This document shows, piece by piece, positions 1 to 64,000 of a stretch of 64,000 nt of DNA. The notes under the pieces were generated by a model. It saw only the letters and a list, made by a program, of their open reading frames with translations. It made no database searches and had not been told where the DNA came from. Origin of the DNA: Klebsiella phage 150049. Location: the sequence record OP045498.1; one strand, given 5' to 3'. Position numbers and translations under genes: made by a program. Numbering within the stretch: the stretch's first letter is position 1; the number at the start of each line of letters is the position of its first letter.

Positions 1-159
1 CATGAAAGGAAGAACTTGTGAAATGTGGAAATCTTGAACTGTCCAACCAGCTTCTTGATACATAATGTTAATGATTGCACAACTTAACATAAAAGCTGGT
101 AAAATTATAAAATACTCCCAAATGGATTGGGAGAGCTTAGAACTAAGAAGTCTTAGCAT
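1..159 (-). CDS. membrane protein, 3' portion runs off left edge of window (start ATG 159..157)
   Basis: hydrophobic translation MLRLLSSKLSQSIWEYFIILPAFML... continues past position 1; GGAG upstream. Confidence 0.35.
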   Translation of the reverse strand, partial: MLRLLSSKLSQSIWEYFIILPAFMLSCAIINIMYQEAGWTVQDFHISQVLPFM

Positions 160-258
160 TGTTTTTAAGTCTCCGTATTACTTTGGCCTGCTCAACGATT
201 ATGAAAACGGCAACCACTAAACCGAAGATTAGGATTGCCGTAACAGTTGTTAAATCAA

Positions 259-591
259 TCAAGGTAGACGCCAAACGTAATGGGCTGTCCAAAGTGTTTC
301 TGGTTCATCGTCATGATGCATCACTAAGGACTCTGGAGAATAACTATTAGCTAGTTCTTTACGAACCATCTCACGTTCTTCACCAGTTTCAATATTTTTA
401 ACAATCACTTTCATATTAAGAGGAGTTAACTCAGAAAGCGGTCGCCATAAGTCTTCCAGATCTGTTTTAGTTTTATTCTGGATAGATTGAAGGACTTCTA
501 GTGTCTGGGGGTCTACGTTAATAAACCCACGTTCAGTAACAAAACCTAGAAACTCGTCCAGCAGGGTTAATTCACTAAAATTAAGCTTCAT
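259..591 (-). CDS. hypothetical protein (110 aa)
   Basis: ORF track; in leftward operon, tight packing with neighbours. Confidence 0.6.
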   Translation of the reverse strand: MKLNFSELTLLDEFLGFVTERGFINVDPQTLEVLQSIQNKTKTDLEDLWRPLSELTPLNMKVIVKNIETGEEREMVRKELANSYSPESLVMHHDDEPETLWTAHYVWRLP

Positions 592-826
592 CTTTCAGAA
601 TGTCCTCGATCAGGTCAGAAGATTGCTGTAGTTCGTCTACAATGCGTTTTACGTCAGTTTTTGTCACTTTACCTGCCAACATCGTGAACAACATAGCAAC
701 AATGATGATAGGAACTGGCAGAACAAATAGTGCTACTTTACCAACGTTCTTTGGAGTCCAGGTGTGATACTTAGTAACCAGAACACCAATAATAACCAGA
801 TAAAAAGCTAAGATAATTAACATCAT
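581..826 (-). CDS. small membrane protein (81 aa, 2 TM segments)
   Basis: ORF track; hydrophobic stretches; overlaps neighbours by a few nt. Confidence 0.55.
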   Translation of the reverse strand: MMLIILAFYLVIIGVLVTKYHTWTPKNVGKVALFVLPVPIIIVAMLFTMLAGKVTKTDVKRIVDELQQSSDLIEDILKDEA

Positions 827-1104
827 TTCTTAATCTCCGTGATTACCTGAGCGCGCAGGACTTTAATAGGAAGTTTAGTGTTACCAACAAGAGCTTCAAC
901 ATTCTTTAGCTTTTCTTTAAGAAGATCTGAACGTCTTTGCGTGTCTTCGATATCTTTTTCAGCAGCTATATATTTTTCCCAAAGCGCATTATTGGTGGCC
1001 TTCATTGCTTCCATATTTTTATTAGCATTAAGAATGCCAATGATTCCACCAATTGCTGCTAAAGTCGTGAGAACCAGCAATCCAATTAAAATTTCTGTAA
1101 TCAT
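823..1104 (-). CDS. membrane-anchored coiled-coil protein (93 aa)
   Basis: ORF track; N-terminal TM then charged helix. Confidence 0.55.
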   Translation of the reverse strand: MITEILIGLLVLTTLAAIGGIIGILNANKNMEAMKATNNALWEKYIAAEKDIEDTQRRSDLLKEKLKNVEALVGNTKLPIKVLRAQVITEIKK

Positions 1105-1499
1105 TTAAATACTCCGTTGCCACATTCAATATATGGGCTTATAGTTCTATAAAACGTGATTTTTTCTAAAGATTGGTCTATTGATTTACAAAATCTTTTG
1201 GCCTCTTCAATTTGATGCTTTATTTCTTCCAAGTCTTTCATAACGTGTGCATCTTTTACTTCAGCACCGGAATATTTTGAGAGAGCTATATCAAACTCTG
1301 CTTGATTAAGCACAAGGTTTGCTTCTGCGAGCATTTTATTACGTTTTGCTTGTTCTTTGATTTCCGGGCTAATGTACACTTGTTCAAGAGCTTCTTTCTT
1401 CTCATGCTGATTAAGCATGAAGTCACTAACACCGAGTGTGATAGCTAGAGAGACTAGGGCATTCAGCCCTAGTACAAGTAAGAATTTTCCATTAGTCAT
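1101..1499 (-). CDS. membrane-anchored protein (132 aa)
   Basis: ORF track; N-terminal TM LLVLGLNALVSLAITLGV. Confidence 0.55.
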   Translation of the reverse strand: MTNGKFLLVLGLNALVSLAITLGVSDFMLNQHEKKEALEQVYISPEIKEQAKRNKMLAEANLVLNQAEFDIALSKYSGAEVKDAHVMKDLEEIKHQIEEAKRFCKSIDQSLEKITFYRTISPYIECGNGVFK

Positions 1500-1768
1500 T
1501 ATTTCTTACCTTTCAGTTGCTTAACTTCACGCTCAAAAGATGCTGCACGACGTTCGGCAGTTGCTTGATGCTCTTTCGCAAAACGTGCTTCCTGTTTTGC
1601 GAGGTTGAATGCCATAGCATTCTTGTTCAGAGAATCGTACATCTTTTTCATTGCCGGAATAGACATCTTCATGAGCTGACCTTCAAAACCCTGCATATCG
1701 AGGAGAATTGCCAGAACGTTAGCCATTTCAGTTTTAGTCATGTTTTCCATTAGAATTTCCTCTCTCAT
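1499..1768 (-). CDS. hypothetical protein (89 aa)
   Basis: ORF track; immediately downstream of consensus promoter/RBS block. Confidence 0.6.
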   Translation of the reverse strand: MREEILMENMTKTEMANVLAILLDMQGFEGQLMKMSIPAMKKMYDSLNKNAMAFNLAKQEARFAKEHQATAERRAASFEREVKQLKGKK

Positions 1769-1775
1769 TAATTTA

Positions 1776-1811
1776 TGAACTTATTATACAGAATTTTAAA
1801 GCTAAAAGCAA
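1776..1811 (-). promoter_or_regulatory. T5-type sigma70 early promoter (-35 TTGCTT, 17 nt, -10 TATAAT)
   Basis: -10 at 1783..1788, -35 at 1806..1811 (reverse strand); followed by ATAAATTxAxGAGAGG leader. Confidence 0.7.
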
Positions 1812-1828
1812 CTGAATTTTTTATTTAC

Positions 1829-2260
1829 TTACCAATCGTTAACGAAACCTGAGAACTCAGAAGCAAATACTAACTCAAATTTCTCAGCAATTTCAGGATG
1901 ATCCTTACAGATCAGTTCAATGCACTTCTCAGGTTCCATACCATCTTCTTCAGGATCACCGTAATACTTGTCCCAAAGATCATCAGGAATAACTTGCTCA
2001 GCTAGATCTTGGAAGTTCACTAACTGATAGCGTGGAGTATCCTCATTAATAAAGATCTCATGCAATTCCTCAGATACTTCTCCTTTATAATCGGAAATTA
2101 GCAGAGCATTGCAAGCAAAACATTCCCACATCATCAAACGCTCAGAAATCGGGTTCGATTTGTCTTGAACATAGGACTGAAAGACTGCCTTAAAAGTAGC
2201 TTTAACTTGCTCAAACTTATCTGCTGTTGCGATTAAAAGTGCTTTATCAATCTTTTGCAT
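1829..2260 (-). CDS. hypothetical protein (143 aa)
   Basis: ORF track; follows promoter block. Confidence 0.6.
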   Translation of the reverse strand: MQKIDKALLIATADKFEQVKATFKAVFQSYVQDKSNPISERLMMWECFACNALLISDYKGEVSEELHEIFINEDTPRYQLVNFQDLAEQVIPDDLWDKYYGDPEEDGMEPEKCIELICKDHPEIAEKFELVFASEFSGFVNDW

Positions 2261-2283
2261 TTTGATTCCTTCTCATCAATTTA

Positions 2284-2319
2284 TAAAGTAATTATACAGA
2301 AAACTAAGCATTTTAGCAA
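2284..2319 (-). promoter_or_regulatory. T5-type early promoter (-35 TTGCTA, -10 TATAAT)
   Basis: -10 2291..2296, -35 2314..2319. Confidence 0.7.
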
Positions 2320-2327
2320 CTGAATTT

Positions 2328-2411
2328 TTATAATAAAAGGCCTAAGCCTAGGCCTATAAAGAAAGAGATAAGAACTACTATCCCTATTGCTATAAATATC
2401 TCACGAGCCAT
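2328..2411 (-). CDS. micro-ORF, 27-aa hydrophobic peptide MAREIFIAIGIVVLISFFIGLGLGLLL
   Basis: ATG 2411..2409, stop 2328; C-terminus encoded by the terminator hairpin. Confidence 0.25.
   Translation of the reverse strand: MAREIFIAIGIVVLISFFIGLGLGLLL
2338..2355 (-). terminator. rho-independent terminator hairpin AGGCCTAAGCCTAGGCCT followed by T-run on minus strand
   Basis: 7-bp stem, 4-nt loop; RC followed by TTTTATTATAAAAATT. Confidence 0.5.
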
Positions 2412-2421
2412 GCCATCAAAA

Positions 2422-3012
2422 TCAAACATTGATATCTCCCCTCAATACCGCTACCACATCTTCATCGATTTGGAGTACTTCACCAGTAGTGCAGTTAACC
2501 ACTTTATCATAGCTTGTGAACTTGCCAGACACAATATCCTCTAAAGGAATAGGAGTCTTGCTCATCTCAAAAGAGACGTTGATATAACGTGGGTCACGCA
2601 CAGAATTGGTGTGCACATGTCCGTGAATGTTCAGCTTACCACGAAGTTCCTCTGGGTGTAAAGGACAGTGAGACAGCCAGAACTTCTTGCCACCACCTGT
2701 TTGCTTACCTAGAGCCTGAATATCGTCATAAACGTCTACAAGATCTTTAATACGTAGACCCTGACGCTCTGCATCGTGGTTTCCCATAATTAGCTGGTTA
2801 GGCACGTTGTGGATAACCGACTTCAACTTGGCCAACCCTTCTCGCCCCACGGCACTATCTCCTAGCAGCACAAGTTTTGTACGCTTGCCAATGTGCTTGG
2901 ACAAAGTATCTAGGATATACTCATCGTGCTCTTTCATGTTCTTAAACCAGGGGCGAAAACGAAGAATCCCTGGGTGGTCTAAGTGGAGTTCACTCCAGAA
3001 TTTAACTTTCAT
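2422..3012 (-). CDS. calcineurin-like metallophosphoesterase (196 aa)
   Basis: motifs LLGDSAVG, GNHD, GHVH typical of metallophosphatases. Confidence 0.6.
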   Translation of the reverse strand: MKVKFWSELHLDHPGILRFRPWFKNMKEHDEYILDTLSKHIGKRTKLVLLGDSAVGREGLAKLKSVIHNVPNQLIMGNHDAERQGLRIKDLVDVYDDIQALGKQTGGGKKFWLSHCPLHPEELRGKLNIHGHVHTNSVRDPRYINVSFEMSKTPIPLEDIVSGKFTSYDKVVNCTTGEVLQIDEDVVAVLRGDINV

Positions 3013-3218
3013 TATTTATCCCTTACACATGTGGATGTAATAGTATAACTATCGTAGAATATACCTTTTGTGAGTCCAATTTGAATACTGGAATAATCTA
3101 GCTCACCTCCAGCTACATCACATAAGTGTTTTGTATCTTCTGCAGTAAATCTCATATTATCATCGTAGGAATCACATCCAGCTAGTATTAGTACTGATAA
3201 TAGTAGTAATCTCTTCAT
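3012..3218 (-). CDS. small lipoprotein (68 aa)
   Basis: lipobox LILAGC after hydrophobic leader. Confidence 0.5.
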   Translation of the reverse strand: MKRLLLLSVLILAGCDSYDDNMRFTAEDTKHLCDVAGGELDYSSIQIGLTKGIFYDSYTITSTCVRDK

Positions 3219-3586
3219 TACAGAACTTCCTCCGCATATTTATTCCAACCCTGACAATAACTACTAATACCACGAAGTTTGAATATTTCATCATAAACCT
3301 CATGGTGCTCTTTCGCTTCTTGATATCCTTTGTCAAGTTCTTCCTGTCGTGCTTGCTCAAAACCAACACGATTCTCTAGCATTTTCCAGACTTCTTCGTA
3401 CTCTGGCCAATCATGCTCTACCACGACGGTTTTGAGATCTTCTTTACCACGTTGTGCTCGACTATACCATAGTTTGGACAAGATATGTTCCAAAGTGGTA
3501 AAGTTACTTTGAGTGATATGCCCTAATTCTAGGGCTTTCTCAATATCAGACAGCTTTATAACTACATAACGTTCTTCACGTTCCAT
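3218..3586 (-). CDS. hypothetical protein (122 aa)
   Basis: ORF track. Confidence 0.55.
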   Translation of the reverse strand: MEREERYVVIKLSDIEKALELGHITQSNFTTLEHILSKLWYSRAQRGKEDLKTVVVEHDWPEYEEVWKMLENRVGFEQARQEELDKGYQEAKEHHEVYDEIFKLRGISSYCQGWNKYAEEVL

Positions 3587-4464
3587 TATAGAATCCTCTG
3601 TACACCACAGCTATCATCTTTGTCAGTGGTAAATGTCATAATCTTACCAGCTTCATCATTAACTTGCGCAACCGTCAACTGCCCGTTGAAAACACCGCCA
3701 GTATCGAGATAAACACGGTTCTTGTACAGAATTGGGTAAGGAACACCAGTGTGTCCGTGGAATACGAAATCCACACTCTCAACTTCTGGTACTTCCACAG
3801 TCAATTCATCTTTAAATCCTGCATAACGCTGGAAGTATGGATGCTCCGCACCTTGTTTAGACAGATGAAAACCAATTTCTTGAATTACATCACGATCCCA
3901 TAGATACGGCTCAATGTAATAGCTAGGATGATCATTAGGATCATTTTCACTTGCAGCGATATGATCAATAATATCATCCCAATTAGGTGTATGTACATCG
4001 AATCCAGCATCTTTATACTGAAACGGTATTCCGCCATGAACAACACCGTATTTCTTGCCACGATGGAGTACGGTCATGAATACAGGCATTTTAGCTGCCA
4101 TATCTTCTGCGATACCTTTAATTGTATCGGTATCCAGATCATTCATTGCCCACATTCCACCATTATACATCCAGTTGGTATAATCCCCGGCAATCATAAA
4201 CTGATCATGGTTGCCACGAACGCTACGGAAGCGTGGGTTATATAAGAATTTGGCTAGAACCTGTAAGTTCTGCGGGCCACGGTCAATTAAGTCGCCAACA
4301 CAGACAACATAGTCACGCTTTTCTTTATATCCTGCTAGTTTAAGAGCATCTTCCAGCATATCATTACAGCCGTGAATATCTCCTACGAAGAACAGGTTAA
4401 CATCGTCTGGTACTACTAACATTTCGTGCAGGTTAAATTCTTTTTTCATTATCGAGTCATCCAA
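3586..4464 (-). CDS. serine/threonine protein phosphatase, PPP family (292 aa)
   Basis: GDIHG, GDLIDRG, GNHD, HGG motifs. Confidence 0.75.
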   Translation of the reverse strand: MDDSIMKKEFNLHEMLVVPDDVNLFFVGDIHGCNDMLEDALKLAGYKEKRDYVVCVGDLIDRGPQNLQVLAKFLYNPRFRSVRGNHDQFMIAGDYTNWMYNGGMWAMNDLDTDTIKGIAEDMAAKMPVFMTVLHRGKKYGVVHGGIPFQYKDAGFDVHTPNWDDIIDHIAASENDPNDHPSYYIEPYLWDRDVIQEIGFHLSKQGAEHPYFQRYAGFKDELTVEVPEVESVDFVFHGHTGVPYPILYKNRVYLDTGGVFNGQLTVAQVNDEAGKIMTFTTDKDDSCGVQRIL

Positions 4465-4829
4465 TTAGTGTGTTTTTCAGCTTCTGTATCATTTGGCTCA
4501 AAGACAACGTGACAGTCTACTACTTCCCAGAAAGATTGACGGATGATAGCATTTTGTTCTGCAATATCCAATCCTTCCCATTCTTCAAGTGTTTCTAGAT
4601 CTGTATCAACTTCGGTATCACAGCCCACCAGCCCCAAAGTAACAACAATAGTAACACGGCCTTCACGTTCTTCGGGATAAACTTCAGCATATTCCCAAGC
4701 AGCCTGTTCAACATAGTATTCTTGCTCCGATTTAGACAAAGAGTTATACTTTTCTTCTGTGATTCCCATCTCTACAGCACGAGTACCACAGACCACGTTG
4801 TTATGTATTATAAGATATGCGTAATTCAA
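4449..4829 (-). CDS. hypothetical protein (126 aa)
   Basis: ORF track; follows promoter. Confidence 0.55.
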   Translation of the reverse strand: MNYAYLIIHNNVVCGTRAVEMGITEEKYNSLSKSEQEYYVEQAAWEYAEVYPEEREGRVTIVVTLGLVGCDTEVDTDLETLEEWEGLDIAEQNAIIRQSFWEVVDCHVVFEPNDTEAEKHTNWMTR

Positions 4830-4853
4830 TGTGATACTCCCCTCATCAATTTA

Positions 4854-4889
4854 TACATATATTATATCAAAATTTTTAGCAGAAAGCAA
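4854..4889 (-). promoter_or_regulatory. T5-type early promoter
   Basis: -10 4861..4866 TATAAT, -35 4884..4889 TTGCTT. Confidence 0.7.
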
Positions 4890-4892
4890 GTA

Positions 4893-4922
4893 ATAAAAAA
4901 CCCAGATCAGCTAAGATCTGGG
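4893..4922 (-). terminator. rho-independent terminator (CCCAGATC..GATCTGGG plus TTTTTTATT)
   Basis: 8-bp stem hairpin then T-run on minus strand, downstream of 4932..5222. Confidence 0.6.
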
Positions 4923-4931
4923 TTAGATTTA

Positions 4932-5222
4932 TTAATCTTCTGGATTATCTTCCAGGAAGTTTTTGATTGCGTCATGCATAGTTTCTTTACGAAGTTGACG
5001 ACCAATCAGAATGTGGTTGGCTTCCACACGACCATTAGGGAGACGATCTGCTAGAACTACTACAGGAACCTGACGAACGCCAAATTTCTGCATAAGTTCT
5101 GTGTTATCAGTCTCTTTATGAACTTCTAGACTGTAGTCCTGTACTACTTTATCGAATACAGGCTCGAAAAGTTTACAAGGATTGCAGGTAGATCCCTTCA
5201 GTAGATATACTAATTTACTCAT
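4932..5222 (-). CDS. thioredoxin/glutaredoxin-like protein (96 aa)
   Basis: CNPC redox motif near N-terminus; size typical of Trx fold. Confidence 0.6.
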   Translation of the reverse strand: MSKLVYLLKGSTCNPCKLFEPVFDKVVQDYSLEVHKETDNTELMQKFGVRQVPVVVLADRLPNGRVEANHILIGRQLRKETMHDAIKNFLEDNPED

Positions 5223-5625
5223 GTTTATTAATGGCCTCCAAAAATGCCTTCATCACTTTAACAGTTGCAGTGCTAAGATCTAAGGTAGCACCTAAGCACT
5301 CAGATACAGCAGCCTGATAAGGGGCTTTTAGCCTGCCTTCCGGTACTTGTACTTTCTTATAGGTTTTCTTCTTGACTTTATCCAGCATCGTTTCAAGAAC
5401 ATTGAGAGGCAACTTCTGACCTTCAATATTCACGCCAAGCTCTTCCATTAGCATGGTATTTAAGTCAATACGAGTAAGTTTCTTGCCCTTGCTAGACATA
5501 CGAATTCCCGCCTTTTTCTCAAGTTTTGCACGCTCTGGTGAATCGAGGTCACGTAATGCGATGTTCAATTCATACGGAGCCATATTGTAATGGTTAGCCA
5601 TCTGAGTATAGTAACGATCTGACAT
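5215..5625 (-). CDS. hypothetical protein (136 aa)
   Basis: ORF track. Confidence 0.55.
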   Translation of the reverse strand: MSDRYYTQMANHYNMAPYELNIALRDLDSPERAKLEKKAGIRMSSKGKKLTRIDLNTMLMEELGVNIEGQKLPLNVLETMLDKVKKKTYKKVQVPEGRLKAPYQAAVSECLGATLDLSTATVKVMKAFLEAINKHE

Positions 5626-5651
5626 TTGTGAAACTCCTCTGATTCAATTTA

Positions 5652-5687
5652 TACAAATATTATATAAAAATTTCAGCGGAAAGTCAA
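5652..5687 (-). promoter_or_regulatory. T5-type early promoter (-35 TTGACT)
   Basis: -10 5659..5664, -35 5682..5687. Confidence 0.65.
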
Positions 5688-5700
5688 CTACTTTTTTATA

Positions 5701-6117
5701 TTAATGTGCTTGATGTGGGAATCTCTTCCTAACTAAGTACATAGTTATTGGATATATTGAATACATAAGTATAGGGGAGAAAAGGGTGAAATAAGCCGTG
5801 ACTCCCCCAGCTAACATCAGTGGTATCAATGCTAGAGTAAGGGCCATAAGAATCATACCGAATGAGACAGCCAGGGCTACTGTGATGCAGTTCTCTAACT
5901 CCATCCAAAGCCAACAATATTTCGTATTCCTCTGGCAGTTGCATTTGCAAACGCCGAATGTGCCCATAATTATATACTCTAGCCCATGAACGACTTTCTT
6001 TAATGTATCATTTTGGGTAACTAGTGCGACAACAGTGAGAATTATCATTAATATGAAAACTACTAGGCTTATTTTCCATATTCCTAGTAATATCATGGTG
6101 AATAGTTCTGCAAACAT
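5701..6117 (-). CDS. multi-pass membrane protein (138 aa), downstream of endolysin, possibly lysis-associated
   Basis: four hydrophobic segments. Confidence 0.5.
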   Translation of the reverse strand: MFAELFTMILLGIWKISLVVFILMIILTVVALVTQNDTLKKVVHGLEYIIMGTFGVCKCNCQRNTKYCWLWMELENCITVALAVSFGMILMALTLALIPLMLAGGVTAYFTLFSPILMYSIYPITMYLVRKRFPHQAH

Positions 6118-6192
6118 GGCTTTCTCCTATCATTAAGTTTTTAAAGCCCCCTTTGCTTTAAAAGGCGGGAATTACCCCGCCTTGATTTATTA

Positions 6193-6606
6193 TCAGACTA
6201 ATTCTACGTGACCACCGTCGTAAGTACCACGATCGATCTCATCATGATAATCACCAGAACTATTCCAGTCGGCACCAAAACGAAGTTTGACACCAAGTTC
6301 CTTACCAGCTTGTTCAAAAGCCTTCTTAACAGCCCAAAATGCTTCCAGATCTTTCCAATCAATCTTACCATTAATATATGGTGCAAAATCGATAGCGTCT
6401 CCCGTTACATGTTTACTCTTGCTAGGGTCTTTCAAAAATGAAGTACCATTAGCAATGTTTTGGGCACTTTGTGCTACTGTACGAATACCTTGTACGATTG
6501 TGAAATCATACGGAGATAGTTCTAAAGCCCTACGAGCTACCTTTTGTAGCTCGGGCTTAACAGTTGCTAATTGTTTTTCGCTATTTTTACCAAATTTAAA
6601 ACTCAT
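6193..6606 (-). CDS. lys: endolysin, L-alanyl-D-glutamate peptidase (M15-like, 137 aa)
   Basis: 137 aa, HVTGDAIDF and DGGHVE zinc-peptidase motifs; matches T5 endolysin size and organisation. Confidence 0.8.
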   Translation of the reverse strand: MSFKFGKNSEKQLATVKPELQKVARRALELSPYDFTIVQGIRTVAQSAQNIANGTSFLKDPSKSKHVTGDAIDFAPYINGKIDWKDLEAFWAVKKAFEQAGKELGVKLRFGADWNSSGDYHDEIDRGTYDGGHVELV

Positions 6607-7259
6607 ATAGATCTACCTAATGATCTTTGCTGCGGTGAGCAAAGCTTTGTTAAGTACTCATTAAATTGTTCCGAGTCAGCTGTATCTACGGGTTTATCCT
6701 TCCAGGCAATACCTATGTATCCAGCATAGATATTATTTAGATTGAAATACGGACAAGTGTAGACGTAATTAAAAGTAACGTTCTTAAACGCGGGTATATT
6801 TGACCCCATATATTTATTTACTTTTACACTTAAATCCGAAGCGTAGTTAAAGCCTTCCAGGTGACGTCTATAAAGTTCAGACGTCTTGTTTACTGCTTTA
6901 TCGGCCAAGTCAGCCCTATCCAATTGCGCATTGCTTTCCCATGCAATAATGTTCGAATAATCGTTTATAGCATCGGGTTTATACTTGACTACAAAAACAG
7001 CATCCGCACCCGTCTGAGAGAAAAGGACCATGCTCTTTTCTCGTGCTACATTAGGAAAGTTATCTATCCTTTGGGTTTGAACATCCTGTAAAACCGCAGA
7101 CGTGGAGAAAGTCTTTAAAAATGACATCACCTCGCTAGTGTTACTTACAAACAAGAAAATAATGACAGCAACTAAGATAGTTAGCAGACGTTTTAGTAGC
7201 GAAGCTGGATCTTTCGCTTCTTGGAGCAGTACCGTTAATAGTTGTAGAAACTTTTCCAC
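6603..7259 (-). CDS. hol: holin (218 aa, GTG start)
   Basis: TM segment ILVAVIIFLFV; directly upstream of and overlapping endolysin; AGGAGG RBS. Confidence 0.6.
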   Translation of the reverse strand: MEKFLQLLTVLLQEAKDPASLLKRLLTILVAVIIFLFVSNTSEVMSFLKTFSTSAVLQDVQTQRIDNFPNVAREKSMVLFSQTGADAVFVVKYKPDAINDYSNIIAWESNAQLDRADLADKAVNKTSELYRRHLEGFNYASDLSVKVNKYMGSNIPAFKNVTFNYVYTCPYFNLNNIYAGYIGIAWKDKPVDTADSEQFNEYLTKLCSPQQRSLGRSI

Positions 7260-7277
7260 TTGTAACCTCCTCTAACC

Positions 7278-7313
7278 ATTACCATTATACTAATTCTAGA
7301 GGAAAATTACAAC
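7278..7313 (-). promoter_or_regulatory. sigma70 promoter of the holin-endolysin operon (-35 TTGTAA, -10 TATAAT)
   Basis: -10 7285..7290, -35 7308..7313, 17-nt spacer. Confidence 0.55.
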
Positions 7314-7371
7314 GTGTTTTTAAAGATCACTTCTGGAGCATAATTTTTTGTCGTTGTCAAGAAGAATTTTA

Positions 7372-7406
7372 GGCAAAAGAAAAGCCAGAGTCGTTAAACT
7401 CTGGCT
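7372..7406 (-). terminator. rho-independent terminator (GCCAGAG..CTCTGGC plus TTTTCTTTT)
   Basis: hairpin 7383..7406 then T-run on minus strand. Confidence 0.6.
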
Positions 7407-7415
7407 TAAAACTAC

Positions 7416-8015
7416 TTACACTTCTCCATGTTCTTCTGGATGCGGAGCTTGAGCTTTACTATATTGCTCTTTGCGATAATTCGCCAAAATTTCAATACGC
7501 TTATTGATTTCTTTGCTGTTGAGGTAGATATTCTTATTCTCTTTTACCATATCCTCGATCTCGTCAATAGAGAAGAACGGAAAGTAAACATCGAGCATCA
7601 TATCTTCTACAAACTGGTTGTAAGATTCATAGGCTTTCTTGATTTCTTGACCTTTCTCACAGAATCCGCCAGAGAACGTATGTCCCATAAGCGTAGCATG
7701 TGGATGTACAACCCAACCATGGCAAGACAGGAAGATTGTGCAGTAAGCAGAAGCACTAGGACCGAGCAGGTGTCCAATAACCGTTCCACGACAGTTAGCG
7801 ATTAGGTTAGATAGTTGTGCAGCAGTATCAACGTAACCACCAGGCCCATTAATCATCAGATTAATTTCATCATCTTCACCAGCCTGCATCAGTATCATGG
7901 ATAGGTCACGATACTCATCTGGTGAACCTAATTCTTCGTCAAAGAAAAAGGTATATTCGTTAGATTGGCGAACAGTGTGAAACAGGTTAGTCTTTTCTTC
8001 TTTCTTGTTAGTCAT
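7416..8015 (-). CDS. ClpP/S14-like serine protease homologue (199 aa)
   Basis: INGPGG..GPSASA..MGH..GG spacing resembles the ClpP catalytic Ser/His region. Confidence 0.5.
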   Translation of the reverse strand: MTNKKEEKTNLFHTVRQSNEYTFFFDEELGSPDEYRDLSMILMQAGEDDEINLMINGPGGYVDTAAQLSNLIANCRGTVIGHLLGPSASAYCTIFLSCHGWVVHPHATLMGHTFSGGFCEKGQEIKKAYESYNQFVEDMMLDVYFPFFSIDEIEDMVKENKNIYLNSKEINKRIEILANYRKEQYSKAQAPHPEEHGEV

Positions 8016-8027
8016 AGTGATCCTTAA

Positions 8028-8780
8028 TTATCCAACTAGTGGTTCTAGCTCTAAGTCACAGAAGTGGTACACGTCGGTACGAAGTGCATCAAGTCCGTTG
8101 AAGGTATTCTCAAATTTATGAGAAATGTATTTTTCAGGAATACCGCTTTCAGACGGATGATCTGTCTCGATGCGATACTTATTAGTAATACCAGATTCAA
8201 CCTTAATAAGCATGGAATCCATATCTAGAGTATTGGTTTCCATGATTAGCTCTCCCTCATTGGGGAAACGCACATCGGTAACGATTGCGACGTCTGGGTC
8301 GTCTTTATCGATGGATTGCTCCAGAATTATGAGCCAAATGCGTTCATGCACCAGCTGCCTTCCTAACTCAGTACCTACAAGCTGTAGCATTTTTCTTGGG
8401 GAGATAAATACGCTATACAGCGCATCATCAGCTTGCCCAATTAACTGCTGAGGATCAAGGTATTTTCCTTCAAAAATCGGCCAAACGTACGAGAAGTCCT
8501 CAAACTTATCGATACCATACTTAAACCATACGTCTCTAGCTCGCTCCAATTGAGATTGTGTGACCGTAAACCATTGGTCAATCTCTTTTCCCCTGCGCTC
8601 TCCCAGAAACTCTGGAGTTACCCCGAGGATTACGGATGCAAGTTCGTAAACGGGTTTAGCAAAACTGTAACGACGGGATAAACACGTTGGGAACGTGTCA
8701 TTACACCAGTCAATCATTAATTCTGCAACGGTATCTTTTCCCGCACCAGCCTCACCATGTAAACCGACTAATACTGACAT
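8028..8780 (-). CDS. dnk: deoxynucleoside monophosphate kinase (250 aa)
   Basis: P-loop GEAGAGKDT at N-terminus; 250 aa as in T5 dNMP kinase. Confidence 0.75.
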   Translation of the reverse strand: MSVLVGLHGEAGAGKDTVAELMIDWCNDTFPTCLSRRYSFAKPVYELASVILGVTPEFLGERRGKEIDQWFTVTQSQLERARDVWFKYGIDKFEDFSYVWPIFEGKYLDPQQLIGQADDALYSVFISPRKMLQLVGTELGRQLVHERIWLIILEQSIDKDDPDVAIVTDVRFPNEGELIMETNTLDMDSMLIKVESGITNKYRIETDHPSESGIPEKYISHKFENTFNGLDALRTDVYHFCDLELEPLVG

Positions 8781-9133
8781 TAATCTTTCCTATTTGTAAT
8801 GGGTGGATAGTAAACTAAGCAACGTTTTTCTTGTAAATCTTGACGATAGAAGCAAACCATACCGGTCAGTCGTGAAATGTAAGAGTAAACTGCTTCCTCG
8901 CATTTTGCTTTTGCATTCCAATCTTTGTAAGGTACAACAACTACTACGCCATCTTCACCATTTGTAGCTAATTTCTTTTCGAATTTGAAATCAAAGCTAC
9001 ACGGCTGAAGTCCTTTAGGCCAGTCAACATGAGCTTGCTTTAACTCATGAGATGGCTCTGGTTTTATTTCTTCTGCACAGCCTGTGATTGTGATTGCGGC
9101 TGCGAGCAGTACTCCAAGTTTCCAGTTAAACAT
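8780..9133 (-). CDS. lipoprotein (117 aa)
   Basis: signal peptide plus ITGC lipobox. Confidence 0.5.
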   Translation of the reverse strand: MFNWKLGVLLAAAITITGCAEEIKPEPSHELKQAHVDWPKGLQPCSFDFKFEKKLATNGEDGVVVVVPYKDWNAKAKCEEAVYSYISRLTGMVCFYRQDLQEKRCLVYYPPITNRKD

Positions 9134-9513
9134 GCTAATCTTTCCTCGAACTCTTTATTCTGCTTTTTAGCAATTAATGTTACCAATCCAGGCTTTGCAG
9201 CGATAACATCCTGACGACTAAGAGCTTTATCTAACTGCTTAATCTTTTTGTCTAGATCTGCTTGCGAAATATTATTCATTGTGAAGTACTGATTCATTAG
9301 AGTCTCACGAAGTTCACTCTCAGTTTTCACTTTATTAAGAGAAGTCTCTAGAGTGGAGATCTTTTTAGTCGCAACTGCAAGATCTCCCGCTAAAGTTTCA
9401 ACCTTATTTACTAAATGATAAGCACCGAATCCGATACCTATCGCAAGACCAGCTCCCAGGATATACCACTTACCTTGCCATATTCCTGAAAGAAGTTTTT
9501 GTATCAAATCCAT
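9064..9513 (-). CDS. membrane-anchored coiled-coil protein (149 aa)
   Basis: N-terminal TM, heptad-like charged region. Confidence 0.5.
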   Translation of the reverse strand: MDLIQKLLSGIWQGKWYILGAGLAIGIGFGAYHLVNKVETLAGDLAVATKKISTLETSLNKVKTESELRETLMNQYFTMNNISQADLDKKIKQLDKALSRQDVIAAKPGLVTLIAKKQNKEFEERLACLTGNLEYCSQPQSQSQAVQKK

Positions 9514-10168
9514 GTGCTGCTAACCTGTCTTTATCTGATACGGTAATCATATCAGGCTCACCAGTTCCTAGTACACCGAAGATATACTGTTCGAGAACTT
9601 GGTGTAAACGGTATAAGTTACTTTCAATTTCCTGCCACGGAATACCTGACTGGTGGAAACGAATGTTTGTCTGAATTACGAAGTTACGAACATCATCGTT
9701 ATCGTTCTTCTTAATACCTTTCACATACGCAATTGGTACGCGCAGTTCAGATAAGATACGTTCTGCTTTAGGTTTTGCTTCAACCAACATATCTCGCATG
9801 GTTTCACGAACATCACCACGATTCTTATCTAGTAAGTAAGAACGGGCATGTAATCCCATTTCTTCCATTTTATCAAATACAGCATCGATGTTGAACGTTT
9901 TGAAACTGAATGCCGGATGCCAGCAGGACAGCTCATGTAACCAGTAAACTTCACCTGCAATAAATAGCGGATTTACTGAGTATTCGAAATCACCACGGAA
10001 GGATAAGGAACCCTCACGAAACACCTGACGATTATGAACAATATTCTTTTCTACATCGTCAGTTACTTTTACCAGCAGCTCTTCAGTTTTACGCTCCCAG
10101 ACACGATCTGGATCAAATAAACTATTCTGCAAATCGTATACATCATTGAACTTTGAAATGATTCTCAT
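9470..10168 (-). CDS. hypothetical protein (232 aa)
   Basis: ORF track; follows promoter. Confidence 0.55.
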   Translation of the reverse strand: MRIISKFNDVYDLQNSLFDPDRVWERKTEELLVKVTDDVEKNIVHNRQVFREGSLSFRGDFEYSVNPLFIAGEVYWLHELSCWHPAFSFKTFNIDAVFDKMEEMGLHARSYLLDKNRGDVRETMRDMLVEAKPKAERILSELRVPIAYVKGIKKNDNDDVRNFVIQTNIRFHQSGIPWQEIESNLYRLHQVLEQYIFGVLGTGEPDMITVSDKDRLAAHGFDTKTSFRNMAR

Positions 10169-10192
10169 AAATTATCCTTTTGCCTCAATCTA

Positions 10193-10228
10193 TAAACATA
10201 TTATACAATACTTGTGGCATCTGAGCAA
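10193..10228 (-). promoter_or_regulatory. T5-type early promoter
   Basis: -10 10200..10205, -35 10223..10228. Confidence 0.65.
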
Positions 10229-10238
10229 CTGAAATTTT

Positions 10239-10277
10239 ATTACAAAAATAGCCCAGTCGCAAAATTGCAGGCTGGGC
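10239..10277 (-). terminator. rho-independent terminator (GCCCAG..CTGGGC plus T-run)
   Basis: hairpin 10251..10276 then TATTTTTGTAAT on minus strand. Confidence 0.55.
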
Positions 10278-10313
10278 TTTGTCATTATTATTCTTGCTAG
10301 GAGGTGATTATCA

Positions 10314-10703
10314 TCACTCTTGTTTACTTAATTCTCTAGCACGACGTAGCGATCCAGCGGTTCTCCATAATTTAATGTCGTCAACAACTTCTTTGTAGGG
10401 AGCAATAGTAAGACCTAGCGGCCCCGCTACCAACAGTCCAAAGAAACCAATTACACGCATGTAAAGCAAGCATTCTTTGGGAGTCATTGACTGGACAGCC
10501 TGTCTTTCCTCAGCACTGTCGAACTCGTGTTCTTGATCGTCTAAACGTAGGTACTTAATAAACCATTCAGCAGAATATTCATCCAGATGACGAATAACTG
10601 CAATAGCATAGCCTAAACCAATAATAAACCATGCTGCTACAATGAATAAAATAAAGCTCATGATATCTCCAATTAAAGTTGAGGTCAGCGACCAACTCAC
10701 CAC
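10314..10703 (-). CDS. membrane protein (129 aa)
   Basis: hydrophobic segments. Confidence 0.5.
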   Translation of the reverse strand: MVSWSLTSTLIGDIMSFILFIVAAWFIIGLGYAIAVIRHLDEYSAEWFIKYLRLDDQEHEFDSAEERQAVQSMTPKECLLYMRVIGFFGLLVAGPLGLTIAPYKEVVDDIKLWRTAGSLRRARELSKQE

Positions 10704-10777
10704 TTACCGCACTAAGGGGCACGACTCCCTTATCCGTAACAGTTGCAGGTGACGCAACTCGGTCCTACGCGAGTTCT

Positions 10778-11062
10778 TTACTTGCTCTGCATTTCAGCAC
10801 GGAACTTTTTCATCTTACGAGTTTTACGGAAGAAGAAATAAGTAGCTACTGGCCCGAACAAGGTGTCCATGATAAGCATACCTGACATAATGAATTTGAA
10901 CATCTTTTCATCGTCAAATTCTGCTAATTCTGGTGGACGATATTTGTTTATAACATAAAGAATAACATCTTTATTTTTAGAGATATACAGATCATCAATC
11001 AGACTGTAAATCGCGACAACCGCACCAATAACAAACCACAAAGCAAATGGAGAGATAATCAT
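10778..11062 (-). CDS. membrane protein (94 aa)
   Basis: two TM segments. Confidence 0.5.
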   Translation of the reverse strand: MIISPFALWFVIGAVVAIYSLIDDLYISKNKDVILYVINKYRPPELAEFDDEKMFKFIMSGMLIMDTLFGPVATYFFFRKTRKMKKFRAEMQSK

Positions 11063-11352
11063 TTAAGATCCTTTTCGTCAATTAAAATAGTAACAAATAA
11101 TGGTACACAACCTGGGCATAAATCTTTGCCAAACTTTTCCATTACATCCCAAAGTGGTAAAGTAATCATACCATTCTTAACTCTAGGATCTGTATACTCA
11201 GCTATTCGTTTATTTGCAAAATCGGTAGCTAAATCTGAATTATGCTCATAGCTATAATCAGTCCAGAATTTAGTGTGATCCTTTCTAAGATACTCTAGTA
11301 CAGCATCAGTTGCTGGAATCTGTACTAGACTGTTGAGATTTAGCTCTTTCAC
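11059..11352 (-). CDS. hypothetical protein (97 aa)
   Basis: ORF track. Confidence 0.5.
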   Translation of the reverse strand: MKELNLNSLVQIPATDAVLEYLRKDHTKFWTDYSYEHNSDLATDFANKRIAEYTDPRVKNGMITLPLWDVMEKFGKDLCPGCVPLFVTILIDEKDLK

Positions 11353-11803
11353 GTTCTTCTCTCCGACGTTTGCGTTCTTTCATCATGTAAGCTGCTACAA
11401 CCTCATGGTAGTAGTCGTTAATGTTGCCTTCTGGCAAGAAATGTTTAATTGTTTCTAGCTGGCAGATAACACGGTAAAGATGTTTATTTGGTAGACATAA
11501 TTTCATGCCCATAACAAATCCAGAGAAGCCTGGAACACTGAACATGGGTTGGGCTTCTACGTTACCCTCGGGATTGATACTAAGTTCAATCGAGATACCC
11601 ATTTTCATACTATAAAGCTGGCAACCTTCACCATTACCAAATCTTGACCAAACAGTGAAGTCCTCATCAATTTGATCTTGGATTTCTTCGACTGCATGTT
11701 TAATTCTAGGGTCTAAATTACTCATCTTCACCTTCAAAGCCGCAGTCATAACGGCAAGTAAAAGAATCAGAACTATTAGTACGTTGAGTAGTGATTTCAC
11801 CAC
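11306..11803 (-). CDS. hypothetical protein (165 aa)
   Basis: ORF track. Confidence 0.5.
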   Translation of the reverse strand: MVKSLLNVLIVLILLLAVMTAALKVKMSNLDPRIKHAVEEIQDQIDEDFTVWSRFGNGEGCQLYSMKMGISIELSINPEGNVEAQPMFSVPGFSGFVMGMKLCLPNKHLYRVICQLETIKHFLPEGNINDYYHEVVAAYMMKERKRRREERERAKSQQSSTDSSN

Positions 11804-12128
11804 GTTTGCTAACAGTAACAGCCGGAGTAGAGAAGTTTTTATTAGTATAGATTTCTACTTTACCATTACGTTCTTTAACATCACGTACTTTACCATATTC
11901 GGTGGTAATGCCGTTCTGTTGAACTTTAACATTACCATTTTTCATAGAAACTTTGGTAGATGCCAGAGAACCGAAACTAACTGCTGAAATTACCAGAGCA
12001 ATAATAAACTTATTCATCAGGATCTTCCTCATTACAGTCACGGCATACATCATAATCGTTGTAAGAATGTTCGTGCGCTTCACACCACCAGCCACATTCG
12101 TCACACAGAAAGATTTCGGTCTTTTCAA
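11718..12128 (-). CDS. secreted protein with signal peptide (136 aa)
   Basis: N-terminal hydrophobic leader ending ASTKV. Confidence 0.45.
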   Translation of the reverse strand: MKRPKSFCVTNVAGGVKRTNILTTIMMYAVTVMRKILMNKFIIALVISAVSFGSLASTKVSMKNGNVKVQQNGITTEYGKVRDVKERNGKVEIYTNKNFSTPAVTVSKRGEITTQRTNSSDSFTCRYDCGFEGEDE

Positions 12129-12291
12129 TGGCTTGGCCTAGTAATTCGTCGGCTTCGTCATGTGTAATCTTCAGGCTACAAACATCAGCTACTTGTTGAA
12201 CAATCAGACTCCCTACTTTGTGGTAGGACATGCAGGTTCCCTGTGCATCATGCTCAAGGACGTGGATAGCACAGTCTAAGCGATTTTTCAT
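12010..12291 (-). CDS. zinc-finger protein (93 aa)
   Basis: CDECGWWC..CRDC cysteine pairs. Confidence 0.45.
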   Translation of the reverse strand: MKNRLDCAIHVLEHDAQGTCMSYHKVGSLIVQQVADVCSLKITHDEADELLGQAIEKTEIFLCDECGWWCEAHEHSYNDYDVCRDCNEEDPDE

Positions 12292-12314
12292 TTCAAAGCC
12301 CTCTCATCAATTTA

Positions 12315-12350
12315 TATAAATATTATATCAAAAGGAGAGGGTTTTAGCAA
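12315..12350 (-). promoter_or_regulatory. T5-type early promoter
   Basis: -10 12322..12327, -35 12345..12350. Confidence 0.65.
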
Positions 12351-12367
12351 ATGAATTATTTACGAAA

Positions 12368-12721
12368 TTAGTCGTAGCACCACCATAACCCGCGCTTACG
12401 CAGGTCATGATCGCGATTATAGTCGTAATTTTCTGGATCTTTCATCACATGGTGAAGTTCGTAACGGTTTCCCTGACGAACCATTTTGTTAGAATGCCAC
12501 TTAACATTCCTACTAACAGAATCCCAATTGTACCCATCCTTTTTCTCATATTTAATGATATCGTCTTGTAATTCCTTTTCAATTTCTTCTCTAGTGTACG
12601 GGACTGCCGGTTCTTTCAAGGCGAAGAAACGACGATTGTACCCAAGAGTAAAGTTGAATTTAGAACGATGTGCATCACGCCAGTGACGATCACCAGATTG
12701 TTTACGATATGTACGGCTCAT
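12368..12721 (-). CDS. hypothetical protein (117 aa)
   Basis: ORF track. Confidence 0.55.
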   Translation of the reverse strand: MSRTYRKQSGDRHWRDAHRSKFNFTLGYNRRFFALKEPAVPYTREEIEKELQDDIIKYEKKDGYNWDSVSRNVKWHSNKMVRQGNRYELHHVMKDPENYDYNRDHDLRKRGLWWCYD

Positions 12722-12779
12722 ATTACCTCCATTAAGTCTTTTAAATTAACTTAATGTGGGCGAACTTCAAAATATAACA

Positions 12780-12965
12780 TCAGTAATCTCCGTTGTCGTT
12801 GTATACTACCCCACTGCTCGGGAGTTCTTCTACTGTCACATCCTCGAATTCTATAGAACTTCTATGGTTTCTAGCCAGTTCGATTGCTTCTTCTGCAGTT
12901 TCTGCAACGACAATAGCTGTACCACCTAACCACAGGCCGCTATAGTTCACTTTAAAAATTTTCAT
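12780..12965 (-). CDS. hypothetical protein (61 aa)
   Basis: ORF track. Confidence 0.45.
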   Translation of the reverse strand: MKIFKVNYSGLWLGGTAIVVAETAEEAIELARNHRSSIEFEDVTVEELPSSGVVYNDNGDY

Positions 12966-12980
12966 TTCGAAAATCCTACA

Positions 12981-13020
12981 TACAAGAAAACCCCAGACTA
13001 CTTATTCAATAGCTGGGGTT
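12981..13020 (-). terminator. rho-independent terminator (CCCCAG..CTGGGG plus TTTTCTT)
   Basis: hairpin 12991..13018. Confidence 0.55.
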
Positions 13021-13029
13021 TATTATTAA

Positions 13030-13329
13030 TTAGATAATTTCGACAATATCCTGAGTTACAAAACCGTCGAATTCATCAGAGATACCACCTGTAAAGGTGA
13101 TGCCCATAATCATTGCATCCATCTTTTTAATCTCCGAGATTTTCATACCTGCTTTACTATTCTTATAGTATTTGCGAGGATTCCCACACATCCAACAAGA
13201 ACAGATGCAAGGAGTGGTAGTGATAATGCCTAACCGCTTAGGACTTTCTTCATGTGGGAAGACTGTCCAATACTTTTTGCGATTGTTTTTCACACGTTGC
13301 CGGTGATGGCGTCTTAATGCTCGATCCAC
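13030..13329 (-). CDS. Cys-rich hypothetical protein (99 aa)
   Basis: CICSCWMCGN cluster. Confidence 0.5.
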   Translation of the reverse strand: MDRALRRHHRQRVKNNRKKYWTVFPHEESPKRLGIITTTPCICSCWMCGNPRKYYKNSKAGMKISEIKKMDAMIMGITFTGGISDEFDGFVTQDIVEII

Positions 13330-13410
13330 ACATTTCTCCTAAAACTTGGGAGATAAATGGAGTTTGCTCGACTACCTTGCGTAGCTGGGAGAAATCGTAT
13401 CCAAACCCCA

Positions 13411-13779
13411 TTATATCGCCTGAGTAAATGTACGACTAATAACGTCGTTCTGTTGTTCACGCGTCAATGCGTTAAATCGAACAGCATAGCCAGAGACACG
13501 GATGGTCAACTGAGGATATTTTTCAGGATGTTTCTGTGCATCCAAAAGCTGATCACGGCTTAACACATTGACATTTAGGTGCTGACCACCCTCGACTTGA
13601 GGAACCACTTCCACATCTACAATGCGAAAGGCCTCAGGGTCAAAGTGAGGTGTGATACCTTCTAGATCTTCGACTAGAACTTTCTGTTTAAGTTCACCAT
13701 CTTTAGAATATAGTTGAATGATCTGATTGTTATGAACAATGTTAATTACGCCAGACTTAAGACTTTGATATGCTTTCAT
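13411..13779 (-). CDS. grcA: autonomous glycyl radical cofactor GrcA/YfiD homologue (122 aa)
   Basis: [33 protein letters not shown] nearly identical to E. coli GrcA glycyl-radical motif. Confidence 0.85.
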
Positions 13780-13962
13780 TAGATCTCCCTGATGTTAGAA
13801 TTTGGCTCAGCTTTTTGTTAACCCAGAAGCAAGATAAAAACTGGGAGGCAGGCTGTTTATTAAGTGAATACCCGATAATCGCTCGTAGTCCGGCTTGTGG
13901 ATTGATAGTCCCATTCAGTTTAATAAACACAGAGATCTGGCACAAAGGCCTGATCTTATCTT

Positions 13963-14038
13963 TGGTAGTTAGTAGTGGATTTGAACCACTGTAGTCGCTC
14001 CGTATGAAGGAGGTGCATAACCGCTCTGCCAACTAACT
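13963..14038 (-). tRNA. tRNA with CAT anticodon (Met or Ile2)
   Basis: RC shows GGTTCAAATCC T-arm, loop TTCATAC, encoded CCA. Confidence 0.7.
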
Positions 14039-14044
14039 ATAATT

Positions 14045-14120
14045 TGGTACTCCGACTTGGGATCGAACCAAGATTTGACGATTATCGGTCGCCTGTTCTA
14101 ACCTGTTGAACTATCAGAGC
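14045..14120 (-). tRNA. tRNA-Ile (GAT)
   Basis: cloverleaf GCTCTGA..TTCGATC..TCGGAGTACCA, loop CCGATAA. Confidence 0.6.
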
Positions 14121-14121
14121 A

Positions 14122-14415
14122 TTACATCATTTCATCTAAGTAAGAAGTATACTGGTATTTAGCTTCACCAGTCTTATCTACTTCTACCTCAGTTCGTGGT
14201 ACTTTACGAACTAGACCGTGAATCATCTTATAGTTAATAGACTTAGATGGTTCGTGATCTTTTGGAAAGACTTGTTTAACCGTTACTACTTTGAAGCCTT
14301 CACGAGGTGTTAATACAACAACTTGATCACCTTCTTTAATTTTCCAGGACTCAGGAAATTCGTAAGTGTAGCGTTGACCACCAGTTTGGAACACGACAGA
14401 AAGATAACGTTTCAT
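14122..14415 (-). CDS. hypothetical protein (97 aa)
   Basis: ORF track; behind promoter block. Confidence 0.55.
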   Translation of the reverse strand: MKRYLSVVFQTGGQRYTYEFPESWKIKEGDQVVVLTPREGFKVVTVKQVFPKDHEPSKSINYKMIHGLVRKVPRTEVEVDKTGEAKYQYTSYLDEMM

Positions 14416-14438
14416 TTGGTTTCCCTCTCATTAATTTA

Positions 14439-14474
14439 TATAAATATTATAACAAGAAATAAGAGAGAAGGCAA
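14439..14474 (-). promoter_or_regulatory. T5-type early promoter
   Basis: -10 14446..14451, -35 14469..14474. Confidence 0.6.
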
Positions 14475-14490
14475 ATGAATTTTTTAAATT

Positions 14491-14565
14491 TGGTGCTCCC
14501 ACCAGGAATCGAACCCGGTTCAGATGCTTACAAGGCAACTGCATCGCCAGCAATGCTTTAGGAGC
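14491..14565 (-). tRNA. tRNA-Thr (TGT)
   Basis: T-arm CCGGGTTCGATTCCTGG, loop CTTGTAA, CCA encoded. Confidence 0.55.
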
Positions 14566-14574
14566 ATTAACCCG

Positions 14575-14739
14575 TTATTTCAACGGGATTTCTTTTTCAA
14601 ATACAGGAGACTTATCAGACATTACTGTCATAGCCAACTGCTGTAAGAATTCGAAGGAGAGTTTTAAACGTTCTTCACCCAACTCAACCTCAACACACTT
14701 CATTTGCTTATCAACCTTTAGCTTTAGATTATCAGCCAT
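14575..14739 (-). CDS. small ORF (54 aa) coupled by ATGGCTGA overlap to upstream gene
   Basis: start overlaps stop of 14732..14953. Confidence 0.3.
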   Translation of the reverse strand: MADNLKLKVDKQMKCVEVELGEERLKLSFEFLQQLAMTVMSDKSPVFEKEIPLK

Positions 14740-14953
14740 CTTCGGGTTCTCTTTGCTCAGCTATTGCTAGCCAGTCTGGTAAAAGAAACTTAGTACGAAA
14801 TTCTTCATATGTTTCTTCTGGATGAAAGCTATAGCCTTGTTTTTCATCATTTAATAAAACCGAACCATCTTCTTGCTCATAAGCTCGATATGTTTCACCA
14901 ATAATTAAAACTCGTCTATTGGGGTTTTTATTACGAAACTCAAAAACGTCCAT
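14732..14953 (-). CDS. hypothetical protein (73 aa)
   Basis: ORF track. Confidence 0.45.
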   Translation of the reverse strand: MDVFEFRNKNPNRRVLIIGETYRAYEQEDGSVLLNDEKQGYSFHPEETYEEFRTKFLLPDWLAIAEQREPEDG

Positions 14954-14969
14954 AACGTTTCCTTATATT

Positions 14970-15044
14970 TGGTGCGGGATACGAGAGTCGAACTCGTGTC
15001 TACTGGTTGGAAGCCAGTTATTCTAGCCACTGAACTAATCACGC
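14970..15044 (-). tRNA. tRNA-Gly (TCC)
   Basis: anticodon arm ACTGG-CTTCCAA-CCAGT, T-loop TTCGACT. Confidence 0.65.
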
Positions 15045-15050
15045 ATAAAT

Positions 15051-15126
15051 TGGCTGGAGAAGGAGGAATCGAACCTACCATTAACGGAGTCAAAGGCCGT
15101 TGTGCTAACCGTTACACTACTCTCCA
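15051..15126 (-). tRNA. tRNA-Gln (TTG)
   Basis: U1-A72, discriminator G, loop CTTTGAC, E. coli tRNA-Gln-like. Confidence 0.65.
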
Positions 15127-15132
15127 ATTGTT

Positions 15133-15208
15133 TGGCTGGGATGCCACGGATCGAACGTGGAACCTTCGGAGTCAGAGGCCGACGATCTGCCAATTGATCT
15201 ACATCCCA
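15133..15208 (-). tRNA. tRNA-Gln (CTG)
   Basis: TGGGATG..CATCCCAGCCA, loop CTCTGAC. Confidence 0.65.
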
Positions 15209-15216
15209 ATAATTTT

Positions 15217-15417
15217 TTATTCTACAGGAACCGTGGCGATTGGATCAGGTTCTTCTAGACGTTTACCATTATGATCAACACGAATAATACCACAACCCTC
15301 ACAGATTACAACAGCACCATAGCCTTCTTTAACTTCGGCTTCTGTAATCAGACCAGAAAGATCACCAGTATCTTTGCCCCACATATCGATAGAGCATTCT
15401 TTGCAGAAATCAGCCAT
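15217..15417 (-). CDS. small zinc-ribbon protein (66 aa)
   Basis: CKEC..CEGC. Confidence 0.45.
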   Translation of the reverse strand: MADFCKECSIDMWGKDTGDLSGLITEAEVKEGYGAVVICEGCGIIRVDHNGKRLEEPDPIATVPVE

Positions 15418-15441
15418 ATTTTATTTCCTGTTTAAGTTAAT

Positions 15442-15516
15442 TGGTGCATCCTCAGGGAATCGAACCCCGATCGTAAAGTTCGTAGCTTTACATTCTTTCC
15501 GTTGAAATAAGGACGC
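15442..15516 (-). tRNA. tRNA-Arg (ACG)
   Basis: anticodon arm TAAAG-CTACGAA-CTTTA; ends GGATGCACCA like E. coli Arg-ACG. Confidence 0.7.
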
Positions 15517-15522
15517 AATATT

Positions 15523-15599
15523 TGGGGTGGCTAGTGGAATTCGAATCCACATAGGCCTGATTCACAATCAGGATCATTAACCAATTATGATATAGCCAC
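15523..15599 (-). tRNA. tRNA-His (GTG)
   Basis: GTGGCTATA..loop TTGTGAA..TAGCCACCCCA, discriminator C. Confidence 0.75.
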
Positions 15600-16125
15600 A
15601 ATTGAAAACCATTGAGGAGTAGCGAACTCTCTACACTAGAAGCTTGCATGCTCATACCTAGTGATTAGACCTAGCAAATAGGCGCTACAAGTAACGACCC
15701 TAAGTGGTAGACTCAAACAGACAATGATTTTCAATTGTGGCGGCTCTCCGAAACTCATCACACTAACAACTAGTTGATTACTTCTGGATTCTCGCCCAGA
15801 AAATTCTCTAGAAAGGTGCACCGTTACTCTTTGAGCCATTGATGATGGGATGGTCTCTCATCCCCACTAACTACTTAATCCTTACGATTCGTCGGTTAGC
15901 ACGAGCAGCAACCCTTCATATATAATTTATAGTGCCCAGAAGGTCATTAGAAGCACTTTATCAAGAAGTAGAAGGACTCGAACCTTCAAGAGATAGACCA
16001 TTTATCTCAGCCTCGTTTTCGGGTATCTTATGAGGAGTGGATGTTCCCCTTACGCCCTTTAGGAAGCCCCGTCTACCGATTCCGGCATACTTCAAGATTC
16101 TGCTAGTCCGAGTCATGCTCTAGCA
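15600..16125 (-). ncRNA. candidate stable non-coding RNA region (~520 nt) with an embedded tRNA-like T-arm at 15971..15987
   Basis: no credible ORF on either strand; GAAGG-TTCGAGT-CCTTC arm; within tRNA cluster. Confidence 0.3.
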
Positions 16126-16467
16126 TCAAATGCTCGGTGTTAGTGGTTTCCAAAGTTTAGCAAACTTTAAAACATTTGGTATATCGTTAGAACTTACTGG
16201 CATAACTACTAAACAGCTGGGTTCTGCGTTACAAATAGTACGCTCAAATCCTTTACTACACTCTAGCGTAGACAGAATCTTCTTAAATTCTTTCTTGTTA
16301 ACCTTAATAACTACCTTAAAGAAGCAGTTGTCAAACCAATCCTTATATCTAGGATCATCCTGAAATTTAACATGAGCATTTAAAACAGAGTGTGCCACTA
16401 GAGTCGGCACCATATAATCAGGGGCTTCATCTAATACTGCAATATACATCTTACTATAAGTACTCAT
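16126..16467 (-). CDS. hypothetical protein (113 aa)
   Basis: ORF track. Confidence 0.5.
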   Translation of the reverse strand: MSTYSKMYIAVLDEAPDYMVPTLVAHSVLNAHVKFQDDPRYKDWFDNCFFKVVIKVNKKEFKKILSTLECSKGFERTICNAEPSCLVVMPVSSNDIPNVLKFAKLWKPLTPSI

Positions 16468-16483
16468 ACTGTTCCTTATAATT

Positions 16484-16573
16484 TGGAGGAAGGTAATGGA
16501 GTCGAACCATCACCATATCGCTACAGCGGGCAGGTTTTCAAGACCTGTTACATACCACTATGTCCTACCTTCC
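16484..16573 (-). tRNA. tRNA-Ser (TGA), class II
   Basis: 90 nt, anticodon arm CAGGT-CTTGAAA-ACCTG, long variable arm. Confidence 0.7.
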
Positions 16574-16580
16574 AGTTGTT

Positions 16581-16673
16581 TGGCGGAAGAAGAGAGATTC
16601 GAACTCTCAAGCCTGCTTTCACAAGTCAGCCACTTTCCAAGCGGTTTTCGTCACCAAGTCGATTTGCTCTTCC
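16581..16673 (-). tRNA. tRNA-Ser (GGA), class II
   Basis: 93 nt, loop TTGGAAA, T-arm GAGAG-TTCGAAT-CTCTC. Confidence 0.6.
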
Positions 16674-16831
16674 GTAGATCTCAGGATTAAATCATAAACT
16701 TCATTAGCGGATACTGGAAGTATGAGATTATACATCTTTTGGTCATACCTCTGACCATACTCTATAAACACATACTCTTTAGTTAATGTATTAACAGCTA
16801 ACCAGATATCAGTTATAGGAGTTTTCATCAT
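16619..16831 (-). CDS. hypothetical protein (70 aa); 3' end overlaps tRNA-Ser(GGA) call
   Basis: ORF track; overlap with tRNA lowers confidence. Confidence 0.3.
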   Translation of the reverse strand: MMKTPITDIWLAVNTLTKEYVFIEYGQRYDQKMYNLILPVSANEVYDLILRSTEEQIDLVTKTAWKVADL

Positions 16832-16847
16832 GAGTTAATCCAATGTT

Positions 16848-16928
16848 TGGTAGGGATGGAGGGACTCGAACCCACACCCGAAGACTAGAACCTAAATCTA
16901 GCGCGTCTGCCAATTTCGCCACATCCCC
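16848..16928 (-). tRNA. tRNA-Leu (TAG)
   Basis: anticodon arm CTAGA-TTTAGGT-TCTAG, short 9-nt variable arm with UUCG. Confidence 0.6.
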
Positions 16929-16935
16929 ATTTTAT

Positions 16936-17154
16936 TTAGTTAGAAATAAATAATAATCCCGCAACAATGGAACCTACGCCACTGAATACCATTATCAGCA
17001 TAGCTTCTAAGCTGATAAAGCGGACAGTATATGGAGCGCCCCAAGAATAATCAGTAAAGAAAGTTTTCTTTTCTTTAGCTAAATCTTTAACAGTTCTAAA
17101 ATAGATAGCTAGTGCTAAAGCTGCAAGAACTACAGAGGTTGCTAAGAATACCAT
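16936..17154 (-). CDS. small membrane protein (72 aa)
   Basis: two hydrophobic segments. Confidence 0.45.
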   Translation of the reverse strand: MVFLATSVVLAALALAIYFRTVKDLAKEKKTFFTDYSWGAPYTVRFISLEAMLIMVFSGVGSIVAGLLFISN

Positions 17155-17173
17155 ATTATTTCCTTAATTTGTT

Positions 17174-17249
17174 TGGTGGAGTCACTCAGAATTGAACTGA
17201 GTTCCACTGCTTGCAAGGCAGTAAGTTTAACCAAATAACCTATGACCCC
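17174..17249 (-). tRNA. tRNA-Ala (TGC)
   Basis: G3-U70 pair, anticodon arm ACTGC-CTTGCAA-GCAGT. Confidence 0.7.
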
Positions 17250-17254
17250 GAATT

Positions 17255-17328
17255 TGGTGGAGAAAGAGGGAGTTGAACCCTCGTCTTCTGCGTGCAAAGC
17301 AGATGTTCTACCATTAAACTATATCCCC
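17255..17328 (-). tRNA. tRNA-Ala (TGC), second copy
   Basis: G3-U70, anticodon arm TCTGC-TTTGCAC-GCAGA; one acceptor mismatch. Confidence 0.5.
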
Positions 17329-17339
17329 AAAATCTTTTA

Positions 17340-17650
17340 GTTTACTAAGGCTATTAGCTCGGTGTGCGTAATACCCTCGGCAATTAGCCATGCGAGGATA
17401 CCCGCTCTCCACAAACCCGATACACTATTCAGTTGCCGCTGAATCTAGTGGACTAATCTAGAACTTCTTGCAAAGTATCCCCCGCCATTAGGGGTCTAAT
17501 TGCAACCGTGCTTTTTGGCAGCCAGTCCTAGGTCGAGCTAATACCTTAGTGAACTAAATTGATGGATATCAGACTAATTTTGCTACGGCGTTTATCCTGA
17601 GGATCTCTTTTTCGGTAGCTCTGCTAGTGTAGACGTCATACACCTGATAT
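17340..17650 (-). ncRNA. candidate stable non-coding RNA (~310 nt) between promoter and tRNA-Ala genes
   Basis: ORF-free on both strands, directly downstream of promoter 17678..17713. Confidence 0.3.
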
Positions 17651-17677
17651 CTAGGCAGCTATTTTCACATCAATTTA

Positions 17678-17713
17678 TATAAATATTATAACAAGAAATT
17701 AAGCATCAAGCAA
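17678..17713 (-). promoter_or_regulatory. T5-type early promoter driving ncRNA/tRNA sub-cluster
   Basis: -10 17685..17690, -35 17708..17713. Confidence 0.6.
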
Positions 17714-18065
17714 GTACATTTTTAGCAATTTCTTGTAGTTCCTTAACGTCACTAACGAAAAGGTAGTCAGAGCTTCCAGAGTGCATACTCTGCATAACCA
17801 CACCACCATCCGGTGCATCTTCTTTCAAAGTAATACCTAACCAGAACTCGGCAAAACTAGGTGTTACCTCACCTTGACTTGCCTTGAACACATCGCCTTC
17901 TGTAATCTCTTGACCAGTGGAGAGTCCCATGTATGGTACGTTCAGATCAATATCTTTGTAGAATTCAGCTAGATCTTGCTCGAAATCCCAACCTTTAGAG
18001 ATAGCGAACTCCATTGTTACATGACCGAAATAGCCTTGAACCTTGCTTGATAATTGCATTTGCAA
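17706..18065 (-). CDS. hypothetical protein (119 aa)
   Basis: ORF track. Confidence 0.55.
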   Translation of the reverse strand: MQMQLSSKVQGYFGHVTMEFAISKGWDFEQDLAEFYKDIDLNVPYMGLSTGQEITEGDVFKASQGEVTPSFAEFWLGITLKEDAPDGGVVMQSMHSGSSDYLFVSDVKELQEIAKNVLA

Positions 18066-18084
18066 TTCCTTATTTTGAGTTAAT

Positions 18085-18158
18085 TGGTACTCGGTGATAG
18101 AATCGAACTATCGCAACCGCCGTGTAAAGACGGGGTTCTCCCATTAAACTAACCGAGC
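18085..18158 (-). tRNA. tRNA-Val (TAC)
   Basis: anticodon arm CCGTC-TTTACAC-GGCGG, T-arm GATAG-TTCGATT-CTATC. Confidence 0.7.
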
Positions 18159-18291
18159 AAAAGACGTCCTATAATATAGGCTTCAACTACAAATTCACAG
18201 AAACCTGCTAAAAACATACCTATTGTAAAATCGGCAGAGAATACATAGGAATCTTTTATTTTCTGCTTCATTAAGTAAAACCAGATAGTCA

Positions 18292-18609
18292 TTAAAATCT
18301 CTCCATTCTAAAGCCAATGAAGTAAGGTGCATTACATGGAACATGCTTAAGATCTTTAAGAGTAATTTTACGTCCTAAGCGTCGTTCCATACAAGTGAAA
18401 CATAGAACAATATCTTTGGGCTGCTCTTTTCTTATCTGATCCCAGACCCAATCTTCAACCATACACATTTCATGGTATTGTTCACAGTCTCGACAATAAT
18501 GTCGCTGATGTTCTGGTACTTTTTGATTTTTAATACACAGTTCAGTAAAGCGTTTTCCGGCTCTGCCAGACATTTCTGATATTGTTTCTAGAACTTTGTT
18601 AATATTCAT
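18292..18609 (-). CDS. Cys-rich hypothetical protein (105 aa)
   Basis: ORF track; CRDC, CFTC pairs. Confidence 0.5.
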   Translation of the reverse strand: MNINKVLETISEMSGRAGKRFTELCIKNQKVPEHQRHYCRDCEQYHEMCMVEDWVWDQIRKEQPKDIVLCFTCMERRLGRKITLKDLKHVPCNAPYFIGFRMERF

Positions 18610-18626
18610 AACAAATTCCTTTAAAT

Positions 18627-18705
18627 TGGTAGACCGCCTGGGACTCGAACCCAGAACCTTCCGGTTAAAAGCCGGGTGCTGCTAAACCAATTGAGCTAGC
18701 GATCT
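18627..18705 (-). tRNA. tRNA-Lys (TTT)
   Basis: loop CTTTTAA, T-arm CTGGG-TTCGAGT-CCCAG. Confidence 0.65.
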
Positions 18706-18707
18706 AT

Positions 18708-18872
18708 TTAGTACATATATACTTCTTTAATAGAGTAGACTTTTAAGTAAGGATGATTAATACCAAATTCCGCCATCACTTCGTTTTCATCTTTACCGTA
18801 ATGGGCTAGTGGATACTTCTTACGATCTTTGCTAGAACGTAGATCACTTACTTTTAAACGAAATAATTTCAT
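18708..18872 (-). CDS. small ORF (54 aa)
   Basis: ATG 18872, MKLFRLKVSDLRSSKDRKKYP... Confidence 0.3.
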   Translation of the reverse strand: MKLFRLKVSDLRSSKDRKKYPLAHYGKDENEVMAEFGINHPYLKVYSIKEVYMY

Positions 18873-18893
18873 TTCGAAATCCTTCTATTAAAT

Positions 18894-18971
18894 TGGAAGC
18901 GGGTGTAGGAATCGAACCTACCTCTTTCTAGCTTATGAGACTAGCGATCTCTACCAGAGATCTAACCCGCA
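18894..18971 (-). tRNA. tRNA with CAT anticodon and unpaired 1:72 position (initiator-like feature)
   Basis: loop CTCATAA, T-arm GTAGG-TTCGATT-CCTAC, discriminator U. Confidence 0.55.
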
Positions 18972-18977
18972 ATTGTT

Positions 18978-19055
18978 TGGTCTCCGTGGGAGGATTTGAA
19001 CCCCCGACCCTACCGCCCCAAACGGAACGCTCTGGCCAAACTGAGCTACACGGAG
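18978..19055 (-). tRNA. tRNA-Pro (TGG)
   Basis: C1-G72 pair, loop TTTGGGG, perfect acceptor CTCCGTG/CACGGAG. Confidence 0.7.
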
Positions 19056-19080
19056 AATATTCTTTGTTAACTCACTTTAT

Positions 19081-19116
19081 AAAATATATTATACAGATAT
19101 TTAAGCATAATAGCAA
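19081..19116 (-). promoter_or_regulatory. T5-type early promoter
   Basis: -10 19088..19093, -35 19111..19116 TTGCTA. Confidence 0.6.
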
Positions 19117-19135
19117 ATGAGTTTTTAATAAATTT

Positions 19136-19365
19136 ACTTATTGCGTAGGCCACCTCACGCTTCAAACGCTCTGCTGACAAAGAAGTTTGCGAGACTTCTC
19201 TTAAATGCCAGAATAGACCCGCCGATCTATCGGAACCTACTCAATAAGTAAACTTTCGTTTACCTACACCTACCTGGTCGGGAGGATTTTCAGCGACTAG
19301 AACCGGCCGGAAACTCATCGCCTTGTTTATCTAGGAGTCCGTTCTCTAGGAAGCAGAAACCTAAA
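19136..19365 (-). ncRNA. candidate stable non-coding RNA (~230 nt)
   Basis: ORF-free, GC-rich relative to flanks, upstream of promoter 19081..19116 and downstream of tRNA-Gly. Confidence 0.3.
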
Positions 19366-19367
19366 TT

Positions 19368-19441
19368 TGGTGCGGTCGGAGGGAATCGAACCCTCAACTT
19401 TTGGTTGGCAACCAAAAATTATACCTTTTAACTACGAACGC
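19368..19441 (-). tRNA. tRNA-Gly (GCC)
   Basis: anticodon arm TTTGG-TTGCCAA-CCAAA, T-arm GAGGG-TTCGATT-CCCTC. Confidence 0.65.
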
Positions 19442-19644
19442 ATAATAAGTCAATCTAGGCAGGACTTGAACCTGCTATCACTTGTGCGGATTTACGAGAA
19501 CCATTCTTTCACTCGAATCGAACGAGCTTCTACCCTCGGCAAGCTGGTGTCCCCTCTCCACCACGCTAGAATGTTTGTTAATGAATAGAGTCCGGTGTAG
19601 CAGTCCGTAAGGGTGCACCTACTGTAGCCTTTACTCTATTTGTT

Positions 19645-19721
19645 TGGTACTCCCAGAAGGACTTGAACCTTCAACCCTCCGCTTAAGAGGCGGTAGCTCT
19701 GACCAGTTGAGCTATGGAAGC
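19645..19721 (-). tRNA. tRNA-Lys (CTT)
   Basis: loop CTCTTAA, T-arm GAAGG-TTCAAGT-CCTTC. Confidence 0.5.
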
Positions 19722-19722
19722 A

Positions 19723-19956
19723 TTAAATCTCTTTTAAGAAATCTTTAGGAATAGTAAAACTAGGATAATCACCTGTTTCGTCTAATGTTACACTTGTATG
19801 CTCTATTCCAGTATATCGAGTATCATCTGAGGCTAAACCATAATCATGAAATTTCAATGAGTATACAGTTTGTCCTGCATGTTCACCTTTAATAACTAAA
19901 TATTTGCGTGTCATACTATATCCTAAATTGGCGCGACCGATGGGATTCGAACCCAC
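19723..19956 (-). CDS. hypothetical protein (77 aa)
   Basis: ORF track; abuts tRNA. Confidence 0.45.
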   Translation of the reverse strand: MGSNPIGRANLGYSMTRKYLVIKGEHAGQTVYSLKFHDYGLASDDTRYTGIEHTSVTLDETGDYPSFTIPKDFLKEI

Positions 19957-20005
19957 ATTCTCTCCCGTGACAGGGGAGTACCATTACCAAGCCAGCCCCG
20001 ATCGC
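19929..20005 (-). tRNA. tRNA-Asp (GTC)
   Basis: anticodon arm CTCCC-CTGTCAC-GGGAG, discriminator G. Confidence 0.7.
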
Positions 20006-20014
20006 ATAATTTGT

Positions 20015-20200
20015 TTACTCAGCTTTGAGTTTTTTGATAGCTTCCTCAACCTCTTTTAGAGCTTCACGACGCTCTACTTGACCTTGAAGTTCTTCAAGAA
20101 GTTCAGCTTTCAGAGCCTTAATAATATTACCACGAACCTTAATATTATTAATTAGATTATCACGATCAGCTTCTAGTCGAGCAATTGCACGAGTTGTCAT
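20015..20200 (-). CDS. small coiled-coil protein (61 aa)
   Basis: ORF track. Confidence 0.4.
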   Translation of the reverse strand: MTTRAIARLEADRDNLINNIKVRGNIIKALKAELLEELQGQVERREALKEVEEAIKKLKAE

Positions 20201-20302
20201 ATCTATTTCCTCAGTTATTAATGAAAATGGTATCTGTGACTGAATTCGATATCAGTAATGATAGCTGGTTGGCTACCGGTTTACTTAACTCTACACAGAA
20301 TA

Positions 20303-20385
20303 TGGCGGGCCGTGTAGGATTCGAACCTACGTTGTCTTTCGACATGGATTAACAGTCCACCGCCAAACCGCTTGGCTAACGACCC
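20303..20385 (-). tRNA. tRNA with Asn anticodon arm (GTT) but 13-nt variable arm and 3-bp D-stem (class-II-like body)
   Basis: GGA-CTGTTAA-TCC arm and G73 like tRNA-Asn; 83 nt. Confidence 0.5.
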
Positions 20386-20392
20386 TAAAATT

Positions 20393-20468
20393 TGGACGAC
20401 CGCATGAGATTCGAACTCACATAAGGAGGTTTTGCAGGCCTCCGCCTAAGCCATTCAGCCAACGGTCG
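20393..20468 (-). tRNA. tRNA-Cys (GCA)
   Basis: loop CTGCAAA, discriminator U, T-arm GTGAG-TTCGAAT-CTCAT. Confidence 0.65.
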
Positions 20469-20646
20469 ATTTATCTTGCTTTTCGAGATTAGTAAACTCT
20501 AGATCTTTAGAATGTCCTATAGATCTAGCATAATAGCCATCTCCAGCATCATAGCCTGACTTACCACACTCACACATCTTAAACTCTCTATAACGAGTGA
20601 AAATATGTTCAGAACCACAACACTTAAATTTAACTAACATTTTCAT
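20455..20646 (-). CDS. small zinc-ribbon protein (63 aa)
   Basis: CCGSEH..CECG; 3' end overlaps tRNA-Cys 5' end. Confidence 0.35.
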   Translation of the reverse strand: MKMLVKFKCCGSEHIFTRYREFKMCECGKSGYDAGDGYYARSIGHSKDLEFTNLEKQDKSTVG

Positions 20647-20885
20647 TTAACACGCTCCGGTAAATCTTCGAGTTTATATTGAGTAGCCACATTAGCAGCA
20701 TCTAGTAACAAACCCATATGTTTAAGAATCCTAGTGATAGCCTCGCCTTCTGCTTCTTCTACAAAAGTGCGTAGTTGAATGAAGTCAATACCACCATCCA
20801 TACCAGAGAAAATGTTAAGTAAGCGAAGCATTACCAGCTTACGTTCTTTCAGTTCTTGTTCTGTCATGTTGCTTCTCCAGTTCAA
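20643..20885 (-). CDS. hypothetical protein (80 aa)
   Basis: ORF track. Confidence 0.5.
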   Translation of the reverse strand: MNWRSNMTEQELKERKLVMLRLLNIFSGMDGGIDFIQLRTFVEEAEGEAITRILKHMGLLLDAANVATQYKLEDLPERVK

Positions 20886-20889
20886 TTTA

Positions 20890-20925
20890 TGTAATAATTA
20901 TACAGAACTTTAAGCGGTTAAGCAA
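20890..20925 (-). promoter_or_regulatory. T5-type early promoter
   Basis: -10 20897..20902, -35 20920..20925. Confidence 0.6.
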
Positions 20926-21205
20926 CTACATTTTTCAGAAATATGATGCCTTTCTTTTTCTTCTTATACTTCCACGTTAATGGATTCTGTCTATTATGAA
21001 CGCTTGAGATCTTTGTCTCGTCAAAGTTCTTCAATACCATGTAATCACAGGCCAACTGTTCTAGTGGGATGTGATCTCCGTCAAAAGCATAAACATAAGG
21101 TTGTTGACTAGCACGATAATGATAGACTTTGTTAATTCTACGTTTCAGTGACTTATCCGCACAGTAAATAAAGAAGTTTTCAGGATGCATCAGCATCTCC
21201 TTCAA
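20918..21205 (-). CDS. hypothetical protein (95 aa)
   Basis: ORF track; C-terminus overlaps promoter block. Confidence 0.45.
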   Translation of the reverse strand: MKEMLMHPENFFIYCADKSLKRRINKVYHYRASQQPYVYAFDGDHIPLEQLACDYMVLKNFDETKISSVHNRQNPLTWKYKKKKKGIIFLKNVVA

Positions 21206-21207
21206 AT

Positions 21208-21282
21208 TGGTGCACCCTGTTCGTATCGAACGAACCTCTCAAGCTCTTCAGGCAAGCGCTAATCCATCTCAGCTAAAGGTGC
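21208..21282 (-). tRNA. tRNA-Phe (GAA)
   Basis: loop CTGAAGA, T-arm GTTCG-TTCGATA-CGAAC; weak anticodon stem. Confidence 0.5.
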
Positions 21283-21288
21283 AAATAT

Positions 21289-21365
21289 TGGCAAACCTAC
21301 TAGGACTCGAACCTAGACCGTACGGTTTTGGAGACCGACATGCTGTCCAGTAACACTCTAGGAAT
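21289..21365 (-). tRNA. tRNA-Trp (CCA), acceptor stem not cleanly resolved
   Basis: anticodon arm CGGT-CTCCAAA-ACCG like E. coli Trp, G73, T-arm CTAGG-TTCGAGT-CCTAG. Confidence 0.45.
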
Positions 21366-21373
21366 GCAGAAAT

Positions 21374-21450
21374 TGGCGTCCTGTGCGGGGATCGAACCCG
21401 CAAATCCTACCTTGAAAGGGTAGTGACTTTACCAGTTTGTCTAACAGGAC
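21374..21450 (-). tRNA. tRNA-Glu (TTC)
   Basis: GTCCTGT..loop CTTTCAA..ACAGGACGCCA. Confidence 0.75.
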
Positions 21451-21457
21451 TTAAATT

Positions 21458-21548
21458 TGGTGTTGGATGATGGAGTCGAACCACCCGAGACCCTTCCGAG
21501 TCGGCAGATTTACAGTCTGCTTCGCTACCTCTACGATACTAATCCAAC
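21458..21548 (-). tRNA. tRNA-Tyr (GTA), class II
   Basis: 91 nt, anticodon arm GCAGA-CTGTAAA-TCTGC, perfect acceptor. Confidence 0.75.
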
Positions 21549-21605
21549 ATATTTAGAAATATTCAAATACTAGTTTAAACACTTTTAAATATGTTTTCCA
21601 AATTA

Positions 21606-21666
21606 GATAACTATTATATCAAGTTTTGAAGGACTGAGCAAGTCAAATTTTAAAGAACTTGCTCAG
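21606..21666 (-). promoter_or_regulatory. variant early promoter (-10 21613..21618, -35 TTGCTC 21636..21641) overlapped by a perfect 10-bp inverted repeat CTGAGCAAGT / ACTTGCTCAG
   Basis: IR arms 21634..21643 and 21657..21666. Confidence 0.4.
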
Positions 21667-21677
21667 TGCTATATCAG

Positions 21678-21953
21678 TTACTCGAAGCTAGGAGTGACAC
21701 TCAGTTTGAATGGAAGCTCGAACACTTCTTCATAATCATCATTGAGCGTAATTACACGACCTTCTAGCTTAGTCATGGTGATTTCGATATCAGCCTTTGC
21801 ATCAGGAGCCATACCAGCTTCCACACATTTAGCTTTGACTTCCGGCAGAAGTTCTACATCGTAGAAATAAAGCCATTCAATCTCACCTTCCCAGCCACCC
21901 CAGGATTTACAAACAGCACTTTCAACACCAGTTGCAGTAACACGTTTTGACAT
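21678..21953 (-). CDS. hypothetical protein (91 aa)
   Basis: ORF track. Confidence 0.5.
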   Translation of the reverse strand: MSKRVTATGVESAVCKSWGGWEGEIEWLYFYDVELLPEVKAKCVEAGMAPDAKADIEITMTKLEGRVITLNDDYEEVFELPFKLSVTPSFE

Positions 21954-21976
21954 TCGTTAACTCCTTCATCAATTTA

Positions 21977-22013
21977 TATAACTATTATAGCAGAAATCTT
22001 AAGTAAAAAGCAA
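21977..22013 (-). promoter_or_regulatory. T5-type early promoter
   Basis: -10 21984..21989, -35 22008..22013. Confidence 0.6.
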
Positions 22014-22043
22014 GTACATTTTTAAAATTTCTGCTTGGAGGAG

Positions 22044-22250
22044 TTAAACTCCTGATTCTTCTGCCAGATCAAGCCCAACCAATGTGATTGCCATAATAGC
22101 CGCGCCATGTTCTTTCTCTCCTAGCTCTTTGGCTTGAGTGAGAATATTGAGGAATTGCTTCTGAAAATCTGCAACTTCTTCTGTCATGCCTGCTTCAGCA
22201 ATAATTCCTTTCAGCATAAAGCGTTGTGCCGTAATTTCAGGATTAGCCAT
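22044..22250 (-). CDS. hypothetical protein (68 aa)
   Basis: ORF track. Confidence 0.45.
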   Translation of the reverse strand: MANPEITAQRFMLKGIIAEAGMTEEVADFQKQFLNILTQAKELGEKEHGAAIMAITLVGLDLAEESGV

Positions 22251-22401
22251 TTATTATCTCCAGTTATTTAGAATGTAAGCCAAACTTAGGATCATAGCGA
22301 TCGTAAGTCGTACCATTAGTTGAAGCCTTGATGCTATGAAAACGACAGTACATAAATTTACGTAGTGCTTTCTTAATAGCTTTCATTTTATTTCCTTAAT
22401 T

Positions 22402-22478
22402 TGGTAGGGGTGGTGGGATTCGAACCCACAAAACCTGAATTTTAAGTCCAGTACCTATGCCAATTCGATTACACCCCC
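22402..22478 (-). tRNA. tRNA-Leu (TAA) with short variable arm (class-I-like)
   Basis: loop CTTAAAA, A73, T-arm GTGGG-TTCGAAT-CCCAC. Confidence 0.5.
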
Positions 22479-22486
22479 ATGTAATC

Positions 22487-22840
22487 TTAGCGAATCTCTA
22501 AACCCTGGAAATATCGAGGGAATGGAGAGCCAACTTCAAAATTGATGCCCCAGTTAAGTTCAACGAGTTCAGATTTATTAAGATCTAGGCCATTACCTTC
22601 AAAGATATAGCCGTAAACCGCAGGGAACATAGCTGCTAGATCTTCCATATCGGAATGAGCATTGTGTTCTTCACGGAACTGCTCAAACTCTTCAAAGAAC
22701 TTTTCTAGGAAAAACTCAGGTACGATGAACGTTACCACATCAGTAGAATCATCGGTACGATACACCGTAGCTTGGAACAAGCCAACACCTAAAAGGTTTA
22801 TTGCCGGAGTAGTAAAAATATCCATCTTAGCCTCTCTCAA
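22487..22840 (-). CDS. hypothetical protein (117 aa)
   Basis: ORF track. Confidence 0.5.
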   Translation of the reverse strand: MREAKMDIFTTPAINLLGVGLFQATVYRTDDSTDVVTFIVPEFFLEKFFEEFEQFREEHNAHSDMEDLAAMFPAVYGYIFEGNGLDLNKSELVELNWGINFEVGSPFPRYFQGLEIR

Positions 22841-23012
22841 TGTCTAGACAAATTGCATATTCAGGGTTGATACCAGTACCTTTACATGTAGGACATTCCC
22901 ATTCTCTACAGAAAATATCCCCAGGCTCTGCATCATCCTGCCTACCACCACCATGACAGTCCTTACACCGACATTCTTCTAATGCTTTCTTCATTTCATA
23001 GAATCTAGACAT
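22827..23012 (-). CDS. small zinc-finger protein (61 aa)
   Basis: CKDC..CPTC. Confidence 0.45.
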   Translation of the reverse strand: MSRFYEMKKALEECRCKDCHGGGRQDDAEPGDIFCREWECPTCKGTGINPEYAICLDIERG

Positions 23013-23038
23013 ATAGTCTCCTAGTTAATTGGTGGCTC

Positions 23039-23116
23039 CCGGAGGATTCGAACCTACCTACCTTTCGCTTATGAGGCGACGGCTCATACCAAATGAGCTT
23101 GAGAACCAAATTTGGA
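23039..23116 (-). tRNA. tRNA with CAT anticodon (third CAT tRNA)
   Basis: loop CTCATAA, D-arm GCTC-ATTTGGTAT-GAGC. Confidence 0.55.
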
Positions 23117-23121
23117 GGAAG

Positions 23122-23215
23122 ATGCCAGACTCGAACTGGCACACCGTGTCTCCACAGCTACTGGCTGTTTAGCAAACAGCTCCCTTACCTTTAGGGTTAA
23201 TCTTCCAAATTTATG
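23122..23215 (-). tRNA. tRNA-Ser (GCT), class II
   Basis: 94 nt, anticodon arm GCTGT-TTGCTAA-ACAGC, perfect acceptor. Confidence 0.7.
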
Positions 23216-23249
23216 AATATATTATACAGAAAATTTCGGCATTAAGCAA
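23214..23249 (-). promoter_or_regulatory. T5-type early promoter feeding the tRNA block
   Basis: -10 23221..23226, -35 23244..23249. Confidence 0.6.
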
Positions 23250-23257
23250 GTGAAATT

Positions 23258-23554
23258 TTACTGAACATTGCACTGATATACCTGTTTGATACGTGTCACT
23301 GACTTCTTAGTTGGGTTGATAGAAGAACCCTGCCACCAACGTGACTCTGAGCTAAGAACAGCACTAGGAACAGCCTGCTCTTTTGGCAGAACAATATCAA
23401 AACACTGTTCACCCATATTATCTTTAATGTGTGACCAAATATCCAAAGTAAATCGTTCTAACTTATTACAAACCTGAACTTGACAAAGTTCCTGTTGCGG
23501 AGCAGCAAATACAGAAGTAGATACTAGAGTCAATGCAAGTACAATGCGTTTCAT
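23258..23554 (-). CDS. secreted protein with signal peptide (98 aa)
   Basis: leader LALTLVSTSVFAAP. Confidence 0.5.
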   Translation of the reverse strand: MKRIVLALTLVSTSVFAAPQQELCQVQVCNKLERFTLDIWSHIKDNMGEQCFDIVLPKEQAVPSAVLSSESRWWQGSSINPTKKSVTRIKQVYQCNVQ

Positions 23555-23577
23555 GTTTGATTCCTCTCTCGAATTTA

Positions 23578-23613
23578 TAAATATATTATACAGAAATTTT
23601 CTATATTAAGCAA
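23578..23613 (-). promoter_or_regulatory. T5-type early promoter
   Basis: -10 23585..23590, -35 23608..23613. Confidence 0.6.
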
Positions 23614-23630
23614 GTGAAAATTTCTGTATA

Positions 23631-23653
23631 ATAGCCCTCTAAGCGAGGGCTAT
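23631..23653 (-). terminator. hairpin ATAGCCCTC..GAGGGCTAT downstream of pnuC, weak T-run
   Basis: 8-bp stem. Confidence 0.3.
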
Positions 23654-23660
23654 AACTACT

Positions 23661-24353
23661 TTATTTGTTAACGCGTACAAAGTATCCTTTATAAGCTCCA
23701 AGAATAGAGTTGCCTAAGAATACTAGCCACATTGCTAGGATTGCGTAAGATGCACCTGTAGATTGAGCAGTTACAAGCCAAATGTACACAGTACCAATGT
23801 TAATAGCAATCCAAATCAGCCATTGTTCAGCATATTGTTTGACCATAAGCCACATAGCAATCACACTACCAACCGCAGTAAATGCGTCAAGCATTGGGAA
23901 TGGATCAGCGGTAGTAGCAAGGAAGCTGCCATATCCTAAAGTAGCTACTGCTAGAACCCCTAGAGTCAGCAAAGCTTGAGCTTTGCTCAGAATCTTAGTT
24001 GGAACATCTGGCAGATTACTTGGCTTATTTTTATGCCATAAGTACATTCCATAAAACTGCATAGGAACATAGTATAGCAGGTTTAGTGCAGCGTTACCAT
24101 AAAGATCTGCATTTAAAGCCGTAATACCATAGGTAAGAACTCCAACTAAGCCCCAAATATAGTTGGAAACACGTCCTTTTGCAACCAGAATAACACAAAC
24201 CACGTTGGTTATTGCAGTAGCCCAATCTAGAGCTGTACCATTATAGTTTGCTAAACTAATAAAGGCGACTGCTATAAACAGCCACAGATATTCCAAAGGT
24301 TTCCAGTTTTTAAAGTCATTTACAAGATAGTTAGTCATATTAAAACTCTCCAA
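23661..24353 (-). CDS. pnuC: nicotinamide riboside transporter PnuC (230 aa)
   Basis: 6-7 TM segments, size and hydropathy of PnuC; adjacent to nadR-like gene. Confidence 0.7.
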   Translation of the reverse strand: MESFNMTNYLVNDFKNWKPLEYLWLFIAVAFISLANYNGTALDWATAITNVVCVILVAKGRVSNYIWGLVGVLTYGITALNADLYGNAALNLLYYVPMQFYGMYLWHKNKPSNLPDVPTKILSKAQALLTLGVLAVATLGYGSFLATTADPFPMLDAFTAVGSVIAMWLMVKQYAEQWLIWIAINIGTVYIWLVTAQSTGASYAILAMWLVFLGNSILGAYKGYFVRVNK

Positions 24354-25446
24354 CGTTAAAGTGATGAATCAGCCAGTCTACTGCGTTTACTGCTTCGTCC
24401 ATACGAACCTTATAGTCCGGGGAGTCAATATATACAGTACGCCCTTCTGGGAACTGATTAGGAAATTCTTTCTTCATCTGCTCGAACAGTTCAGAAGTAA
24501 TTGAACGATCGGAGTTAATACGTAAACCATCATCTACCCACTTAACAGTAGGTGCTAAAACTATAACTAAATCATAATGCTCTTCTTTAGCAATAGCTGT
24601 TACAACCGGATTTTTACGATGCTCGTAAAGTCTGTGATAAAACTCTGTAATGAAAGCATTTGTGTCTACAAACATGATCTTATTTGCAGTACGTTCTGCC
24701 TCAAACTCTAGCTCTTTGTGCCTGAATGCAATTTTATTATAGTCCTCGCTAGTCAGGAGTTCTTCATTACCAACTAGATCAACTTCGCAGTAAGTACGAC
24801 CATATTCTTCTACCCACGAAGTATTATATAATTTCGCAAGGTACTTTGTTAAAGTTGTTTTGCCGGAGCTTTCAGTACCAATGATAACAACCTTACGCAC
24901 GTAGTCTTTACGAACTACGCTAGGTAGGAATTCCCAATACTTCATAAGATCATTACGAATCATAGTAGCTGAGATTGGAACACGAGTCCGATCAGAGTCT
25001 ACAATATAATGTCCAAACTTCGGCAGATATTTCTTATATTCTGCATCATAGTCTATTTCGCTAGAGAAAATGGTAATTTCAGGCAAATGGCCATAATTAT
25101 CATTCAGGATTCTAGCATATTCTGGCCAACCGTTTGGGTACTCTGGAATATCATCTTCAATAATGTACTCTACCGAAACATGCTCGATATCAGCATAAGT
25201 TTGCTCAAGCCAACGCAGTCGATTCTTTAACTGCAAGACTTCCTGATCACGTGTGTTTTGTTTATCCAGCCAGCGATTATCATGACTAACTACAACAATA
25301 ACTCGCTCACACATAGTTGCTGCTGTATTAATTAAGTTAATATGACCACGCGTTAATGGTGCGAACTTACCAATTACTAGACCAGTCTTAATCATATTTG
25401 ATTCCTCTCTCAAATTTATAAATATATTATACAGAGAATTTAGCAT
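24340..25446 (-). CDS. nadR: NadR-like bifunctional NMN adenylyltransferase / ribosylnicotinamide kinase (368 aa)
   Basis: nucleotidyltransferase (H/T)xGH motif GKFAPLTRGH; Walker A GTESSGKTT in C-terminal kinase half. Confidence 0.7.
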   Translation of the reverse strand: MLNSLYNIFINLREESNMIKTGLVIGKFAPLTRGHINLINTAATMCERVIVVVSHDNRWLDKQNTRDQEVLQLKNRLRWLEQTYADIEHVSVEYIIEDDIPEYPNGWPEYARILNDNYGHLPEITIFSSEIDYDAEYKKYLPKFGHYIVDSDRTRVPISATMIRNDLMKYWEFLPSVVRKDYVRKVVIIGTESSGKTTLTKYLAKLYNTSWVEEYGRTYCEVDLVGNEELLTSEDYNKIAFRHKELEFEAERTANKIMFVDTNAFITEFYHRLYEHRKNPVVTAIAKEEHYDLVIVLAPTVKWVDDGLRINSDRSITSELFEQMKKEFPNQFPEGRTVYIDSPDYKVRMDEAVNAVDWLIHHFNVGEF

Positions 25447-25454
25447 TCAAGCAA
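25419..25454 (-). promoter_or_regulatory. T5-type early promoter
   Basis: -10 25426..25431, -35 25449..25454. Confidence 0.6.
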
Positions 25455-25570
25455 TTGAATTTTTAAACTTTTTAGTGGAAAATCGCAGGGCACTTAAGGG
25501 TAGCAGGTGAGTGGTGAGGTCCAGAAATTGTTACCCCAACAGAAATTCGGGGGCAATTTTTAAAGACCCC

Positions 25571-25607
25571 TTGACATTTTCGCTGGGGTAGTGTAAAGTA
25601 TATGTTA
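25571..25607 (+). promoter_or_regulatory. rightward sigma70 promoter TTGACA-17-TAAAGT for the antisense island
   Basis: -35 25571..25576; same TTGACATTTTCGC core as promoter at 55364. Confidence 0.5.
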
Positions 25608-25651
25608 TGGATGAGTGATCAAAGAGACACACAATTTCTATATACTAGGAG

Positions 25652-26644
25652 GTGTCAAAAATGACAGAAGAAGCAACTAAGAAACCTGAGACCGTCAGTG
25701 AAGTCGCAGCAGAACTGAGACGTCATGAGGAATCAGACAAACATAAGTGGGAGAAGGTCAAGGCCTACGAAAAGAAACATCGTGATCACGATGATGACGA
25801 TGAAGATGACGACCATGAGGGCTGTCATAAACATAGGAAACATAAAATGCAAGAACCAGTAAACGTATTCACTAGCGGCTTCCCAGGTCTGATGGGTGGT
25901 TACCCAGCAGTAGCAAATGGTGCTTTCGGCGGTGAAGGTATGGGTCTATTCGGAGCCATCCTGATTGGTGCTCTATTAACAGGCGGATTCGGTGGTTTCG
26001 GTGGTTTCGGACGTGGTGCTGGTGTTGCCGCTGAGGGAACTGCTGTGGATGCTATCCTATCTAACCAGGATACTGCAAGTATTCTAGCTGCAATCAACAC
26101 TGCTCGTACCGAAGCGAATCAAGGTACTGGTGCTGTTCTGAGCGCTGTTAATGGTGTAGGTGCTGCTCAAGCTTCTAGCACTCAACAGATTCTGACTACT
26201 GTGTATGGTACTGGTGCTAACCTGTCCAACCAGATCTGTCAGGAAACTCGTAACGTTATTCAGGGTCAGTTCGATCTTTCTCGCCAGATGGATCAAGCTT
26301 TCGCTGCTAACCAGATCGCTCGTGCACAAGACAAGTTTGACTCTGCCCAGATTGCTTTCCAGCAGTCTCTTCAGACTAACAACCAGTTTGCCGCTGTTCA
26401 GGCTCAGATGTGTGCTAACCAGAACGCTATCGAACGTCAGCTTGCTGAGTGCTGCTGCGAACTTCAGACTGCGATTGCTGGTGTAACTACTGCGCGTATC
26501 CAAGACGAACTGAATGAATGCCGTCTGCGTGAAGCAATCGCTGCAGGTAGCGGTGCAAACGGTCAGGTAATCAATCAAATCGCTGTAAGCCTGGGTGCAA
26601 TTACTCAGACTCTAGCAGCTCTACAGGCTAAAGTACCAGCCTAA
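25652..26644 (+). CDS. low-complexity protein (330 aa): acidic/His-rich N-terminus, Gly-rich hydrophobic segment, long A/Q/N-rich helical tail with CCC cluster
   Basis: strong RBS AGGAGG; high-expression-type codon usage; opposite to flanking genes. Confidence 0.6.
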   Translation: MSKMTEEATKKPETVSEVAAELRRHEESDKHKWEKVKAYEKKHRDHDDDDEDDDHEGCHKHRKHKMQEPVNVFTSGFPGLMGGYPAVANGAFGGEGMGLFGAILIGALLTGGFGGFGGFGRGAGVAAEGTAVDAILSNQDTASILAAINTARTEANQGTGAVLSAVNGVGAAQASSTQQILTTVYGTGANLSNQICQETRNVIQGQFDLSRQMDQAFAANQIARAQDKFDSAQIAFQQSLQTNNQFAAVQAQMCANQNAIERQLAECCCELQTAIAGVTTARIQDELNECRLREAIAAGSGANGQVINQIAVSLGAITQTLAALQAKVPA

Positions 26645-26666
26645 TCTTTAAGGGGAGGAGCCCATT

Positions 26667-27083
26667 ATGAGTAAATATGGTTTTGTGAACAACGGATTTA
26701 ATCAACCAATGGGCTCTCAGCAGCCCATTCCGGGTCTGGATAACCCTTACCTACAACAGTTGCAACAGCGTTTAGCAGAAGCGCAACAGATGCAGCAGCA
26801 ACTCCAGCAAAACCCTGGAAGTGTGAGTCCTATGCAAATGATGCAGCAAATGAGCGGGCAGTCGCAAATGCCTCAACAAATGCAGCAACAGGTGCCTCAG
26901 CAGCAAGTTCAGCAACAAACCCAACAACCGCAGGTTTCTGCGGAAGGACAGGCAGTACTAGCCCTTTTCGAAGACTTCGCAAAGACAGAGGATGGGAAAC
27001 AGCTTGTATCACTTATGGGTAAGTTTAATAGCTTCTGCCAAAGCCAAGTTGCAAAAGCTCAAAATGGCGGTAATAACTCCTAA
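26667..27083 (+). CDS. glutamine-rich (prion-like) protein (138 aa)
   Basis: QQLQQ repeats; RBS GGGGAGGAG. Confidence 0.55.
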   Translation: MSKYGFVNNGFNQPMGSQQPIPGLDNPYLQQLQQRLAEAQQMQQQLQQNPGSVSPMQMMQQMSGQSQMPQQMQQQVPQQQVQQQTQQPQVSAEGQAVLALFEDFAKTEDGKQLVSLMGKFNSFCQSQVAKAQNGGNNS

Positions 27084-27092
27084 GGAGGAATT

Positions 27093-27287
27093 ATGTGTTG
27101 CAGAAAATCTGTTTCGTGCTGCCCAATACCTGTAGCACGTTGTTGCTCTCCAGCAATGTTTACACAAATACCGGTGTTCAATCCGTTTACCTTTAAGCCT
27201 ACTCTTATCCTGCCCCCTAGAGTAGATTTTCAGTCAAGATTGGTCTCCCGTATGGGTGGTTGTTGTAACAAGAGAGTATGGTTCTAA
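27093..27287 (+). CDS. Cys-rich small protein (64 aa) with four CC doublets
   Basis: RBS AAGGAGG; MCCRK..SCC..RCC..GGCC. Confidence 0.45.
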   Translation: MCCRKSVSCCPIPVARCCSPAMFTQIPVFNPFTFKPTLILPPRVDFQSRLVSRMGGCCNKRVWF

Positions 27288-27299
27288 ACCAAAAAACAA

Positions 27300-27336
27300 A
27301 AGCCCCTGCCGAAAGGTAAGGGGCTTTTTCTTTTGC
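27300..27336 (+). terminator. rho-independent terminator (AGCCCCTGCC..GGGGCT plus TTTTCTTTT)
   Basis: hairpin 27301..27325. Confidence 0.7.
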
Positions 27337-27339
27337 CTT

Positions 27340-27380
27340 AAATACAGAAAAGCCCGCGCTCTCGAAGGAAACGCGGGCTT
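27340..27380 (-). terminator. rho-independent terminator for SPFH operon (AGCCCGCG..CGCGGGCT plus T-run on minus strand)
   Basis: hairpin 27351..27379. Confidence 0.65.
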
Positions 27381-27403
27381 GGTTCGAAGATTACGTGTAA
27401 CTA

Positions 27404-28348
27404 TTACTTGTTACGCATATCCATGATCATTTGACCATCGTAGCCAGTACCGACAACAGTCTGTGGTACACCACCTTGGTATTTTTCAGCACGAAGCATT
27501 TCAACTTCCAGCTGCTTCCAACGAATCATTTCAGGAGTAATGGTACGTTGCAGAGCGGCGTTAGCTTCAGCTTCTTTCTTAGCTGCGTACAGTTTAGCAT
27601 CTGCGTCACGTTCGTTAGCTACTGCCATGTTTTCACGAGCGGAACGATCTGCCTCAGCTTGCTTAACTTTCTGCTGTGCTTCTTGTTCAACACGAGCCAG
27701 TTCAGCTTTTGCAGCGTTAACTTGTTCTTCACGAACTTTGGTGTTCTGTACCTGTTCCATGATTACCGGTGGCAGAGTAATATCCTGAAGGAATACTTGC
27801 TTAACGGTGTAACCATAAGGACGCGCATACTCTTCTACTTCTTGCTGAATAGCGGTTTGCAGTTGAGCCTGAATCTTAGCGTCGAACAGATCTTGTGCTT
27901 TTGGTACAGACTTACCAAACTCACGAATCGTAGACAGCATCTTCTCTTCAACGTACTTGTTCAGAGCTTGATCCTGAGTACCTGCGTTAACACGGTTCAT
28001 AGGAGCTTTAGCACCATCAAACTGCAACATAACGGTAATGTCAACAGTAGACTTAAACTTATCCTGGCTAGGAACCTGAAGTTTATCCAGTTTCATGGAA
28101 ATATCTTTCGTACTAAAAGTATCAAAAGAAGCAAATGGGTTAACAATATGGAAGCCTGGCAGTACAGGGTTCGGGCTAACTTTACCCAGGAAGGTTTGAG
28201 TCTTAACAGTACCATCCTGAACAACTGTGTAGGAATTGAGAGCCAGAATAAGAGCGCCAAGACCAACTACAGCACCAACACCCCAACGTTTAATAGTACG
28301 AATTACTTTTTGATCGGAAGTCAGTTCTTTAGTGTTTTTAGTAAACAT
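27404..28348 (-). CDS. SPFH/band-7 (stomatin/prohibitin/HflK-like) membrane protein (314 aa)
   Basis: N-terminal TM, SPFH core then long E/A/Q/K-rich coiled coil. Confidence 0.7.
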   Translation of the reverse strand: MFTKNTKELTSDQKVIRTIKRWGVGAVVGLGALILALNSYTVVQDGTVKTQTFLGKVSPNPVLPGFHIVNPFASFDTFSTKDISMKLDKLQVPSQDKFKSTVDITVMLQFDGAKAPMNRVNAGTQDQALNKYVEEKMLSTIREFGKSVPKAQDLFDAKIQAQLQTAIQQEVEEYARPYGYTVKQVFLQDITLPPVIMEQVQNTKVREEQVNAAKAELARVEQEAQQKVKQAEADRSARENMAVANERDADAKLYAAKKEAEANAALQRTITPEMIRWKQLEVEMLRAEKYQGGVPQTVVGTGYDGQMIMDMRNK

Positions 28349-28359
28349 ATATTTCCTTA

Positions 28360-28560
28360 TTATTTAGAAGAGTTAGCTACTACAGTTACTTTAGTTGCAG
28401 AAATAAACAGGCTAGCATCCACAGCAAATTCAGGAGCTTTGATATCTCCGTTATGAAATATGACTATACCGGAGACTACTTCAAATGCTAGCGCTGTAAC
28501 ATCGGTGGTATTTACTTGTGAATGTTCACCTACTACTTTTACTATATATCGTGTTTTCAC
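28360..28560 (-). CDS. NfeD-like short beta-barrel protein (66 aa), partner of SPFH
   Basis: beta-rich YIVKVVGEHSQV..GIVIFHNGDIKAP; positioned immediately upstream of SPFH gene. Confidence 0.4.
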   Translation of the reverse strand: MKTRYIVKVVGEHSQVNTTDVTALAFEVVSGIVIFHNGDIKAPEFAVDASLFISATKVTVVANSSK

Positions 28561-28586
28561 TTTATTTTCCTAGCAGTTAATAAAAT

Positions 28587-28661
28587 TGGCCGAGGTGACA
28601 GGATTCGAACCTGCATAAAGGAATTTAGAAGACTCCTGCCTATCCCTTAGACTACACCCCG
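28587..28661 (-). tRNA. tRNA-Arg (TCT)
   Basis: anticodon arm GGAGT-CTTCTAA-ATTCC, T-arm GCAGG-TTCGAAT-CCTGT, CCA encoded. Confidence 0.65.
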
Positions 28662-29750
28662 TTTAGGTATTTTTAAGAACTCTTATAAAAGCTCTTAAAG
28701 ATACCCGACGGTAGGTAGGGTCAGCCCCCTCAGATTAAGCTCTGCAGCCCTTCCGTCAGACAATATCTTCCAGTTTAAGTCAGGGTGACTTTGTGGTTAT
28801 GTTCTCCGTATGTGAAGAACTCGGTTAGGCTTAGGTCATGACTCCCAGCCTACTGCTGCCGCTCAACAGGAATTATCGCGAATTACCTGTACTATTGGGC
28901 ACCATTAGTGCCATCTCTCATGTCAGCGTTTCCCACTCTCATATTCACGCGGTCTGTTAGAATCGCACCTCCGATTTTCGATGCGAAGCTGGATGCCTAG
29001 TCTCAGGTTAAACGGGGCACACACTAGGCAGTGATCCCGAGTTCCGAGTTTGGTTGAGGCCGTCAGGTTTCCTCGTGGTTTAGCTGTTTCGATTCTAACC
29101 TAATACTGATCAGGTGGCGTACCTCCTGAACCGTCATAGTATGTACTCCAGCAGCGAATGCTTATCCGGTATAAGCCCGAGTTATCCGATTCTTTCCAGA
29201 AGGAGCAGTAAAGCTCAATGTCAGCCTGTGAGCATCTGGCAGTGTTATCACATAAGTCAGTTCGACACCCCACATTTTAGTGCCTGGTAGATCCCGAATG
29301 AAGCCCTCAGTCGTTAGACCTCCATCATTCATCAAAGATTTACGCTACCCACTATTCGATGGACAATCGCCGCATTGTGGTATACATACGTTTTCACTTG
29401 CATCCTAGACGGGTCAGCGTTGAAAGTTATATGGGTTTCTCAAGCCCAACCTTCAGTCTTCTACCCCTGGGACACGCACCGTATTTCACACTGTGCCTAG
29501 CTCCTGTTGAGACCCATCGTTTTGTATAAATTAGAGAAGAGTTTAGAGGAGAGGTTTCAGACGCCTCATTTTACAAGAAGTCTCGAACCTATATTCGTTA
29601 CTCTAGTCACTTGGCCGGATATACCGGACTGGACTCGGAACTCTAACAGGTGATCATTCTTAACCCACCGACTCTATTCAGTGTCAGAAGCTATCACTAG
29701 GTGAATCGCTAAAGCTCACTCAGCGTAATCGGCTCGCTGTTCTCTAATTT
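28662..29750 (-). ncRNA. candidate large (~1.1 kb) structured non-coding RNA
   Basis: ORF track shows no ORF of 60 aa or more on any of six frames between 28566 and 29795; GC-enriched; transcribed from promoter 29752..29787 into tRNA-Arg and SPFH operon. Confidence 0.4.
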
Positions 29751-29751
29751 A

Positions 29752-29787
29752 TGAATCTATTATACAGAATTTTGGAACGTTTAGCAA
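29752..29787 (-). promoter_or_regulatory. T5-type early promoter driving the large non-coding segment
   Basis: -10 29759..29764, -35 TTGCTA 29782..29787. Confidence 0.6.
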
Positions 29788-29795
29788 ATCAATTT

Positions 29796-30239
29796 TTAAT
29801 TAAATTCGCCAGCAACCTGAGCAGCAATGCCACCATCGTAACGACCAGGAAACTCTTCCTTAATCGCTTTCATCAGCATACCCTTTGTAATCCCAGGATT
29901 CAACTTAACTAATTCTGCAAAGTATTTGCGAATCTCAGAATCAGATAACTGAGGCGGCAGATACTGTTGTAGCCATTTGTTCAGTATATATTCATACTGA
30001 GCAGACTGCAAGCTATAATTATCAAGGTCTTGACCGTGAAGTTTAGCTTTTGTCTGATTAATGCTTTTCAGTTGAGCTTTTAGATAAGATACAAACTGTT
30101 CAGAAGTAATGAAGTCTTTATCAACACGCTGAAGATCTCCGATTATAGTCTGGTAGCTTTTAGCTACTTCTTTATCAGAACCATCAACCTTAGATTCCTG
30201 CAAAGCCCTACGCAAAACATCTAGAATATTCTCTTCCAT
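29796..30239 (-). CDS. hypothetical protein (147 aa)
   Basis: ORF track. Confidence 0.55.
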   Translation of the reverse strand: MEENILDVLRRALQESKVDGSDKEVAKSYQTIIGDLQRVDKDFITSEQFVSYLKAQLKSINQTKAKLHGQDLDNYSLQSAQYEYILNKWLQQYLPPQLSDSEIRKYFAELVKLNPGITKGMLMKAIKEEFPGRYDGGIAAQVAGEFN

Positions 30240-30409
30240 TATTTAATTCCCAGTGCTTGGTTAAAAGATTGTTCTGTCATAACTGCCGAGACTTTAGCGA
30301 AATCAAACTTCTTAGGGTTTGTAGTAATTTCAGCAACGTTAGTAGTTTTAACTGTTTTCGTAGTACGGATACCACGAGTATTAACACCAATAATTACAAC
30401 TGATTTCAT
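30239..30409 (-). CDS. small ORF (56 aa), TAATG-coupled to downstream gene
   Basis: MKSVVIIGVNTRGIRTTKTV..; stop overlaps next ATG. Confidence 0.35.
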   Translation of the reverse strand: MKSVVIIGVNTRGIRTTKTVKTTNVAEITTNPKKFDFAKVSAVMTEQSFNQALGIK

Positions 30410-30432
30410 ATTTCGCTTCCTCTCATTAATTT

Positions 30433-30468
30433 ATGAAAGTATTATACAGAAATTTAAGGCTTTAAGCA
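30433..30468 (-). promoter_or_regulatory. T5-type early promoter
   Basis: -10 30440..30445, -35 30463..30468. Confidence 0.6.
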
Positions 30469-30477
30469 ATCGAATTT

Positions 30478-30945
30478 TTAAGTTTTCTTAACCACAGGCT
30501 TGTAGAACGTATGGCCTTGAATCTTCGTTGTTTTCTTAAACTTCTTTGTCCAGTACGGTTTATCTTTACCACTATGGAAGTATAACGCTCCATGTGTTGG
30601 ATCTTGTGGTAAATCAACGTAGTATATCACTCTAGCTAAATTCTTAGCAACTTGCCAAGCCTCATCGGTTTTATCAACTTTTGGTCTCTTGGCCACCCAA
30701 GAGAACTGGTTAGACTGATATACTACTTTACAGTAAGAATCAGGAAAAGTACCAGAGTTAACACGGTTTTTAGTAACCTGTGCAACTGCGATCATTCCTT
30801 TAGTGCCCTCACCTCGTGCTTCGAAGTAGATATTTTTTGCAATGCAATCAATCTGCTTTGAGTCGTAGGTCGCATGACTATTGAAGCTATAGGTTAGGGC
30901 AGCTATTAAAAGCAAAGCTGCCTTCATTTTATTTACTCCGGCCAA
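30478..30945 (-). CDS. secreted cell-wall hydrolase, SleB/CwlJ (Hydrolase_2) family (155 aa)
   Basis: signal peptide; NIYFEARGEG motif characteristic of SleB-like hydrolases. Confidence 0.6.
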   Translation of the reverse strand: MAGVNKMKAALLLIAALTYSFNSHATYDSKQIDCIAKNIYFEARGEGTKGMIAVAQVTKNRVNSGTFPDSYCKVVYQSNQFSWVAKRPKVDKTDEAWQVAKNLARVIYYVDLPQDPTHGALYFHSGKDKPYWTKKFKKTTKIQGHTFYKPVVKKT

Positions 30946-31250
30946 TCGTACTCAATACGATTAGGGCTTTCTTGATACCCTTCGTCTAAGAGATCATTAC
31001 GCATGGTCTCTTTAGCTACTGGGTTCGAGGTTACTAGTACCACTTTCTTGGGTCTCTGACCAAATTCTAGGAGTAAACGAAGAATTTGATAACCTTCCAT
31101 ACCATCTACAGCCAGATCGTTATCCATATAAACGAAATGACCTGTGGTATCGGTTTTATTCAGAAACTCAACAGCGGCTTCTGGGGTTCGAATGATAATA
31201 TCCATCCCATGCAGGTCACGAACATCATCAATCAGAATATGAAAAATCAT
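30933..31250 (-). CDS. hypothetical protein (105 aa), weak receiver-domain-like pattern
   Basis: ORF track. Confidence 0.45.
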   Translation of the reverse strand: MIFHILIDDVRDLHGMDIIIRTPEAAVEFLNKTDTTGHFVYMDNDLAVDGMEGYQILRLLLEFGQRPKKVVLVTSNPVAKETMRNDLLDEGYQESPNRIEYDWPE

Positions 31251-31273
31251 AATAGCCTCGTCTCATCAATTTA

Positions 31274-31309
31274 AAAATATATTATATAGAAAACTAAACT
31301 AATTAGCAA
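31274..31309 (-). promoter_or_regulatory. T5-type early promoter
   Basis: -10 31281..31286, -35 31304..31309. Confidence 0.6.
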
Positions 31310-31325
31310 ATACATTTTTAAATTG

Positions 31326-31681
31326 AGAGACTAGTAAACCGATAAACAGCCTAGAGGCGCCACAGGCCATATCTTATGAGCCATGTACCTTTGATCTAGG
31401 GTTTGAATCATCAACGAATACTTTGCATCTTTTAGCTTTAGAAGGTTAGAAGTTTGAGTGCTTTTAACTTTTCAGCTTTCATACTTGAGCGTTGATCTTT
31501 GAAGTTGTGTTGGTACTACCAACGACCGTTTTTACAGTTCAGCTTAAGAGGCTGGTGTAATAAACATAATCTCCAATAGATTATACTTTATAGTATGGTC
31601 AGCGGTCTTATTTAACCTCGTATTTCAACCGCTGCTGCGAGGTAAGATGCTTGGGCTTTCGTCTACCGATTTACTAGTCTT
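31326..31681 (-). repeat. ~355-nt ORF-free element bounded by ~25-bp imperfect inverted repeats (GAGACTAGTAAACCGATAAACAGCC / GGCTTTCGTCTACCGATTTACTAGTCT)
   Basis: arms at 31326..31350 and 31655..31681. Confidence 0.4.
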
Positions 31682-31689
31682 TTAAATTA

Positions 31690-32328
31690 TTACTCTACTT
31701 CGATAAAAGTAGAGGCGTTGGACTCAGACAGAACAAAGTCAACGTTGGTTGCAAAGTCCTGGTATTCTTCGTCGTGTTGCTTGATCAGCTTTTCCAGCTC
31801 CAGCGGATCGATCAGGAACGGAGTGTTCTTGAGTTCCAGCAGGTTAAGCTGCATCTTAACTTCATCCTCGGAAGTCTTCTTGTCGCGGGTAGCCATGGTA
31901 TCCTGCAAACGCTCATACTTGGCATCAAACTGAGCCTTCTGAGTGTTAAACTTAACAGTAGCAGCATGGAACTGCTTACGCATGTTAGCCAGCAACTGAG
32001 CTTTGAGTTCCATAGAACGCTTAGCTTCGATTGCTTCCGCAACAGTCATAGAGCGGGAACCGATCTCTACAACAGTTTCAGCATTGCTCTTGATCAGCGC
32101 TGCTTTCAGCTGATCACGCTGGGACATCATATCCAGCAGAGACTGGAAATCAGTCTTAATACGAGTAGACAGAGCATCTACTTCGATTGCAGCGCCAACG
32201 ACAACTTGGTTCTTGTCCTTACCTTCACCAACAGCGATCAAAAGCTGTTGTTCAGTAGCTTTACGGATTTTAGCTTCCAGAGACTTGATAGTTGCCAGAG
32301 CACGAGTTTTAGAGATACGAGTAGTCAT
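31690..32328 (-). CDS. alpha-helical protein with high-expression codon usage (212 aa from MTTRISK)
   Basis: RBS AGGAAGC before ATG 32328; ORF-track N-terminal extension to 32436 rejected. Confidence 0.55.
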   Translation of the reverse strand: MTTRISKTRALATIKSLEAKIRKATEQQLLIAVGEGKDKNQVVVGAAIEVDALSTRIKTDFQSLLDMMSQRDQLKAALIKSNAETVVEIGSRSMTVAEAIEAKRSMELKAQLLANMRKQFHAATVKFNTQKAQFDAKYERLQDTMATRDKKTSEDEVKMQLNLLELKNTPFLIDPLELEKLIKQHDEEYQDFATNVDFVLSESNASTFIEVE

Positions 32329-32362
32329 TATTTGCTTCCTTATATGAAGTTTGAGATTTGAA

Positions 32363-32393
32363 TTTGTTTTAAAAAACGGTCTATTACAGACCG
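32363..32393 (-). terminator. rho-independent terminator (CGGTCT..AGACCG plus TTTTTTAAAA)
   Basis: hairpin 32377..32393. Confidence 0.55.
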
Positions 32394-32566
32394 ATTGCCA
32401 GCAGAGTGCGCAGAACAGTATCAGAACTGTTATCAATATTCGGATTGGCGCGATTCAGTACGTTAAAGATTTTCTGGATGCCGGACTGACGTTCAGCCAT
32501 ACGACGCAGACCCAGGTTACGTTTTGCTACTTTACCATTTTTACGGACGTTTTTAGATACTGGCAT
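32384..32566 (-). CDS. small basic protein (60 aa)
   Basis: RBS AAGGAAA; K/R-rich. Confidence 0.45.
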   Translation of the reverse strand: MPVSKNVRKNGKVAKRNLGLRRMAERQSGIQKIFNVLNRANPNIDNSSDTVLRTLLAIGL

Positions 32567-32589
32567 AATTGTTTTCCTTTTGTTGTTCT

Positions 32590-32625
32590 CTCAAATTTAT
32601 GAATATATTATACAGAATTTTGGAG
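32590..32625 (-). promoter_or_regulatory. T5-type early promoter
   Basis: -10 32597..32602, -35 32620..32625. Confidence 0.6.
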
Positions 32626-32636
32626 CTGAAAGCAAA

Positions 32637-33338
32637 TCAAATTTTGATTTTTTCGATCATGACGGCTACACAATAACTTTCAACTAAAGCATCGAATGCT
32701 GGATCATGCTTCACAGGATAGATTCCATAACGAATGGTGTCCATCTTTTCCATTTTAGCTTTTGCCCAACTAGCACCTTCGGCTTCTAGATCTTTATAGC
32801 TATAACCAGCTTGCATCCACTGATTACGGAAAGATCGAACGTTACCTAAGTTCCAGAATTTCCACGGAACTATTTCTTCATGGGTTCCGGCATGGAACGT
32901 ATTTGCAGAGTAGATTGTCATATCAAACTCTGGGCCATTGCCGTAATACAGAGCATTATCTCCTAGAGACAATTCCATAATGTTCTGAGCCATAGAGAAG
33001 GCAGCATAATTAGAGCCTACGTCATTAGTGCAGTGATGCTTACCATCACGGAAGGCAATCAGTTTAGGATTACGACCATTTAGAGCCTCCATAATATGGA
33101 GCGCAGATGGACTGTTTTTAGCTTGATCCATCCAGAATGCAATAGTAGAGGCAGTTACCTTAGCACCCGCATTAAGCTGATCTTGAACGTCTAGAGTAAC
33201 GAATACCAGATCAGGATCTTTATCAATTCCGTGCATCGCTACAAAAGCGAAAGAAGGCATTGCAATATGAGTAGTACCGCAATTTCCTGGAGTACCTAGA
33301 GATTCAATGTCCAGCATACCAAAGGGCTTGAATTTCAT
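32637..33338 (-). CDS. DEDDh-family 3'-5' exonuclease (233 aa)
   Basis: Exo I motif MLDIESLG and Exo III motif HDPAFDAL. Confidence 0.6.
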   Translation of the reverse strand: MKFKPFGMLDIESLGTPGNCGTTHIAMPSFAFVAMHGIDKDPDLVFVTLDVQDQLNAGAKVTASTIAFWMDQAKNSPSALHIMEALNGRNPKLIAFRDGKHHCTNDVGSNYAAFSMAQNIMELSLGDNALYYGNGPEFDMTIYSANTFHAGTHEEIVPWKFWNLGNVRSFRNQWMQAGYSYKDLEAEGASWAKAKMEKMDTIRYGIYPVKHDPAFDALVESYCVAVMIEKIKI

Positions 33339-33368
33339 AATTATGTCCTTTATTGTTGTAGAAAACTA

Positions 33369-33581
33369 TTAAAGAGCTGTCTCTTTAATAGACTCCCACT
33401 GTTTGGGGTCTTTCAGAGGAAGTTCCTCTTCTTCAAACAGGTCTGTTCCATTTTCACTAACATCCCAGTTTTCTTCCATGATTTCTTCTAGAAGCTCATG
33501 TTTAGAAAGACGAGTGTAGTCTCTAGCAGACTTGTGAGTGCTAGCACGGTTAAAATCATTCTTTGCAACGAAGTTACGCAT
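33369..33581 (-). CDS. acidic hypothetical protein (70 aa)
   Basis: ORF track. Confidence 0.45.
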   Translation of the reverse strand: MRNFVAKNDFNRASTHKSARDYTRLSKHELLEEIMEENWDVSENGTDLFEEEELPLKDPKQWESIKETAL

Positions 33582-33589
33582 AGTTTCTC

Positions 33590-33613
33590 CAAATAAGAGG
33601 GGCTTTCGCCCCC
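33590..33613 (-). terminator. hairpin GGGGCTTTCGCCCC (terminator-like)
   Basis: same hairpin core recurs at 33877..33892. Confidence 0.4.
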
Positions 33614-33622
33614 TGATTTAAA

Positions 33623-33838
33623 TTACTTGCCCAGCAGTTTAAGGATATTTTCCTTAATAGTTTGAGCAGATTTTTCACTCTTATTGGTTTCAGCCAGTTT
33701 CAGAGCGAGTTCTTCCTGCTGTTTCTGAATATCAGCAGCAGTTTTCTGGTCAGCTTCAATACGAGCTTGAAGTTCATCAGTAATAGTGGTAAAGGAAGCA
33801 ACGATTTCAGTAACGGAACGTGGTTTCTTAGAGAACAT
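33623..33838 (-). CDS. small coiled-coil protein (71 aa)
   Basis: ORF track. Confidence 0.45.
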   Translation of the reverse strand: MFSKKPRSVTEIVASFTTITDELQARIEADQKTAADIQKQQEELALKLAETNKSEKSAQTIKENILKLLGK

Positions 33839-33869
33839 AAAAATATCCTTAATTAGTCAGAGAAAGAGT

Positions 33870-33892
33870 TAGTATATGGGGCTTTCGCCCCA
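33870..33892 (-). terminator. hairpin TGGGGCTTTCGCCCCA
   Basis: recurrent GGGGCTTTCGCCCC core. Confidence 0.35.
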
Positions 33893-33899
33893 TCAATCA

Positions 33900-34418
33900 T
33901 TACTTCGCTTTACGCTTGCGAGTAGGTTTAGCGGATTTACGATCAGAAGCACCAGTAAACTTAATACCGATACCGTAGCACAGAGCGCGAACGTTGTCAC
34001 GGCTATACTCTACACCGAAAATATTCGGTTTAACGGAGCCAAACTGTCCACGGGATTCGCGCATTACATCAGCCATTGGCTTACGCTTCTGATTGACTGC
34101 TTTTTCGTAGTCTTTCAGAGCCATACCGTTGCGGGCGAACATCTCAGCACCGCCGTTAAAGCTCAGAGTTACCGGTACAGACTTATGACCTTCACCCTTG
34201 ATGAACACAACCTGCTTAGTAGCAGTTGCGCGAGTAGAGTTCTTGGCCTTCGGCTTCTGGCGAACCGGAGCCGCAGACTTCAGGGCAGTCTGAGCCTGAG
34301 CATCAGTAGGATGCTTACGCAGATGACGTTCCAGACGAGCCTTACGATTGGCTTCGGTCTGAGCGAAAGTTTTAACTGCCGGAGCTGCCTGAGTTTTTGC
34401 GTTTTTCTGCTTAGCCAT
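33900..34418 (-). CDS. highly basic, probably nucleic-acid-binding protein (172 aa)
   Basis: K/R-rich termini; high-expression codon usage. Confidence 0.5.
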   Translation of the reverse strand: MAKQKNAKTQAAPAVKTFAQTEANRKARLERHLRKHPTDAQAQTALKSAAPVRQKPKAKNSTRATATKQVVFIKGEGHKSVPVTLSFNGGAEMFARNGMALKDYEKAVNQKRKPMADVMRESRGQFGSVKPNIFGVEYSRDNVRALCYGIGIKFTGASDRKSAKPTRKRKAK

Positions 34419-34449
34419 TATTTGTTTTCCTTTTTGTTGATCAATTTAT

Positions 34450-34485
34450 GAGATATATTATACGAAATTTTGAAGCGTTTAGCAA
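34450..34485 (-). promoter_or_regulatory. T5-type early promoter
   Basis: -10 34457..34462, -35 34480..34485. Confidence 0.6.
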
Positions 34486-34501
34486 ATGAATTTTTTAAAA
34501 A

Positions 34502-34780
34502 TTATCTGCCGATCATCTTAGCTTGTTCCTCACTGGAAACGTACTGATAACCACCCTTGTTATATGCAGGAGCAGTACACAGTTTCTTGCGCTCAATTTC
34601 TTCTTGAGCTTTGCGTTCCCTTTCGGCTAATTCTTCATCTAGATAAACTAGACGTTGCTCCGGAGGTGGTGGAAGCCTAGTTTCTGGCTCACCAATATTT
34701 GCCTTTCTGATCTGACGCGGGGATTGTGCGCGTTTTCTCAAAGGTTTAAATCCTAATGAATTTGAGTTGTAAATTCGCAT
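34502..34780 (-). CDS. hypothetical protein (92 aa)
   Basis: ORF track. Confidence 0.5.
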   Translation of the reverse strand: MRIYNSNSLGFKPLRKRAQSPRQIRKANIGEPETRLPPPPEQRLVYLDEELAERERKAQEEIERKKLCTAPAYNKGGYQYVSSEEQAKMIGR

Positions 34781-34800
34781 AAAGCCCTCCTCACTTTCAA

Positions 34801-34836
34801 TACGAATATTATACTAAATTCGAGGGCTTTAAGCAA
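34801..34836 (-). promoter_or_regulatory. T5-type early promoter
   Basis: -10 34808..34813, -35 34831..34836. Confidence 0.6.
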
Positions 34837-34856
34837 GTGAATTTTTAATTTATTTA

Positions 34857-35333
34857 TTACATCTCAGCAAGTTCTTGCTCAGTAATTACAGTATTGCATA
34901 GAGCATCAACTTCTTCATTACCACGAATACCTGAGTGACCTTTGACCTTAACAAAGGTTGGGTTAGTATCATGGAAATTAATATACTGTTGAGTTAGTTT
35001 AAATGCTTCTTGCCAGAGTTCTAGATTAAGAGGAGTTTCACCATCTCCCTTCTTCCAGCCTTTCTTCTGCCAAGACCACATCCAGCTTTCCATACCATTT
35101 TTGCAGTAAGCAGAATCAGTGTAGATAATTACTGGACGATTATCTTTCTTAGTAGACCAACGAAGAACTTCTACAATTGCAGTAAGTTCCATTTCGTTAT
35201 TAGTAGTTTTAGGGCTGAAGCCAGATTTAGAGCCAATACGATCATCATTATCATTATAGACAACGAATCCCCACGCACCTAAACCAGGATTGCCTTTACA
35301 TGCACCATCTGTATATATGTGGAAAACCGACAT
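34857..35333 (-). CDS. rnhA: ribonuclease H (158 aa)
   Basis: IYTDGACKGNPG..TNNEMEL..YTDS..KGH motifs of RNase HI. Confidence 0.85.
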   Translation of the reverse strand: MSVFHIYTDGACKGNPGLGAWGFVVYNDNDDRIGSKSGFSPKTTNNEMELTAIVEVLRWSTKKDNRPVIIYTDSAYCKNGMESWMWSWQKKGWKKGDGETPLNLELWQEAFKLTQQYINFHDTNPTFVKVKGHSGIRGNEEVDALCNTVITEQELAEM

Positions 35334-35602
35334 TATTTACTCCAATCAATTTCAAGCCAAAAACCTTCACGCTGTTCATACTTAGCTTCTACAACATAAC
35401 CTAGTTTGCTAAGTTTTTGCATGACGCTATTTCTAGCGTTTTCTGAGTATTCAGTTAATCCCTGGATGTGACAGTTAAATTCTTTATCTTTAATAGCTTT
35501 GTCAATCTCTACGGCAATAAGTGATTCTAGGTCAATTACTTCCTTTTTAATGCTAGCAATAGTATTTTGTTTTGCTTCTAAAGCAGATAAAAGAATAGAC
35601 AT
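35333..35602 (-). CDS. hypothetical protein (89 aa)
   Basis: ORF track. Confidence 0.5.
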   Translation of the reverse strand: MSILLSALEAKQNTIASIKKEVIDLESLIAVEIDKAIKDKEFNCHIQGLTEYSENARNSVMQKLSKLGYVVEAKYEQREGFWLEIDWSK

Positions 35603-35604
35603 AT

Positions 35605-36183
35605 TTATTCTCCAGTTACTAAAACATCATGTTGAGAAGATACACCACACATATAATCTGCACAATGCGTAAAAGCCAGATCAATGATTTCAAATATATC
35701 ATCTACATCTAAATCTGTGGCTCGACAATCCGCAATAGCTAAACCTGTACGAATACTGGAAAGTACATCTTCTCCTCCACAGCCTACACCGGCATATTCA
35801 ACTTCTAGAATAGAAGCATTAGATTGGAAAATAAAGATTCTTCCTTTGTAGAGCATAATAAATTGTCCCAGATTAGGTTCAGCATATTTTTCATTTTTCT
35901 TTTCGCCAAAATCTTTCTGGTTAAACATATCACGTAATTTAGGTACTATTTCCGTATATAAATATTTATCATCGGAAATATCTGCTAAACGTGGTGGTAC
36001 AGTAAAGCTATGCTCTAGTAATTGTCCCATGTAGAAGGAACTAGTGTATCCGAAGTACAAATCATCAGAGATTTTGAATACTTTCGGATTTTTAACCAGC
36101 AGTTTCGTATAGCCATTAGAACCCATACGATCACCAGCTAAGTATACTTTATCTTTATATTTAAATGCTACTATGGCTGTCAT
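35605..36183 (-). CDS. Ntn-hydrolase / HslV-proteasome-like protein (192 aa)
   Basis: MTAIVAFKYKDKVYLAGD: Thr at position 2 followed by beta-strand pattern as in HslV. Confidence 0.45.
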   Translation of the reverse strand: MTAIVAFKYKDKVYLAGDRMGSNGYTKLLVKNPKVFKISDDLYFGYTSSFYMGQLLEHSFTVPPRLADISDDKYLYTEIVPKLRDMFNQKDFGEKKNEKYAEPNLGQFIMLYKGRIFIFQSNASILEVEYAGVGCGGEDVLSSIRTGLAIADCRATDLDVDDIFEIIDLAFTHCADYMCGVSSQHDVLVTGE

Positions 36184-36206
36184 TATTAAATCCTTCTGTC
36201 AAATTA

Positions 36207-36242
36207 GAAGTATATTATATTTGAATTTCACTCAGTAAGCAA
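36207..36242 (-). promoter_or_regulatory. T5-type early promoter
   Basis: -10 36214..36219, -35 36237..36242. Confidence 0.55.
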
Positions 36243-36244
36243 AT

Positions 36245-36275
36245 GAAATTTAAATATAATAGCCCCGAAGGGCTA
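36245..36275 (-). terminator. hairpin TAGCCCCGAAGGGCTA (GNRA-like loop) terminator
   Basis: 36260..36275. Confidence 0.45.
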
Positions 36276-36281
36276 TTTGAA

Positions 36282-36635
36282 TTAGATTATAATCAAGATT
36301 ATTAGGGCGTATGTCAGATAATGCAGTAACTGATCAAATCCTAAAGCTATCCAAAACTTAGCATCGCTTATAGCGTATTTACAGCGTTGTGCTTTCCAAT
36401 AATCTATAATAAAGTGTAGAATTAATTCCATAATAGCTAAAGCTATAGACATTCCTGGTGATGTGAATAGGATTAGAATTGCAAATGTTAATCCAGCATG
36501 TACTAGTGAATGGGTTAATAATGGAAGTTTCCACCCTATTTTATGCGTCTTTCTTAGCATATATGGTGTTTGGAGTGGATAATCGGCCATAAAATGTTTT
36601 AGAAAGAATATGACAAATAATAGTATAATTAACAT
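36282..36635 (-). CDS. membrane protein (117 aa)
   Basis: 3 TM segments. Confidence 0.5.
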   Translation of the reverse strand: MLIILLFVIFFLKHFMADYPLQTPYMLRKTHKIGWKLPLLTHSLVHAGLTFAILILFTSPGMSIALAIMELILHFIIDYWKAQRCKYAISDAKFWIALGFDQLLHYLTYALIILIII

Positions 36636-36638
36636 ATG

Positions 36639-37493
36639 TTACACCGTAAATGGATATGCAATAGCAGGATGGTGTTCATAGCCACGAACAGTAAAATCAT
36701 CCTTACTTACCCACGTTAATACATCATCCAAAGTTCTAATATTTGGATTGATTTCTAAAGTAGGAGATGCAAAAGGTTCACGATCGAATTGCTTGTGTTC
36801 CATCAGAACATTATACTGATCTTCATAGATATGAAGATTGATAATCTTTTGACGAGCAATACCTGGCTTAAGACCTGTAATCTGTGCCATAATAGCTAGA
36901 AGTGCATAGCATTGCACCATATTAAATACTTGGCCCAGCAAGAAATCATTAGACCTCTGGAAAGAGTTTAGGTATAGTGTATCACCTAAAATAGAGAATT
37001 GATGGGTATGCATACACGGACGTAGGCATCCTTTACGAAATTCCCCAGGGTTCCAAAAAGTTAAAATTTCTCCACGATCGTCAATCCCTCTTTTCAAATT
37101 ATGATAGACTTTGGCTAACTGATCAAATACCATACCATCAGAATTAGTCCAATGACGTCCTTGAACACCATAGACTCGTCCCATATCATCCTCGCCTTTA
37201 CGGAATGGATTACCTAGCCAGGCAATATTTTCATTTGCATTAGCATTCCATGTATTAACACCAATAGCGCGGAATTGTGCTGCTGAGTCGTACCCACGGA
37301 GATATCCTATCATTTCCATTATTGCTTGTTTAGCAAATGCTTTACGAGTAGTTACTAGCGGCAGTTCTCCTGCTCCTACGTTAAAGGTAAAGTCTGCATC
37401 AATAATGGTTAGGCAACGAACCCCTGTTCTAGGATTCGTTACCCATACACCCTCTTCAAGAATACGTTTTCCAGTTTCAATATATTGCTTCAT
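36639..37493 (-). CDS. thyA: thymidylate synthase (284 aa)
   Basis: RPCMHTHQF active-site region, DRR, size. Confidence 0.9.
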
Positions 37494-38020
37494 TTAAATA
37501 TCACCAATTCTTGTAAGAATGAAAGTGTTTTATCTGCATTCTGTCCTGCCACATAGTCCATTCTAGTTGCCATTGAATTAGTTAAAGTAATGTGATGATG
37601 AAGATGTACATCAGCAGATAATGGTGTGGCTGAAGTAATAGTAGAGATATACGCCATATCTAGATGATTTTTGACATACATTTCAAGAAGCAGAGTTGCT
37701 CCCCCTAATACTACAGTTACCTCTTCCTTGAGAAAATCAGGCAGACGGTATCCAATGTTGCTTATGCGTGTAGCTGATCCTACAGAGTTAGGTAGTGGTC
37801 TATTTGCATAAATAAATAGGTCAGAATCTCCTAGTATTCTTTTTTGCAGAGTCTCAGGGAAGGCTAACCAAGTTCCTGCTCCTACAATAATATTATCAGG
37901 TGCTAGAGAATCCAAAGTAGCATAGAAAGTATTTAGTTCTTCTTTGAAAGAACCCCAAGGGAGTTTACCATTGAGGCCGAACTCCCCATTCGGCCCAGTT
38001 GCATAGATTGCTGCTATCAT
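37490..38020 (-). CDS. frd: dihydrofolate reductase (176 aa)
   Basis: MIAAI..NGKLPW N-terminus; adjacent to thyA. Confidence 0.8.
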
Positions 38021-39165
38021 TAGAACATACCCTCAAATTCGTTGCCAAGATCTTTCAGAGTATCAGCAGAGGTTTCAGTTACCTGACCTACACGATATGC
38101 TGCACCAATCTGAATCTCTTGCGGAGCAGGTTGTAAAGATGTAGTATCCAACCAGTTCATAATCCACGGAATAGGGTTCTTAGTAATTACAGGTAAGTGG
38201 CTTGGCCATTCTACACCAATGTGCATAAATGCGTTACGTCCTACAAAGTAAAGGTATTCTTCAAGCAATTCTGCGTTCAAACCAATCAGACTGCGGCCTT
38301 TAAAGATAAAGTGGCCCCATTCAATCTCAGTTTTCAGAGTTTTTAGGAGTTGTGCTGGTGCTTTAGCTAATGCTTCGTCTACCAGATCTTTATCAAACTG
38401 CTGGAACATAATCTGGATGATAGCTTTAGACATTTGAGTATGTAGAGCTTCATCTTTAGCGATTAATTGCAGGTTCTTAGCAATACCTTGCAGAATATCG
38501 TTCTCTGCTAGAGCAAAGGTACATGCAAAGGATGCGTAGAACTGCATTGCTTCCAGACCGTAGATTGCAAAGTAAGCATCTAACAGCTTAGCCTGAGTTT
38601 CACGTTTAACTTCAGGGAACTCAGTTTCTGGATAAGTATTATCACCACGATGATCACGTACTGCAAGGAAATACTGACCTAACAGATACAATTCATCAAA
38701 CAGTTCAACAGAATCTGCGATACGTGCAAATGCTTCTTGGTTTTTAGTTACAGAATCAATAAATTCTGCTGGATCAGTCAGAACGTTACGAATAATATTA
38801 CTATACGCACGGCTGTGCAGATCTTCGAAGTAGCTCCACTGCTTGAGCATACCCTCCAATTCAGGACGGCTTACAAGCGGCATAATAGCTGCTTCAGGAG
38901 CACGGCTAATGAAAGAATCTGTTTGAGTCTGCCATGCTAAGTTCAGGAGAGTAATTTCCTGAATATCACGCGGAAGGTTTGGCCATTGTTTCTTATCGGC
39001 TTCCAGACTGATTTCAGTTTCAGTCCAAAATTGAGAACGTTGCAGAAGTGCTAGACGCTCAAGTTCAGGATGTGCTACACGAACGTAATCTGCGATACCA
39101 AGAGAATCGCCCAGGAAAAGGTCAGCGTTAGTATGATCCCAATTCAGGTTTAGTAAAGTAGTCAT
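38020..39165 (-). CDS. nrdB: ribonucleotide reductase class Ia beta subunit (381 aa)
   Basis: di-iron ligand pattern, C-terminal tail; follows nrdA. Confidence 0.9.
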   Translation of the reverse strand: MTTLLNLNWDHTNADLFLGDSLGIADYVRVAHPELERLALLQRSQFWTETEISLEADKKQWPNLPRDIQEITLLNLAWQTQTDSFISRAPEAAIMPLVSRPELEGMLKQWSYFEDLHSRAYSNIIRNVLTDPAEFIDSVTKNQEAFARIADSVELFDELYLLGQYFLAVRDHRGDNTYPETEFPEVKRETQAKLLDAYFAIYGLEAMQFYASFACTFALAENDILQGIAKNLQLIAKDEALHTQMSKAIIQIMFQQFDKDLVDEALAKAPAQLLKTLKTEIEWGHFIFKGRSLIGLNAELLEEYLYFVGRNAFMHIGVEWPSHLPVITKNPIPWIMNWLDTTSLQPAPQEIQIGAAYRVGQVTETSADTLKDLGNEFEGMF

Positions 39166-39189
39166 TGATTTTCCTCTTTCTCACTATTT

Positions 39190-39225
39190 CAGGAATATTA
39201 TAGCAAATCTGGTAGCGATTAGCAA
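39190..39225 (-). promoter_or_regulatory. T5-type early promoter (internal to nrdA-nrdB)
   Basis: -10 39197..39202, -35 39220..39225. Confidence 0.55.
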
Positions 39226-39271
39226 GTAAAATTTCAAAGAAAAAGGAGACCCGAAGATCTCCTTGTTTTTA

Positions 39272-41602
39272 TTACAGGTTACAACCACCTGATGCACAAC
39301 CTGCTGCTTCTTCACCAGCTCCACCACCATTTTCAGTGTTGAAGTTAGCGTAGTACCAAGTTTTCCAGCCGTACTTAACAGCAGTCATGAAATCACGAAC
39401 TACTACTGGACCAGGAATGATTTCATTCTCAAACTTGGTGTAGTCATAGTACATATTCGTACTGATAGACTGACTGAAGAATTTCTGCATGGTTGCTACC
39501 CATTTGATCCACTCGATACGATCTACATCATAAGCCAGTTTATAACTCATTAATGTATCCCAATCGGTTGCACCTGGAGCAATTGCAATTACTTTATTCA
39601 CTGCACTACCCTTGATAGATACAATCTTACGAGGCGGCTCGATAGAGTTAGTAACACCTAGCAGTACAGAGGAACTTTCACCCGGCATCTGAGCAGTCAG
39701 AACAGAGTTGCGCATACCATATTTCAGAATATCTGCACGTAGAGATTCCCAATCCATTTCTAGACCTACAGTTACCAGTTCATCAACAGTTTTCTTGTAC
39801 GTGTCGATTACCAGAGTTCCTTTGGATGGTTTAGTACGATTAAACCAGTCACATGCACCTTGTTCTTTAGCCAGACGTACAGAGGCTTTGTGCAGGAAGT
39901 AGGACAGCTTTTCAGCTTCACGGTGAATCCAGTTACGGGCTTCAACACCTTCGTAAGCCAAACCTTCTGCTGCCATTGCACCTGCCGCGTTCATCAGACC
40001 AATACCAACGTTACGACGTTTCTTAGCCGTGTATTCCATGGTTGGGAATGGGTAGTCCTGAATCTCGATGATTGTATCAACGAATTTCAGAAGGATGTAG
40101 CAAGTTTTCTCCCATTCAGCTAGAGATTCCATGCGACCTAGTACAACACCACCTAAGTTACACAAAGATACTTCACCAATATCTTCTGGACGCATATCGT
40201 CTAACTGATCTTGGGTCTTATACAGTTCCGTAATGTGATGGAATGGACGGGTTGGCTGAGTAATTTCAACACAAAGGTTGGTCATACGAATCGGGTCAAG
40301 GAAGTTACCATGACGGTTAGATTCACCAATGTGATGAGCATACATACGCCCTGTTTCCATACGGATACGTAACCAAGTATCTAGGATTTCTTTTGCAGAG
40401 ATTCTAGGAGCTGCTGGAATTGTTTTTCCTTCGTGGTCGATCTTTGTAAGAGATGCCACACGTTTCTCCGCTGCCACGTAGATTTCTTCAAACTTAGCCT
40501 CATCTTCACCATAAAACGCTTCATGAACTTCTGGTGCGTAGAAGTAGGACATTAGCGTAATATCTTCGTTTTTCAGGTAACGTTTTAACAGAAGGTTGTT
40601 AAAGCTCAGAGAATAATCCATCTTATCGATTTTATTCTCGTCTGTAGCACGTTGCTGCTTAACCTGCATCAACTGAATGATTTCAGGATCGAAGTATGGA
40701 TAAGACACAGTAGCAGAACCGCCACGGGTTTGCTGAGTGTTAGCTTTTACTGAACGGTCAATGTGTCGATAATATGGCAGTTTTCCGGAATGCGGGAATG
40801 CCCCATTTCGCACCGGATCAGCAATTGATCGGCTTTCAAGATGATACCCGATTCCCGCTCTGGCTGCGACCATTTTGAAGACGATATGCTCGGCTGTGTC
40901 GATTGAATCGAGGGTATCAGTACTATCAACAAGACAACAAGAAGCAAAACCGCGGTCACTAGAGCGCAGGCCAACCAGTGGCGGCGTAGGAACGTTGATT
41001 TTGTGGAGCGACATTGCATTGTAGAGGTCGATTGCATCTAGAATTGTCCAGTTAGGTTGAGATAACATCGCCATTGCCATACCCATGTAGGCAAACTGCG
41101 GGGTTTCATAAATTTCACCAGTTGCAATATTACGACGGGAATACTTGTCGAAGAACTGTTTCAGTCCACCACTGGTGAATAAACGATCACGATCATGATC
41201 AATAACTTGATTAAGAGCTTCAAATTGTTCATCGGTAATCCATGCACTCATGTCTTCCCAAGCTCCAACACTAACCATATGATCGTGGAAGAAACGCAGA
41301 GAAGGAGGCTCGAAGGAATCATATAGACGTTTACGCATCTGCGCAAGACGTAATTCCTTAGCCGGCACGTCATATGCTGGGTTATCTTTGATAAGACCTT
41401 CAGCGGCTTTAATTAACGCATCCATTAGGGTGTCGGAGTCTACAACACCTTTAGGTAGAGTTTTTTGAGCAGCCATAGTGATGGATGACCAGCTTACATC
41501 AACTGTTTTGCAGCCATACACTGCCCAACCATTGAGTTTTTCAGGAGCAAAGTCTTCTACAGTACCGTCACGTTTAATTACTTTTTCTATGCGATGGCTC
41601 AT
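39272..41602 (-). CDS. nrdA: ribonucleotide reductase class Ia alpha subunit (776 aa from MSHRIEK)
   Basis: ATP-cone VIKRDG, catalytic Cys/Asn/Glu region, C-terminal CxxC..CN; RBS AAAGGAAAG before ATG 41602. Confidence 0.9.
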   Translation of the reverse strand: MSHRIEKVIKRDGTVEDFAPEKLNGWAVYGCKTVDVSWSSITMAAQKTLPKGVVDSDTLMDALIKAAEGLIKDNPAYDVPAKELRLAQMRKRLYDSFEPPSLRFFHDHMVSVGAWEDMSAWITDEQFEALNQVIDHDRDRLFTSGGLKQFFDKYSRRNIATGEIYETPQFAYMGMAMAMLSQPNWTILDAIDLYNAMSLHKINVPTPPLVGLRSSDRGFASCCLVDSTDTLDSIDTAEHIVFKMVAARAGIGYHLESRSIADPVRNGAFPHSGKLPYYRHIDRSVKANTQQTRGGSATVSYPYFDPEIIQLMQVKQQRATDENKIDKMDYSLSFNNLLLKRYLKNEDITLMSYFYAPEVHEAFYGEDEAKFEEIYVAAEKRVASLTKIDHEGKTIPAAPRISAKEILDTWLRIRMETGRMYAHHIGESNRHGNFLDPIRMTNLCVEITQPTRPFHHITELYKTQDQLDDMRPEDIGEVSLCNLGGVVLGRMESLAEWEKTCYILLKFVDTIIEIQDYPFPTMEYTAKKRRNVGIGLMNAAGAMAAEGLAYEGVEARNWIHREAEKLSYFLHKASVRLAKEQGACDWFNRTKPSKGTLVIDTYKKTVDELVTVGLEMDWESLRADILKYGMRNSVLTAQMPGESSSVLLGVTNSIEPPRKIVSIKGSAVNKVIAIAPGATDWDTLMSYKLAYDVDRIEWIKWVATMQKFFSQSISTNMYYDYTKFENEIIPGPVVVRDFMTAVKYGWKTWYYANFNTENGGGAGEEAAGCASGGCNL

Positions 41603-41658
41603 TTGGCTTTCCTTTTTGTAGTTATCAGGATTTAGGAAATAGTTTACTTTATTATCAG

Positions 41659-41693
41659 TCATTTGGCAAATAAAATTTTCTGATAGAAAAGGC
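41659..41693 (-). promoter_or_regulatory. conserved 17-mer TTGGCAAATAAAATTTT upstream of nrdA (shared with nrdD upstream region)
   Basis: identical 17-mer at 42958..42974. Confidence 0.35.
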
Positions 41694-41723
41694 CCGAGTA
41701 TTTTCATACCCAGGCCTTCTATA

Positions 41724-41966
41724 TTACCAGTCTAGTTTTTCGGCTTGATTAATTACTTTTGCTTTCGCATTCGCCCTCAGAAGAATATCTACTGATGTTG
41801 AAAGTTCATTATAATTAAAAGGCCGATTTGGATTAGAGGCTACAATTTTCCACGCTAGGGTAGTCTTAGGACTTTCTTCCCCTTCCTTACGTGTAATCAT
41901 ATTAGCAGCACTCAATGAAGTACGGTGGATCTTAGTTTTGCGGTGCAGATGTACGACGTTTCCCAT
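41724..41966 (-). CDS. hypothetical protein (80 aa)
   Basis: ORF track. Confidence 0.45.
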   Translation of the reverse strand: MGNVVHLHRKTKIHRTSLSAANMITRKEGEESPKTTLAWKIVASNPNRPFNYNELSTSVDILLRANAKAKVINQAEKLDW

Positions 41967-41967
41967 A

Positions 41968-42729
41968 TTACACCTTCCCCATATCCTTAAAGATATCGTA
42001 GAATGCTTTAGACTCTGGTGAGCGAACGTTGTCGATCAGTTCGATCATAGAGAAAGGAGAGTTTTCGTACTTCTCATAGACTTCCATAAGAAGTGCTAGA
42101 CCTGAATCACCCTTGATGTCTTTCTGAGCTATATCTCCACAGATAATTAAACGACAATCTTGTCCTACACGAGTCAAAAGACAGATCATTGCTTCAACGG
42201 AGATATTCTGAGCTTCATCGACAATTACATAGGAGTTGTTGAAAGTTCGGCCACGGGCATGTTCGATAGCCAGGAATTTAATTTTCTGACGTTCGACATA
42301 TCCTTTGTAGGCGTGATCACCGATTGCCCATTTCATGCCATCGGCTATTGGTTCCAACCAAGGCTCTAGCTTTTCTGCCAGATCACCTGGGAGCATACCA
42401 AGAGATTTACCTAGAGGTTCGTTCGGACGCACGAGGATCACTTGCTCAATATCTGAGTGAATGTCTACGAGTTCCTGAGCTGCAAGAACGGACGGAATAA
42501 AGGTTTTACCAGTACCTGGTTCACCAATACCCACAGTCACTGTGTTGTTCTTGATCATATTGATATATGATTTTTGCTCACGGTTTTTACCAACTAGGGA
42601 TTTAGCAACTGGATTGGCGTAATCACCAGAGAAATCTGCTTGAATTACGTTACTCTCATACTTGTTGCCACGCTTTCTTGAACCATTGCGGTTCTCTCTT
42701 TTTTGACGTGCTTTTCCCATAAATAACAC
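41968..42729 (-). CDS. phoH: PhoH-like ATPase (253 aa)
   Basis: Walker A GEPGTGKT, Walker B IVDEAQN. Confidence 0.85.
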   Translation of the reverse strand: MLFMGKARQKRENRNGSRKRGNKYESNVIQADFSGDYANPVAKSLVGKNREQKSYINMIKNNTVTVGIGEPGTGKTFIPSVLAAQELVDIHSDIEQVILVRPNEPLGKSLGMLPGDLAEKLEPWLEPIADGMKWAIGDHAYKGYVERQKIKFLAIEHARGRTFNNSYVIVDEAQNISVEAMICLLTRVGQDCRLIICGDIAQKDIKGDSGLALLMEVYEKYENSPFSMIELIDNVRSPESKAFYDIFKDMGKV

Positions 42730-42786
42730 TCCTATAGTGTACTTCGCTAACAGAGGATCAACAAAAAGATCTTGTTTATCAACTTA

Positions 42787-42822
42787 CAAATATATTATAC
42801 CAATATATACGGGAGAAAGCAA
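42787..42822 (-). promoter_or_regulatory. T5-type early promoter (first of the leftward block)
   Basis: -10 42794..42799, -35 42817..42822. Confidence 0.6.
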
Positions 42823-42976
42823 CTACAATTTTAAATAAGCCTATGATATTGCATTTAAATAAAAAATTTGCTTGCTTTTATTGGGAGATGTATGGTACTA
42901 GATAATCATTTTATATCGCGTACACGGGTGCGTGATTATACTATTTTTAGTAGAGGTTGGCAAATAAAATTTTTTG

Positions 42977-42990
42977 ACTCAGATCATGTT
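42977..42990 (+). promoter_or_regulatory. FNR-like box TTGACTCAGATCAT upstream of nrdD
   Basis: matches TTGAT-N4-ATCAA with two mismatches; 25 nt upstream of -35. Confidence 0.35.
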
Positions 42991-43014
42991 ACAGAACTTT
43001 ATAGTAAAATATTG

Positions 43015-43050
43015 TTGACATCCGCCTTCGAATGAGTTATAATAGTAGTC
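43015..43050 (+). promoter_or_regulatory. strong sigma70 promoter TTGACA-17-TATAAT for nrdD
   Basis: -35 43015..43020, -10 43038..43043; RBS AAGGAGGG. Confidence 0.7.
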
Positions 43051-43072
43051 TTAGTTAGAGAAGGAGGGTATA

Positions 43073-44947
43073 ATGAATCGCAATGAAGAACTAAAGTATA
43101 AAGGAATGCAGTCCTTGATTCGAAACTGCAAAGAAATTATCGAAGGTTCAGCAGATGAAGAGCTGCTGTTTAATAATGCCAATAAGCCCTCAGAACGTTT
43201 CCCTACACAAAGGGATATGCTTGCAGGGGAATTGAGTAAATATCTGATTCTGGAAGAAATGCCAATCCAGATTCGAAATGCTCACATGATTGGTGATATT
43301 CACTTCCATGATGCTGATTACGCTGCGTTAGGTATGACTAACTGTTGCCTGGTTGCTTTGGAAGATATGTTGAAGAATGGTATGAAGGTTGGTAATGCTG
43401 AAATCAGTACACCAAACTCTATTACTACTGCGGCTGCTATCACAGCTCAGATTATCACTCAGGTTAGTTCACATCAATATGGGGGTACTTCTGTAGACCG
43501 ATTAGATGAAGTATTGGCTCCTTATGTTCGTAAGTCTTATGATAAGAATCATGCGTTTGCAAAGCGTTGGACTAAGGATGAAGCTAAAGCATCTGTAATG
43601 GCTACGGAAATGACTGAGAAAGAAGTTTACGATGCCTGTCAGGGCCTGGAGTATGAAATCAATACGATGTTCAACTCTAATGGTCAAAGTCCGTTTATTA
43701 CCTTTGGTTTTGGTCTAGGAACTTCTTGGGAAGCACGTCTTGTACAGAAAGCAATACTAGAAGTACGTATGGATGGTTTGGGTATCAATAAACGTACAGC
43801 TATCTTCCCTAAACTGGTATTTGTTTTGCGTGAGGGCGTAAACATGAAACCTGGTGATGTTAACTATGATATCAAGAAGTTAGCTATGAAATGTACTGCT
43901 GAACGTATGTATCCTGACTACATCAGTTATGATAAGGTTGTAGAAGTTACGGGGGACTACAAAGTCTCTATGGGCTGTCGTTCGTTCCTGGCTGCTGCGG
44001 AAGATGGTGAAACTTCTGGTCGTAACAACTTAGGCGTTGTTTCCGTAAACCTTCCTCGAATCGCTATCGAAGCGGAAGGAAATATTGATCTATTCTTCGA
44101 TCTGCTTGAGCTGCGTGTGGATACCGCGTTAAAAGCATTGGAGTGGAGGGTTGATCGCTTAAAATACATTCAAGCTAAAGCTGCGCCCATCCTCTATATG
44201 TCAGGAGCCTTTGGATTACGTCTGGGGCCAGATGAATATGTATTTGATCATTTCTACAAGCGTGCTTCTGTATCTCTAGGATATATTGGTTGCCACGAAA
44301 TGTTGCAGCTCATGTTTGGTAAAGATGTAGATACAATGTCTGAGTCTTGTATCAAGTTCGTTCAACGTGTGCTACAATACATGCGTGATCGTGCTGATCA
44401 GAAGAAGGAAGAGACTCAATTAGGGTATAGTCTGTATGCTACACCATCTGAATCTCTATGTGATCGCTTCTGTCGCCTAGACCGTGAGTATTTCCCAGAG
44501 CATGAAGATATTCTGGCTAAAGGATATTACACTAATTCCCATCACCTTGATGTAGAACGTAAGGTTGCTCCAAATGTGAAGTTTGATTATGAGTCTAACT
44601 TTACTCCTATTGCTTCTGGTGGGTGCATTTCCTATGTGGAATTACCGGATATGAAACGATTCCCTGATGCACTGGAATGGGTTATTAACTATGCTGCAAG
44701 TAAAGTTCATTACTTCGGTATTAATACTCCAGTAGACTCTTGTGGGGAATGTGGGTTCTTGGGTGAAACTATAGCTTCTGAGGATGGTTTCAAATGCCCA
44801 ATTTGTGGCAATCATGATCCTGAGACTCTTGAGGTAACTCGTCGAGTTTGTGGATATCTTGGAAACCCAGGTGCTCGTCCATTTAACCCAGGTAAACAAC
44901 ATGAGGTTATGGGTCGAGTGAAACATCAGGACATTCGCGCTAAATAA
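43073..44947 (+). CDS. nrdD: anaerobic ribonucleoside-triphosphate reductase (624 aa)
   Basis: C-terminal glycyl radical motif TRRVCGYLG, Zn-ribbon CGECG..CPICG. Confidence 0.9.
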   Translation: MNRNEELKYKGMQSLIRNCKEIIEGSADEELLFNNANKPSERFPTQRDMLAGELSKYLILEEMPIQIRNAHMIGDIHFHDADYAALGMTNCCLVALEDMLKNGMKVGNAEISTPNSITTAAAITAQIITQVSSHQYGGTSVDRLDEVLAPYVRKSYDKNHAFAKRWTKDEAKASVMATEMTEKEVYDACQGLEYEINTMFNSNGQSPFITFGFGLGTSWEARLVQKAILEVRMDGLGINKRTAIFPKLVFVLREGVNMKPGDVNYDIKKLAMKCTAERMYPDYISYDKVVEVTGDYKVSMGCRSFLAAAEDGETSGRNNLGVVSVNLPRIAIEAEGNIDLFFDLLELRVDTALKALEWRVDRLKYIQAKAAPILYMSGAFGLRLGPDEYVFDHFYKRASVSLGYIGCHEMLQLMFGKDVDTMSESCIKFVQRVLQYMRDRADQKKEETQLGYSLYATPSESLCDRFCRLDREYFPEHEDILAKGYYTNSHHLDVERKVAPNVKFDYESNFTPIASGGCISYVELPDMKRFPDALEWVINYAASKVHYFGINTPVDSCGECGFLGETIASEDGFKCPICGNHDPETLEVTRRVCGYLGNPGARPFNPGKQHEVMGRVKHQDIRAK

Positions 44948-44953
44948 TGAATC

Positions 44954-44990
44954 AGCCAGGTTGCTAGTCGACCTGGCTTTTATTTTATTT
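44954..44990 (+). terminator. rho-independent terminator (AGCCAGGT..ACCTGGCT plus TTTTATTTT)
   Basis: hairpin 44954..44978. Confidence 0.7.
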
Positions 44991-45025
44991 GCTTTCGAGC
45001 TAAAACTTATGTATAATTGATTTAT
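44989..45025 (+). promoter_or_regulatory. T5-type early promoter (rightward)
   Basis: -35 TTGCTT 44989..44994, -10 TATAAT 45012..45017, then ATAAATTTGAGAGGAG. Confidence 0.65.
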
Positions 45026-45045
45026 AAATTTGAGAGGAGAAAGCT

Positions 45046-45327
45046 ATGAGCGAATTGCTTCCGAAAGTAGATGTTTCCCATCTTGGCGAGCCTAGTGAAG
45101 AACGTAAGGCCCTAGATTGGTTGGGCGGATTTGATTATCGTCGTGTTGTTGCAACATGGAATGATAAGAAAGTTAAGAAGTTTCGGGTACATTATGTAGG
45201 TAAAGACAAGTGGCTCTGGATTGATTATGAAGAATCGAAGGGGTCTACTAAGGCTGTGAAAATTTATCGTATGTATGGGTATTATTATGCTCACTGTGAT
45301 AAGAATGAATTTACAGTACAGAACTAA
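45046..45327 (+). CDS. hypothetical protein (93 aa)
   Basis: ORF track. Confidence 0.5.
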   Translation: MSELLPKVDVSHLGEPSEERKALDWLGGFDYRRVVATWNDKKVKKFRVHYVGKDKWLWIDYEESKGSTKAVKIYRMYGYYYAHCDKNEFTVQN

Positions 45328-45336
45328 GGAACAAGA

Positions 45337-45540
45337 ATGAAAAACGTAAAACATCTTAAATATCGCTTAATTTACAACGGACGTATGGAAACAGAAGATC
45401 TAGCTCAGCTAGCGATCAATTCAGATGAAGTTACAGTTCGTGCTTTGTCCATCGAGAAGCTGCGTGCTTCTTACGAAAATCGTATTATGGAATTGGAGGA
45501 AAAACTTTATGGACTTCTTGAATCAGAATCTAAAAAGTAA
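45337..45540 (+). CDS. hypothetical protein (67 aa)
   Basis: ORF track. Confidence 0.4.
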   Translation: MKNVKHLKYRLIYNGRMETEDLAQLAINSDEVTVRALSIEKLRASYENRIMELEEKLYGLLESESKK

Positions 45541-45703
45541 TTTAGAAAATATGCTTATGGAGCAGTGGAATGCTGGGTATAATGCTGGAGTAGCTACCTG
45601 TATTGCTGGTTTGGATATGCTTATTAAGCAAGAGAAGGTTCGCCCAGAAGAAGCAATTCTGCTCCAAAATATCATCGAAGGATTCAAGCAAGGAATCGTA
45701 TAA
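45509..45703 (+). CDS. hypothetical protein (64 aa from MDFLNQNLK)
   Basis: RBS GGAGGA 8 nt upstream; longer ORF-track start rejected. Confidence 0.4.
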   Translation: MDFLNQNLKSNLENMLMEQWNAGYNAGVATCIAGLDMLIKQEKVRPEEAILLQNIIEGFKQGIV

Positions 45704-46554
45704 TGCGTAGACTAATCGTTGTTAGTGGTGCAGGTTTGAGTGTAGATAGTGGTGTTCGTGCTTTCCGTACTGATACTGCTAGTGGGAAATCCTTGTGGGA
45801 TGAGTACGATCTAGAGGAAGTATGTAGCTTGCCTAACTTTGAAGCTGGCTTCCGTCGCTTCTGTGGTGAAGATGATCCTAACTACTTCAGTGCTCGTTTC
45901 CCTGGCATTGATAAAGATGGTAACGATCTGTATCTCAAGACTCATGAGTTCTACAACATGCGTCGTCAGGAATTACAGACTGTTGAGCCTAACATTGCCC
46001 ATCTGCGAATTGCAGAATGGTTCCAGCGTTATGGTGCGGATAGCGTGAAGAACTTCACTACTAACGTTGATGACCTTCTGGAACGTGCTGGTATCCCTCG
46101 TGATGAAATCATTCACGCTCACGGGTACTTGAAAGAGGTGATCTATCGTCAGGGTCGCAACCAAATCATCGAAGATGTTGGGTATACTGCGATTGCCCCT
46201 GAGGATTACGAATGGGTAAAACCAAACGTAACATTCTTTGGTGAGACGGCTCCGTGGTATATGGGTCAGATTAACCTGTTTGATACACTTACTAGCAATG
46301 ATATGGTTATTGTAGTAGGTTGTAGCAACCAAGTAATCGACTTCAACTGGGAGCTATTTCCTGCTGTATGTCGTGGAACTAAGATGATGGTTGTTAACCC
46401 ACAAGTTCGTTATGACGAACAGCTTGAGTATGAGAAACGTGGTGTTACTGTATGGCGTGCTGGAGCTGCCGAAGTTTTTGGTAATAAACACTTTATTGAT
46501 CAAGTTGAAGCTTTTATGGAGGGAAATATTTATGTCCCAGAAAAGCATGTGTGA
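45703..46554 (+). CDS. Sir2-family NAD-dependent deacylase/ADP-ribosyltransferase-like protein (283 aa)
   Basis: N-terminal Rossmann motif VVSGAGLSVDSGVRAFR typical of sirtuins. Confidence 0.7.
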   Translation: MRRLIVVSGAGLSVDSGVRAFRTDTASGKSLWDEYDLEEVCSLPNFEAGFRRFCGEDDPNYFSARFPGIDKDGNDLYLKTHEFYNMRRQELQTVEPNIAHLRIAEWFQRYGADSVKNFTTNVDDLLERAGIPRDEIIHAHGYLKEVIYRQGRNQIIEDVGYTAIAPEDYEWVKPNVTFFGETAPWYMGQINLFDTLTSNDMVIVVGCSNQVIDFNWELFPAVCRGTKMMVVNPQVRYDEQLEYEKRGVTVWRAGAAEVFGNKHFIDQVEAFMEGNIYVPEKHV

Positions 46555-46714
46555 TCTTTTAGTATGGCCAGACGGTAGTTGGTGCTACCGTTTCGAATTT
46601 GCTACTGATGACTTCTCATGGAAGAGTGATGATTTCTGCGTTATCTATGAGGATACAGCAGAATGGAAAGAGTTCCTTATTAAGGAGGGAGAATATGGTG
46701 AAGAAGATTTTTAA
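46547..46714 (+). CDS. small acidic protein (55 aa)
   Basis: ATG overlaps Sir2 stop. Confidence 0.35.
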   Translation: MCDLLVWPDGSWCYRFEFATDDFSWKSDDFCVIYEDTAEWKEFLIKEGEYGEEDF

Positions 46715-46880
46715 GGGTATCTGGAAAGGTCTAGTATGGTTTGTCAACCTAATCGGTATGATTACCATTTATTCTCTGTTCCTATCTGTTATGTGGGGTA
46801 AAGGTGAATTGAAGGTTCCAGTTCCTTTTACTGATGAAGTTAAAGTCTGGACGTGGGATGCTACTGGTGGAAATAAGTAA
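46695..46880 (+). CDS. small membrane protein (61 aa)
   Basis: RBS AAGGAGGGAG; TM WFVNLIGMITIYSLFL. Confidence 0.4.
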   Translation: MVKKIFKGIWKGLVWFVNLIGMITIYSLFLSVMWGKGELKVPVPFTDEVKVWTWDATGGNK

Positions 46881-47373
46881 TACTCCTGTGATTTTCCTGG
46901 ATATTGATGGGGTGCTCAATTCGAGCATCTCTCACCATCATGCTCCAGATAGTGAGAAGCTATTCTTTGGTGGTGATTGGGTTTACAAGCCATTACTCCA
47001 GGCTTTTCAGAACTTTCTTAAGCCATCCCCAATAATGATTGTTGGGGTATCTTCATGGTTTTCTGTACGAAACGAGATGGAGAACGTCCAGATTATGACC
47101 GGACTCGGTTTGATCGATCGTTTTCTTGGTACTACAGATTTTACTGGTGGCGGTTTATCTCGTGGTAATTCTGTCTTACGTTTCGTCGAAAAACATAAGC
47201 TTAAGCATTGGTGCGTCCTAGATGATGCTGGTGCTATGATGTATCAATTTCCTACTGTTATTGTAAATGGCAGGACTGGAATAAACCTTCAAGATTTAAA
47301 CGCTATCAGCTATATGCTGGAGTTTAGTCCAGATCTTGAAATGTGTAAGGCTCTTCAGAAACTTAAGGTATAA
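46834..47373 (+). CDS. HAD-superfamily hydrolase (179 aa; start may be 46858)
   Basis: motif I FLDIDGVL. Confidence 0.6.
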   Translation: MKLKSGRGMLLVEISNTPVIFLDIDGVLNSSISHHHAPDSEKLFFGGDWVYKPLLQAFQNFLKPSPIMIVGVSSWFSVRNEMENVQIMTGLGLIDRFLGTTDFTGGGLSRGNSVLRFVEKHKLKHWCVLDDAGAMMYQFPTVIVNGRTGINLQDLNAISYMLEFSPDLEMCKALQKLKV

Positions 47374-47375
47374 GC

Positions 47376-47804
47376 ATGTTCAATAATATTTTCATGAAAG
47401 AGGTAAATCCTATGCTTCTCAACTTCTGGCGCTCTCTCCCTAATGGTATGTATAATGAAACCATCAATCTGCTCAAGATTTGGTGTGAGAATAACGATAT
47501 CTTCTTATCCTTTAAAGGCCCGCTAGAGGAAGCTCCGTGTATTGGAGTTAGCGTGGATTTAGGGGAGGGAGTAGAAGAGATTGTAGACTGGAAAGAACTC
47601 GATGAAATGGGTCTGGTTTTTGCCTTGAACCATAAGCTGTTTATGCCTGCAAATCACCGTCTTATTGTAAATTATCGCACTGGTGAAGCTCCTGCTTTCC
47701 AGGTAAATGAACGTGAGGGCTGGTCATATTCGCCCGAGGAAGTAAATGAGGGGATTCAGAAACTTCGTCGTTTCGGGTATATGATCCCAGGTTTAACTGC
47801 TTAA
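47376..47804 (+). CDS. hypothetical protein (142 aa), paralogue of next gene
   Basis: shares ..GL(V/I)(F/V)ALN..(F/I)..P..TGE(A/S)P..Q(V)..E..I..G(Y/I)..PGL with 47814..48209. Confidence 0.5.
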   Translation: MFNNIFMKEVNPMLLNFWRSLPNGMYNETINLLKIWCENNDIFLSFKGPLEEAPCIGVSVDLGEGVEEIVDWKELDEMGLVFALNHKLFMPANHRLIVNYRTGEAPAFQVNEREGWSYSPEEVNEGIQKLRRFGYMIPGLTA

Positions 47805-47813
47805 GGAGGCAGA

Positions 47814-48209
47814 ATGGAACAAGTATTTTGGCGTCAGATAGATCCTAGTTTGGTAGAGCGTGCTGAGGGGCTCCTTGCACGTTGGTTGGGGGTTGACAAG
47901 GTTAGTGTAACATTTCCGTTTACTTCTGTAACAGACCCTAGTGTAGGTGTCTTTGTGGACGAAGATGAAGATGATGGTTGGGAAGCTGACTGGAATGAAT
48001 TGTCCAGCATGGGCTTGATTGTTGCCCTCAACTTCTCTATATTCCATCCACGTGGCTTAGCCATTACACGTGACCCCGAAACTGGTGAATCCCCTTATCT
48101 TTTGCAAGTAGAAGATGATATTTGGGAGTACACCGAAGATATTCTCGAAGAAGCTAAAGGTCAATTAAATCGCATTGGAATCTATGTCCCAGGCCTAAAT
48201 GATGATTGA
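47814..48209 (+). CDS. hypothetical protein (131 aa), tandem paralogue
   Basis: RBS AAGGAGG. Confidence 0.5.
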   Translation: MEQVFWRQIDPSLVERAEGLLARWLGVDKVSVTFPFTSVTDPSVGVFVDEDEDDGWEADWNELSSMGLIVALNFSIFHPRGLAITRDPETGESPYLLQVEDDIWEYTEDILEEAKGQLNRIGIYVPGLNDD

Positions 48210-48300
48210 TTTTCATTAGCTCAATCCTGATTACCGAGTCATTTTGACTCGGTTTTCTCTGTGCTCAAGGACACTGATAGCACCTTCGGAAAAATTTTAC

Positions 48301-48337
48301 TTGCAGGATGCTCAAAATCTTGATATAATATTTATAT
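48301..48337 (+). promoter_or_regulatory. T5-type early promoter
   Basis: -35 48301..48306, -10 TATAAT 48324..48329. Confidence 0.55.
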
Positions 48338-48359
48338 TGAATTGAGAGACATTAGTAAA

Positions 48360-48825
48360 AATTGATTTTGCTAATTTTTCTTGTTTACAATCCGCAATAC
48401 GGAACAGTTAGGCTGCCCCATTAAGGGTTGTTTTAACTATTACTAGTGTTTATACTGCATTAGTTAATTATCAATTAAGTGATCTGCGTACCCTGAATTC
48501 GGAAAGGTAAATCCAAACCGTGCATATTTAGCTCGTTATATAGGCAGAGCTTTATATGGGGGTGCGAACGAAAAGAGCAGCGAATGGTGACACGTCCAGT
48601 AGCCACCTACCAATAGGATAGTGAGGGCAATCAGAATCGGCTTAGCGGCCAATGACCTAGGTTCTGATCTGGATAAGAGTTAAGAGAGCGCAGCACTGAG
48701 GTATGATAACTTATTCATACTGCTTGATGGTGATTAATGTTTGTGTAAATGGTAGTAATAGTTGTTCTATTCTTTTGAATAGTCCTAAAGAAAGATATCC
48801 GAATAACCAACATAGGAGTATTGTT
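48360..48825 (+). other. long (~465 nt) ORF-poor leader with a GC-rich core (about 48540..48680) upstream of origin-binding helicase; candidate ori/regulatory RNA
   Basis: no convincing CDS; AT-rich flanks around GC-rich block. Confidence 0.3.
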
Positions 48826-51615
48826 GTGTTCTCAATCCTACAAGGTCACGCAGGATTTTTCAGAGATAAAGCCACTGGCATCTGGAAAGAGATCAAAGTG
48901 GAAGATTACACCTTTGCAAAGCGATTCTCTAAAGAGCATCCAGAAGGTAAACCAGCTTCCATGCCCTTCAAATTTGATGTACTTGAAGAACTTGACCCGC
49001 AAAACCTTGCTGAAATGTTACCTATCATGCGTCGTCTTACCAAAGACCCGCATATTGTAGCTATTCGGGGTAAGTGTCTAGCTCCAAAAGATAATGTGCG
49101 TCGTACCAGAGGAAACTTTAACGTATCCAATCCTAGTCATATTATTGCTATGGACGTGGATGGTATTGTAGATACTGGTGGCTATGACAAGTTTAATCTT
49201 GTTGGCATGGCACGTTATATTATTAAGATGTTGAATAGTATTAGTGAGGATATGTTTCCTCTTGATGCAGGGTTTATTGCCCATGCATCGTCTTCGGCTG
49301 GATTAAAACCAGGTATCCGAATGCACTTAATGCTAGAATCTAATGTCAAGGTAACGCAGGGACAGTTAAAGTTCTTATTTACATCTATCAATGATAGTAG
49401 TAAGCAAAAGTACGGCTTTGATATTGCTGACTTAGCTTATTATTCTTCTGTTCAGCTTCACTATTTCGCAGATCCCTTATTTGATGATGGTATAGTCGAT
49501 CCGTTTAAAGCGGAGAATAAACCACGTCTTGTGTATGTTAAGGGTTCGAAGGTAAATCTACCTAATAACCTAGTTGACTTTGAAACAACTAGAGGTGAGT
49601 TTAAAGAAGAGTTCTACTCCTTACTTGACCAAATTAAAGGCAAGAAGGCTGCATCTGATAAAGTGGAAGAAACCATCAGCGAACTAGAAGAAGCTGAGGA
49701 TGGAGTGTACCTGCGTATTATTCCAAAACTTTATCACAGAGCGTTAGAAGATGGTGTTGACTTTACGTGGTTAGAACGTGAAATTAAACCAGCTTTATCT
49801 GAGTATATTGCGACTAAAGATAATAGTCGTAATATTCAAGATTACTTTAATAACGGTCGTAAGCAGGCTCTCAAAGCCTTTGTAAATAACTCCAAACGTG
49901 AGATTCCACCAAACTTAAAAGGTGTACCATTAAAACGTCTAGACACAGATTCTCCACCAGAAGTTCCATACCTGAAAATTAACATTGTACCACCAAAAGG
50001 ACATTTAACATTTGTTAAGGCAAGTCTTGGTACAGGTAAAACCACAGCAGTAACTAAGTGGCTAGATGCAGGTGTTCTTCCAGGAAACTTTATTGCAATC
50101 ACGAATACTAGGGCACTTGTATCTTCAAACGCGAAGAAATTCGGTGCTGGTCAGTATGATAAGTCAGTTGATATGCTGAACTTCAAACGTGGTGCCATTG
50201 ATCGTATGTCTTCAACTATTCACTCTATCCATAAGTTCAAGAGCTTTGTGGGTCAGATTGATACGGTCTTTATTGATGAATGTGACGCAGTAATGAATGA
50301 TCTGTTATTCGCTCCGGTTGTTAAAAACCGTCGTGAATGTATTCAGGTTCTTCGTGATATCCTTATTACTGCTAAAACTGTTATCTTATCCGATGGTGAT
50401 ATCAGTGCAGAAACGATTGAAGCCTATGGTTCTTTGATTGATTTTGATAAACCAGTCGCATTTTATAATCACCACCGTAAAATGCTGGCGAAAGCTCATG
50501 CTTATGAATTCCCTGATGAATCCAGTATTTGGGTTGCACTTCAAACATCTTTAGAGATGGGGGAGAAATCAATCCTAGTATCTGACTGTGGCCCGGATGA
50601 ACTGAATGAGAAGGGAATGGCATTACGTCGTAATACTGGTGCGTTAGTTAAAGAAATTCACTCAAACTCTACGTCTGATGTAGATATCCGACGTATTCTG
50701 GATTATACAACTAATGAGCTAATTGATCAACAGATTGATTGTTTATTATGTAGTCCATCTGTAACGAGTGGTGTTGACTTTAACTATTTTGATAACGTAT
50801 TCGTAATCACTAGAACCTCAAACCAAGCGCCAAACATGCGTTTCCAAGCAATCAGGCGCGACCGTGGTGCTCAGAACATTTATTATTTTATTGATAAATC
50901 TACGAGTGGATTTTCTGCGGGTTCCGAGCAATATAATATTGATGAGGGTTGGGTTGAGTTAGCTCAGCAGCTGTATGCACGTCGTCGTGAACTGGAGTCC
51001 AGAAACTATACTAGTACTTTGCGTTATTATCTGCTTGATCAGGGTGCAACTATTGATATTTTCAGTGAAAGCTGGGGAACTATCGAAGGTGCAAGCAAAG
51101 AGTATACAGAAGAGCGAATCAAAGCTATTTTGCACTCAACTCCTGAATATTGCGCACCACGTCATGCAGATGCCTATGAAGCTAAATTGCTTCTGGTTCG
51201 CTATTATCACCTGGATTCTATTAAAGATGTAACAGTGGAACACGTTGAACAATATATCAAAGATAAACCGAACGATAGAGCTGCATTTTTCCACAAGATG
51301 CACGATATGTTCTGGGAAGATATTAAGAAGTGTTCAAATGTAACAATCAAACCGTTTATCGAAGCTCTTAAGAATAAGAAGAAGGATTTCTTCCTTAAAA
51401 CAGGTCAGAGTGCTAACCCAAAATATGCTCGTATGTACCTTGGCATGATGGGTATTGGTAAAGATCTGGATACGGAAAAGATTGTGGACTGGTACAGAAC
51501 TTACTGTAAGATCGAATGTATGCCGATTCCAGTTAAGTTTATGACAGATGGAGAACGTCAGATGCATGAGGAAGCTCTTGCTGAATTGGGAGCTAGAAAT
51601 GACAGTGAAGAATAA
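48826..51615 (+). CDS. UL9-like replication-origin-binding SF2 helicase (about 929 aa from GTG 48826)
   Basis: Walker A SLGTGKTT, motif II IDECD; AGGAG 8 nt before in-frame GTG; ORF-track start 48703 lacks RBS. Confidence 0.6.
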   Translation: MFSILQGHAGFFRDKATGIWKEIKVEDYTFAKRFSKEHPEGKPASMPFKFDVLEELDPQNLAEMLPIMRRLTKDPHIVAIRGKCLAPKDNVRRTRGNFNVSNPSHIIAMDVDGIVDTGGYDKFNLVGMARYIIKMLNSISEDMFPLDAGFIAHASSSAGLKPGIRMHLMLESNVKVTQGQLKFLFTSINDSSKQKYGFDIADLAYYSSVQLHYFADPLFDDGIVDPFKAENKPRLVYVKGSKVNLPNNLVDFETTRGEFKEEFYSLLDQIKGKKAASDKVEETISELEEAEDGVYLRIIPKLYHRALEDGVDFTWLEREIKPALSEYIATKDNSRNIQDYFNNGRKQALKAFVNNSKREIPPNLKGVPLKRLDTDSPPEVPYLKINIVPPKGHLTFVKASLGTGKTTAVTKWLDAGVLPGNFIAITNTRALVSSNAKKFGAGQYDKSVDMLNFKRGAIDRMSSTIHSIHKFKSFVGQIDTVFIDECDAVMNDLLFAPVVKNRRECIQVLRDILITAKTVILSDGDISAETIEAYGSLIDFDKPVAFYNHHRKMLAKAHAYEFPDESSIWVALQTSLEMGEKSILVSDCGPDELNEKGMALRRNTGALVKEIHSNSTSDVDIRRILDYTTNELIDQQIDCLLCSPSVTSGVDFNYFDNVFVITRTSNQAPNMRFQAIRRDRGAQNIYYFIDKSTSGFSAGSEQYNIDEGWVELAQQLYARRRELESRNYTSTLRYYLLDQGATIDIFSESWGTIEGASKEYTEERIKAILHSTPEYCAPRHADAYEAKLLLVRYYHLDSIKDVTVEHVEQYIKDKPNDRAAFFHKMHDMFWEDIKKCSNVTIKPFIEALKNKKKDFFLKTGQSANPKYARMYLGMMGIGKDLDTEKIVDWYRTYCKIECMPIPVKFMTDGERQMHEEALAELGARNDSEE

Positions 51616-51832
51616 AAAGTGGGAGACAAGGAAGTTTCCCGTAAAAGAACGTAAAACTTCTGTTTACGATACTGCGGAAAAACTATGTAGGGTTGTACCC
51701 CCTCGTCTCGCTGGCATCCCTAATGTCTCCATATGGTTACTTAAACAACGGAAGACTCGTGTGTCTCTTCGCATTGGCTTTGAGTTAGATAAAGTCTATG
51801 CTGAACTTGCTTCTTTGCTCAAAGAATCATAA
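51599..51832 (+). CDS. hypothetical protein (77 aa)
   Basis: ATG 51599 overlapping helicase 3' end. Confidence 0.4.
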   Translation: MTVKNKKWETRKFPVKERKTSVYDTAEKLCRVVPPRLAGIPNVSIWLLKQRKTRVSLRIGFELDKVYAELASLLKES

Positions 51833-51841
51833 AAATTTTAT

Positions 51842-51878
51842 TTGCTTTCAGGAAAAATTTTCTGTATAATAGATTCAT
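51842..51878 (+). promoter_or_regulatory. PN25-type T5 early promoter
   Basis: TTGCTTTCAGGAAAAATTTTCTGTATAATAGATTCATAAATTTGAGAGAGGAGTT is essentially identical to the classical T5 PN25 sequence. Confidence 0.85.
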
Positions 51879-51901
51879 AAATTTGAGAGAGGAGTTTAAA
51901 T

Positions 51902-52606
51902 ATGGCTGGTTCTCGTAGAAAGAAACTTATCCATGAAATCCCTGATGAAACCTTTAAAAAGGTCATCGAACATCTGGAGAATGGTGGTACTAAGAAAGCA
52001 GCATGTGAAATGCTCGGTGTTTCTTCTAACCCAACTATGGAACGAATGATCGAGGAATGGAGAGATCGTCAGGTTCAAGTTGCGGAAATGAAAAAGAAGA
52101 AGCGTGGAACACTGATTGAGGGTGTTGAGCTTGCAAACGTAATTGAACAGTATCTTTCTGGTGATTCTTTTGAAGAAATCGCCGATCGTAACTATCGTTC
52201 TGTAGCGATGATTAAATCTGTTCTGGAACGTTATGGTGCTCTGCTTCGCTTAAACGATATTGTTGATCCATTGAATCCTCCGTTGATTCCTGATGATGCA
52301 ATGGCAGAAGAATTTGAAGTTGGCGAACTTGTTTGGGTTCCCGGCTACCAGTGTATCGGTGAAATCAAGAAAGCAATGACTAATCCAGTTGGTTGTTATC
52401 GTGTTTGGTTGTTATCAGAAGGTAAACAACAGAACGTTCACTATATGCACTACGAATTAGCTTCTGTTAAACATCTGGAAAAGCTGGGTGTTGACGTTAA
52501 AGCTCTAGGCTTTAAGTGGAGTCGTGAAGAAGTTATCACGTTGGTTAATGAAGCTGTTAAAGCTGCCCTGAAACTCGATAAAGAGAAAGGAAAACGCCGT
52601 GAGTAA
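51902..52606 (+). CDS. helix-turn-helix DNA-binding protein (234 aa)
   Basis: HTH GTKKAACEMLGVSSNPTMERMI. Confidence 0.5.
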   Translation: MAGSRRKKLIHEIPDETFKKVIEHLENGGTKKAACEMLGVSSNPTMERMIEEWRDRQVQVAEMKKKKRGTLIEGVELANVIEQYLSGDSFEEIADRNYRSVAMIKSVLERYGALLRLNDIVDPLNPPLIPDDAMAEEFEVGELVWVPGYQCIGEIKKAMTNPVGCYRVWLLSEGKQQNVHYMHYELASVKHLEKLGVDVKALGFKWSREEVITLVNEAVKAALKLDKEKGKRRE

Positions 52607-52853
52607 ACTAACTGATCTGTTAAAAGCTGGGGATGTAAAATATCTCCAGCGAGATAGCTGGGAAAACAATACTTATTCTACTACTATTATCAAAGTAGAT
52701 GTTGATAATAATGACATTGTAGAATTTACATGGTGGTGGTCTAAAGATGGACGCACTAAACTCACGCTAGACGATGCATCGTGGAAAACCACTGAGCTAA
52801 CTCTAGACGAAGCTCTGGCCGACGATTGGGAGATCGTTGAACTAGATGTGTAG
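52599..52853 (+). CDS. hypothetical protein (84 aa)
   Basis: ORF track. Confidence 0.5.
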   Translation: MSKLTDLLKAGDVKYLQRDSWENNTYSTTIIKVDVDNNDIVEFTWWWSKDGRTKLTLDDASWKTTELTLDEALADDWEIVELDV

Positions 52854-52873
52854 CAGTTACTGAAAAATTTCAG

Positions 52874-52910
52874 TTGCTTAATCCTGTAATTCTTGATATA
52901 ATATTCTCAT
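52874..52910 (+). promoter_or_regulatory. T5-type early promoter
   Basis: -35 TTGCTT 52874..52879, -10 TATAAT 52897..52902. Confidence 0.65.
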
Positions 52911-52960
52911 AGTTTGAAAGAACTATTCTGTTTAATTCTTAATTAAGGAAATCGAAAAAT

Positions 52961-53371
52961 ATGACTACTCCAACTCAGTGGACTGATGAACTGTTCGAAA
53001 AAATGTCTTCCGACTACGTTGCTCGTATGGAGCAATTCCCAGAAGATGAGCGTCCGGGCGTTAGCATGGAAATTGTTAGCGAAATTGCTCAGGAAAATGG
53101 TGTAACTCCGAACGGTTTCCGTATGAAGCTGACCAAAGCAGGTCTGTATATCAAGAAAGCTGCTGGCTCTACTTCTAAATCAAGCACATCTACTGGAGAA
53201 AAAGCTTCTGGTGGTTCTCGTACTTCCAAAGCTCAGGCTCACTCCGATCTTCGCTCTGCATTCTCTGATGCTGGCTTAGCACCGGACTTCCTGGACGACG
53301 CAATCATCGACAAGCTGACCGGTAAAGCAGCTGCTCATCTGGCAGAAGCTATCCGAGCTATCACTAAGTAA
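52961..53371 (+). CDS. hypothetical abundant protein (136 aa, high-expression codon usage)
   Basis: ORF track; CTG/CGT/GCT codon bias. Confidence 0.55.
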   Translation: MTTPTQWTDELFEKMSSDYVARMEQFPEDERPGVSMEIVSEIAQENGVTPNGFRMKLTKAGLYIKKAAGSTSKSSTSTGEKASGGSRTSKAQAHSDLRSAFSDAGLAPDFLDDAIIDKLTGKAAAHLAEAIRAITK

Positions 53372-53407
53372 TTCTTAGATAAATCCACCAACACAAGGAA
53401 TACAGTT

Positions 53408-53704
53408 ATGAATAAAGCTGAAATTATTGCTCAATGCGAAAAATTTGGTGAGTTTTATCTTCATTACGAAAAACTTCGTCAGAAAGGAACCACGTACCTT
53501 CAGGGTACGATGGAATTTGATCCAGCTCAGGATAAATACCTGGCTGAGCGTATTAAACGTGAGCGCATCCGTAAGCCGAAAGAAGATGAAATCCTCGTTT
53601 TCTCTCGTACTAATGATAGCTTCCGTTTCATTCCTGTTGCGAAAGTTCGCCGTGTGACGAGCCTCCAGTCAGAGTTAGATCGTGCTTCTCCAGTAGGCCG
53701 ATAA
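53408..53704 (+). CDS. hypothetical protein (98 aa)
   Basis: ORF track. Confidence 0.5.
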   Translation: MNKAEIIAQCEKFGEFYLHYEKLRQKGTTYLQGTMEFDPAQDKYLAERIKRERIRKPKEDEILVFSRTNDSFRFIPVAKVRRVTSLQSELDRASPVGR

Positions 53705-53713
53705 GAAACCAAT

Positions 53714-53742
53714 TAGCCCCTATATGGGGCTTTTTGTGTATT
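53714..53742 (+). terminator. rho-independent terminator (AGCCCCTATATGGGGCT plus TTTTGTGTATTT)
   Basis: hairpin then T-run. Confidence 0.7.
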
Positions 53743-53754
53743 TGGGATATGTAA

Positions 53755-54063
53755 ATGAGCGATCAGGTAAATCAAAACTATGAAGGACACATTGACGACC
53801 AGTCCATCATGCTTTGGGAGAAGGAGGGGGAACAAGTAAGACTAACCGTATCTGAATTTCGTGGGAATCTATACATGGGAATTCGTTACTGGCTCCAAGA
53901 TATTACTGGAGAGTGGTTTCCAACGAAATCCGGCTTCTCTTTTCCTTATACCCTAGAAACTACATCACAGCTATTCTATGCTTTTACGCAAATCCTCAGT
54001 GAATCCGAGGTCTTGCATGAAGTACAGAAACGAGCTGAAGAACTCAAAGCCAAGAATGCCTAG
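53755..54063 (+). CDS. hypothetical protein (102 aa)
   Basis: ORF track. Confidence 0.5.
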   Translation: MSDQVNQNYEGHIDDQSIMLWEKEGEQVRLTVSEFRGNLYMGIRYWLQDITGEWFPTKSGFSFPYTLETTSQLFYAFTQILSESEVLHEVQKRAEELKAKNA

Positions 54064-54080
54064 TTCTTGGCTTTTTCTTT
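54049..54080 (+). terminator. rho-independent terminator (GCCAAGAA..TTCTTGGC plus TTTTTCTTT)
   Basis: overlaps 3' end of preceding CDS. Confidence 0.6.
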
Positions 54081-54090
54081 ATAAATGTAC

Positions 54091-54127
54091 TTGCTTTCGA
54101 CTCAGTTTTCATATATAATATTTATAT
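54091..54127 (+). promoter_or_regulatory. T5-type early promoter
   Basis: -35 TTGCTT 54091..54096, -10 TATAAT 54114..54119. Confidence 0.65.
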
Positions 54128-54130
54128 AAA

Positions 54131-54349
54131 TTGATGAGAGGATCAATTATGGCAATGACAATAACACTTCCAAAGATTCAAGCAAAACTTAATTTGCTCT
54201 CCATAGCAAGAATCAATTACCAGGATAGTATCGGCACTCCAAACCAGAAAGCGTACAAAGATGCGTGGTTGAAAGAAGCTGCTGATTTAGCTGGTATGGC
54301 TGCTCAGTATAATAAAGAACTCAAAATGGAAATAGCAGACGATGAATAA
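54131..54349 (+). CDS. hypothetical protein (72 aa)
   Basis: ORF track. Confidence 0.45.
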   Translation: MMRGSIMAMTITLPKIQAKLNLLSIARINYQDSIGTPNQKAYKDAWLKEAADLAGMAAQYNKELKMEIADDE

Positions 54350-55313
54350 TGTAAAAGACTTTATCAAACGTTGTCAAGAAGCGTACTACCAGGGAATGAG
54401 TCTTATTTCCGATGAAGAATATGATCGTCTGATTAAAAGATTCCCACTAGAGGAAGAAATCGGACCGAAAGGTGATATCCCTCATTTGTATCGTATGTAT
54501 TCTTTACAGAAAGTCTATTACGATCGTGGTGATAAAGCTCCATTTAACCCATTAGGTCAGGTTGAAACTGATAAGTTAGATGGTTGTGCGATTTCTCTAT
54601 TATATATTAATGGTGAATTTGTTCAAGCGTTAACTCGTGGTAACGGTATTCTAGGGAATGATGTAACGCATAATGTTAAAATGCTGAACATTCCCAAAAC
54701 TATTTCCCAAAAAGTACCAACTCAAATCACTGGTGAAGTTCTCATTACTAAAGAAGTAGAGAACAAACGTAACTACGCTTCGGGTGCTATTAACCTGAAA
54801 GATAGTGATGATTTCATGCAACGTATTGGTGAAGGTGGTTTAATCTTCGTTGCATATGGTATCCAGTGTTCAGCGGAAACAGTCGGTATTACAGAAGCCT
54901 ATTTAAAAGATATGCTTTGGCTAGAGAATGAGAACTTCTTGACAGTTGTTAATGTTCGTTCCTTTTTTAAATGGATTCCGACGGACGGTAAAGTTGTTCG
55001 TATTAACGACAACAATAAATTCTTCCGTGAAGGTTGGACTAATAAATTTCCTCGTGGTGCATTTGCTATTAAAGAGGATGAAGAAGGCGAAATTACCACA
55101 CTTGTTAAAGTTGAATGGCAAGTAGGGGCTTCTGGTAAAGTAACTCCAGTTGGTTATTTCGAGCCGGTGATTATTGATGATGCCACAATTGTTAAAGCAA
55201 CTCTTAATAACGTTGATTATATTAACGCTCTCGATTTAGAGATCGGTTGCCAGATTCGAGTGATTCGTGCTGGTGGTGTAATCCCTTGTATAGTAGAGCG
55301 AGTATACGACTAA
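54342..55313 (+). CDS. ligA: NAD-dependent DNA ligase, N-terminal (adenylation/OB) subunit (323 aa)
   Basis: KxDG adenylation motif KLDGCAISL; LigA-type Ia/NTase architecture. Confidence 0.8.
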   Translation: MNNVKDFIKRCQEAYYQGMSLISDEEYDRLIKRFPLEEEIGPKGDIPHLYRMYSLQKVYYDRGDKAPFNPLGQVETDKLDGCAISLLYINGEFVQALTRGNGILGNDVTHNVKMLNIPKTISQKVPTQITGEVLITKEVENKRNYASGAINLKDSDDFMQRIGEGGLIFVAYGIQCSAETVGITEAYLKDMLWLENENFLTVVNVRSFFKWIPTDGKVVRINDNNKFFREGWTNKFPRGAFAIKEDEEGEITTLVKVEWQVGASGKVTPVGYFEPVIIDDATIVKATLNNVDYINALDLEIGCQIRVIRAGGVIPCIVERVYD

Positions 55314-55363
55314 TTCGTAACCCTTTGCTACCCGTTTACCATGTCGGAATTATAAAGTGGTTA

Positions 55364-55400
55364 TTGACATTTTCGCCGCTTAGGTATATACTATTATCAT
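55364..55400 (+). promoter_or_regulatory. sigma70 promoter TTGACA-17-TATACT inside ligase split
   Basis: -35 55364..55369; shares TTGACATTTTCGC with 25571. Confidence 0.5.
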
Positions 55401-55456
55401 TCAGTTGAGGGATAGAAAGTTATGGCGAGGGTAAGCAAAGTTAGTTAAAATTGTAG

Positions 55457-55493
55457 TTGCTAAATGCTTAAATACTTGCTATAATATTTATAT
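55457..55493 (+). promoter_or_regulatory. T5-type early promoter (TTGCTA-17-TATAAT)
   Basis: -35 55457..55462, -10 55480..55485. Confidence 0.55.
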
Positions 55494-55512
55494 AAATTGA
55501 TAAGGAAGAAAT

Positions 55513-56295
55513 TTGATGAAAATCGAAATTCCAACACAATGTCCCTCTTGTGGTTCTAAGCTAGATCTTGTCAACGGGCAATTATTCTGTAGGAATAAGT
55601 CCAACTGTCCAGCGCAATCAAGTAAGTTAATCGAGAACTTCTGCACAAAAATGAAGTTAAAGGGCTTTGGCCCGAAAACTATTGAGAAGCTGGAGCTGAC
55701 TAAGATCTCAGAACTGTTTTACCTGACCGAAGAAGATTTGGTCGGAGCTGTGGGTAGCAAGGTTGCCGCTAAATTGATTAGCGAGTTAAATACTAAGGTT
55801 CGCGGAGACATTAACTTTGGTTCAGTTCTCGGTTCTTTAGGAATTCCTCTTATTGGAGAGGTTGCAGCAAAGAAACTGTCCCAAAATTGCACTAGCTTCC
55901 ACGATGTGAAGGCTGACGGCAAGGCTGGAGAAAATTACAAAACCTGGCTAAATTCCCCACAAGGCAAGGATGTTATTGAATTACCGTGGAAATTCTCAAC
56001 GGGTATTCGAGGTGCTAAAGCGGATATCATCATTACAGATGATTTAGTTGCCCAGCCAAATGGAATCACGGTCTGTATTACCGGATCTTTGCAAGATTTT
56101 GCAAATCGAACGGATGCAACAAACTATTTAGAAAGTCTAGGATATACGGTTAAGAAGTCCGTTACCAAAGACGTCAAATACCTAATCTGTGAGGATGAAT
56201 CAAAACGTTCTTCCTCATCTTATAAGAAAGCCGAAACGAATGGGATAGAAATCCTGTCGATTAAAGAACTATTGGAGAAAAATAATAATGTCTAA
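55513..56295 (+). CDS. ligB: NAD-dependent DNA ligase, C-terminal (Zn-finger/HhH/BRCT) subunit (260 aa)
   Basis: CPSCGSKL..C..C zinc finger, HhH GIPLIGEVAAKKL, BRCT-like tail. Confidence 0.75.
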   Translation: MMKIEIPTQCPSCGSKLDLVNGQLFCRNKSNCPAQSSKLIENFCTKMKLKGFGPKTIEKLELTKISELFYLTEEDLVGAVGSKVAAKLISELNTKVRGDINFGSVLGSLGIPLIGEVAAKKLSQNCTSFHDVKADGKAGENYKTWLNSPQGKDVIELPWKFSTGIRGAKADIIITDDLVAQPNGITVCITGSLQDFANRTDATNYLESLGYTVKKSVTKDVKYLICEDESKRSSSSYKKAETNGIEILSIKELLEKNNNV

Positions 56296-57055
56296 ACTGA
56301 ACTGGAACGTAGAAGGTGTAACCGAGTCTCTGAAAGCAAAAGCCACTGCTCTGGGTGTTGCTGTAATCTCTCAAGAACAAGTAGCTGCTATCGCTGCTGA
56401 ACTGGCTACCGAGACTGGTAAAGACGTTACCGCTCGCTCTGTTGGCTCTAAGCTGCGTAAAGAAGGTTTCGAAGTACAGAAAGCAAACGAAGTACAGAAA
56501 TCCCCGTGGACTCCTGAGCAGGAAGCTGAACTGGTTGATTTCCTGAACGCTCATGCTGGTCAGTATACTTACGCTGAAATCGCTGCTGCTGTAGCTGGTG
56601 GTCAGTTCGGTGCTAAGCAGGTACAGGGTAAGATCCTGAGTCTGGAAATGACTGCTTCTGTTAAGCCAACCGAAAAAGCTGCTGCTGTTCGTTCCTTCAC
56701 TCCTGACGAAGAAACTGATTTCGTTAATCAGGTTGTTGCTGGTGCTACTATTGAAGCTATCGCTGCTCACTTCGGTCGCAATATTAAGCAGATCCGTGGT
56801 AAAGCTCTGAGTCTGCTTCGTGAAGGTCGTATCGCTGCTATGCCGGTACAGGAAACTTCAAGTGCTAAAACTCGTGAAGATCTGTTAGAAGGTCTGGATC
56901 TGGCTAACATGACTGTTGCTGAGATCGCTGAGAAAACTGGTAAGTCTGAGCGCGGTGTTAAATCTATGCTGTCTCGTCGTGGTCTGGTTGCTAAGGACTA
57001 TGATGGTGCCGCTAAGCGTGCTAAACTGGATGCAAAAGCTGCGGCTGCTGAATAA
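56288..57055 (+). CDS. repeat-containing DNA-binding protein, D5-like (255 aa)
   Basis: three ~70-aa internal repeats with HTH-like AEIAEKTGKSERGVKS; high-expression codon usage; size of T5 gpD5. Confidence 0.45.
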   Translation: MSKLNWNVEGVTESLKAKATALGVAVISQEQVAAIAAELATETGKDVTARSVGSKLRKEGFEVQKANEVQKSPWTPEQEAELVDFLNAHAGQYTYAEIAAAVAGGQFGAKQVQGKILSLEMTASVKPTEKAAAVRSFTPDEETDFVNQVVAGATIEAIAAHFGRNIKQIRGKALSLLREGRIAAMPVQETSSAKTREDLLEGLDLANMTVAEIAEKTGKSERGVKSMLSRRGLVAKDYDGAAKRAKLDAKAAAAE

Positions 57056-57072
57056 TCTGGTAAATTAAACCT

Positions 57073-57110
57073 AAGGGGAGGGGGCTATGCTCCTTCCCCT
57101 TTTTGCATTT
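57073..57110 (+). terminator. rho-independent terminator (AGGGGAGGGGGCT..CTCCTTCCCCT plus TTTTGCATTT)
   Basis: hairpin 57074..57100. Confidence 0.65.
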
Positions 57111-58610
57111 AGAAGGCACGAAAGCGTGCAAAGGAGAATGACCTTGTTTAACGTGCAAGCTGTAGTGTTGAAGATGCTTCTCGCTTCTGAACAGAAGCAA
57201 ATAGCATTGGAAACATTCTCAAAACTGCATAAAGATCATTTTAATGACGCTTTCTCCTCAATTTACCAAGCCGTCCAGAATTATTATAAGAAATATAACG
57301 CAATGCCGTCCATTGACGCACTGATGCTTGAGGCCAATAGGAACGCCCGCCTTTCTCAAGCTCTTGTCGTCTTAGCTAACACTCAAATTCCAGAAGTGAG
57401 CATGGAACAGGCGCTTGAAGTCCTAGAAGCCGAATATACACAGGATCTATTCCTGAAACTTCTAGAAACAGACGTGCTTCAAGATTTAACAATGCTGGAT
57501 CAGGGAGAAATTCTCAACCGAGTTGCCTCCCTTCACTTAAAATTAGAAGAGAAAGTAACGAATACTGGAAAGGTATTCAACGCAGACACAATGCGTATTT
57601 TCCAGAGAGAAGAAGATACCAAACTGAACTTGATCGCTCTTGGTATTTGTAATGAGTTCGACGCTCAAATTGGTTTAGCTCGCACAGAAACGTTACTGCT
57701 TGGTGGTTGGCGTGGTACTGGTAAATCCATTATCTGTTCAAACATACAGGTTCAGCAATATTTGAATGGAGACATTGCTCCATATTTCTCAATTGAGATG
57801 AAAGAGCACGAAGTGTTTAGACGTAATCTGGCTATGTTAGCTGGAGTATCTGCATTAGCAATGCGTAATAACACTCTTGAAGGTGCTGCTCTGTTGAGAT
57901 TAGCCAGAACTAGGGCTAGAATGTTTAATGGTGGTGAAGAGCTTTTCGATAACTTCGTTAAGCAATACACTATGGCTAAAATGAGTGACTTCTATGATAT
58001 GGAAAGTAAACTCCTTGAAGGCTATGAGCTTCACACTCCTATGATCATCGTTTACGATCCTGAACTGTCTATTACGACGGTTGACGTAGAATTAAATAAA
58101 CTAGTTGCTAAATATGGTGATAAGGTTACTGTAGCTCTTCTAGACTATATTAACCAAACAAGACTTCCAGATTCAAAGACCATTGACATGTATGACTGGA
58201 AAGAACAGATGGTTGTTAGTTCATCTTTCAAATCTATCTGCCAGAAACATAACGTGGCTGGTGTTGCCCCTTACCAGATTGACCAAGATGGTAGAACGCG
58301 TATGTCTAAAGGGATTCTTGATTCCGCAGATATGGCTGCTAATCTTAACGCTGCAAAAGCTGATAATGGTCAAGGTGCTATTATGTTTGATTTCGTTAAG
58401 ACTCGTTCCTCTGATAGTGTGAAGTTTATGCCTAAGATGAACTGGGAAACTCTACGAATGGATAACACTACCAACCTAGCAATGGAAGATATTGCGCAAA
58501 TGGAAGCTGAGTTCGTTATTCCTATTGAAAAGGATAAACCAGCTCAACCTAAACGTGCTAAGAAAGACAAAGCTGAAAATTCAACAGGTGAACAGGCCAG
58601 CGATATATGA
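57087..58610 (+). CDS. DnaB-like replicative helicase (507 aa; true start uncertain)
   Basis: RecA-fold Walker A GGWRGTGKS in C-terminal half; precedes primase. Confidence 0.55.
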   Translation: MLLPLFAFRRHESVQRRMTLFNVQAVVLKMLLASEQKQIALETFSKLHKDHFNDAFSSIYQAVQNYYKKYNAMPSIDALMLEANRNARLSQALVVLANTQIPEVSMEQALEVLEAEYTQDLFLKLLETDVLQDLTMLDQGEILNRVASLHLKLEEKVTNTGKVFNADTMRIFQREEDTKLNLIALGICNEFDAQIGLARTETLLLGGWRGTGKSIICSNIQVQQYLNGDIAPYFSIEMKEHEVFRRNLAMLAGVSALAMRNNTLEGAALLRLARTRARMFNGGEELFDNFVKQYTMAKMSDFYDMESKLLEGYELHTPMIIVYDPELSITTVDVELNKLVAKYGDKVTVALLDYINQTRLPDSKTIDMYDWKEQMVVSSSFKSICQKHNVAGVAPYQIDQDGRTRMSKGILDSADMAANLNAAKADNGQGAIMFDFVKTRSSDSVKFMPKMNWETLRMDNTTNLAMEDIAQMEAEFVIPIEKDKPAQPKRAKKDKAENSTGEQASDI

Positions 58611-59497
58611 GTAGAATAACAGAACTACTTGATCTGAAAGGCATTGAATACAAAGACACAGGTGGGGACATCCTCATCTGTTGTCTCAATCCAGATCATG
58701 ATGATAAACACCCAAGTTTGCGTATTGATCCTGAATCAGGTATTATGCACTGCTTGAGTTGTGGCTTCGGTAGAGGAATACCGAGCATTTACCATTATTT
58801 TAATGAGACTCAGTACAGACAGTCACCAAGATTGTCACAAGTACGTAAAAAGATTTCAGAGATTAGGAATGGATCTACGAATCTTGCAATTCCTGAATCT
58901 GCTTACCTTTTCGAAGGTGATTTCCGAGGTATCAGTTCTAAGACCTTGAAGAAATATTTTGCTTTCCAACATCAAGCAGACTGGGAAGGCAGAATTGTAT
59001 TCCCAATAACAGATGCTGTTGGACGCAATATCCTATTTCTGGGACGTTCTATAAACAGTTCTGCCCCTCCTAAATACTTAGTAAAACCAAAACAAGTTTC
59101 ACCACCGATTTTCCCTGTACGATATAATACACCAGTTCTTGTTCTAGTTGAAGGTATCTTTGATATGTTAAATCTAGAAGATAACGGTGTGGATTATGCT
59201 TCTTGCTGCTTTGGTACACATCAGTTTACATCTGATAACATTGCTGATAAGTTCAGTCCTTACATTATTGCTGGAGTAAGAGTAGTTGTTATCTTGCTAG
59301 ATAATGATGCCTCTGGTAATAAAGCTGCCCAAGCACTAGCGAAGCTAATTCGTACAAAAACACGTTTAACACCTGTAGTTGGTAACTTCCTTCTTCCAGA
59401 AGGCAAAGACCCAGGTGACTTAAATAAAGAAGAGATCGATATGTTGGCTCAACGTATTGAAATTTTAGTTGCCGAATCGCTCAAAGATTTGGTATAA
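58607..59497 (+). CDS. DnaG-like DNA primase (296 aa)
   Basis: CHC2 zinc finger CCLNPDHDDKHPSL..CLSCG, TOPRIM VLVEG..LLDNDASG. Confidence 0.75.
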   Translation: MSRITELLDLKGIEYKDTGGDILICCLNPDHDDKHPSLRIDPESGIMHCLSCGFGRGIPSIYHYFNETQYRQSPRLSQVRKKISEIRNGSTNLAIPESAYLFEGDFRGISSKTLKKYFAFQHQADWEGRIVFPITDAVGRNILFLGRSINSSAPPKYLVKPKQVSPPIFPVRYNTPVLVLVEGIFDMLNLEDNGVDYASCCFGTHQFTSDNIADKFSPYIIAGVRVVVILLDNDASGNKAAQALAKLIRTKTRLTPVVGNFLLPEGKDPGDLNKEEIDMLAQRIEILVAESLKDLV

Positions 59498-59559
59498 TAT
59501 ATTGGTAAGTTAGAGAAGAAACACTGAAGTTATACTTACTTACCAAAAGGAGACTAAAT

Positions 59560-62127
59560 TTGAAAATTGCAGTAGTTGATAAAGCTCTAAATAACACTCG
59601 TTATGATAAACACTTCCAGCTTTATGGTGAGGAAGTTGATGTATTCCATATGTGTAACGAGAAGTTATCTGGTCGTTTGCTGAAAAAGCATATTACAATC
59701 GGAACTCCAGATAACCCGTTCGATCCGAACGATTACGATTTTGTTGTACTAGTTGGTGCTGAACCTTTCCTGTATTTCGCAGGTAAGAAAGGTATCGGTG
59801 ATTATACTGGTAAACGTGTAGAGCATGGTGGCTATGCCAACTGGATTGCAAGTATTAGTCCAGCTCAGCTACACTTTAAACCTGAAATGAAACCAGTTTT
59901 CGATGCAACTGTTGAAAGTATTCATGACATTATTAATGGTCGTGAGAAGATTGCAAAAGCTGGTGATTATCGTCCTATTACTGATCCAGATGAAGCTGAA
60001 GAATACATCAAGATGGTGTATAACATGGTTATCGGACCTATCGCATTCGACTCCGAAACCTCAGCTCTGTATGCTCGTGATGGTTATCTTCTTGGTGTTT
60101 CTATGTCTCACCAAGAGTATCAGGGTGTCTATATTGACTCTGACAGCATCACCGAAGTAGCTGTACATTATCTCCAGAAAATTCTGGATAGCAAGAATCA
60201 TCAGATCGTTTTTCATAACTTGAAGTTCGATATGCACTTTTACTCCTATCATCTAGGACTTTCCTTCGAGAAAGCACATAAAGAGCGTAGACTTCATGAT
60301 ACCATGTTGCAACACTATGTTCTTGATGAACGTCGTGGTACTCACGGCTTGAAATCTCTGGCTATGAAGTATACTGACATGGGCGATTATGACTTTGAAC
60401 TGGATAAGTTCAAGGATGATTATTGCAAGGCACATAAGATCAAAAAAGAGGATTTCAGCTATGATCTGATTCCTTTTGATATTATGTGGCCATATGCTGC
60501 AAAAGATACCGATGCTACTCTGCGTCTGCATAACTTCTTCTTACCAAAAATTGAGAAGAATGAAAAGCTTTGCAGTCTGTACTATGACGTTCTGATGCCT
60601 GGTTGTGTATTCCTTCAACGTGTTGAAGATCGAGGTGTACCGATTTCTGTTGATCGCTTGAAAGAAGCTCAGTATCAGTTAACTCACAACCTGAACAAGG
60701 CTCGTGAAAAGCTGTATACTTATCCAGAAGTCGTTCAGCTAGAGAAAGATCAGAACGAAGCATTTAACCCGAACTCTGTTAAGCAACTTCGTGTTCTTCT
60801 GTTTGATTATGTTGGTCTGACTCCAACTGGTAAACTGACAGATACAGGTGCAGATTCTACAAACGCAGAAGCTCTGAATGAATTGGCTACTCAGCATCCG
60901 ATTGCTAAAACTCTGCTAGAGATTCGTAAGCTGACTAAGCTGATCTCTACATATGTTGAGAAGATTCTTCTGAGCATCGATGCAGATGGTTGCATTCGCA
61001 CCGGTTTCCATGAACACATGACTACTTCTGGTCGTTTAAGTTCTTCTGGTAAGCTGAACCTGCAACAGTTACCACGTGATGAGTCTATTATCAAGGGTTG
61101 TGTAGTAGCTCCTCCTGGATATCGTGTAATCGCATGGGACTTAACAACTGCGGAAGTTTATTATGCTGCTGTTCTGTCTGGTGACAGAAATATGCAACAA
61201 GTATTTATCAACATGAAGAATGAGCCTGATAAATACCCTGACTTCCACTCAAACATCGCACACATGGTATTTAAACTGACCTGTGAACCGCGTGATGTTA
61301 AGAAGTTGTTCCCAGCTCTGCGTCAGGCTGCTAAGGCAATTACCTTCGGTATTCTGTATGGTTCTGGCCCAGCTAAAGTCGCTCACTCTGTTAACGAAGC
61401 TCTTCTGGAACAGGCCGCTAAGACAGGCGAACCGTTTGTTGAATGTACCGTTGCAGATGCGAAGGACTATATCGAAACTTACTTCGGTCAGTTCCCTCAG
61501 CTTAAGCGTTGGATTGATAAGTGCCACGATCAGATCAAGAACTTTGGATTCATCTATAGTCACTTTGGTCGTAAGCGTCGTCTGCATAACATCCATTCCG
61601 AAGATCGTGGTGTTCAGGGTGAAGAAATCCGTTCTGGATTTAACGCAATCATTCAGTCTGCATCTTCTGATAGTCTCCTGTTAGGGGCTATTGATGCTGA
61701 TGAAGAAATCCTGTCCCTAGGTCTAGGAAAAGAGATGAAGATCGTCATGTTGGTTCACGACTCCGTGGTTGCCATTGTACGTGAAGATCTGATCGATCAG
61801 TATAACGAGATTCTGATTCGTAACATCCAGAAGGATCGTGGTATTAGTATCCCTGGCTGCCCAATCGGTATTGATTCTGATTCTGAGAAAGGTGGTTCTC
61901 GTGACTACTCTTGTGGTAAGATGAAGAAACAGCACCCATCAATCGCTTGTATTGATGATGATGAGTATACTCGTTATGTTAAGGGTATATTACTCGATGC
62001 AGATTTCGAGTATAAGAAGTTAGCTGCAATGGATAAAGAGCATCCAGACCACAGCAAGTACAAGGATGATAAGTTTATTGCTGTATGTAAAGATCTGGAT
62101 AATGTGAAAAGGATTTTAGGTGCTTGA
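59560..62127 (+). CDS. family-A DNA polymerase with 3'-5' exonuclease (855 aa, TTG start)
   Basis: exo motifs FDSETSAL, YAAKD; pol motifs RxxAKxxxFGxxYG, HDS; N-terminus MKIAVVDKALNN and 855 aa as in T5 polymerase. Confidence 0.9.
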   Translation: MKIAVVDKALNNTRYDKHFQLYGEEVDVFHMCNEKLSGRLLKKHITIGTPDNPFDPNDYDFVVLVGAEPFLYFAGKKGIGDYTGKRVEHGGYANWIASISPAQLHFKPEMKPVFDATVESIHDIINGREKIAKAGDYRPITDPDEAEEYIKMVYNMVIGPIAFDSETSALYARDGYLLGVSMSHQEYQGVYIDSDSITEVAVHYLQKILDSKNHQIVFHNLKFDMHFYSYHLGLSFEKAHKERRLHDTMLQHYVLDERRGTHGLKSLAMKYTDMGDYDFELDKFKDDYCKAHKIKKEDFSYDLIPFDIMWPYAAKDTDATLRLHNFFLPKIEKNEKLCSLYYDVLMPGCVFLQRVEDRGVPISVDRLKEAQYQLTHNLNKAREKLYTYPEVVQLEKDQNEAFNPNSVKQLRVLLFDYVGLTPTGKLTDTGADSTNAEALNELATQHPIAKTLLEIRKLTKLISTYVEKILLSIDADGCIRTGFHEHMTTSGRLSSSGKLNLQQLPRDESIIKGCVVAPPGYRVIAWDLTTAEVYYAAVLSGDRNMQQVFINMKNEPDKYPDFHSNIAHMVFKLTCEPRDVKKLFPALRQAAKAITFGILYGSGPAKVAHSVNEALLEQAAKTGEPFVECTVADAKDYIETYFGQFPQLKRWIDKCHDQIKNFGFIYSHFGRKRRLHNIHSEDRGVQGEEIRSGFNAIIQSASSDSLLLGAIDADEEILSLGLGKEMKIVMLVHDSVVAIVREDLIDQYNEILIRNIQKDRGISIPGCPIGIDSDSEKGGSRDYSCGKMKKQHPSIACIDDDEYTRYVKGILLDADFEYKKLAAMDKEHPDHSKYKDDKFIAVCKDLDNVKRILGA

Positions 62128-62617
62128 TTTCAAATTGCCCGTATATGCTTTACGGGCGTTTGTATCAATTGAGCAGGAAGGTGATTATTCCATAATTACA
62201 ACAAGATATAATAAATATGTGTTAGATAACAGGGAGTTGCCTGGCACATTCTCTCAACGTAGGTTAGCCTTATTTGAGAAGCGGAAAGAATTACCTTATA
62301 AGCTCTATCCTATTCGTGGTAGAATATCAATGTTGTCCCAATTAGTTGGGTCAAAGCGTAGCCAGTTCATAGATTCTGATGGAAATCTCATTAACTGGAA
62401 GAAAACTACGTTCTATGATGTTATCACATCTAAAGTTCTGCATTCTGCAAGAATTTATAATGGAAAGTATCAATGCTATGTGGCTAAAGTCCCGTATCCA
62501 TTCGTGCTATCCTATGTTCCAGCTTATATAAGCTATATTCTGGTAAATAATAGCCCTGTTATTTATCAAGTCCATCAAGAGGAGCCTGAAATTCCTAGAC
62601 TTAGAATAAAATTATGA
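62120..62617 (+). CDS. hypothetical protein (165 aa)
   Basis: ORF track. Confidence 0.5.
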   Translation: MLDFKLPVYALRAFVSIEQEGDYSIITTRYNKYVLDNRELPGTFSQRRLALFEKRKELPYKLYPIRGRISMLSQLVGSKRSQFIDSDGNLINWKKTTFYDVITSKVLHSARIYNGKYQCYVAKVPYPFVLSYVPAYISYILVNNSPVIYQVHQEEPEIPRLRIKL

Positions 62618-63966
62618 AGGTTGTTATATCTAATAAAGCCTATTTCAAGCCCGATGATGAACTCTGGGATTATTGTAGTAAGCAAACCACTTATCACATC
62701 GAGACAATGACTAGTAAATACCCTATTATGTATAAGAATAGTGGTGTTGTTGCTAAAGAGATTAAGTGGATTCCCATTACGCGTCTGGATTTGCTAGATG
62801 CTAAGGGAGTAAAATACGAATTAGTTGATAAACGCACGTTAGCTCCGGTAAAAATACCAGAACCTCAGTTCAAGCTGCGTGAAGAAGATCAGCTTCCTAT
62901 ATATGAAGAGTGCGATGATACTTGTATTATTAATGGTAAGCCTGGATTTGGTAAAACTATCCTAGCTCTAGCTCTTGCATATAAGTTTGGCCAGAAAACT
63001 CTGGTAATCTGCACCAACACATCCATACGGGAAATGTGGGCTGCAGAAGTTCGTAAATGGTTTGGATTCGAGCCTGGTATTATAGGTTCTGGAAAGTATA
63101 ATATTGATCCACCAATCGTGGTCAGTAATATACAAACCGTGAATAAACATGCGAATAATCTTTCTAAGGTGTTCGGTACTGTTATAGTTGATGAAGTTCA
63201 CCACTGTGTGGCTACAACTTTCACTAATTTCTTAGAGATCTCGTGTGCTCGCTACAAGATTGGTTTATCGGGTACGTTAAAACGTAAAGATGGCCTACAA
63301 GTTATGTTCAAAGATTTCTTTGGATATAAGATCTTTAGTCCGCCTGTCAATAACACTGTTCCACCCACAATCCATAGGTACTCCGTGCCTGTTGAGTTAT
63401 CAGGAAACCAGAACGTACCGTGGGCATTACGTGCTAACGATGTGTATAATCATCCTGAATATCGAGAAACTATTATAAACCTAGCACATTTATATGTATC
63501 TATGGGGCATAAGGTTCTCTTTGTAAGTGATAGAACAGAATTAATCCAAACAATACTAGAAGCTCTCGCACAACGTGGTGTTACAACCTATGAGATTATA
63601 GGGGCAACTCCTTTAGATGATCGATTGAGAATCCAGAAAGATGTAGCAGAGGGCGGACCTTGTGTACTTGCAGCAGCTCAGAGTATCTTCTCAGAAGGTA
63701 TTTCTCTTAACGAGCTATCTTGTTTAATAATGGGAAGTCTCATTAATAATGAATCTCTCATAGAACAGCTAGCAGGTCGCGTTCAACGTATTGTTGATGG
63801 AAAGTTAGATCCGATTGTTGTAGATTTAATTATGAAAGGAGGCACTGGATTAAGACAGGCTTCTGGACGTATGGCCGTGTATCGCAATAACGCATGGAAA
63901 ACTATTACTATGACTCCGGAGAAAGCAGTACAATTAGCTAAAATTGCATTTGGCAACTGCTCATAA
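62614..63966 (+). CDS. SF2 DNA helicase, D10-like (450 aa)
   Basis: Walker A GKPGFGKT, DEVHH box, helicase C motif QLAGRVQR. Confidence 0.75.
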   Translation: MKVVISNKAYFKPDDELWDYCSKQTTYHIETMTSKYPIMYKNSGVVAKEIKWIPITRLDLLDAKGVKYELVDKRTLAPVKIPEPQFKLREEDQLPIYEECDDTCIINGKPGFGKTILALALAYKFGQKTLVICTNTSIREMWAAEVRKWFGFEPGIIGSGKYNIDPPIVVSNIQTVNKHANNLSKVFGTVIVDEVHHCVATTFTNFLEISCARYKIGLSGTLKRKDGLQVMFKDFFGYKIFSPPVNNTVPPTIHRYSVPVELSGNQNVPWALRANDVYNHPEYRETIINLAHLYVSMGHKVLFVSDRTELIQTILEALAQRGVTTYEIIGATPLDDRLRIQKDVAEGGPCVLAAAQSIFSEGISLNELSCLIMGSLINNESLIEQLAGRVQRIVDGKLDPIVVDLIMKGGTGLRQASGRMAVYRNNAWKTITMTPEKAVQLAKIAFGNCS

Positions 63967-63986
63967 TTATTGTATAATATACACAT
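63950..63986 (+). promoter_or_regulatory. T5-type early promoter (TTGGCA-17-TATAAT) at window end
   Basis: -10 63973..63978 followed by ATAAATTTGAGAGAGA. Confidence 0.55.
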
Positions 63987-64000
63987 AAATTTGAGAGAGA

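What the first reader, a model, noticed from the sequence alone, without database searches (positions are those of the whole stretch)
15600..16125. ORF-free gaps inside the tRNA region: candidate stable non-tRNA RNAs (also 17340..17650 and 19136..19365)
Three stretches of 230-520 nt have no plausible ORF on either strand. They are flanked by tRNAs and early promoters (17678..17713 fires directly into the 17340..17650 gap), and the 15600..16125 gap contains a perfect tRNA-like T-arm (GAAGG-UUCGAGU-CCUUC at 15971..15987) that cannot be completed into a canonical tRNA, as the putative acceptor partners are 131 nt apart. T5-group phages have long been reported to make non-tRNA stable RNAs from this region. 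These are candidates for tRNA-like ncRNAs, processed spacers, or permuted/intron-containing tRNA genes.
Basis: partly seen in the sequence, partly recalled or inferred. Interest (0 to 1): 0.55.

Follow-up and report, generated by a model that had tools for sequence, protein, structure and literature searches.

The report
Known T5-type stable RNA genes
The three "empty" stretches in this T5-like phage's tRNA cluster are counterparts of the small stable RNA genes annotated in phages T5 and BF23, plus a few unannotated sister modules; they are real structured RNAs, but the kind is already known and its function is still unknown.

Summary
The window is a T5-like Salmonella phage (Demerecviridae). 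All 29 tRNAs lie on the minus strand. The three flagged gaps line up with misc_RNA "stable RNA" genes annotated in T5 (NC_005859) and BF23 (AJ604530).

- **Gap 1:**
- **Gap 2:** promoter P13b, a ~100-nt leader insert, then RNA2H.
- **Gap 3:** an unannotated module Y, then RNAIV. Both lie upstream of promoter P13a.

Base-pair covariation across 20-24 relatives supports folded RNAs: 10 of 38 pairs in RNA1, 22 of 57 in RNA2H and 11 of 24 in X show compensatory changes. The 51-aa and 67-aa ORFs in gap 1 are not conserved as coding. ARAGORN's "tRNA-Phe with a 41-nt intron" call for RNA1 fails, because the supposed anticodon loop varies while the "intron" loop is invariant. No Rfam family matches.

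Function remains unknown, and in T5 the region holding RNA1, RNAI, RNAIII and RNA2H can be deleted. Modest new points are modules X and Y, cassette-like allele swapping, and an RNA2 core shared with T4-like Acinetobacter phages.

The parts
15959..16096 (-). RNA1 homologue: class-II-tRNA-like stable RNA. It has an acceptor-like helix, a D-arm like that of tRNA-Leu, an enlarged branched 'anticodon' arm with invariant loop ACAUCCAC, a hairpin GAGAUA-AAUGGUC-UAUCUC in the variable-arm position, and a T-arm.
   Evidence: 79% identity over 138 nt to T5 rna1, E=2e-28. In 24 homologues, 10 of 38 pairs show compensatory change, and 99.3% of cells pair against 39-50% when partners are slid. ARAGORN -i draws a cloverleaf.
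15971..15987 (-).
   Evidence: Sequence read directly. All five stem pairs are invariant in 24 homologues.
15838..15958 (-). Module X: an extra three-hairpin RNA module between RNA1 and RNAI. It is absent from T5 and BF23 and is not annotated in any of the four records examined that carry it.
   Evidence: Homologues in JLBYU43, UTK0009 and Klebsiella phage Roth50. 11 of 24 predicted pairs show compensatory change among only 4 sequences.
15738..15837 (-). RNAI homologue: a 5-bp terminal helix (GGCUC/GAGCC) followed by an encoded GCCA 3' end, plus a central hairpin. The interior is a different 'allele' from T5's.
   Evidence: The ends match T5 rnaI at 95% and 91%. In the alignment of 22 sequences, 6 of 15 pairs are compensatory, including the terminal helix (UA to CG). 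The leader ...CAAU| matches the junctions of the real tRNAs.
15601..15737 (-). Occupant of the RNAIII slot: a 133-137-nt element closed by a 15-bp helix (AAUUGAAAAUCAUUG/CAAUGGUUUUCAAUU), immediately 5' of tRNA-His.
   Evidence: Same position and same termini (UGAAAAU...UUUUCAAU) as T5 rnaIII, but the interior is not alignable. It is homologous to the element in Klebsiella Sugarlandvirus phages, with compensatory changes in the closing helix. Fold z-score is -2.6.
17668..17734 (-). Early promoter, homologue of T5 P13b (-35 TTGCTT at 17713..17708, -10 TATAAT at 17690..17685).
   Evidence: 91% identity to the T5 regulatory feature P13b.
17565..17667 (-). Leader insert between P13b and RNA2H. It is present in only a subset of relatives and is predicted to form a closed hairpin domain.
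   Evidence: 84 of 504 records cover at least 80% of the gap-2 query; most others, like T5, match only from about query position 104, downstream of this insert. It is nearly invariant, with one compensatory pair. Fold z-score is about 0, so the evidence for structure is weak.
17344..17548 (-). RNA2H homologue (T5-equivalent ends 17543..17349): a multi-helix RNA of about 195-205 nt closed by a 15-bp terminal helix, just upstream of tRNA-Ala.
   Evidence: 80% identity to T5 rna2H. Fold z-score is -3.4. In 22 homologues including Klebsiella phages, 22 of 57 pairs are compensatory, and 98.1% of cells pair against 30-44% when slid.
19241..19367 (-). Module Y: a conserved unannotated segment between tRNA-Gly(GCC) and RNAIV. 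Its 3' part includes the hairpin GUAAAC-GAAA-GUUUAC.
   Evidence: Present in BF23 (unannotated there), JLBYU43 and UTK0009; the 3' hairpin is also in Pectobacterium phage DU_PP_V. Only 2 of 23 pairs are compensatory, so the evidence is moderate.
19142..19242 (-). RNAIV homologue: a three-way junction closed by the terminal helix GUAGGUU/GGCCUAC.
   Evidence: 89% identity to T5 rnaIV. In 19 homologues it is highly conserved; 3 of 33 pairs are compensatory, and the last hairpin is replaced by a different hairpin in the window.
19072..19135 (-). Early promoter, homologue of T5 P13a. It lies downstream of RNAIV and drives tRNA-Pro onward.
   Evidence: 87.5% identity to T5 P13a. Consensus scan finds TTGCTA, 17-nt spacer, TATAAT at 19116..19088.
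19449..19573 (-). RNA2 homologue (tRNA-like, with two T-loop hairpins).
   Evidence: 90% identity to T5 rna2. 12 of 34 pairs are compensatory in 12 sequences. The core is shared with Acinetobacter T4-like phages.
20228..20300 (-). RNA3 homologue (73-nt tRNA-like RNA ending in ACCA).
   Evidence: 96% identity to T5 rna3. Fold z-score is -2.7.

Best explanation
The three gaps hold genes for small structured non-coding RNAs. They are orthologues or allelic variants of the 'stable RNAs' annotated in T5 and BF23 (RNA1, RNAI, the RNAIII slot, RNA2H, RNAIV), plus unannotated modules of the same style (X, Y and a leader insert).

Shown here: sequence homology, conserved position, and secondary structures kept by compensatory substitutions.

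Inferred biogenesis:
- They are transcribed from early sigma-70 promoters as part of the long tRNA-operon transcripts. P13b serves gap 2 and, by read-through, gap 1. An upstream promoter serves gap 3.
- Each module folds so that its 5' and 3' ends pair in a terminal helix. In RNA1 that helix adjoins a T-arm in a cloverleaf layout. In RNAI it is followed by an encoded RCCA.
- The junctions look like the tRNA-tRNA junctions of the same cluster: an A/U spacer with U at -1.
- Host tRNA-processing enzymes (RNase P at the 5' end; RNase E and 3' exonucleases) therefore probably excise them, and their compact folds let them accumulate.

RNA1 looks like a descendant of a class II tRNA (Leu-like D-arm) whose anticodon loop was replaced by a 41-nt hairpin domain, so it cannot decode.

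Biological role is not known. Invariant loops on covarying stems argue for a sequence-specific trans-acting role, most plausibly tRNA mimicry towards a host or phage tRNA-binding factor. They are dispensable for plaque formation in the laboratory.
For: - T5 and BF23 records annotate rna1, rnaI, rnaIII, rna2H, rnaIV, rna2 and rna3 as stable or tRNA-like RNAs at the syntenic positions.
- blastn of those features onto the window: RNA1 79%, RNA2H 80%, RNAIV 89%, RNA2 90%, RNA3 96%, RNAI termini 91-95%, P13b 91%, P13a 87.5%.
- Covariation: RNA1 10/38 pairs, RNA2H 22/57, RNAI 6/15, X 11/24, RNA2 12/34.
- Controls for RNA1 and RNA2H: 0 of 500 shuffles reach the observed covariation score, and pairing falls from 98-99% to 30-50% when partners are slid.
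- In Klebsiella phage KpGranit the RNA1 acceptor helix is replaced by an unrelated 13-bp helix while the core stays 92% identical.
- The elements are widespread: 504, 504 and 432 phage records match gaps 1, 2 and 3.
- The ORFs are not conserved as coding.
- Junction context resembles that of real tRNAs, and RNAI encodes CCA like the tRNAs of the cluster.
Against: - No expression or processing data exist for this phage. Stability rests on the wording of the T5 and BF23 annotations.
- The interiors of RNAI and of the RNAIII slot are not alignable to the T5 versions; only the termini and a central hairpin are shared.
- The leader insert and Y have little covariation.
- Single-sequence fold z-scores for RNA1, RNAI, X and RNA2 are unremarkable, -1.1 to -0.1.
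- The viable T5 mutant T5-123 has lost 29191-32442, which covers rnaIII, rnaI, rna1 and rna2H. Fragments of that deletion without tRNA-Lys did not rescue infection of PARIS+ cells (PMC11464382; coordinates). Any function is therefore conditional.
Confidence: 0.88

Rival explanations
1. Neutral relics: decayed tRNA genes and spacer hairpins that persist and accumulate only because they still fold and are cut out by the tRNA-processing machinery. They would have no function of their own.
For: - RNA1, RNA2 and RNA3 look like damaged tRNAs.
- Modules come and go between close relatives: X, the leader insert and Y are each present only in subsets, and the RNAIII slot ranges from 64 to 137 nt.
- The T5 region carrying four of them is deletable.
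Against: - Loops ACAUCCAC and AAUGGUC of RNA1, and the RNA2 core GAAAGAAUGGUUC.CGUAA, are invariant or nearly so across subfamilies, while the stems around them change in a compensatory way.
- RNA2H keeps 57 pairs from Markadamsvirinae to Sugarlandvirus.
- The RNA2 core is kept even in T4-like Acinetobacter phages.
- Neutral sequence in a phage genome packed this tightly would not be expected to stay conserved like this.
Confidence: 0.15
2. RNA1 (and RNA2) are true tRNA genes interrupted by short introns that are spliced out to give a decoding tRNA.
For: At a relaxed threshold it calls RNA2 tRNA-Pro(agg) with a 27-nt intron. GenBank records JLBYU43 and JLBYU40 annotate the RNA1 locus as tRNA-Phe and tRNA-Leu respectively.
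Against: - The putative anticodon-loop residues differ between homologues (CU...AAAAC...CAUAAAG, CG...UAAAAG), whereas the 'intron' holds the invariant loop.
- A class II body with a Phe anticodon is incoherent.
- 41 nt is far too short for a group I intron, and no intron family matches in Rfam.
- There is no tRNA hit at E<=10 with the Rfam tRNA model.
- T5 curators annotated it as a 144-nt stable RNA, not as a tRNA.
Confidence: 0.03
3. The gaps contain small protein-coding genes: the 67-aa ORF at 15636..15839 and the 51-aa ORF at 15961..16116.
For: Both start with ATG on the transcribed strand. The 67-aa ORF matches phrog_24969, E=2e-20. Several GenBank records call 'hypothetical protein' here.
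Against: - There is no Pfam hit.
- Most homologues have in-frame stops in the 51-aa frame.
- The ORF over RNAI is 22 codons in T5 (read by eye from the T5 sequence, not computed) and ends at different places elsewhere.
- There is no third-codon-position excess.
- Substitutions are compensatory in RNA helices but non-synonymous in the ORF.
- There is no purine-rich Shine-Dalgarno sequence before the ATG.
- The PHROG family is most simply explained as repeated mis-annotation of the conserved RNAI sequence.
Confidence: 0.03

Closest known systems
Stable RNAs of phages T5 and BF23 (rna1, rnaI, rnaIII, rna2H, rnaIV, rna2, rna3, rnaX; GenBank NC_005859/AY543070 and AJ604530)
   Same: Same positions relative to the tRNA-Ser(UGA), tRNA-His, tRNA-Ala and tRNA-Pro genes and to promoters P13b and P13a. 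Identity is 79-96% for RNA1, RNA2H, RNAIV, RNA2 and RNA3. The terminal helices and, for RNAI, the encoded CCA are the same.
   Different: - RNAI has a different interior.
- The RNAIII slot holds a longer element related to the Klebsiella-phage version, not to T5's.
- RNA2H has a longer internal hairpin and a different 3' domain.
- Extra modules X and Y and a leader insert are present.
- tRNA-Gly(GCC) sits between RNA2 and RNAIV, as in BF23.
Phage T4 species 1 and species 2 RNAs (rnaC, rnaD)
   Same: They are small stable RNAs encoded in a phage tRNA cluster, next to a tRNA. rnaC has a 3' T-arm plus a terminal helix. Their function is unknown after decades (PMC3014915; PMC9697503).
   Different: There is no detectable sequence similarity. 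blastn finds only T-loop words, and nhmmer profiles of RNA1, RNA2, RNAI and RNA2H find nothing in the T4 tRNA region. They are analogues, not homologues.
Canonical class II tRNA (tRNA-Leu type), Rfam RF00005
   Same: RNA1 has an acceptor helix, a 3-bp D-stem with loop GAAUCGGUAGA like the phage's own tRNA-Leu, a long extra arm, and a T-arm with UUCGAGU.
   Different: The anticodon arm is replaced by a 59-nt branched arm. There is no conserved anticodon and no encoded CCA. It is not found by ARAGORN in default mode or by the Rfam tRNA model.
tRNA-like domains of tmRNA and bacterial or phage Y-RNA-like RNAs (YrlA)
   Same: The general idea is shared: an acceptor/T-arm module joined to a non-tRNA body, processed by tRNA enzymes.
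   Different: ARAGORN finds no tmRNA. No Rfam hit to tmRNA or YrlA falls on these elements; the only YrlA match, E=7.4, lies on the real tRNA-Gly.

Membership tests
T5 RNA1 (tRNA-like stable RNA) | Sequence homology to the annotated T5/BF23 rna1 gene | tested here: met
   79% identity over 138 of 144 nt, E=2e-28. 504 phage records match gap 1, most of them over the RNA1 portion.
T5 RNA1 (tRNA-like stable RNA) | Position between tRNA-Ser(UGA)+small ORF and RNAI/tRNA-His | tested here: met
   Window order is tRNA-Ser(tga) 16573, ORF 16467..16126, RNA1, X, RNAI, RNAIII slot, tRNA-His 15599.
T5 RNA1 (tRNA-like stable RNA) | Shared secondary structure | tested here: met
   10 of 38 pairs are compensatory and 99.3% of cells pair.
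T5 RNA1 (tRNA-like stable RNA) | Accumulates as a discrete stable RNA in infected cells | not testable with these tools
   Rests only on the T5/BF23 annotation wording.
T5 RNAI | Terminal helix GGCUC/GAGCC followed by RCCA, plus a central hairpin | tested here: met
   Termini are 91-95% identical. The helix and hairpin are kept with compensatory changes.
T5 RNAI | Homology along the whole length | tested here: not met
   The interior (about 65 nt) is a different sequence type from T5's. Two allele types exist among relatives.
T5 RNAIII | Sequence homology to T5 rnaIII | tested here: not met
   No blastn hit. Only the termini UGAAAAU...UUUUCAAU and the position next to tRNA-His are shared. The interior is homologous to the Klebsiella Sugarlandvirus element.
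T5 RNA2H | Homology, position between P13b and tRNA-Ala, and long closing helix | tested here: met
   80% identity. 22 of 57 pairs are compensatory. The 15-bp closing helix is present.
T5 RNAIV | Homology and position just upstream of P13a | tested here: met
   89% identity over 101 nt, directly adjoining the P13a homologue.
Canonical tRNA | Scores above threshold with a tRNA model (Rfam RF00005 at 29 bits or more; ARAGORN default) | tested here: not met
   No tRNA hit in any gap, even at E<=10.
Canonical tRNA | 7-nt anticodon loop with a conserved anticodon | tested here: not met
   The region is variable among RNA1 homologues.
Intron-containing tRNA | A cloverleaf is recovered after removing an insert | tested here: met
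   ARAGORN -i calls tRNA-Phe(aaa) with a 41-nt intron.
Intron-containing tRNA | Exon (anticodon loop) conserved and intron less constrained; a recognisable self-splicing intron | tested here: not met
   The opposite pattern is seen. No intron family matches in Rfam.
tmRNA | tRNA-like domain plus tag reading frame, detectable by ARAGORN or Rfam | tested here: not met
   ARAGORN -m finds 0 genes. There is no Rfam hit.
Small phage protein (phrog_24969) | Profile match | tested here: met
   E=2e-20 to residues 7-43 of the 67-aa ORF.
Small phage protein (phrog_24969) | Evolutionary signature of coding: preserved frame and third-position bias | tested here: not met
   Variable sites by codon position are 7/8/7. 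ORF length is unstable between phages.

The most novel reading that the evidence does not exclude
The modules could be an exchangeable toolkit of tRNA mimics with a real function in infection. RNA1, RNA2, RNA3 and RNAI would present an acceptor/T-arm face to host tRNA-binding factors: anticodon nucleases and other tRNA-targeting defences, tRNA modification or processing enzymes, synthetases, or EF-Tu. Their invariant loops would give specificity, so they would act as decoys or sponges. The cassette-like swapping of interiors between conserved termini, and the sharing of the RNA2 core between T5-like and T4-like Acinetobacter phages, would then reflect an arms race, not decay.
Probability: 0.2. 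Interest if true: 0.65.

Novelty: new member of a known kind. Interest (0 to 1): 0.3.

Why it matters
It matters mainly as annotation. Hundreds of T5-like genomes leave these stretches blank or call spurious small proteins or odd tRNAs there, and one PHROG family appears to be built on such calls. No Rfam family exists for any of these RNAs.

The covariation-backed structures give concrete models for RNAs whose function has been open since they were first annotated, as it has for T4 rnaC and rnaD. They also point to which loops to mutate. Phage tRNAs are now known to counter tRNA-cleaving defences, so tRNA-like RNAs encoded alongside them are reasonable candidates for related roles. That is speculation until tested.

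Tried and rejected
- **Rfam.** The gathering scan of the whole window and permissive scans of each gap gave only real tRNAs and chance-level hits such as mir-2780, plastid UTRs and YrlA at E=7.4 on tRNA-Gly.
- **tmRNA search.** ARAGORN -m found none.
- **Intron-tRNA reading of RNA1 and RNA2.** Rejected on conservation pattern.
- **Coding reading of the 51-aa and 67-aa ORFs.** Rejected.
- **Homology to T4 rnaC and rnaD.** None by blastn or nhmmer.
- **Promoter inside module X.** The consensus scan lists none on the minus strand between 17018 and 15400, apart from a weak 9/12 site at 16541.
- **Link between the RNA2-like element and the RF-1-domain gene next to it in Acinetobacter phage ZZ1.** The equally sized gene in phage 133 is unrelated, so I dropped it.
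- **Literature.** Six full-text searches found no open paper describing the T5 stable RNAs or any RNA-seq of T5 small RNAs. PubMed id 29512629, on T5 tRNA-region deletions, is not held.
- **Single-sequence folding energies.** Uninformative for RNA1, RNAI, X and RNA2.

Full report
**What the window is.** ARAGORN finds 29 tRNA genes, all on the minus strand, between 13963 and 28661. Megablast places the region in T5-like phages (Demerecviridae, mostly Epseptimavirus and Tequintavirus). 531 records match, and Salmonella phage bastian is 100% identical over gap 1. Everything below is read on the minus strand, so transcription runs from high to low coordinates.

**Checking the observation.**
- The T-arm GAAGG-UUCGAGU-CCUUC is at 15987..15971, as stated.
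It is 91% identical to the annotated T5 promoter P13b.
- The claim of 'no plausible ORF' needs qualifying. Gap 1 contains ATG ORFs of 51 aa (15961..16116) and 67 aa (15636..15839) on the transcribed strand, and the latter hits phrog_24969.
- Neither ORF behaves as coding. Most homologues have in-frame stops in the 51-aa frame. ORF ends differ between phages. Variable sites are spread evenly over codon positions (17/23/20 and 7/8/7). There is no Pfam match.

**What the gaps are.** The curated T5 record (NC_005859, same coordinates as AY543070) and the BF23 tRNA-region record (AJ604530) annotate misc_RNA genes described as 'stable RNA with unknown functions' or 'tRNA-like stable RNA':
- rna1, rnaI and rnaIII lie between a small ORF and tRNA-His.
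- rna2H lies between promoter P13b and tRNA-Ala.
- rnaIV and rna2 lie just upstream of promoter P13a.
- rna3 lies before tRNA-Asn.
- BF23 also annotates rnaX, before tRNA-Arg.

Mapping the T5 features onto the window gives:

| T5 feature | Window position | Identity |
|---|---|---|
| RNA1 | 16096..15959 | 79%, E=2e-28 |
| RNAI (termini only) | 15837..15818 and 15759..15738 | 95% and 91% |
| RNA2H | 17543..17412 and 17362..17349 | 80% |
| P13b | 17734..17668 | 91% |
| RNAIV | 19240..19142 | 89% |
| P13a | 19135..19072 | 87.5% |
| RNA2 | 19573..19449 | 90% |
| RNA3 | 20300..20228 | 96% |

All three gaps are thus occupied by counterparts of known genes.

**Gap 1 in detail (5' to 3').**

*RNA1.*
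- ARAGORN with introns allowed draws it as a class II cloverleaf: a 6-7-bp acceptor helix, a 3-bp D-stem with a loop like the phage's own tRNA-Leu, a long extra arm and a T-arm. It treats 41 nt in the anticodon loop as an 'intron'.
- In 24 homologues, 10 of 38 predicted pairs change on both sides while staying paired.
- 99.3% of cells pair, against 39-50% when partners are slid. No shuffle out of 500 reaches the observed covariation score.
- In Klebsiella phage KpGranit the acceptor helix is replaced by an unrelated 13-bp helix while the core stays 92% identical.
- The loops ACAUCCAC and AAUGGUC are invariant, whereas the residues ARAGORN reads as the anticodon loop vary. This is the reverse of what an intron-bearing tRNA would show.

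*Module X (15958..15838).* It is absent from T5 and BF23. It is present in JLBYU43, UTK0009 and Klebsiella phage Roth50. Its three hairpins show 11 of 24 compensatory pairs among only four sequences.

*RNAI (15837..15738).*
- It starts GGCUC and ends GAGCC-G-CCA, an acceptor-like helix with an encoded CCA, like the tRNAs of this cluster.
- It is preceded by ...CAAU, like many real tRNAs here.
- Its interior is a different allele from T5's. The terminal helix and a central hairpin are kept, with 6 of 15 pairs compensatory.

*RNAIII slot (15737..15601).* It shares only termini and position with T5 rnaIII. It is homologous to the Sugarlandvirus element and is closed by a 15-bp helix that covaries.

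**Gap 2.** P13b is followed by a leader insert of about 100 nt (17667..17565). The insert is found in only a subset of relatives and is nearly invariant, so structural evidence for it is weak. Next comes the RNA2H homologue, 17548..17344. Its fold z-score is -3.4 and it is closed by a 15-bp helix. Across 22 homologues, including Klebsiella phages, 22 of 57 pairs are compensatory. 98.1% of cells pair, against 30-44% when slid.

**Gap 3.** After tRNA-Gly(GCC) comes module Y (19367..19241). Y is conserved but unannotated even in BF23, and has little covariation. RNAIV follows (19242..19142). It is highly conserved, and its last hairpin is swapped for a different one in this phage. Both lie upstream of P13a, so that promoter does not drive them. 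They belong to the transcript coming from further upstream.

**How it probably works.** The following is inference from anatomy.
- The modules sit in the tRNA operons with no consensus-scan promoter and no U-tract terminator of their own on the transcribed strand. One caveat: that scan also failed to list the P13b homologue.
- Each brings its ends together in a terminal helix.
- The junctions resemble tRNA-tRNA junctions, with an A/U spacer and U at -1.
- The likeliest biogenesis is excision by RNase P and the 3'-processing nucleases, then accumulation because of compact structure.

Function is unknown, as it is for the analogous T4 RNAs rnaC and rnaD (PMC3014915, PMC9697503). In T5, the viable mutant T5-123 lacks 29191-32442, an interval that includes rnaIII, rnaI, rna1 and rna2H. 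Fragments of that deletion lacking tRNA-Lys did not rescue infection of PARIS+ cells (PMC11464382; coordinates). These RNAs are therefore dispensable in the laboratory and did not detectably counter PARIS in that assay.

**Comparison with known families.**
- No Rfam family matches any element.
- ARAGORN finds no tmRNA.
- T4 rnaC and rnaD are analogues without sequence similarity.
- The elements are members or variants of the T5/BF23 stable-RNA set. The membership table gives the per-feature tests.

**Modestly new points.**
- Modules X and Y and the leader insert are unannotated sisters of the known RNAs.
- The RNAI and RNAIII slots behave as cassettes, with conserved termini and interchangeable interiors.
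It has two T-loop hairpins, and its core is also conserved in Pectobacterium, Klebsiella and Serratia Demerecviridae and in 14 records of T4-like Acinetobacter phages.

**Verdict.** It is a rediscovery of an annotated, decades-old class, so novelty and interest are low to moderate.

Noticed in passing
window 19449-19573 (-); L027:1464-1568, L034:601-698, L035:354-397, L028:5005-5140, L029:9107-9254: The RNA2 homologue has two T-loop hairpins and a near-invariant core, GAAAGAAUGGUUC.CGUAA.UCCGCA. The same core occurs in T4-like Acinetobacter phages (133, ZZ1; 14 records) and in Serratia, Pectobacterium and Klebsiella Demerecviridae. The helices and the acceptor stem covary (CAUUCUAG/CUAGAAUG, UAUGGGG/UCCCGUA, GGGUACU/GGUAUCC).
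   Followed up: partly
window 28662-~29745 (-): The stretch upstream of tRNA-Arg(TCT) matches BF23 'RNAX', a 784-nt annotated stable RNA. Identity is 78% over the 3' 288 nt, with shorter pieces further up.
   Followed up: partly
window 16581-16673 (-): ARAGORN at a relaxed threshold calls a tRNA-Ser(GGA) here, at the position of T5 tRNA-Ser2. It is missed at default settings and overlaps the listed ORF 16619..16831, so it may be a degenerate tRNA.
   Followed up: no
window 15636-15839 (-): phrog_24969 ('unknown function') matches the ORF that overlies RNAI. The family is probably built from mis-annotated RNAI sequence rather than from a real protein.
   Followed up: partly
window 15738-15837 and 15601-15737; loci L001, L003, L029, L031-L033: The RNAI and RNAIII slots behave like cassettes. 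Termini are conserved, but there are two (RNAI) or at least three (RNAIII: 64, 106 and about 135 nt) unrelated interiors, mixed in different combinations among close relatives. JLBYU43, for example, has window-type RNAI with T5-type RNAIII.
   Followed up: partly
L033:5006-5140 (JLBYU43); JLBYU40 (hits H80/H82): Public records annotate the RNA1 locus inconsistently: as tRNA-Phe(aaa) of 135 nt, as tRNA-Leu, as 'hypothetical protein', or not at all.
   Followed up: yes
L034:601-958 (Acinetobacter phage ZZ1): In ZZ1 the RNA2-like element lies about 30 nt upstream of a 76-aa gene annotated 'RF-1 domain peptide chain release factor'. The same-sized gene near the element in phage 133 is unrelated, so the linkage is not general.
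   Followed up: partly
window 17174-17249 and 17255-17328 (-): There are two adjacent tRNA-Ala(TGC) genes where T5 has one.
   Followed up: no

What the first reader, a model, noticed from the sequence alone, without database searches (positions are those of the whole stretch)
23661..25446. NAD+ salvage pair PnuC/NadR, plus a Sir2-like gene (45703..46554) and a NAD-dependent split ligase (54342..56295)
A PnuC nicotinamide riboside importer and a bifunctional NadR (NMN adenylyltransferase HxGH motif plus ribosylnicotinamide kinase P-loop) form a complete nicotinamide-riboside-to-NAD+ route. The same genome carries a sirtuin-fold protein and a NAD-dependent (LigA-type) DNA ligase split into two genes. 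The phage therefore both consumes NAD+ (ligase, possibly Sir2) and can rebuild it. In the context of NAD+-depleting abortive-infection systems (Thoeris, DSR, SIR2/TIR effectors), a phage NAD+ reconstitution route is a plausible counter-defence. It also insulates the NAD-dependent ligase from host NAD+ fluctuations.
Basis: partly seen in the sequence, partly recalled or inferred. Interest (0 to 1): 0.65.

Follow-up and report, generated by a model that had tools for sequence, protein, structure and literature searches.

The report
Phage NAD+ rebuilding operon (NARP3)
This T5-like Salmonella/E. coli phage carries a two-gene operon that imports nicotinamide riboside and turns it into NAD+; it is a 98%-identical copy of the "NARP3" counter-defence system characterised in 2026, so the reading is right but not new.

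Summary
On the minus strand, a NadR-like gene (24340-25395) and a PnuC gene (23661-24338) form a compact operon. It has a T5-type early promoter, a 1-nt gene junction and a terminator hairpin. The Sir2-like gene and the two-gene LigA-type ligase are also at the stated coordinates.

The window is an Epseptimavirus (T5-like, Demerecviridae), 99.5% identical to Salmonella phage JNwz02 over the region. The pair is 98% identical in protein to Bas30_86/Bas30_87 of phage TrudiRoth. That pair was published as "NARP3" (Sci Adv, Aug 2026, PMC13464706) with crystal structures 9X6F/9X6H. All 20 residues named there as binding or functional are conserved here. That study showed NR import, NR-to-NMN-to-NAD+ conversion, and rescue from Sir2-HerA and DSR1 NAD+ depletion. 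Osterman et al. had already predicted the operon in 2024.

The Sir2 + "Swiss-army-knife" HAD pair matches a phage RNA-repair neighbourhood predicted in 2022. The split ligase has a solved two-chain homologue (9HU3).

- The true starts are ATG 25395 and ATG 24338.
- The NMNAT motif is TRGH, not HxGH.
- Sir2 and the ligase also occur in T5-like phages that lack the operon, so there is no obligate linkage.

Verdict: already known, low interest.

The parts
25426..25454 (-). Sigma-70-type T5 early promoter of the operon. -35 TTGCTT is at 25454-25449, followed by a 17-nt spacer and a TG-extended -10 TATAAT at 25431-25426. It is the orthologue of annotated T5 promoter P15a.
   Evidence: Sequence and coordinates. 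The promoter/5'UTR block from the -10 element to the RBS recurs at 23561-23592, 32583-32614 and 51863-51894, against 0 expected by chance. The same promoter precedes bas32_0085 in IrisVonRoten. In T5, annotated promoter P15a sits in the syntenic position before T5.076. The sequence is identical in TrudiRoth.
25402..25411 (-). Ribosome-binding region GAGAGAGGAA, 6 nt upstream of the NadR ATG.
   Evidence: An RBS is annotated at the same place in phage Sw2.
24340..25395 (-). NadR-like bifunctional enzyme, 351 aa. The N-terminal NMN adenylyltransferase domain carries TRGH and ISATMIR. The C-terminal ribosylnicotinamide kinase domain carries Walker A GTESSGKT. There is no HTH domain. It is the orthologue of Bas30_86.
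   Evidence: PDB 9x6f 6e-239; 1LW7 H. influenzae NadR 4e-55. 345/351 identical to Bas30_86. All 17 residues named in PMC13464706 are conserved. Against TrudiRoth, 85 differing codons are synonymous and 6 non-synonymous.
23661..24338 (-). PnuC-family nicotinamide riboside transporter, 225 aa. It is the orthologue of Bas30_87. Its ATG lies one base after the NadR stop (TAATATG), consistent with translational coupling.
   Evidence: 220/225 identical to Bas30_87. NR-binding residues N45, Q94 and N180 are conserved. 38 differing codons are synonymous and 5 non-synonymous.
23631..23653 (-). Terminator-like hairpin 8 nt after the PnuC stop codon (ATAGCCCTC-GCTTA-GAGGGCTAT).
   Evidence: RNA fold -18 kcal/mol, z = -5.1, and 0 of 200 shuffles fold as well. 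A terminator is annotated at the same place in Sw2. The sequence is identical in TrudiRoth. The T-run is weak (TTATACAG...), so function is inferred.
23258..23554 (-). Neighbouring 98-aa gene with a signal peptide and four invariant Cys, driven by a second copy of the same promoter. It travels with the operon in T5-like phages. It is not shown to be part of the pathway.
   Evidence: phrog_6894, unknown function. Promoter copy. Distribution and adjacency. AF2 pLDDT 75 with no PDB fold match.
45703..46554 (+). Sir2-like (sirtuin-fold) protein, 283 aa, closest to CobB. GAGLS, TTNVDD and the catalytic HG histidine are present. The zinc-ribbon cysteines are absent.
   Evidence: Pfam SIR2 1.3e-21. 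PDB 1S5P CobB 1.7e-16, with alignment. phrog_2162 2.5e-107. No PADLOC defence model matches.
46834..47373 (+). HAD phosphatase of the 'Swiss army knife' RNA-repair type, the conserved neighbour of the Sir2-like gene.
   Evidence: Pfam HAD_SAK_2 4.4e-19. This neighbourhood is described for T5-like phage SP15 in PMC9503650, section 3.7.3.
54342..55313 (+). LigA-type DNA ligase subunit A, 323 aa: short Ia-like N-terminus, adenylation domain with KLDG, and OB fold.
   Evidence: Pfam hits. phrog_3359. PDB 9hu3_A 'DNA ligase (NAD(+))' 1.9e-106.
55516..56295 (+). LigA-type DNA ligase subunit B, 259 aa: Cys4 zinc finger, HhH and BRCT. It has its own promoter-like sequence in the 199-nt gap between the two genes.
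   Evidence: Pfam BRCT and HHH_2. PDB 9hu3_B 'DNA ligase subunit B' 2.2e-79, and E. coli LigA 2OWO residues 402-529. Gap sequence.

Best explanation
The locus is a functional orthologue of the phage NAD+ reconstitution pathway NARP3.

Proposed mechanism:
1. Host RNA polymerase transcribes the operon early in infection from a strong T5-type promoter.
2. The PnuC-like membrane protein lets nicotinamide riboside (NR) into the cytoplasm.
3. The kinase domain of the HTH-less NadR-like enzyme phosphorylates NR to NMN, which also traps it inside the cell.
4. The adenylyltransferase domain joins NMN to the AMP moiety of ATP to give NAD+.

This refills the NAD+ pool when host abortive-infection systems (Sir2-HerA, DSR1 and probably other NADases) hydrolyse it, so the phage can keep replicating.

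What is shown here: gene identity, operon anatomy, conservation of every published functional residue, and purifying selection. What is shown for the 98%-identical orthologue, in heterologous assays: transport, enzymology, structure and counter-defence. What is inferred: activity of this copy, early timing, and benefit in the native phage.
For: - Family assignments for both genes.
- NadR-like protein matches PDB 9x6f/9x6h (Bas30_86) at 6e-239.
- Protein identity is 345/351 and 220/225 to Bas30_86 and Bas30_87 of TrudiRoth MZ501109.
- Promoter, RBS, gene junction and terminator are identical to TrudiRoth.
- All 17 Bas30_86 residues and all 3 Bas30_87 residues named as binding or functional in PMC13464706 are conserved.
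- Codon differences are 85 synonymous to 6 non-synonymous, and 38 to 5.
- PMC13464706 reports NR binding (Kd about 0.66 uM), NR-to-NAD+ conversion, restoration of NAD+/NADH, and 10^3-10^4-fold rescue of T7 and lambda plaques on Sir2-HerA hosts. It also reports an effect on DSR1.
- The operon sits in a replaceable accessory slot, which fits a counter-defence module. T5 and IrisVonRoten carry a Toprim-like gene in this slot. In IrisVonRoten it follows the same promoter sequence, and in T5 it follows annotated promoter P15a.
- It is present at 90% identity or more in about 200 phage records.
Against: - No experiment exists on this phage. The authors of PMC13464706 state that NARP3 was not tested in its native phage.
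- The benefit depends on NR being available outside the cell.
- The first residue of the (T/H)xGH motif is Thr rather than His. The characterised Bas30_86 has the same TRGH, so this is not a defect.
- The terminator lacks a clean T-run.
Confidence: 0.88

Rival explanations
1. The operon is a general auxiliary metabolic module rather than a counter-defence. On this view its main job is to keep NAD+ high for the phage's own NAD+-consuming enzymes (the LigA-type ligase and the Sir2-like protein) during a normal infection, whether or not the host carries a defence system.
For: The same genome encodes a NAD+-dependent-type ligase and a sirtuin-fold protein. The native-phage role is untested. The operon has a strong early promoter, as expected for replication-support genes.
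Against: T5 and IrisVonRoten lack the operon at the syntenic slot. The Sir2-like gene nevertheless occurs in Tequintavirus relatives such as HildyBeyeler and in 978 phage records. The Sir2-to-ligase region matches 568 records. So these enzymes do not require the operon. The patchy, cassette-like distribution is typical of conflict genes. Heterologous data show a specific rescue from NADase defences.
Confidence: 0.08
2. The pair is mis-assigned. Either the transporter moves a different substrate (such as NMN, thiamine or another riboside), or the NadR-like protein acts mainly as a regulator or a single-activity enzyme, so no complete NR-to-NAD+ route exists.
For: PnuC-family members with other specificities exist (established knowledge, not tested here). 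Public annotations are inconsistent ('NadR transcriptional regulator', 'NMN transporter').
Against: There is no HTH domain: the match starts at profile position 54 of NF005988. Both catalytic domains and all published functional residues are present. NR binding and both enzymatic steps were measured on the 98%-identical orthologue.
Confidence: 0.02
3. The functional unit has three genes. On this view the adjacent 98-aa secreted Cys4 protein (23258-23554) works with PnuC/NadR, for example by acting in the periplasm on NR supply or on a host envelope factor.
For: The gene has a second copy of the operon's promoter and travels with the operon in T5-like phages. It is present at 90% identity or more in 195 records, against about 200 for NadR and PnuC. 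Homologues at 50-66% identity lie within about 1 kb of NadR in two other lineages, each with a different gene order. These are the Eneladus-like jumbo phages and the roughly 145-kb Vequintavirinae-like phages.
Against: The closest non-Epseptimavirus NadR/PnuC operons lack it within 4 kb. Bas30_86/87 alone suffice in E. coli. No fold or family hint was found.
Confidence: 0.02

Closest known systems
NARP3 (Bas30_86/Bas30_87 of Escherichia phage TrudiRoth; Yan et al., Sci Adv 2026, PMC13464706; PDB 9X6F/9X6H)
   Same: Same two genes, order, junction, promoter and terminator. Protein identity is 98% for both genes, and all published functional residues are conserved.
   Different: There are 6 and 5 amino-acid substitutions, none at named residues. 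The upstream neighbourhood differs: this window has two extra plus-strand genes (25652-27083) between the operon promoter and the SPFH gene, which TrudiRoth lacks.
Bacterial PnuC/NadR nicotinamide riboside salvage (H. influenzae NadR PDB 1LW7; N. mucosa PnuC PDB 4QTN; E. coli/Salmonella NadR)
   Same: Same chemistry and folds: a PnuC transporter, then RNK plus NMNAT domains in one polypeptide.
   Different: The phage enzyme lacks the HTH repressor domain of enterobacterial NadR. It has TRGH where H. influenzae NadR has HTGH. The genes are fused into one operon, whereas E. coli pnuC and nadR are unlinked (PMC13464706 discussion).
NARP1 (Adps + Namat) and NARP2 (NAMPT + NMNAT, e.g. KVP40-type) phage NAD+ reconstitution pathways (Osterman et al.; bioRxiv 10.1101/2024.02.11.579819)
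   Same: Same strategy: rebuild NAD+ to defeat NAD+-depleting immunity. That paper already predicted the NadR-PnuC operon of BASEL phages as a further pathway.
   Different: The substrates and enzymes differ. NARP1 recycles ADP-ribose plus nicotinamide, and NARP2 uses nicotinamide plus PRPP. This operon needs imported NR.
Phage sirtuin + Swiss-army-knife HAD neighbourhood (Iyer, Burroughs, Anantharaman, Aravind 2022, PMC9503650, section 3.7.3, typified by T5-like phage SP15)
   Same: The Sir2-like gene is followed 280 nt later by a HAD_SAK_2 phosphatase gene, as described there.
   Different: The proposed role (KptA-like removal of RNA 2'-phosphate using NAD+) is a computational prediction and untested. 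It is not linked to the salvage operon.
Two-subunit NAD+-type DNA ligase of T5-like phages (PDB 9HU3/9I5I, chains 'DNA ligase (NAD(+))' and 'DNA ligase subunit B')
   Same: It is split at the same point, between the OB fold and the zinc finger. Both halves match strongly.
   Different: This copy is diverged from the solved pair (alignments). The tool does not give the source organism of the PDB entry. NAD+ dependence of this copy is inferred from domain content.

Membership tests
NARP3 (phage NR-based NAD+ reconstitution operon) | PnuC-type NR transporter with NR-coordinating residues N45, Q94 and N180 | tested here: met
   Pfam and TIGRFAM PnuC hits. 98% identical to Bas30_87. All three residues present at the same numbering.
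NARP3 (phage NR-based NAD+ reconstitution operon) | HTH-less NadR-like enzyme with both RNK and NMNAT domains and the published site-1 and site-2 residues | tested here: met
   Domain hits. PDB 9x6f 6e-239. 17 of 17 named residues conserved.
NARP3 (phage NR-based NAD+ reconstitution operon) | The two genes are adjacent, co-oriented and co-transcribed | tested here: met
   1-nt spacing (TAATATG), with a single promoter upstream and a hairpin downstream. Co-transcription itself is inferred.
NARP3 (phage NR-based NAD+ reconstitution operon) | Restores NAD+ and phage growth in cells expressing Sir2-HerA or DSR1 | not testable with these tools
   Shown only for the orthologue expressed from plasmids with T7 and lambda. 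Not tested in any native phage.
Trifunctional enterobacterial NadR | N-terminal helix-turn-helix DNA-binding (repressor) domain | tested here: not met
   The match to NF005988 starts at profile position 54 of 411, and the protein starts 3 residues before the NMNAT core. It works like NadR enzymatically but is not a regulator.
Nucleotidyltransferase (HIGH) superfamily NMNAT | (T/H)xGH and ISxTxxR signature motifs | tested here: met
TRGH at residues 14-17 and ISATMIR at residues 141-147 of the 351-aa protein.
Sirtuin (Sir2) family | Rossmann NAD+-binding motif GAGxS, the (T/Q)N(I/V)D motif and the catalytic His | tested here: met
   GAGLS, TTNVDD and HAHG align with GAGIS, TQNIDN and HMHG of E. 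coli CobB 1S5P.
Sirtuin (Sir2) family | Cys4 zinc-binding module | tested here: not met
   There is no cysteine between the catalytic His and the FGE motif. The CobB cysteines align to non-Cys residues or gaps. It has the sirtuin fold but an atypical small domain, and its activity is unknown.
Defence-type SIR2 NADase effectors (ThsA, DSR, SIR2-HerA) | Match to defence-system SIR2 models, or fusion or adjacency to SLOG, HerA or similar partners | tested here: not met
   No PADLOC model matches at E<=0.01. The neighbour is a HAD_SAK_2 phosphatase.
LigA-type (NAD+-dependent) DNA ligase | Adenylation domain with KxDG, OB fold, Zn finger, HhH and BRCT, plus an N-terminal Ia NAD+-specificity element | tested here: met
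   All domains were found, but on two polypeptides. KLDG is at residues 78-81. The N-terminus AYYQGMSLISDEEYDRL resembles the Ia motif of E. coli LigA (comparison from memory of Sriskanda & Shuman 2002, cited in PMC9503650). NAD+ use was not assayed.

The most novel reading that the evidence does not exclude
The most novel reading still open has two parts. First, in its native T5-like phage the operon may do more than published. Second, the co-travelling 98-aa secreted Cys4 protein (23258-23554) may be an unrecognised third component that acts in the periplasm.

The protein is driven by a duplicate of the same early promoter. It is found next to NadR in three unrelated phage lineages. It could act, for instance, on NR supply or on an envelope factor. 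The native role of NARP3, counter-defence versus feeding the phage's own ligase and sirtuin, also remains untested.
Probability: 0.08. Interest if true: 0.45.

Novelty: already known. Interest (0 to 1): 0.12.

Why it matters
NAD+ depletion is a common bacterial abortive-infection strategy, and phage pathways that rebuild NAD+ decide which phages can infect such hosts. That matters for phage therapy design. This locus adds no new principle: it is a near-identical copy of the published NARP3 system.

Its remaining value is practical. It shows that about 200 sequenced Epseptimavirus-type phages carry the same operon in a swappable slot behind the equivalent of T5 promoter P15a. These are natural systems in which the still-missing native-phage deletion experiment could be done.

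Tried and rejected
1. Riboswitch or other RNA control of the operon. An Rfam gathering scan of the whole window gave 29 tRNA-family matches and no NAD+ or pnuC motif.

2. Sir2-like gene as a hijacked defence NADase. No PADLOC model matched. It resembles CobB-class sirtuins and sits next to a SAK-HAD gene.

3. Obligate linkage of the operon with Sir2 and the ligase. Rejected on distribution.

4. Third-gene hypothesis for the 98-aa secreted protein.
- It is adjacent to NadR in three lineages.
- It is solitary in loci from at least seven other contig groups.
- It is absent next to the nearest outgroup NadR-PnuC operons.
- The AF2 model (pLDDT 75) has no PDB fold match at E<=0.001.
- It is kept only as a low-probability lead.

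6. Two literature searches for a paper on the split T5-type ligase structure found nothing relevant. Only the PDB entry names are cited.

7. The simple terminator scanner did not flag the post-pnuC hairpin because the T-run is weak. The hairpin was supported by folding instead.
Full report
**What is in the sequence**

The stated interval 23661-25446 holds two minus-strand ORFs.

The downstream ORF is a PnuC-family transporter:
- Pfam NMN_transporter 4.6e-43 and TIGR01528 1e-34.
- phrog_1880 2.4e-73.
- PDB 4QTN, N. mucosa PnuC, 3.3e-32.

The upstream ORF is a NadR-type bifunctional enzyme:
- AAA_28 1.2e-31 plus CTP_transf_like 3.6e-07.
- NF005988 NadR 3e-77, aligned to profile positions 54-407 of 411, so the N-terminal HTH is missing.
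- PDB 1LW7, H. influenzae NadR, 4.4e-55.

The true starts are probably ATG 25395 (MIKTG..., 351 aa) and ATG 24338 (MTNYLV..., 225 aa), not the longest-ORF starts. These are the starts used in curated relatives, in the TrudiRoth record and in the crystallised construct. The NadR stop and the PnuC start are one base apart (TAATATG).

The nucleotidyltransferase motif is TRGH, not HxGH. The ISATMIR motif and the kinase P-loop GTESSGKT are present.

**Operon anatomy**

Upstream of the NadR ATG lie these elements:
- -35 TTGCTT at 25454-25449.
- A 17-nt spacer.
- A TG-extended -10 TATAAT at 25431-25426.
- The RBS GAGAGAGGAA at 25402-25411.

The block from the -10 element to the RBS occurs four times in the window, against zero expected by chance. 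One copy lies in front of the next gene downstream, at 23561-23592.

In T5 itself, the syntenic position carries annotated promoter P15a. In IrisVonRoten the same promoter sequence is present. From memory, the block also closely resembles the classic T5 early promoter P_N25; that comparison was not tested here.

Eight bases after the PnuC stop there is a 9-bp G+C-rich hairpin (23631-23653). It folds at -18 kcal/mol with z = -5.1. A terminator is annotated at that place in phage Sw2.

An Rfam scan found no riboswitch, only tRNA-family matches.

**Where the window comes from**

The region is 99.5% identical to Salmonella phage JNwz02. It matches hundreds of Demerecviridae/Markadamsvirinae genomes, mostly annotated Epseptimavirus. 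The operon sits at the edge of the large tRNA cluster of the early region.

**Identity with a characterised system**

The NadR-like protein matches PDB 9x6f/9x6h at 6e-239. These are the structures of Bas30_86 from Escherichia phage TrudiRoth, published as part of "NARP3" (Yan et al., Sci Adv, 12 Aug 2026, PMC13464706).

I fetched TrudiRoth (MZ501109) and compared the pair directly:
- NadR-like protein: 345/351 identical. PnuC: 220/225 identical.
- The promoter, RBS, gene junction and terminator are base-for-base the same.
- All 17 Bas30_86 residues named in the paper are conserved: K10, F11, S37, E80, P84, G89, F110, S112, D115, V139, I141, K163, D164, R167, K168, E230 and D275.
- All three NR-coordinating residues of Bas30_87 are conserved: N45, Q94 and N180.
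- Nucleotide identity is only 91-93%, with 85 synonymous versus 6 non-synonymous differing codons in NadR, and 38 versus 5 in PnuC. This indicates purifying selection.

**What the paper established for the orthologue**

- Bas30_87 is a trimeric NR-binding transporter.
- Bas30_86 converts NR to NMN and then to NAD+.
- Co-expressing both genes, but neither alone, restores NAD+/NADH depleted by Sir2-HerA from E. coli or A. baumannii. It rescues T7 and lambda plaquing by 10^3-10^4-fold, and it also counteracts DSR1.
- The authors state that the system was not tested in its native phage.

Two earlier papers had already pointed at this system. Osterman et al. predicted that the NadR-PnuC operon of BASEL phages is a further NAD+ reconstitution pathway (bioRxiv 10.1101/2024.02.11.579819). 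Iyer et al. 2022 listed NadR among phage NAD+-synthesis enzymes that counter NADase effectors (PMC9503650).

**Distribution**

- NadR-like proteins at 90% identity or more occur in about 204 phage records, and PnuC in about 204.
- More distant NadR-PnuC pairs occur in Siatvirus, Aeromonas Shenzhenvirus, Mydovirus, jumbo phages and others.
- The operon is an accessory cassette. In T5 (NC_005859) and IrisVonRoten (Bas32), both Tequintavirus, the syntenic slot holds a 172-aa Toprim-like gene (T5.076). In IrisVonRoten it follows the same promoter sequence, and in T5 it follows annotated promoter P15a. Homology with the window resumes exactly at the start codon (window 25392).

**The other genes named in the finding**

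The Sir2-like protein (45703-46554):
- It is a sirtuin-fold protein closest to E. coli CobB (1S5P, 1.7e-16).
- GAGLS, TTNVDD and the catalytic HG histidine are conserved. There are no zinc-ribbon cysteines.
- It matches no PADLOC defence model.
- It is followed by a HAD_SAK_2 phosphatase gene at 46834-47373. This is the "sirtuin + Swiss-army-knife HAD" neighbourhood that Iyer et al. describe for T5-like phage SP15. They predict it acts in RNA end repair in a KptA-like manner.
- Homologues occur in 978 phage records, including Tequintavirus such as HildyBeyeler. It is therefore not tied to the salvage operon.

The ligase:
- It is split between the OB fold (subunit A, 54342-55313) and the Zn finger/HhH/BRCT part (subunit B, ATG 55516-56295).
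- A promoter-like sequence lies in the 199-nt gap between the genes.
- Both halves match the two chains of PDB 9HU3/9I5I, at 1.9e-106 and 2.2e-79.
- Hundreds of records annotate them as NAD-dependent ligase subunits A and B.

**Side observation followed up**

The gene just downstream of the operon (23258-23554) encodes a 98-aa protein with a signal peptide and four invariant cysteines.
- It is driven by a duplicate of the operon's promoter.
- It co-travels with the operon in T5-like phages, at 90% identity or more in 195 records.
- Homologues at 50-66% identity lie within about 1 kb of NadR in two other lineages, with different gene orders. These are the Eneladus-like jumbo phages and the roughly 145-kb Vequintavirinae-like phages.
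- However, it is solitary in loci from at least seven other contig groups.
- It is also missing next to the closest outgroup NadR-PnuC operons.
- The family is compact, about 95-110 aa and 46% identity or more in 75 clusters, with no Pfam domain and no source name beyond "hypothetical" or "uncharacterized".
- An AlphaFold model (pLDDT 75; one helix plus four strands after the signal peptide) has no significant PDB fold match.

I treat a functional link as a low-probability lead.

**Verdict**

The system is already known (NARP3), down to a crystal structure of a 98%-identical enzyme.

The remaining open points are:
- the native-phage phenotype;
- the activity of the Zn-less sirtuin;
- the possible role of the small secreted neighbour.

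Interest is low.

Noticed in passing
window 23258-23554 (-); homologues in L005, L008, L009, L014, L017, L019-L023, L030: A 98-aa secreted protein with four invariant Cys and the motif SESRWYQGSSINPTKKSVTRV. It is 50-66% identical across very different phage lineages. It lies next to NadR(/PnuC) in three lineages and is solitary in loci from at least seven other contig groups. No family or fold match was found.
   Followed up: partly
window 23561-23592, 25402-25433, 32583-32614 (-) and 51863-51894 (+): A repeated T5 early-promoter/5'UTR block (TGTATAATATATTTATAAATTnGAGAGAGGAA). Two copies are identical and flank the NARP3 operon. The same promoter drives a different cargo gene (Toprim-like T5.076/bas32_0085) in IrisVonRoten, and annotated promoter P15a occupies the syntenic position in T5. 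This suggests cassette exchange immediately downstream of a conserved promoter and RBS.
   Followed up: partly
window 25652-26644 and 26667-27083 (+): Two divergently transcribed genes of unknown function (phrog_8119, phrog_7894). One is a 330-aa protein with an acidic/His-rich N-terminus, a Gly-rich hydrophobic stretch and a Q/A-rich tail. The other is a 138-aa Q-rich protein. The region has raised GC (0.47 against about 0.40). Both genes are present in T5 (T5.077/078) but absent from TrudiRoth at this position.
   Followed up: no
window 27404-28348 (-): An SPFH/Band-7 membrane protein (Pfam 2.9e-19; annotated 'lipoprotein' in T5, T5.080). It lies close to the NARP3 operon and is directly upstream of it in TrudiRoth. 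A Band_7 gene also lies near a solitary homologue of the 98-aa protein in metagenomic contig L033.
   Followed up: no
window 13966-23206 and 28590-28661 (-): A large cluster of 29 tRNA-family matches on the minus strand, interspersed with small ORFs. This is typical of the T5 early region.
   Followed up: no
window 55314-55515 (+): The 199-nt gap between the two ligase genes contains two promoter-like elements (TTGACA-17-TATACT, and TTGCTA...TATAAT with the T5-style downstream block). Subunit B therefore appears to have its own promoter. No intron or homing-endonuclease remnant was detected by Rfam.
   Followed up: partly
L009 (Klebsiella phage vB_Kpn_K45PH128C2, OY978796) 3599-4642: The public annotation 'tRNA nucleotidyltransferase' (marked pseudogene, and the annotated frame contains stops) actually covers a NadR-like gene. 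It is 36% identical to the window protein at 6e-59.
   Followed up: partly
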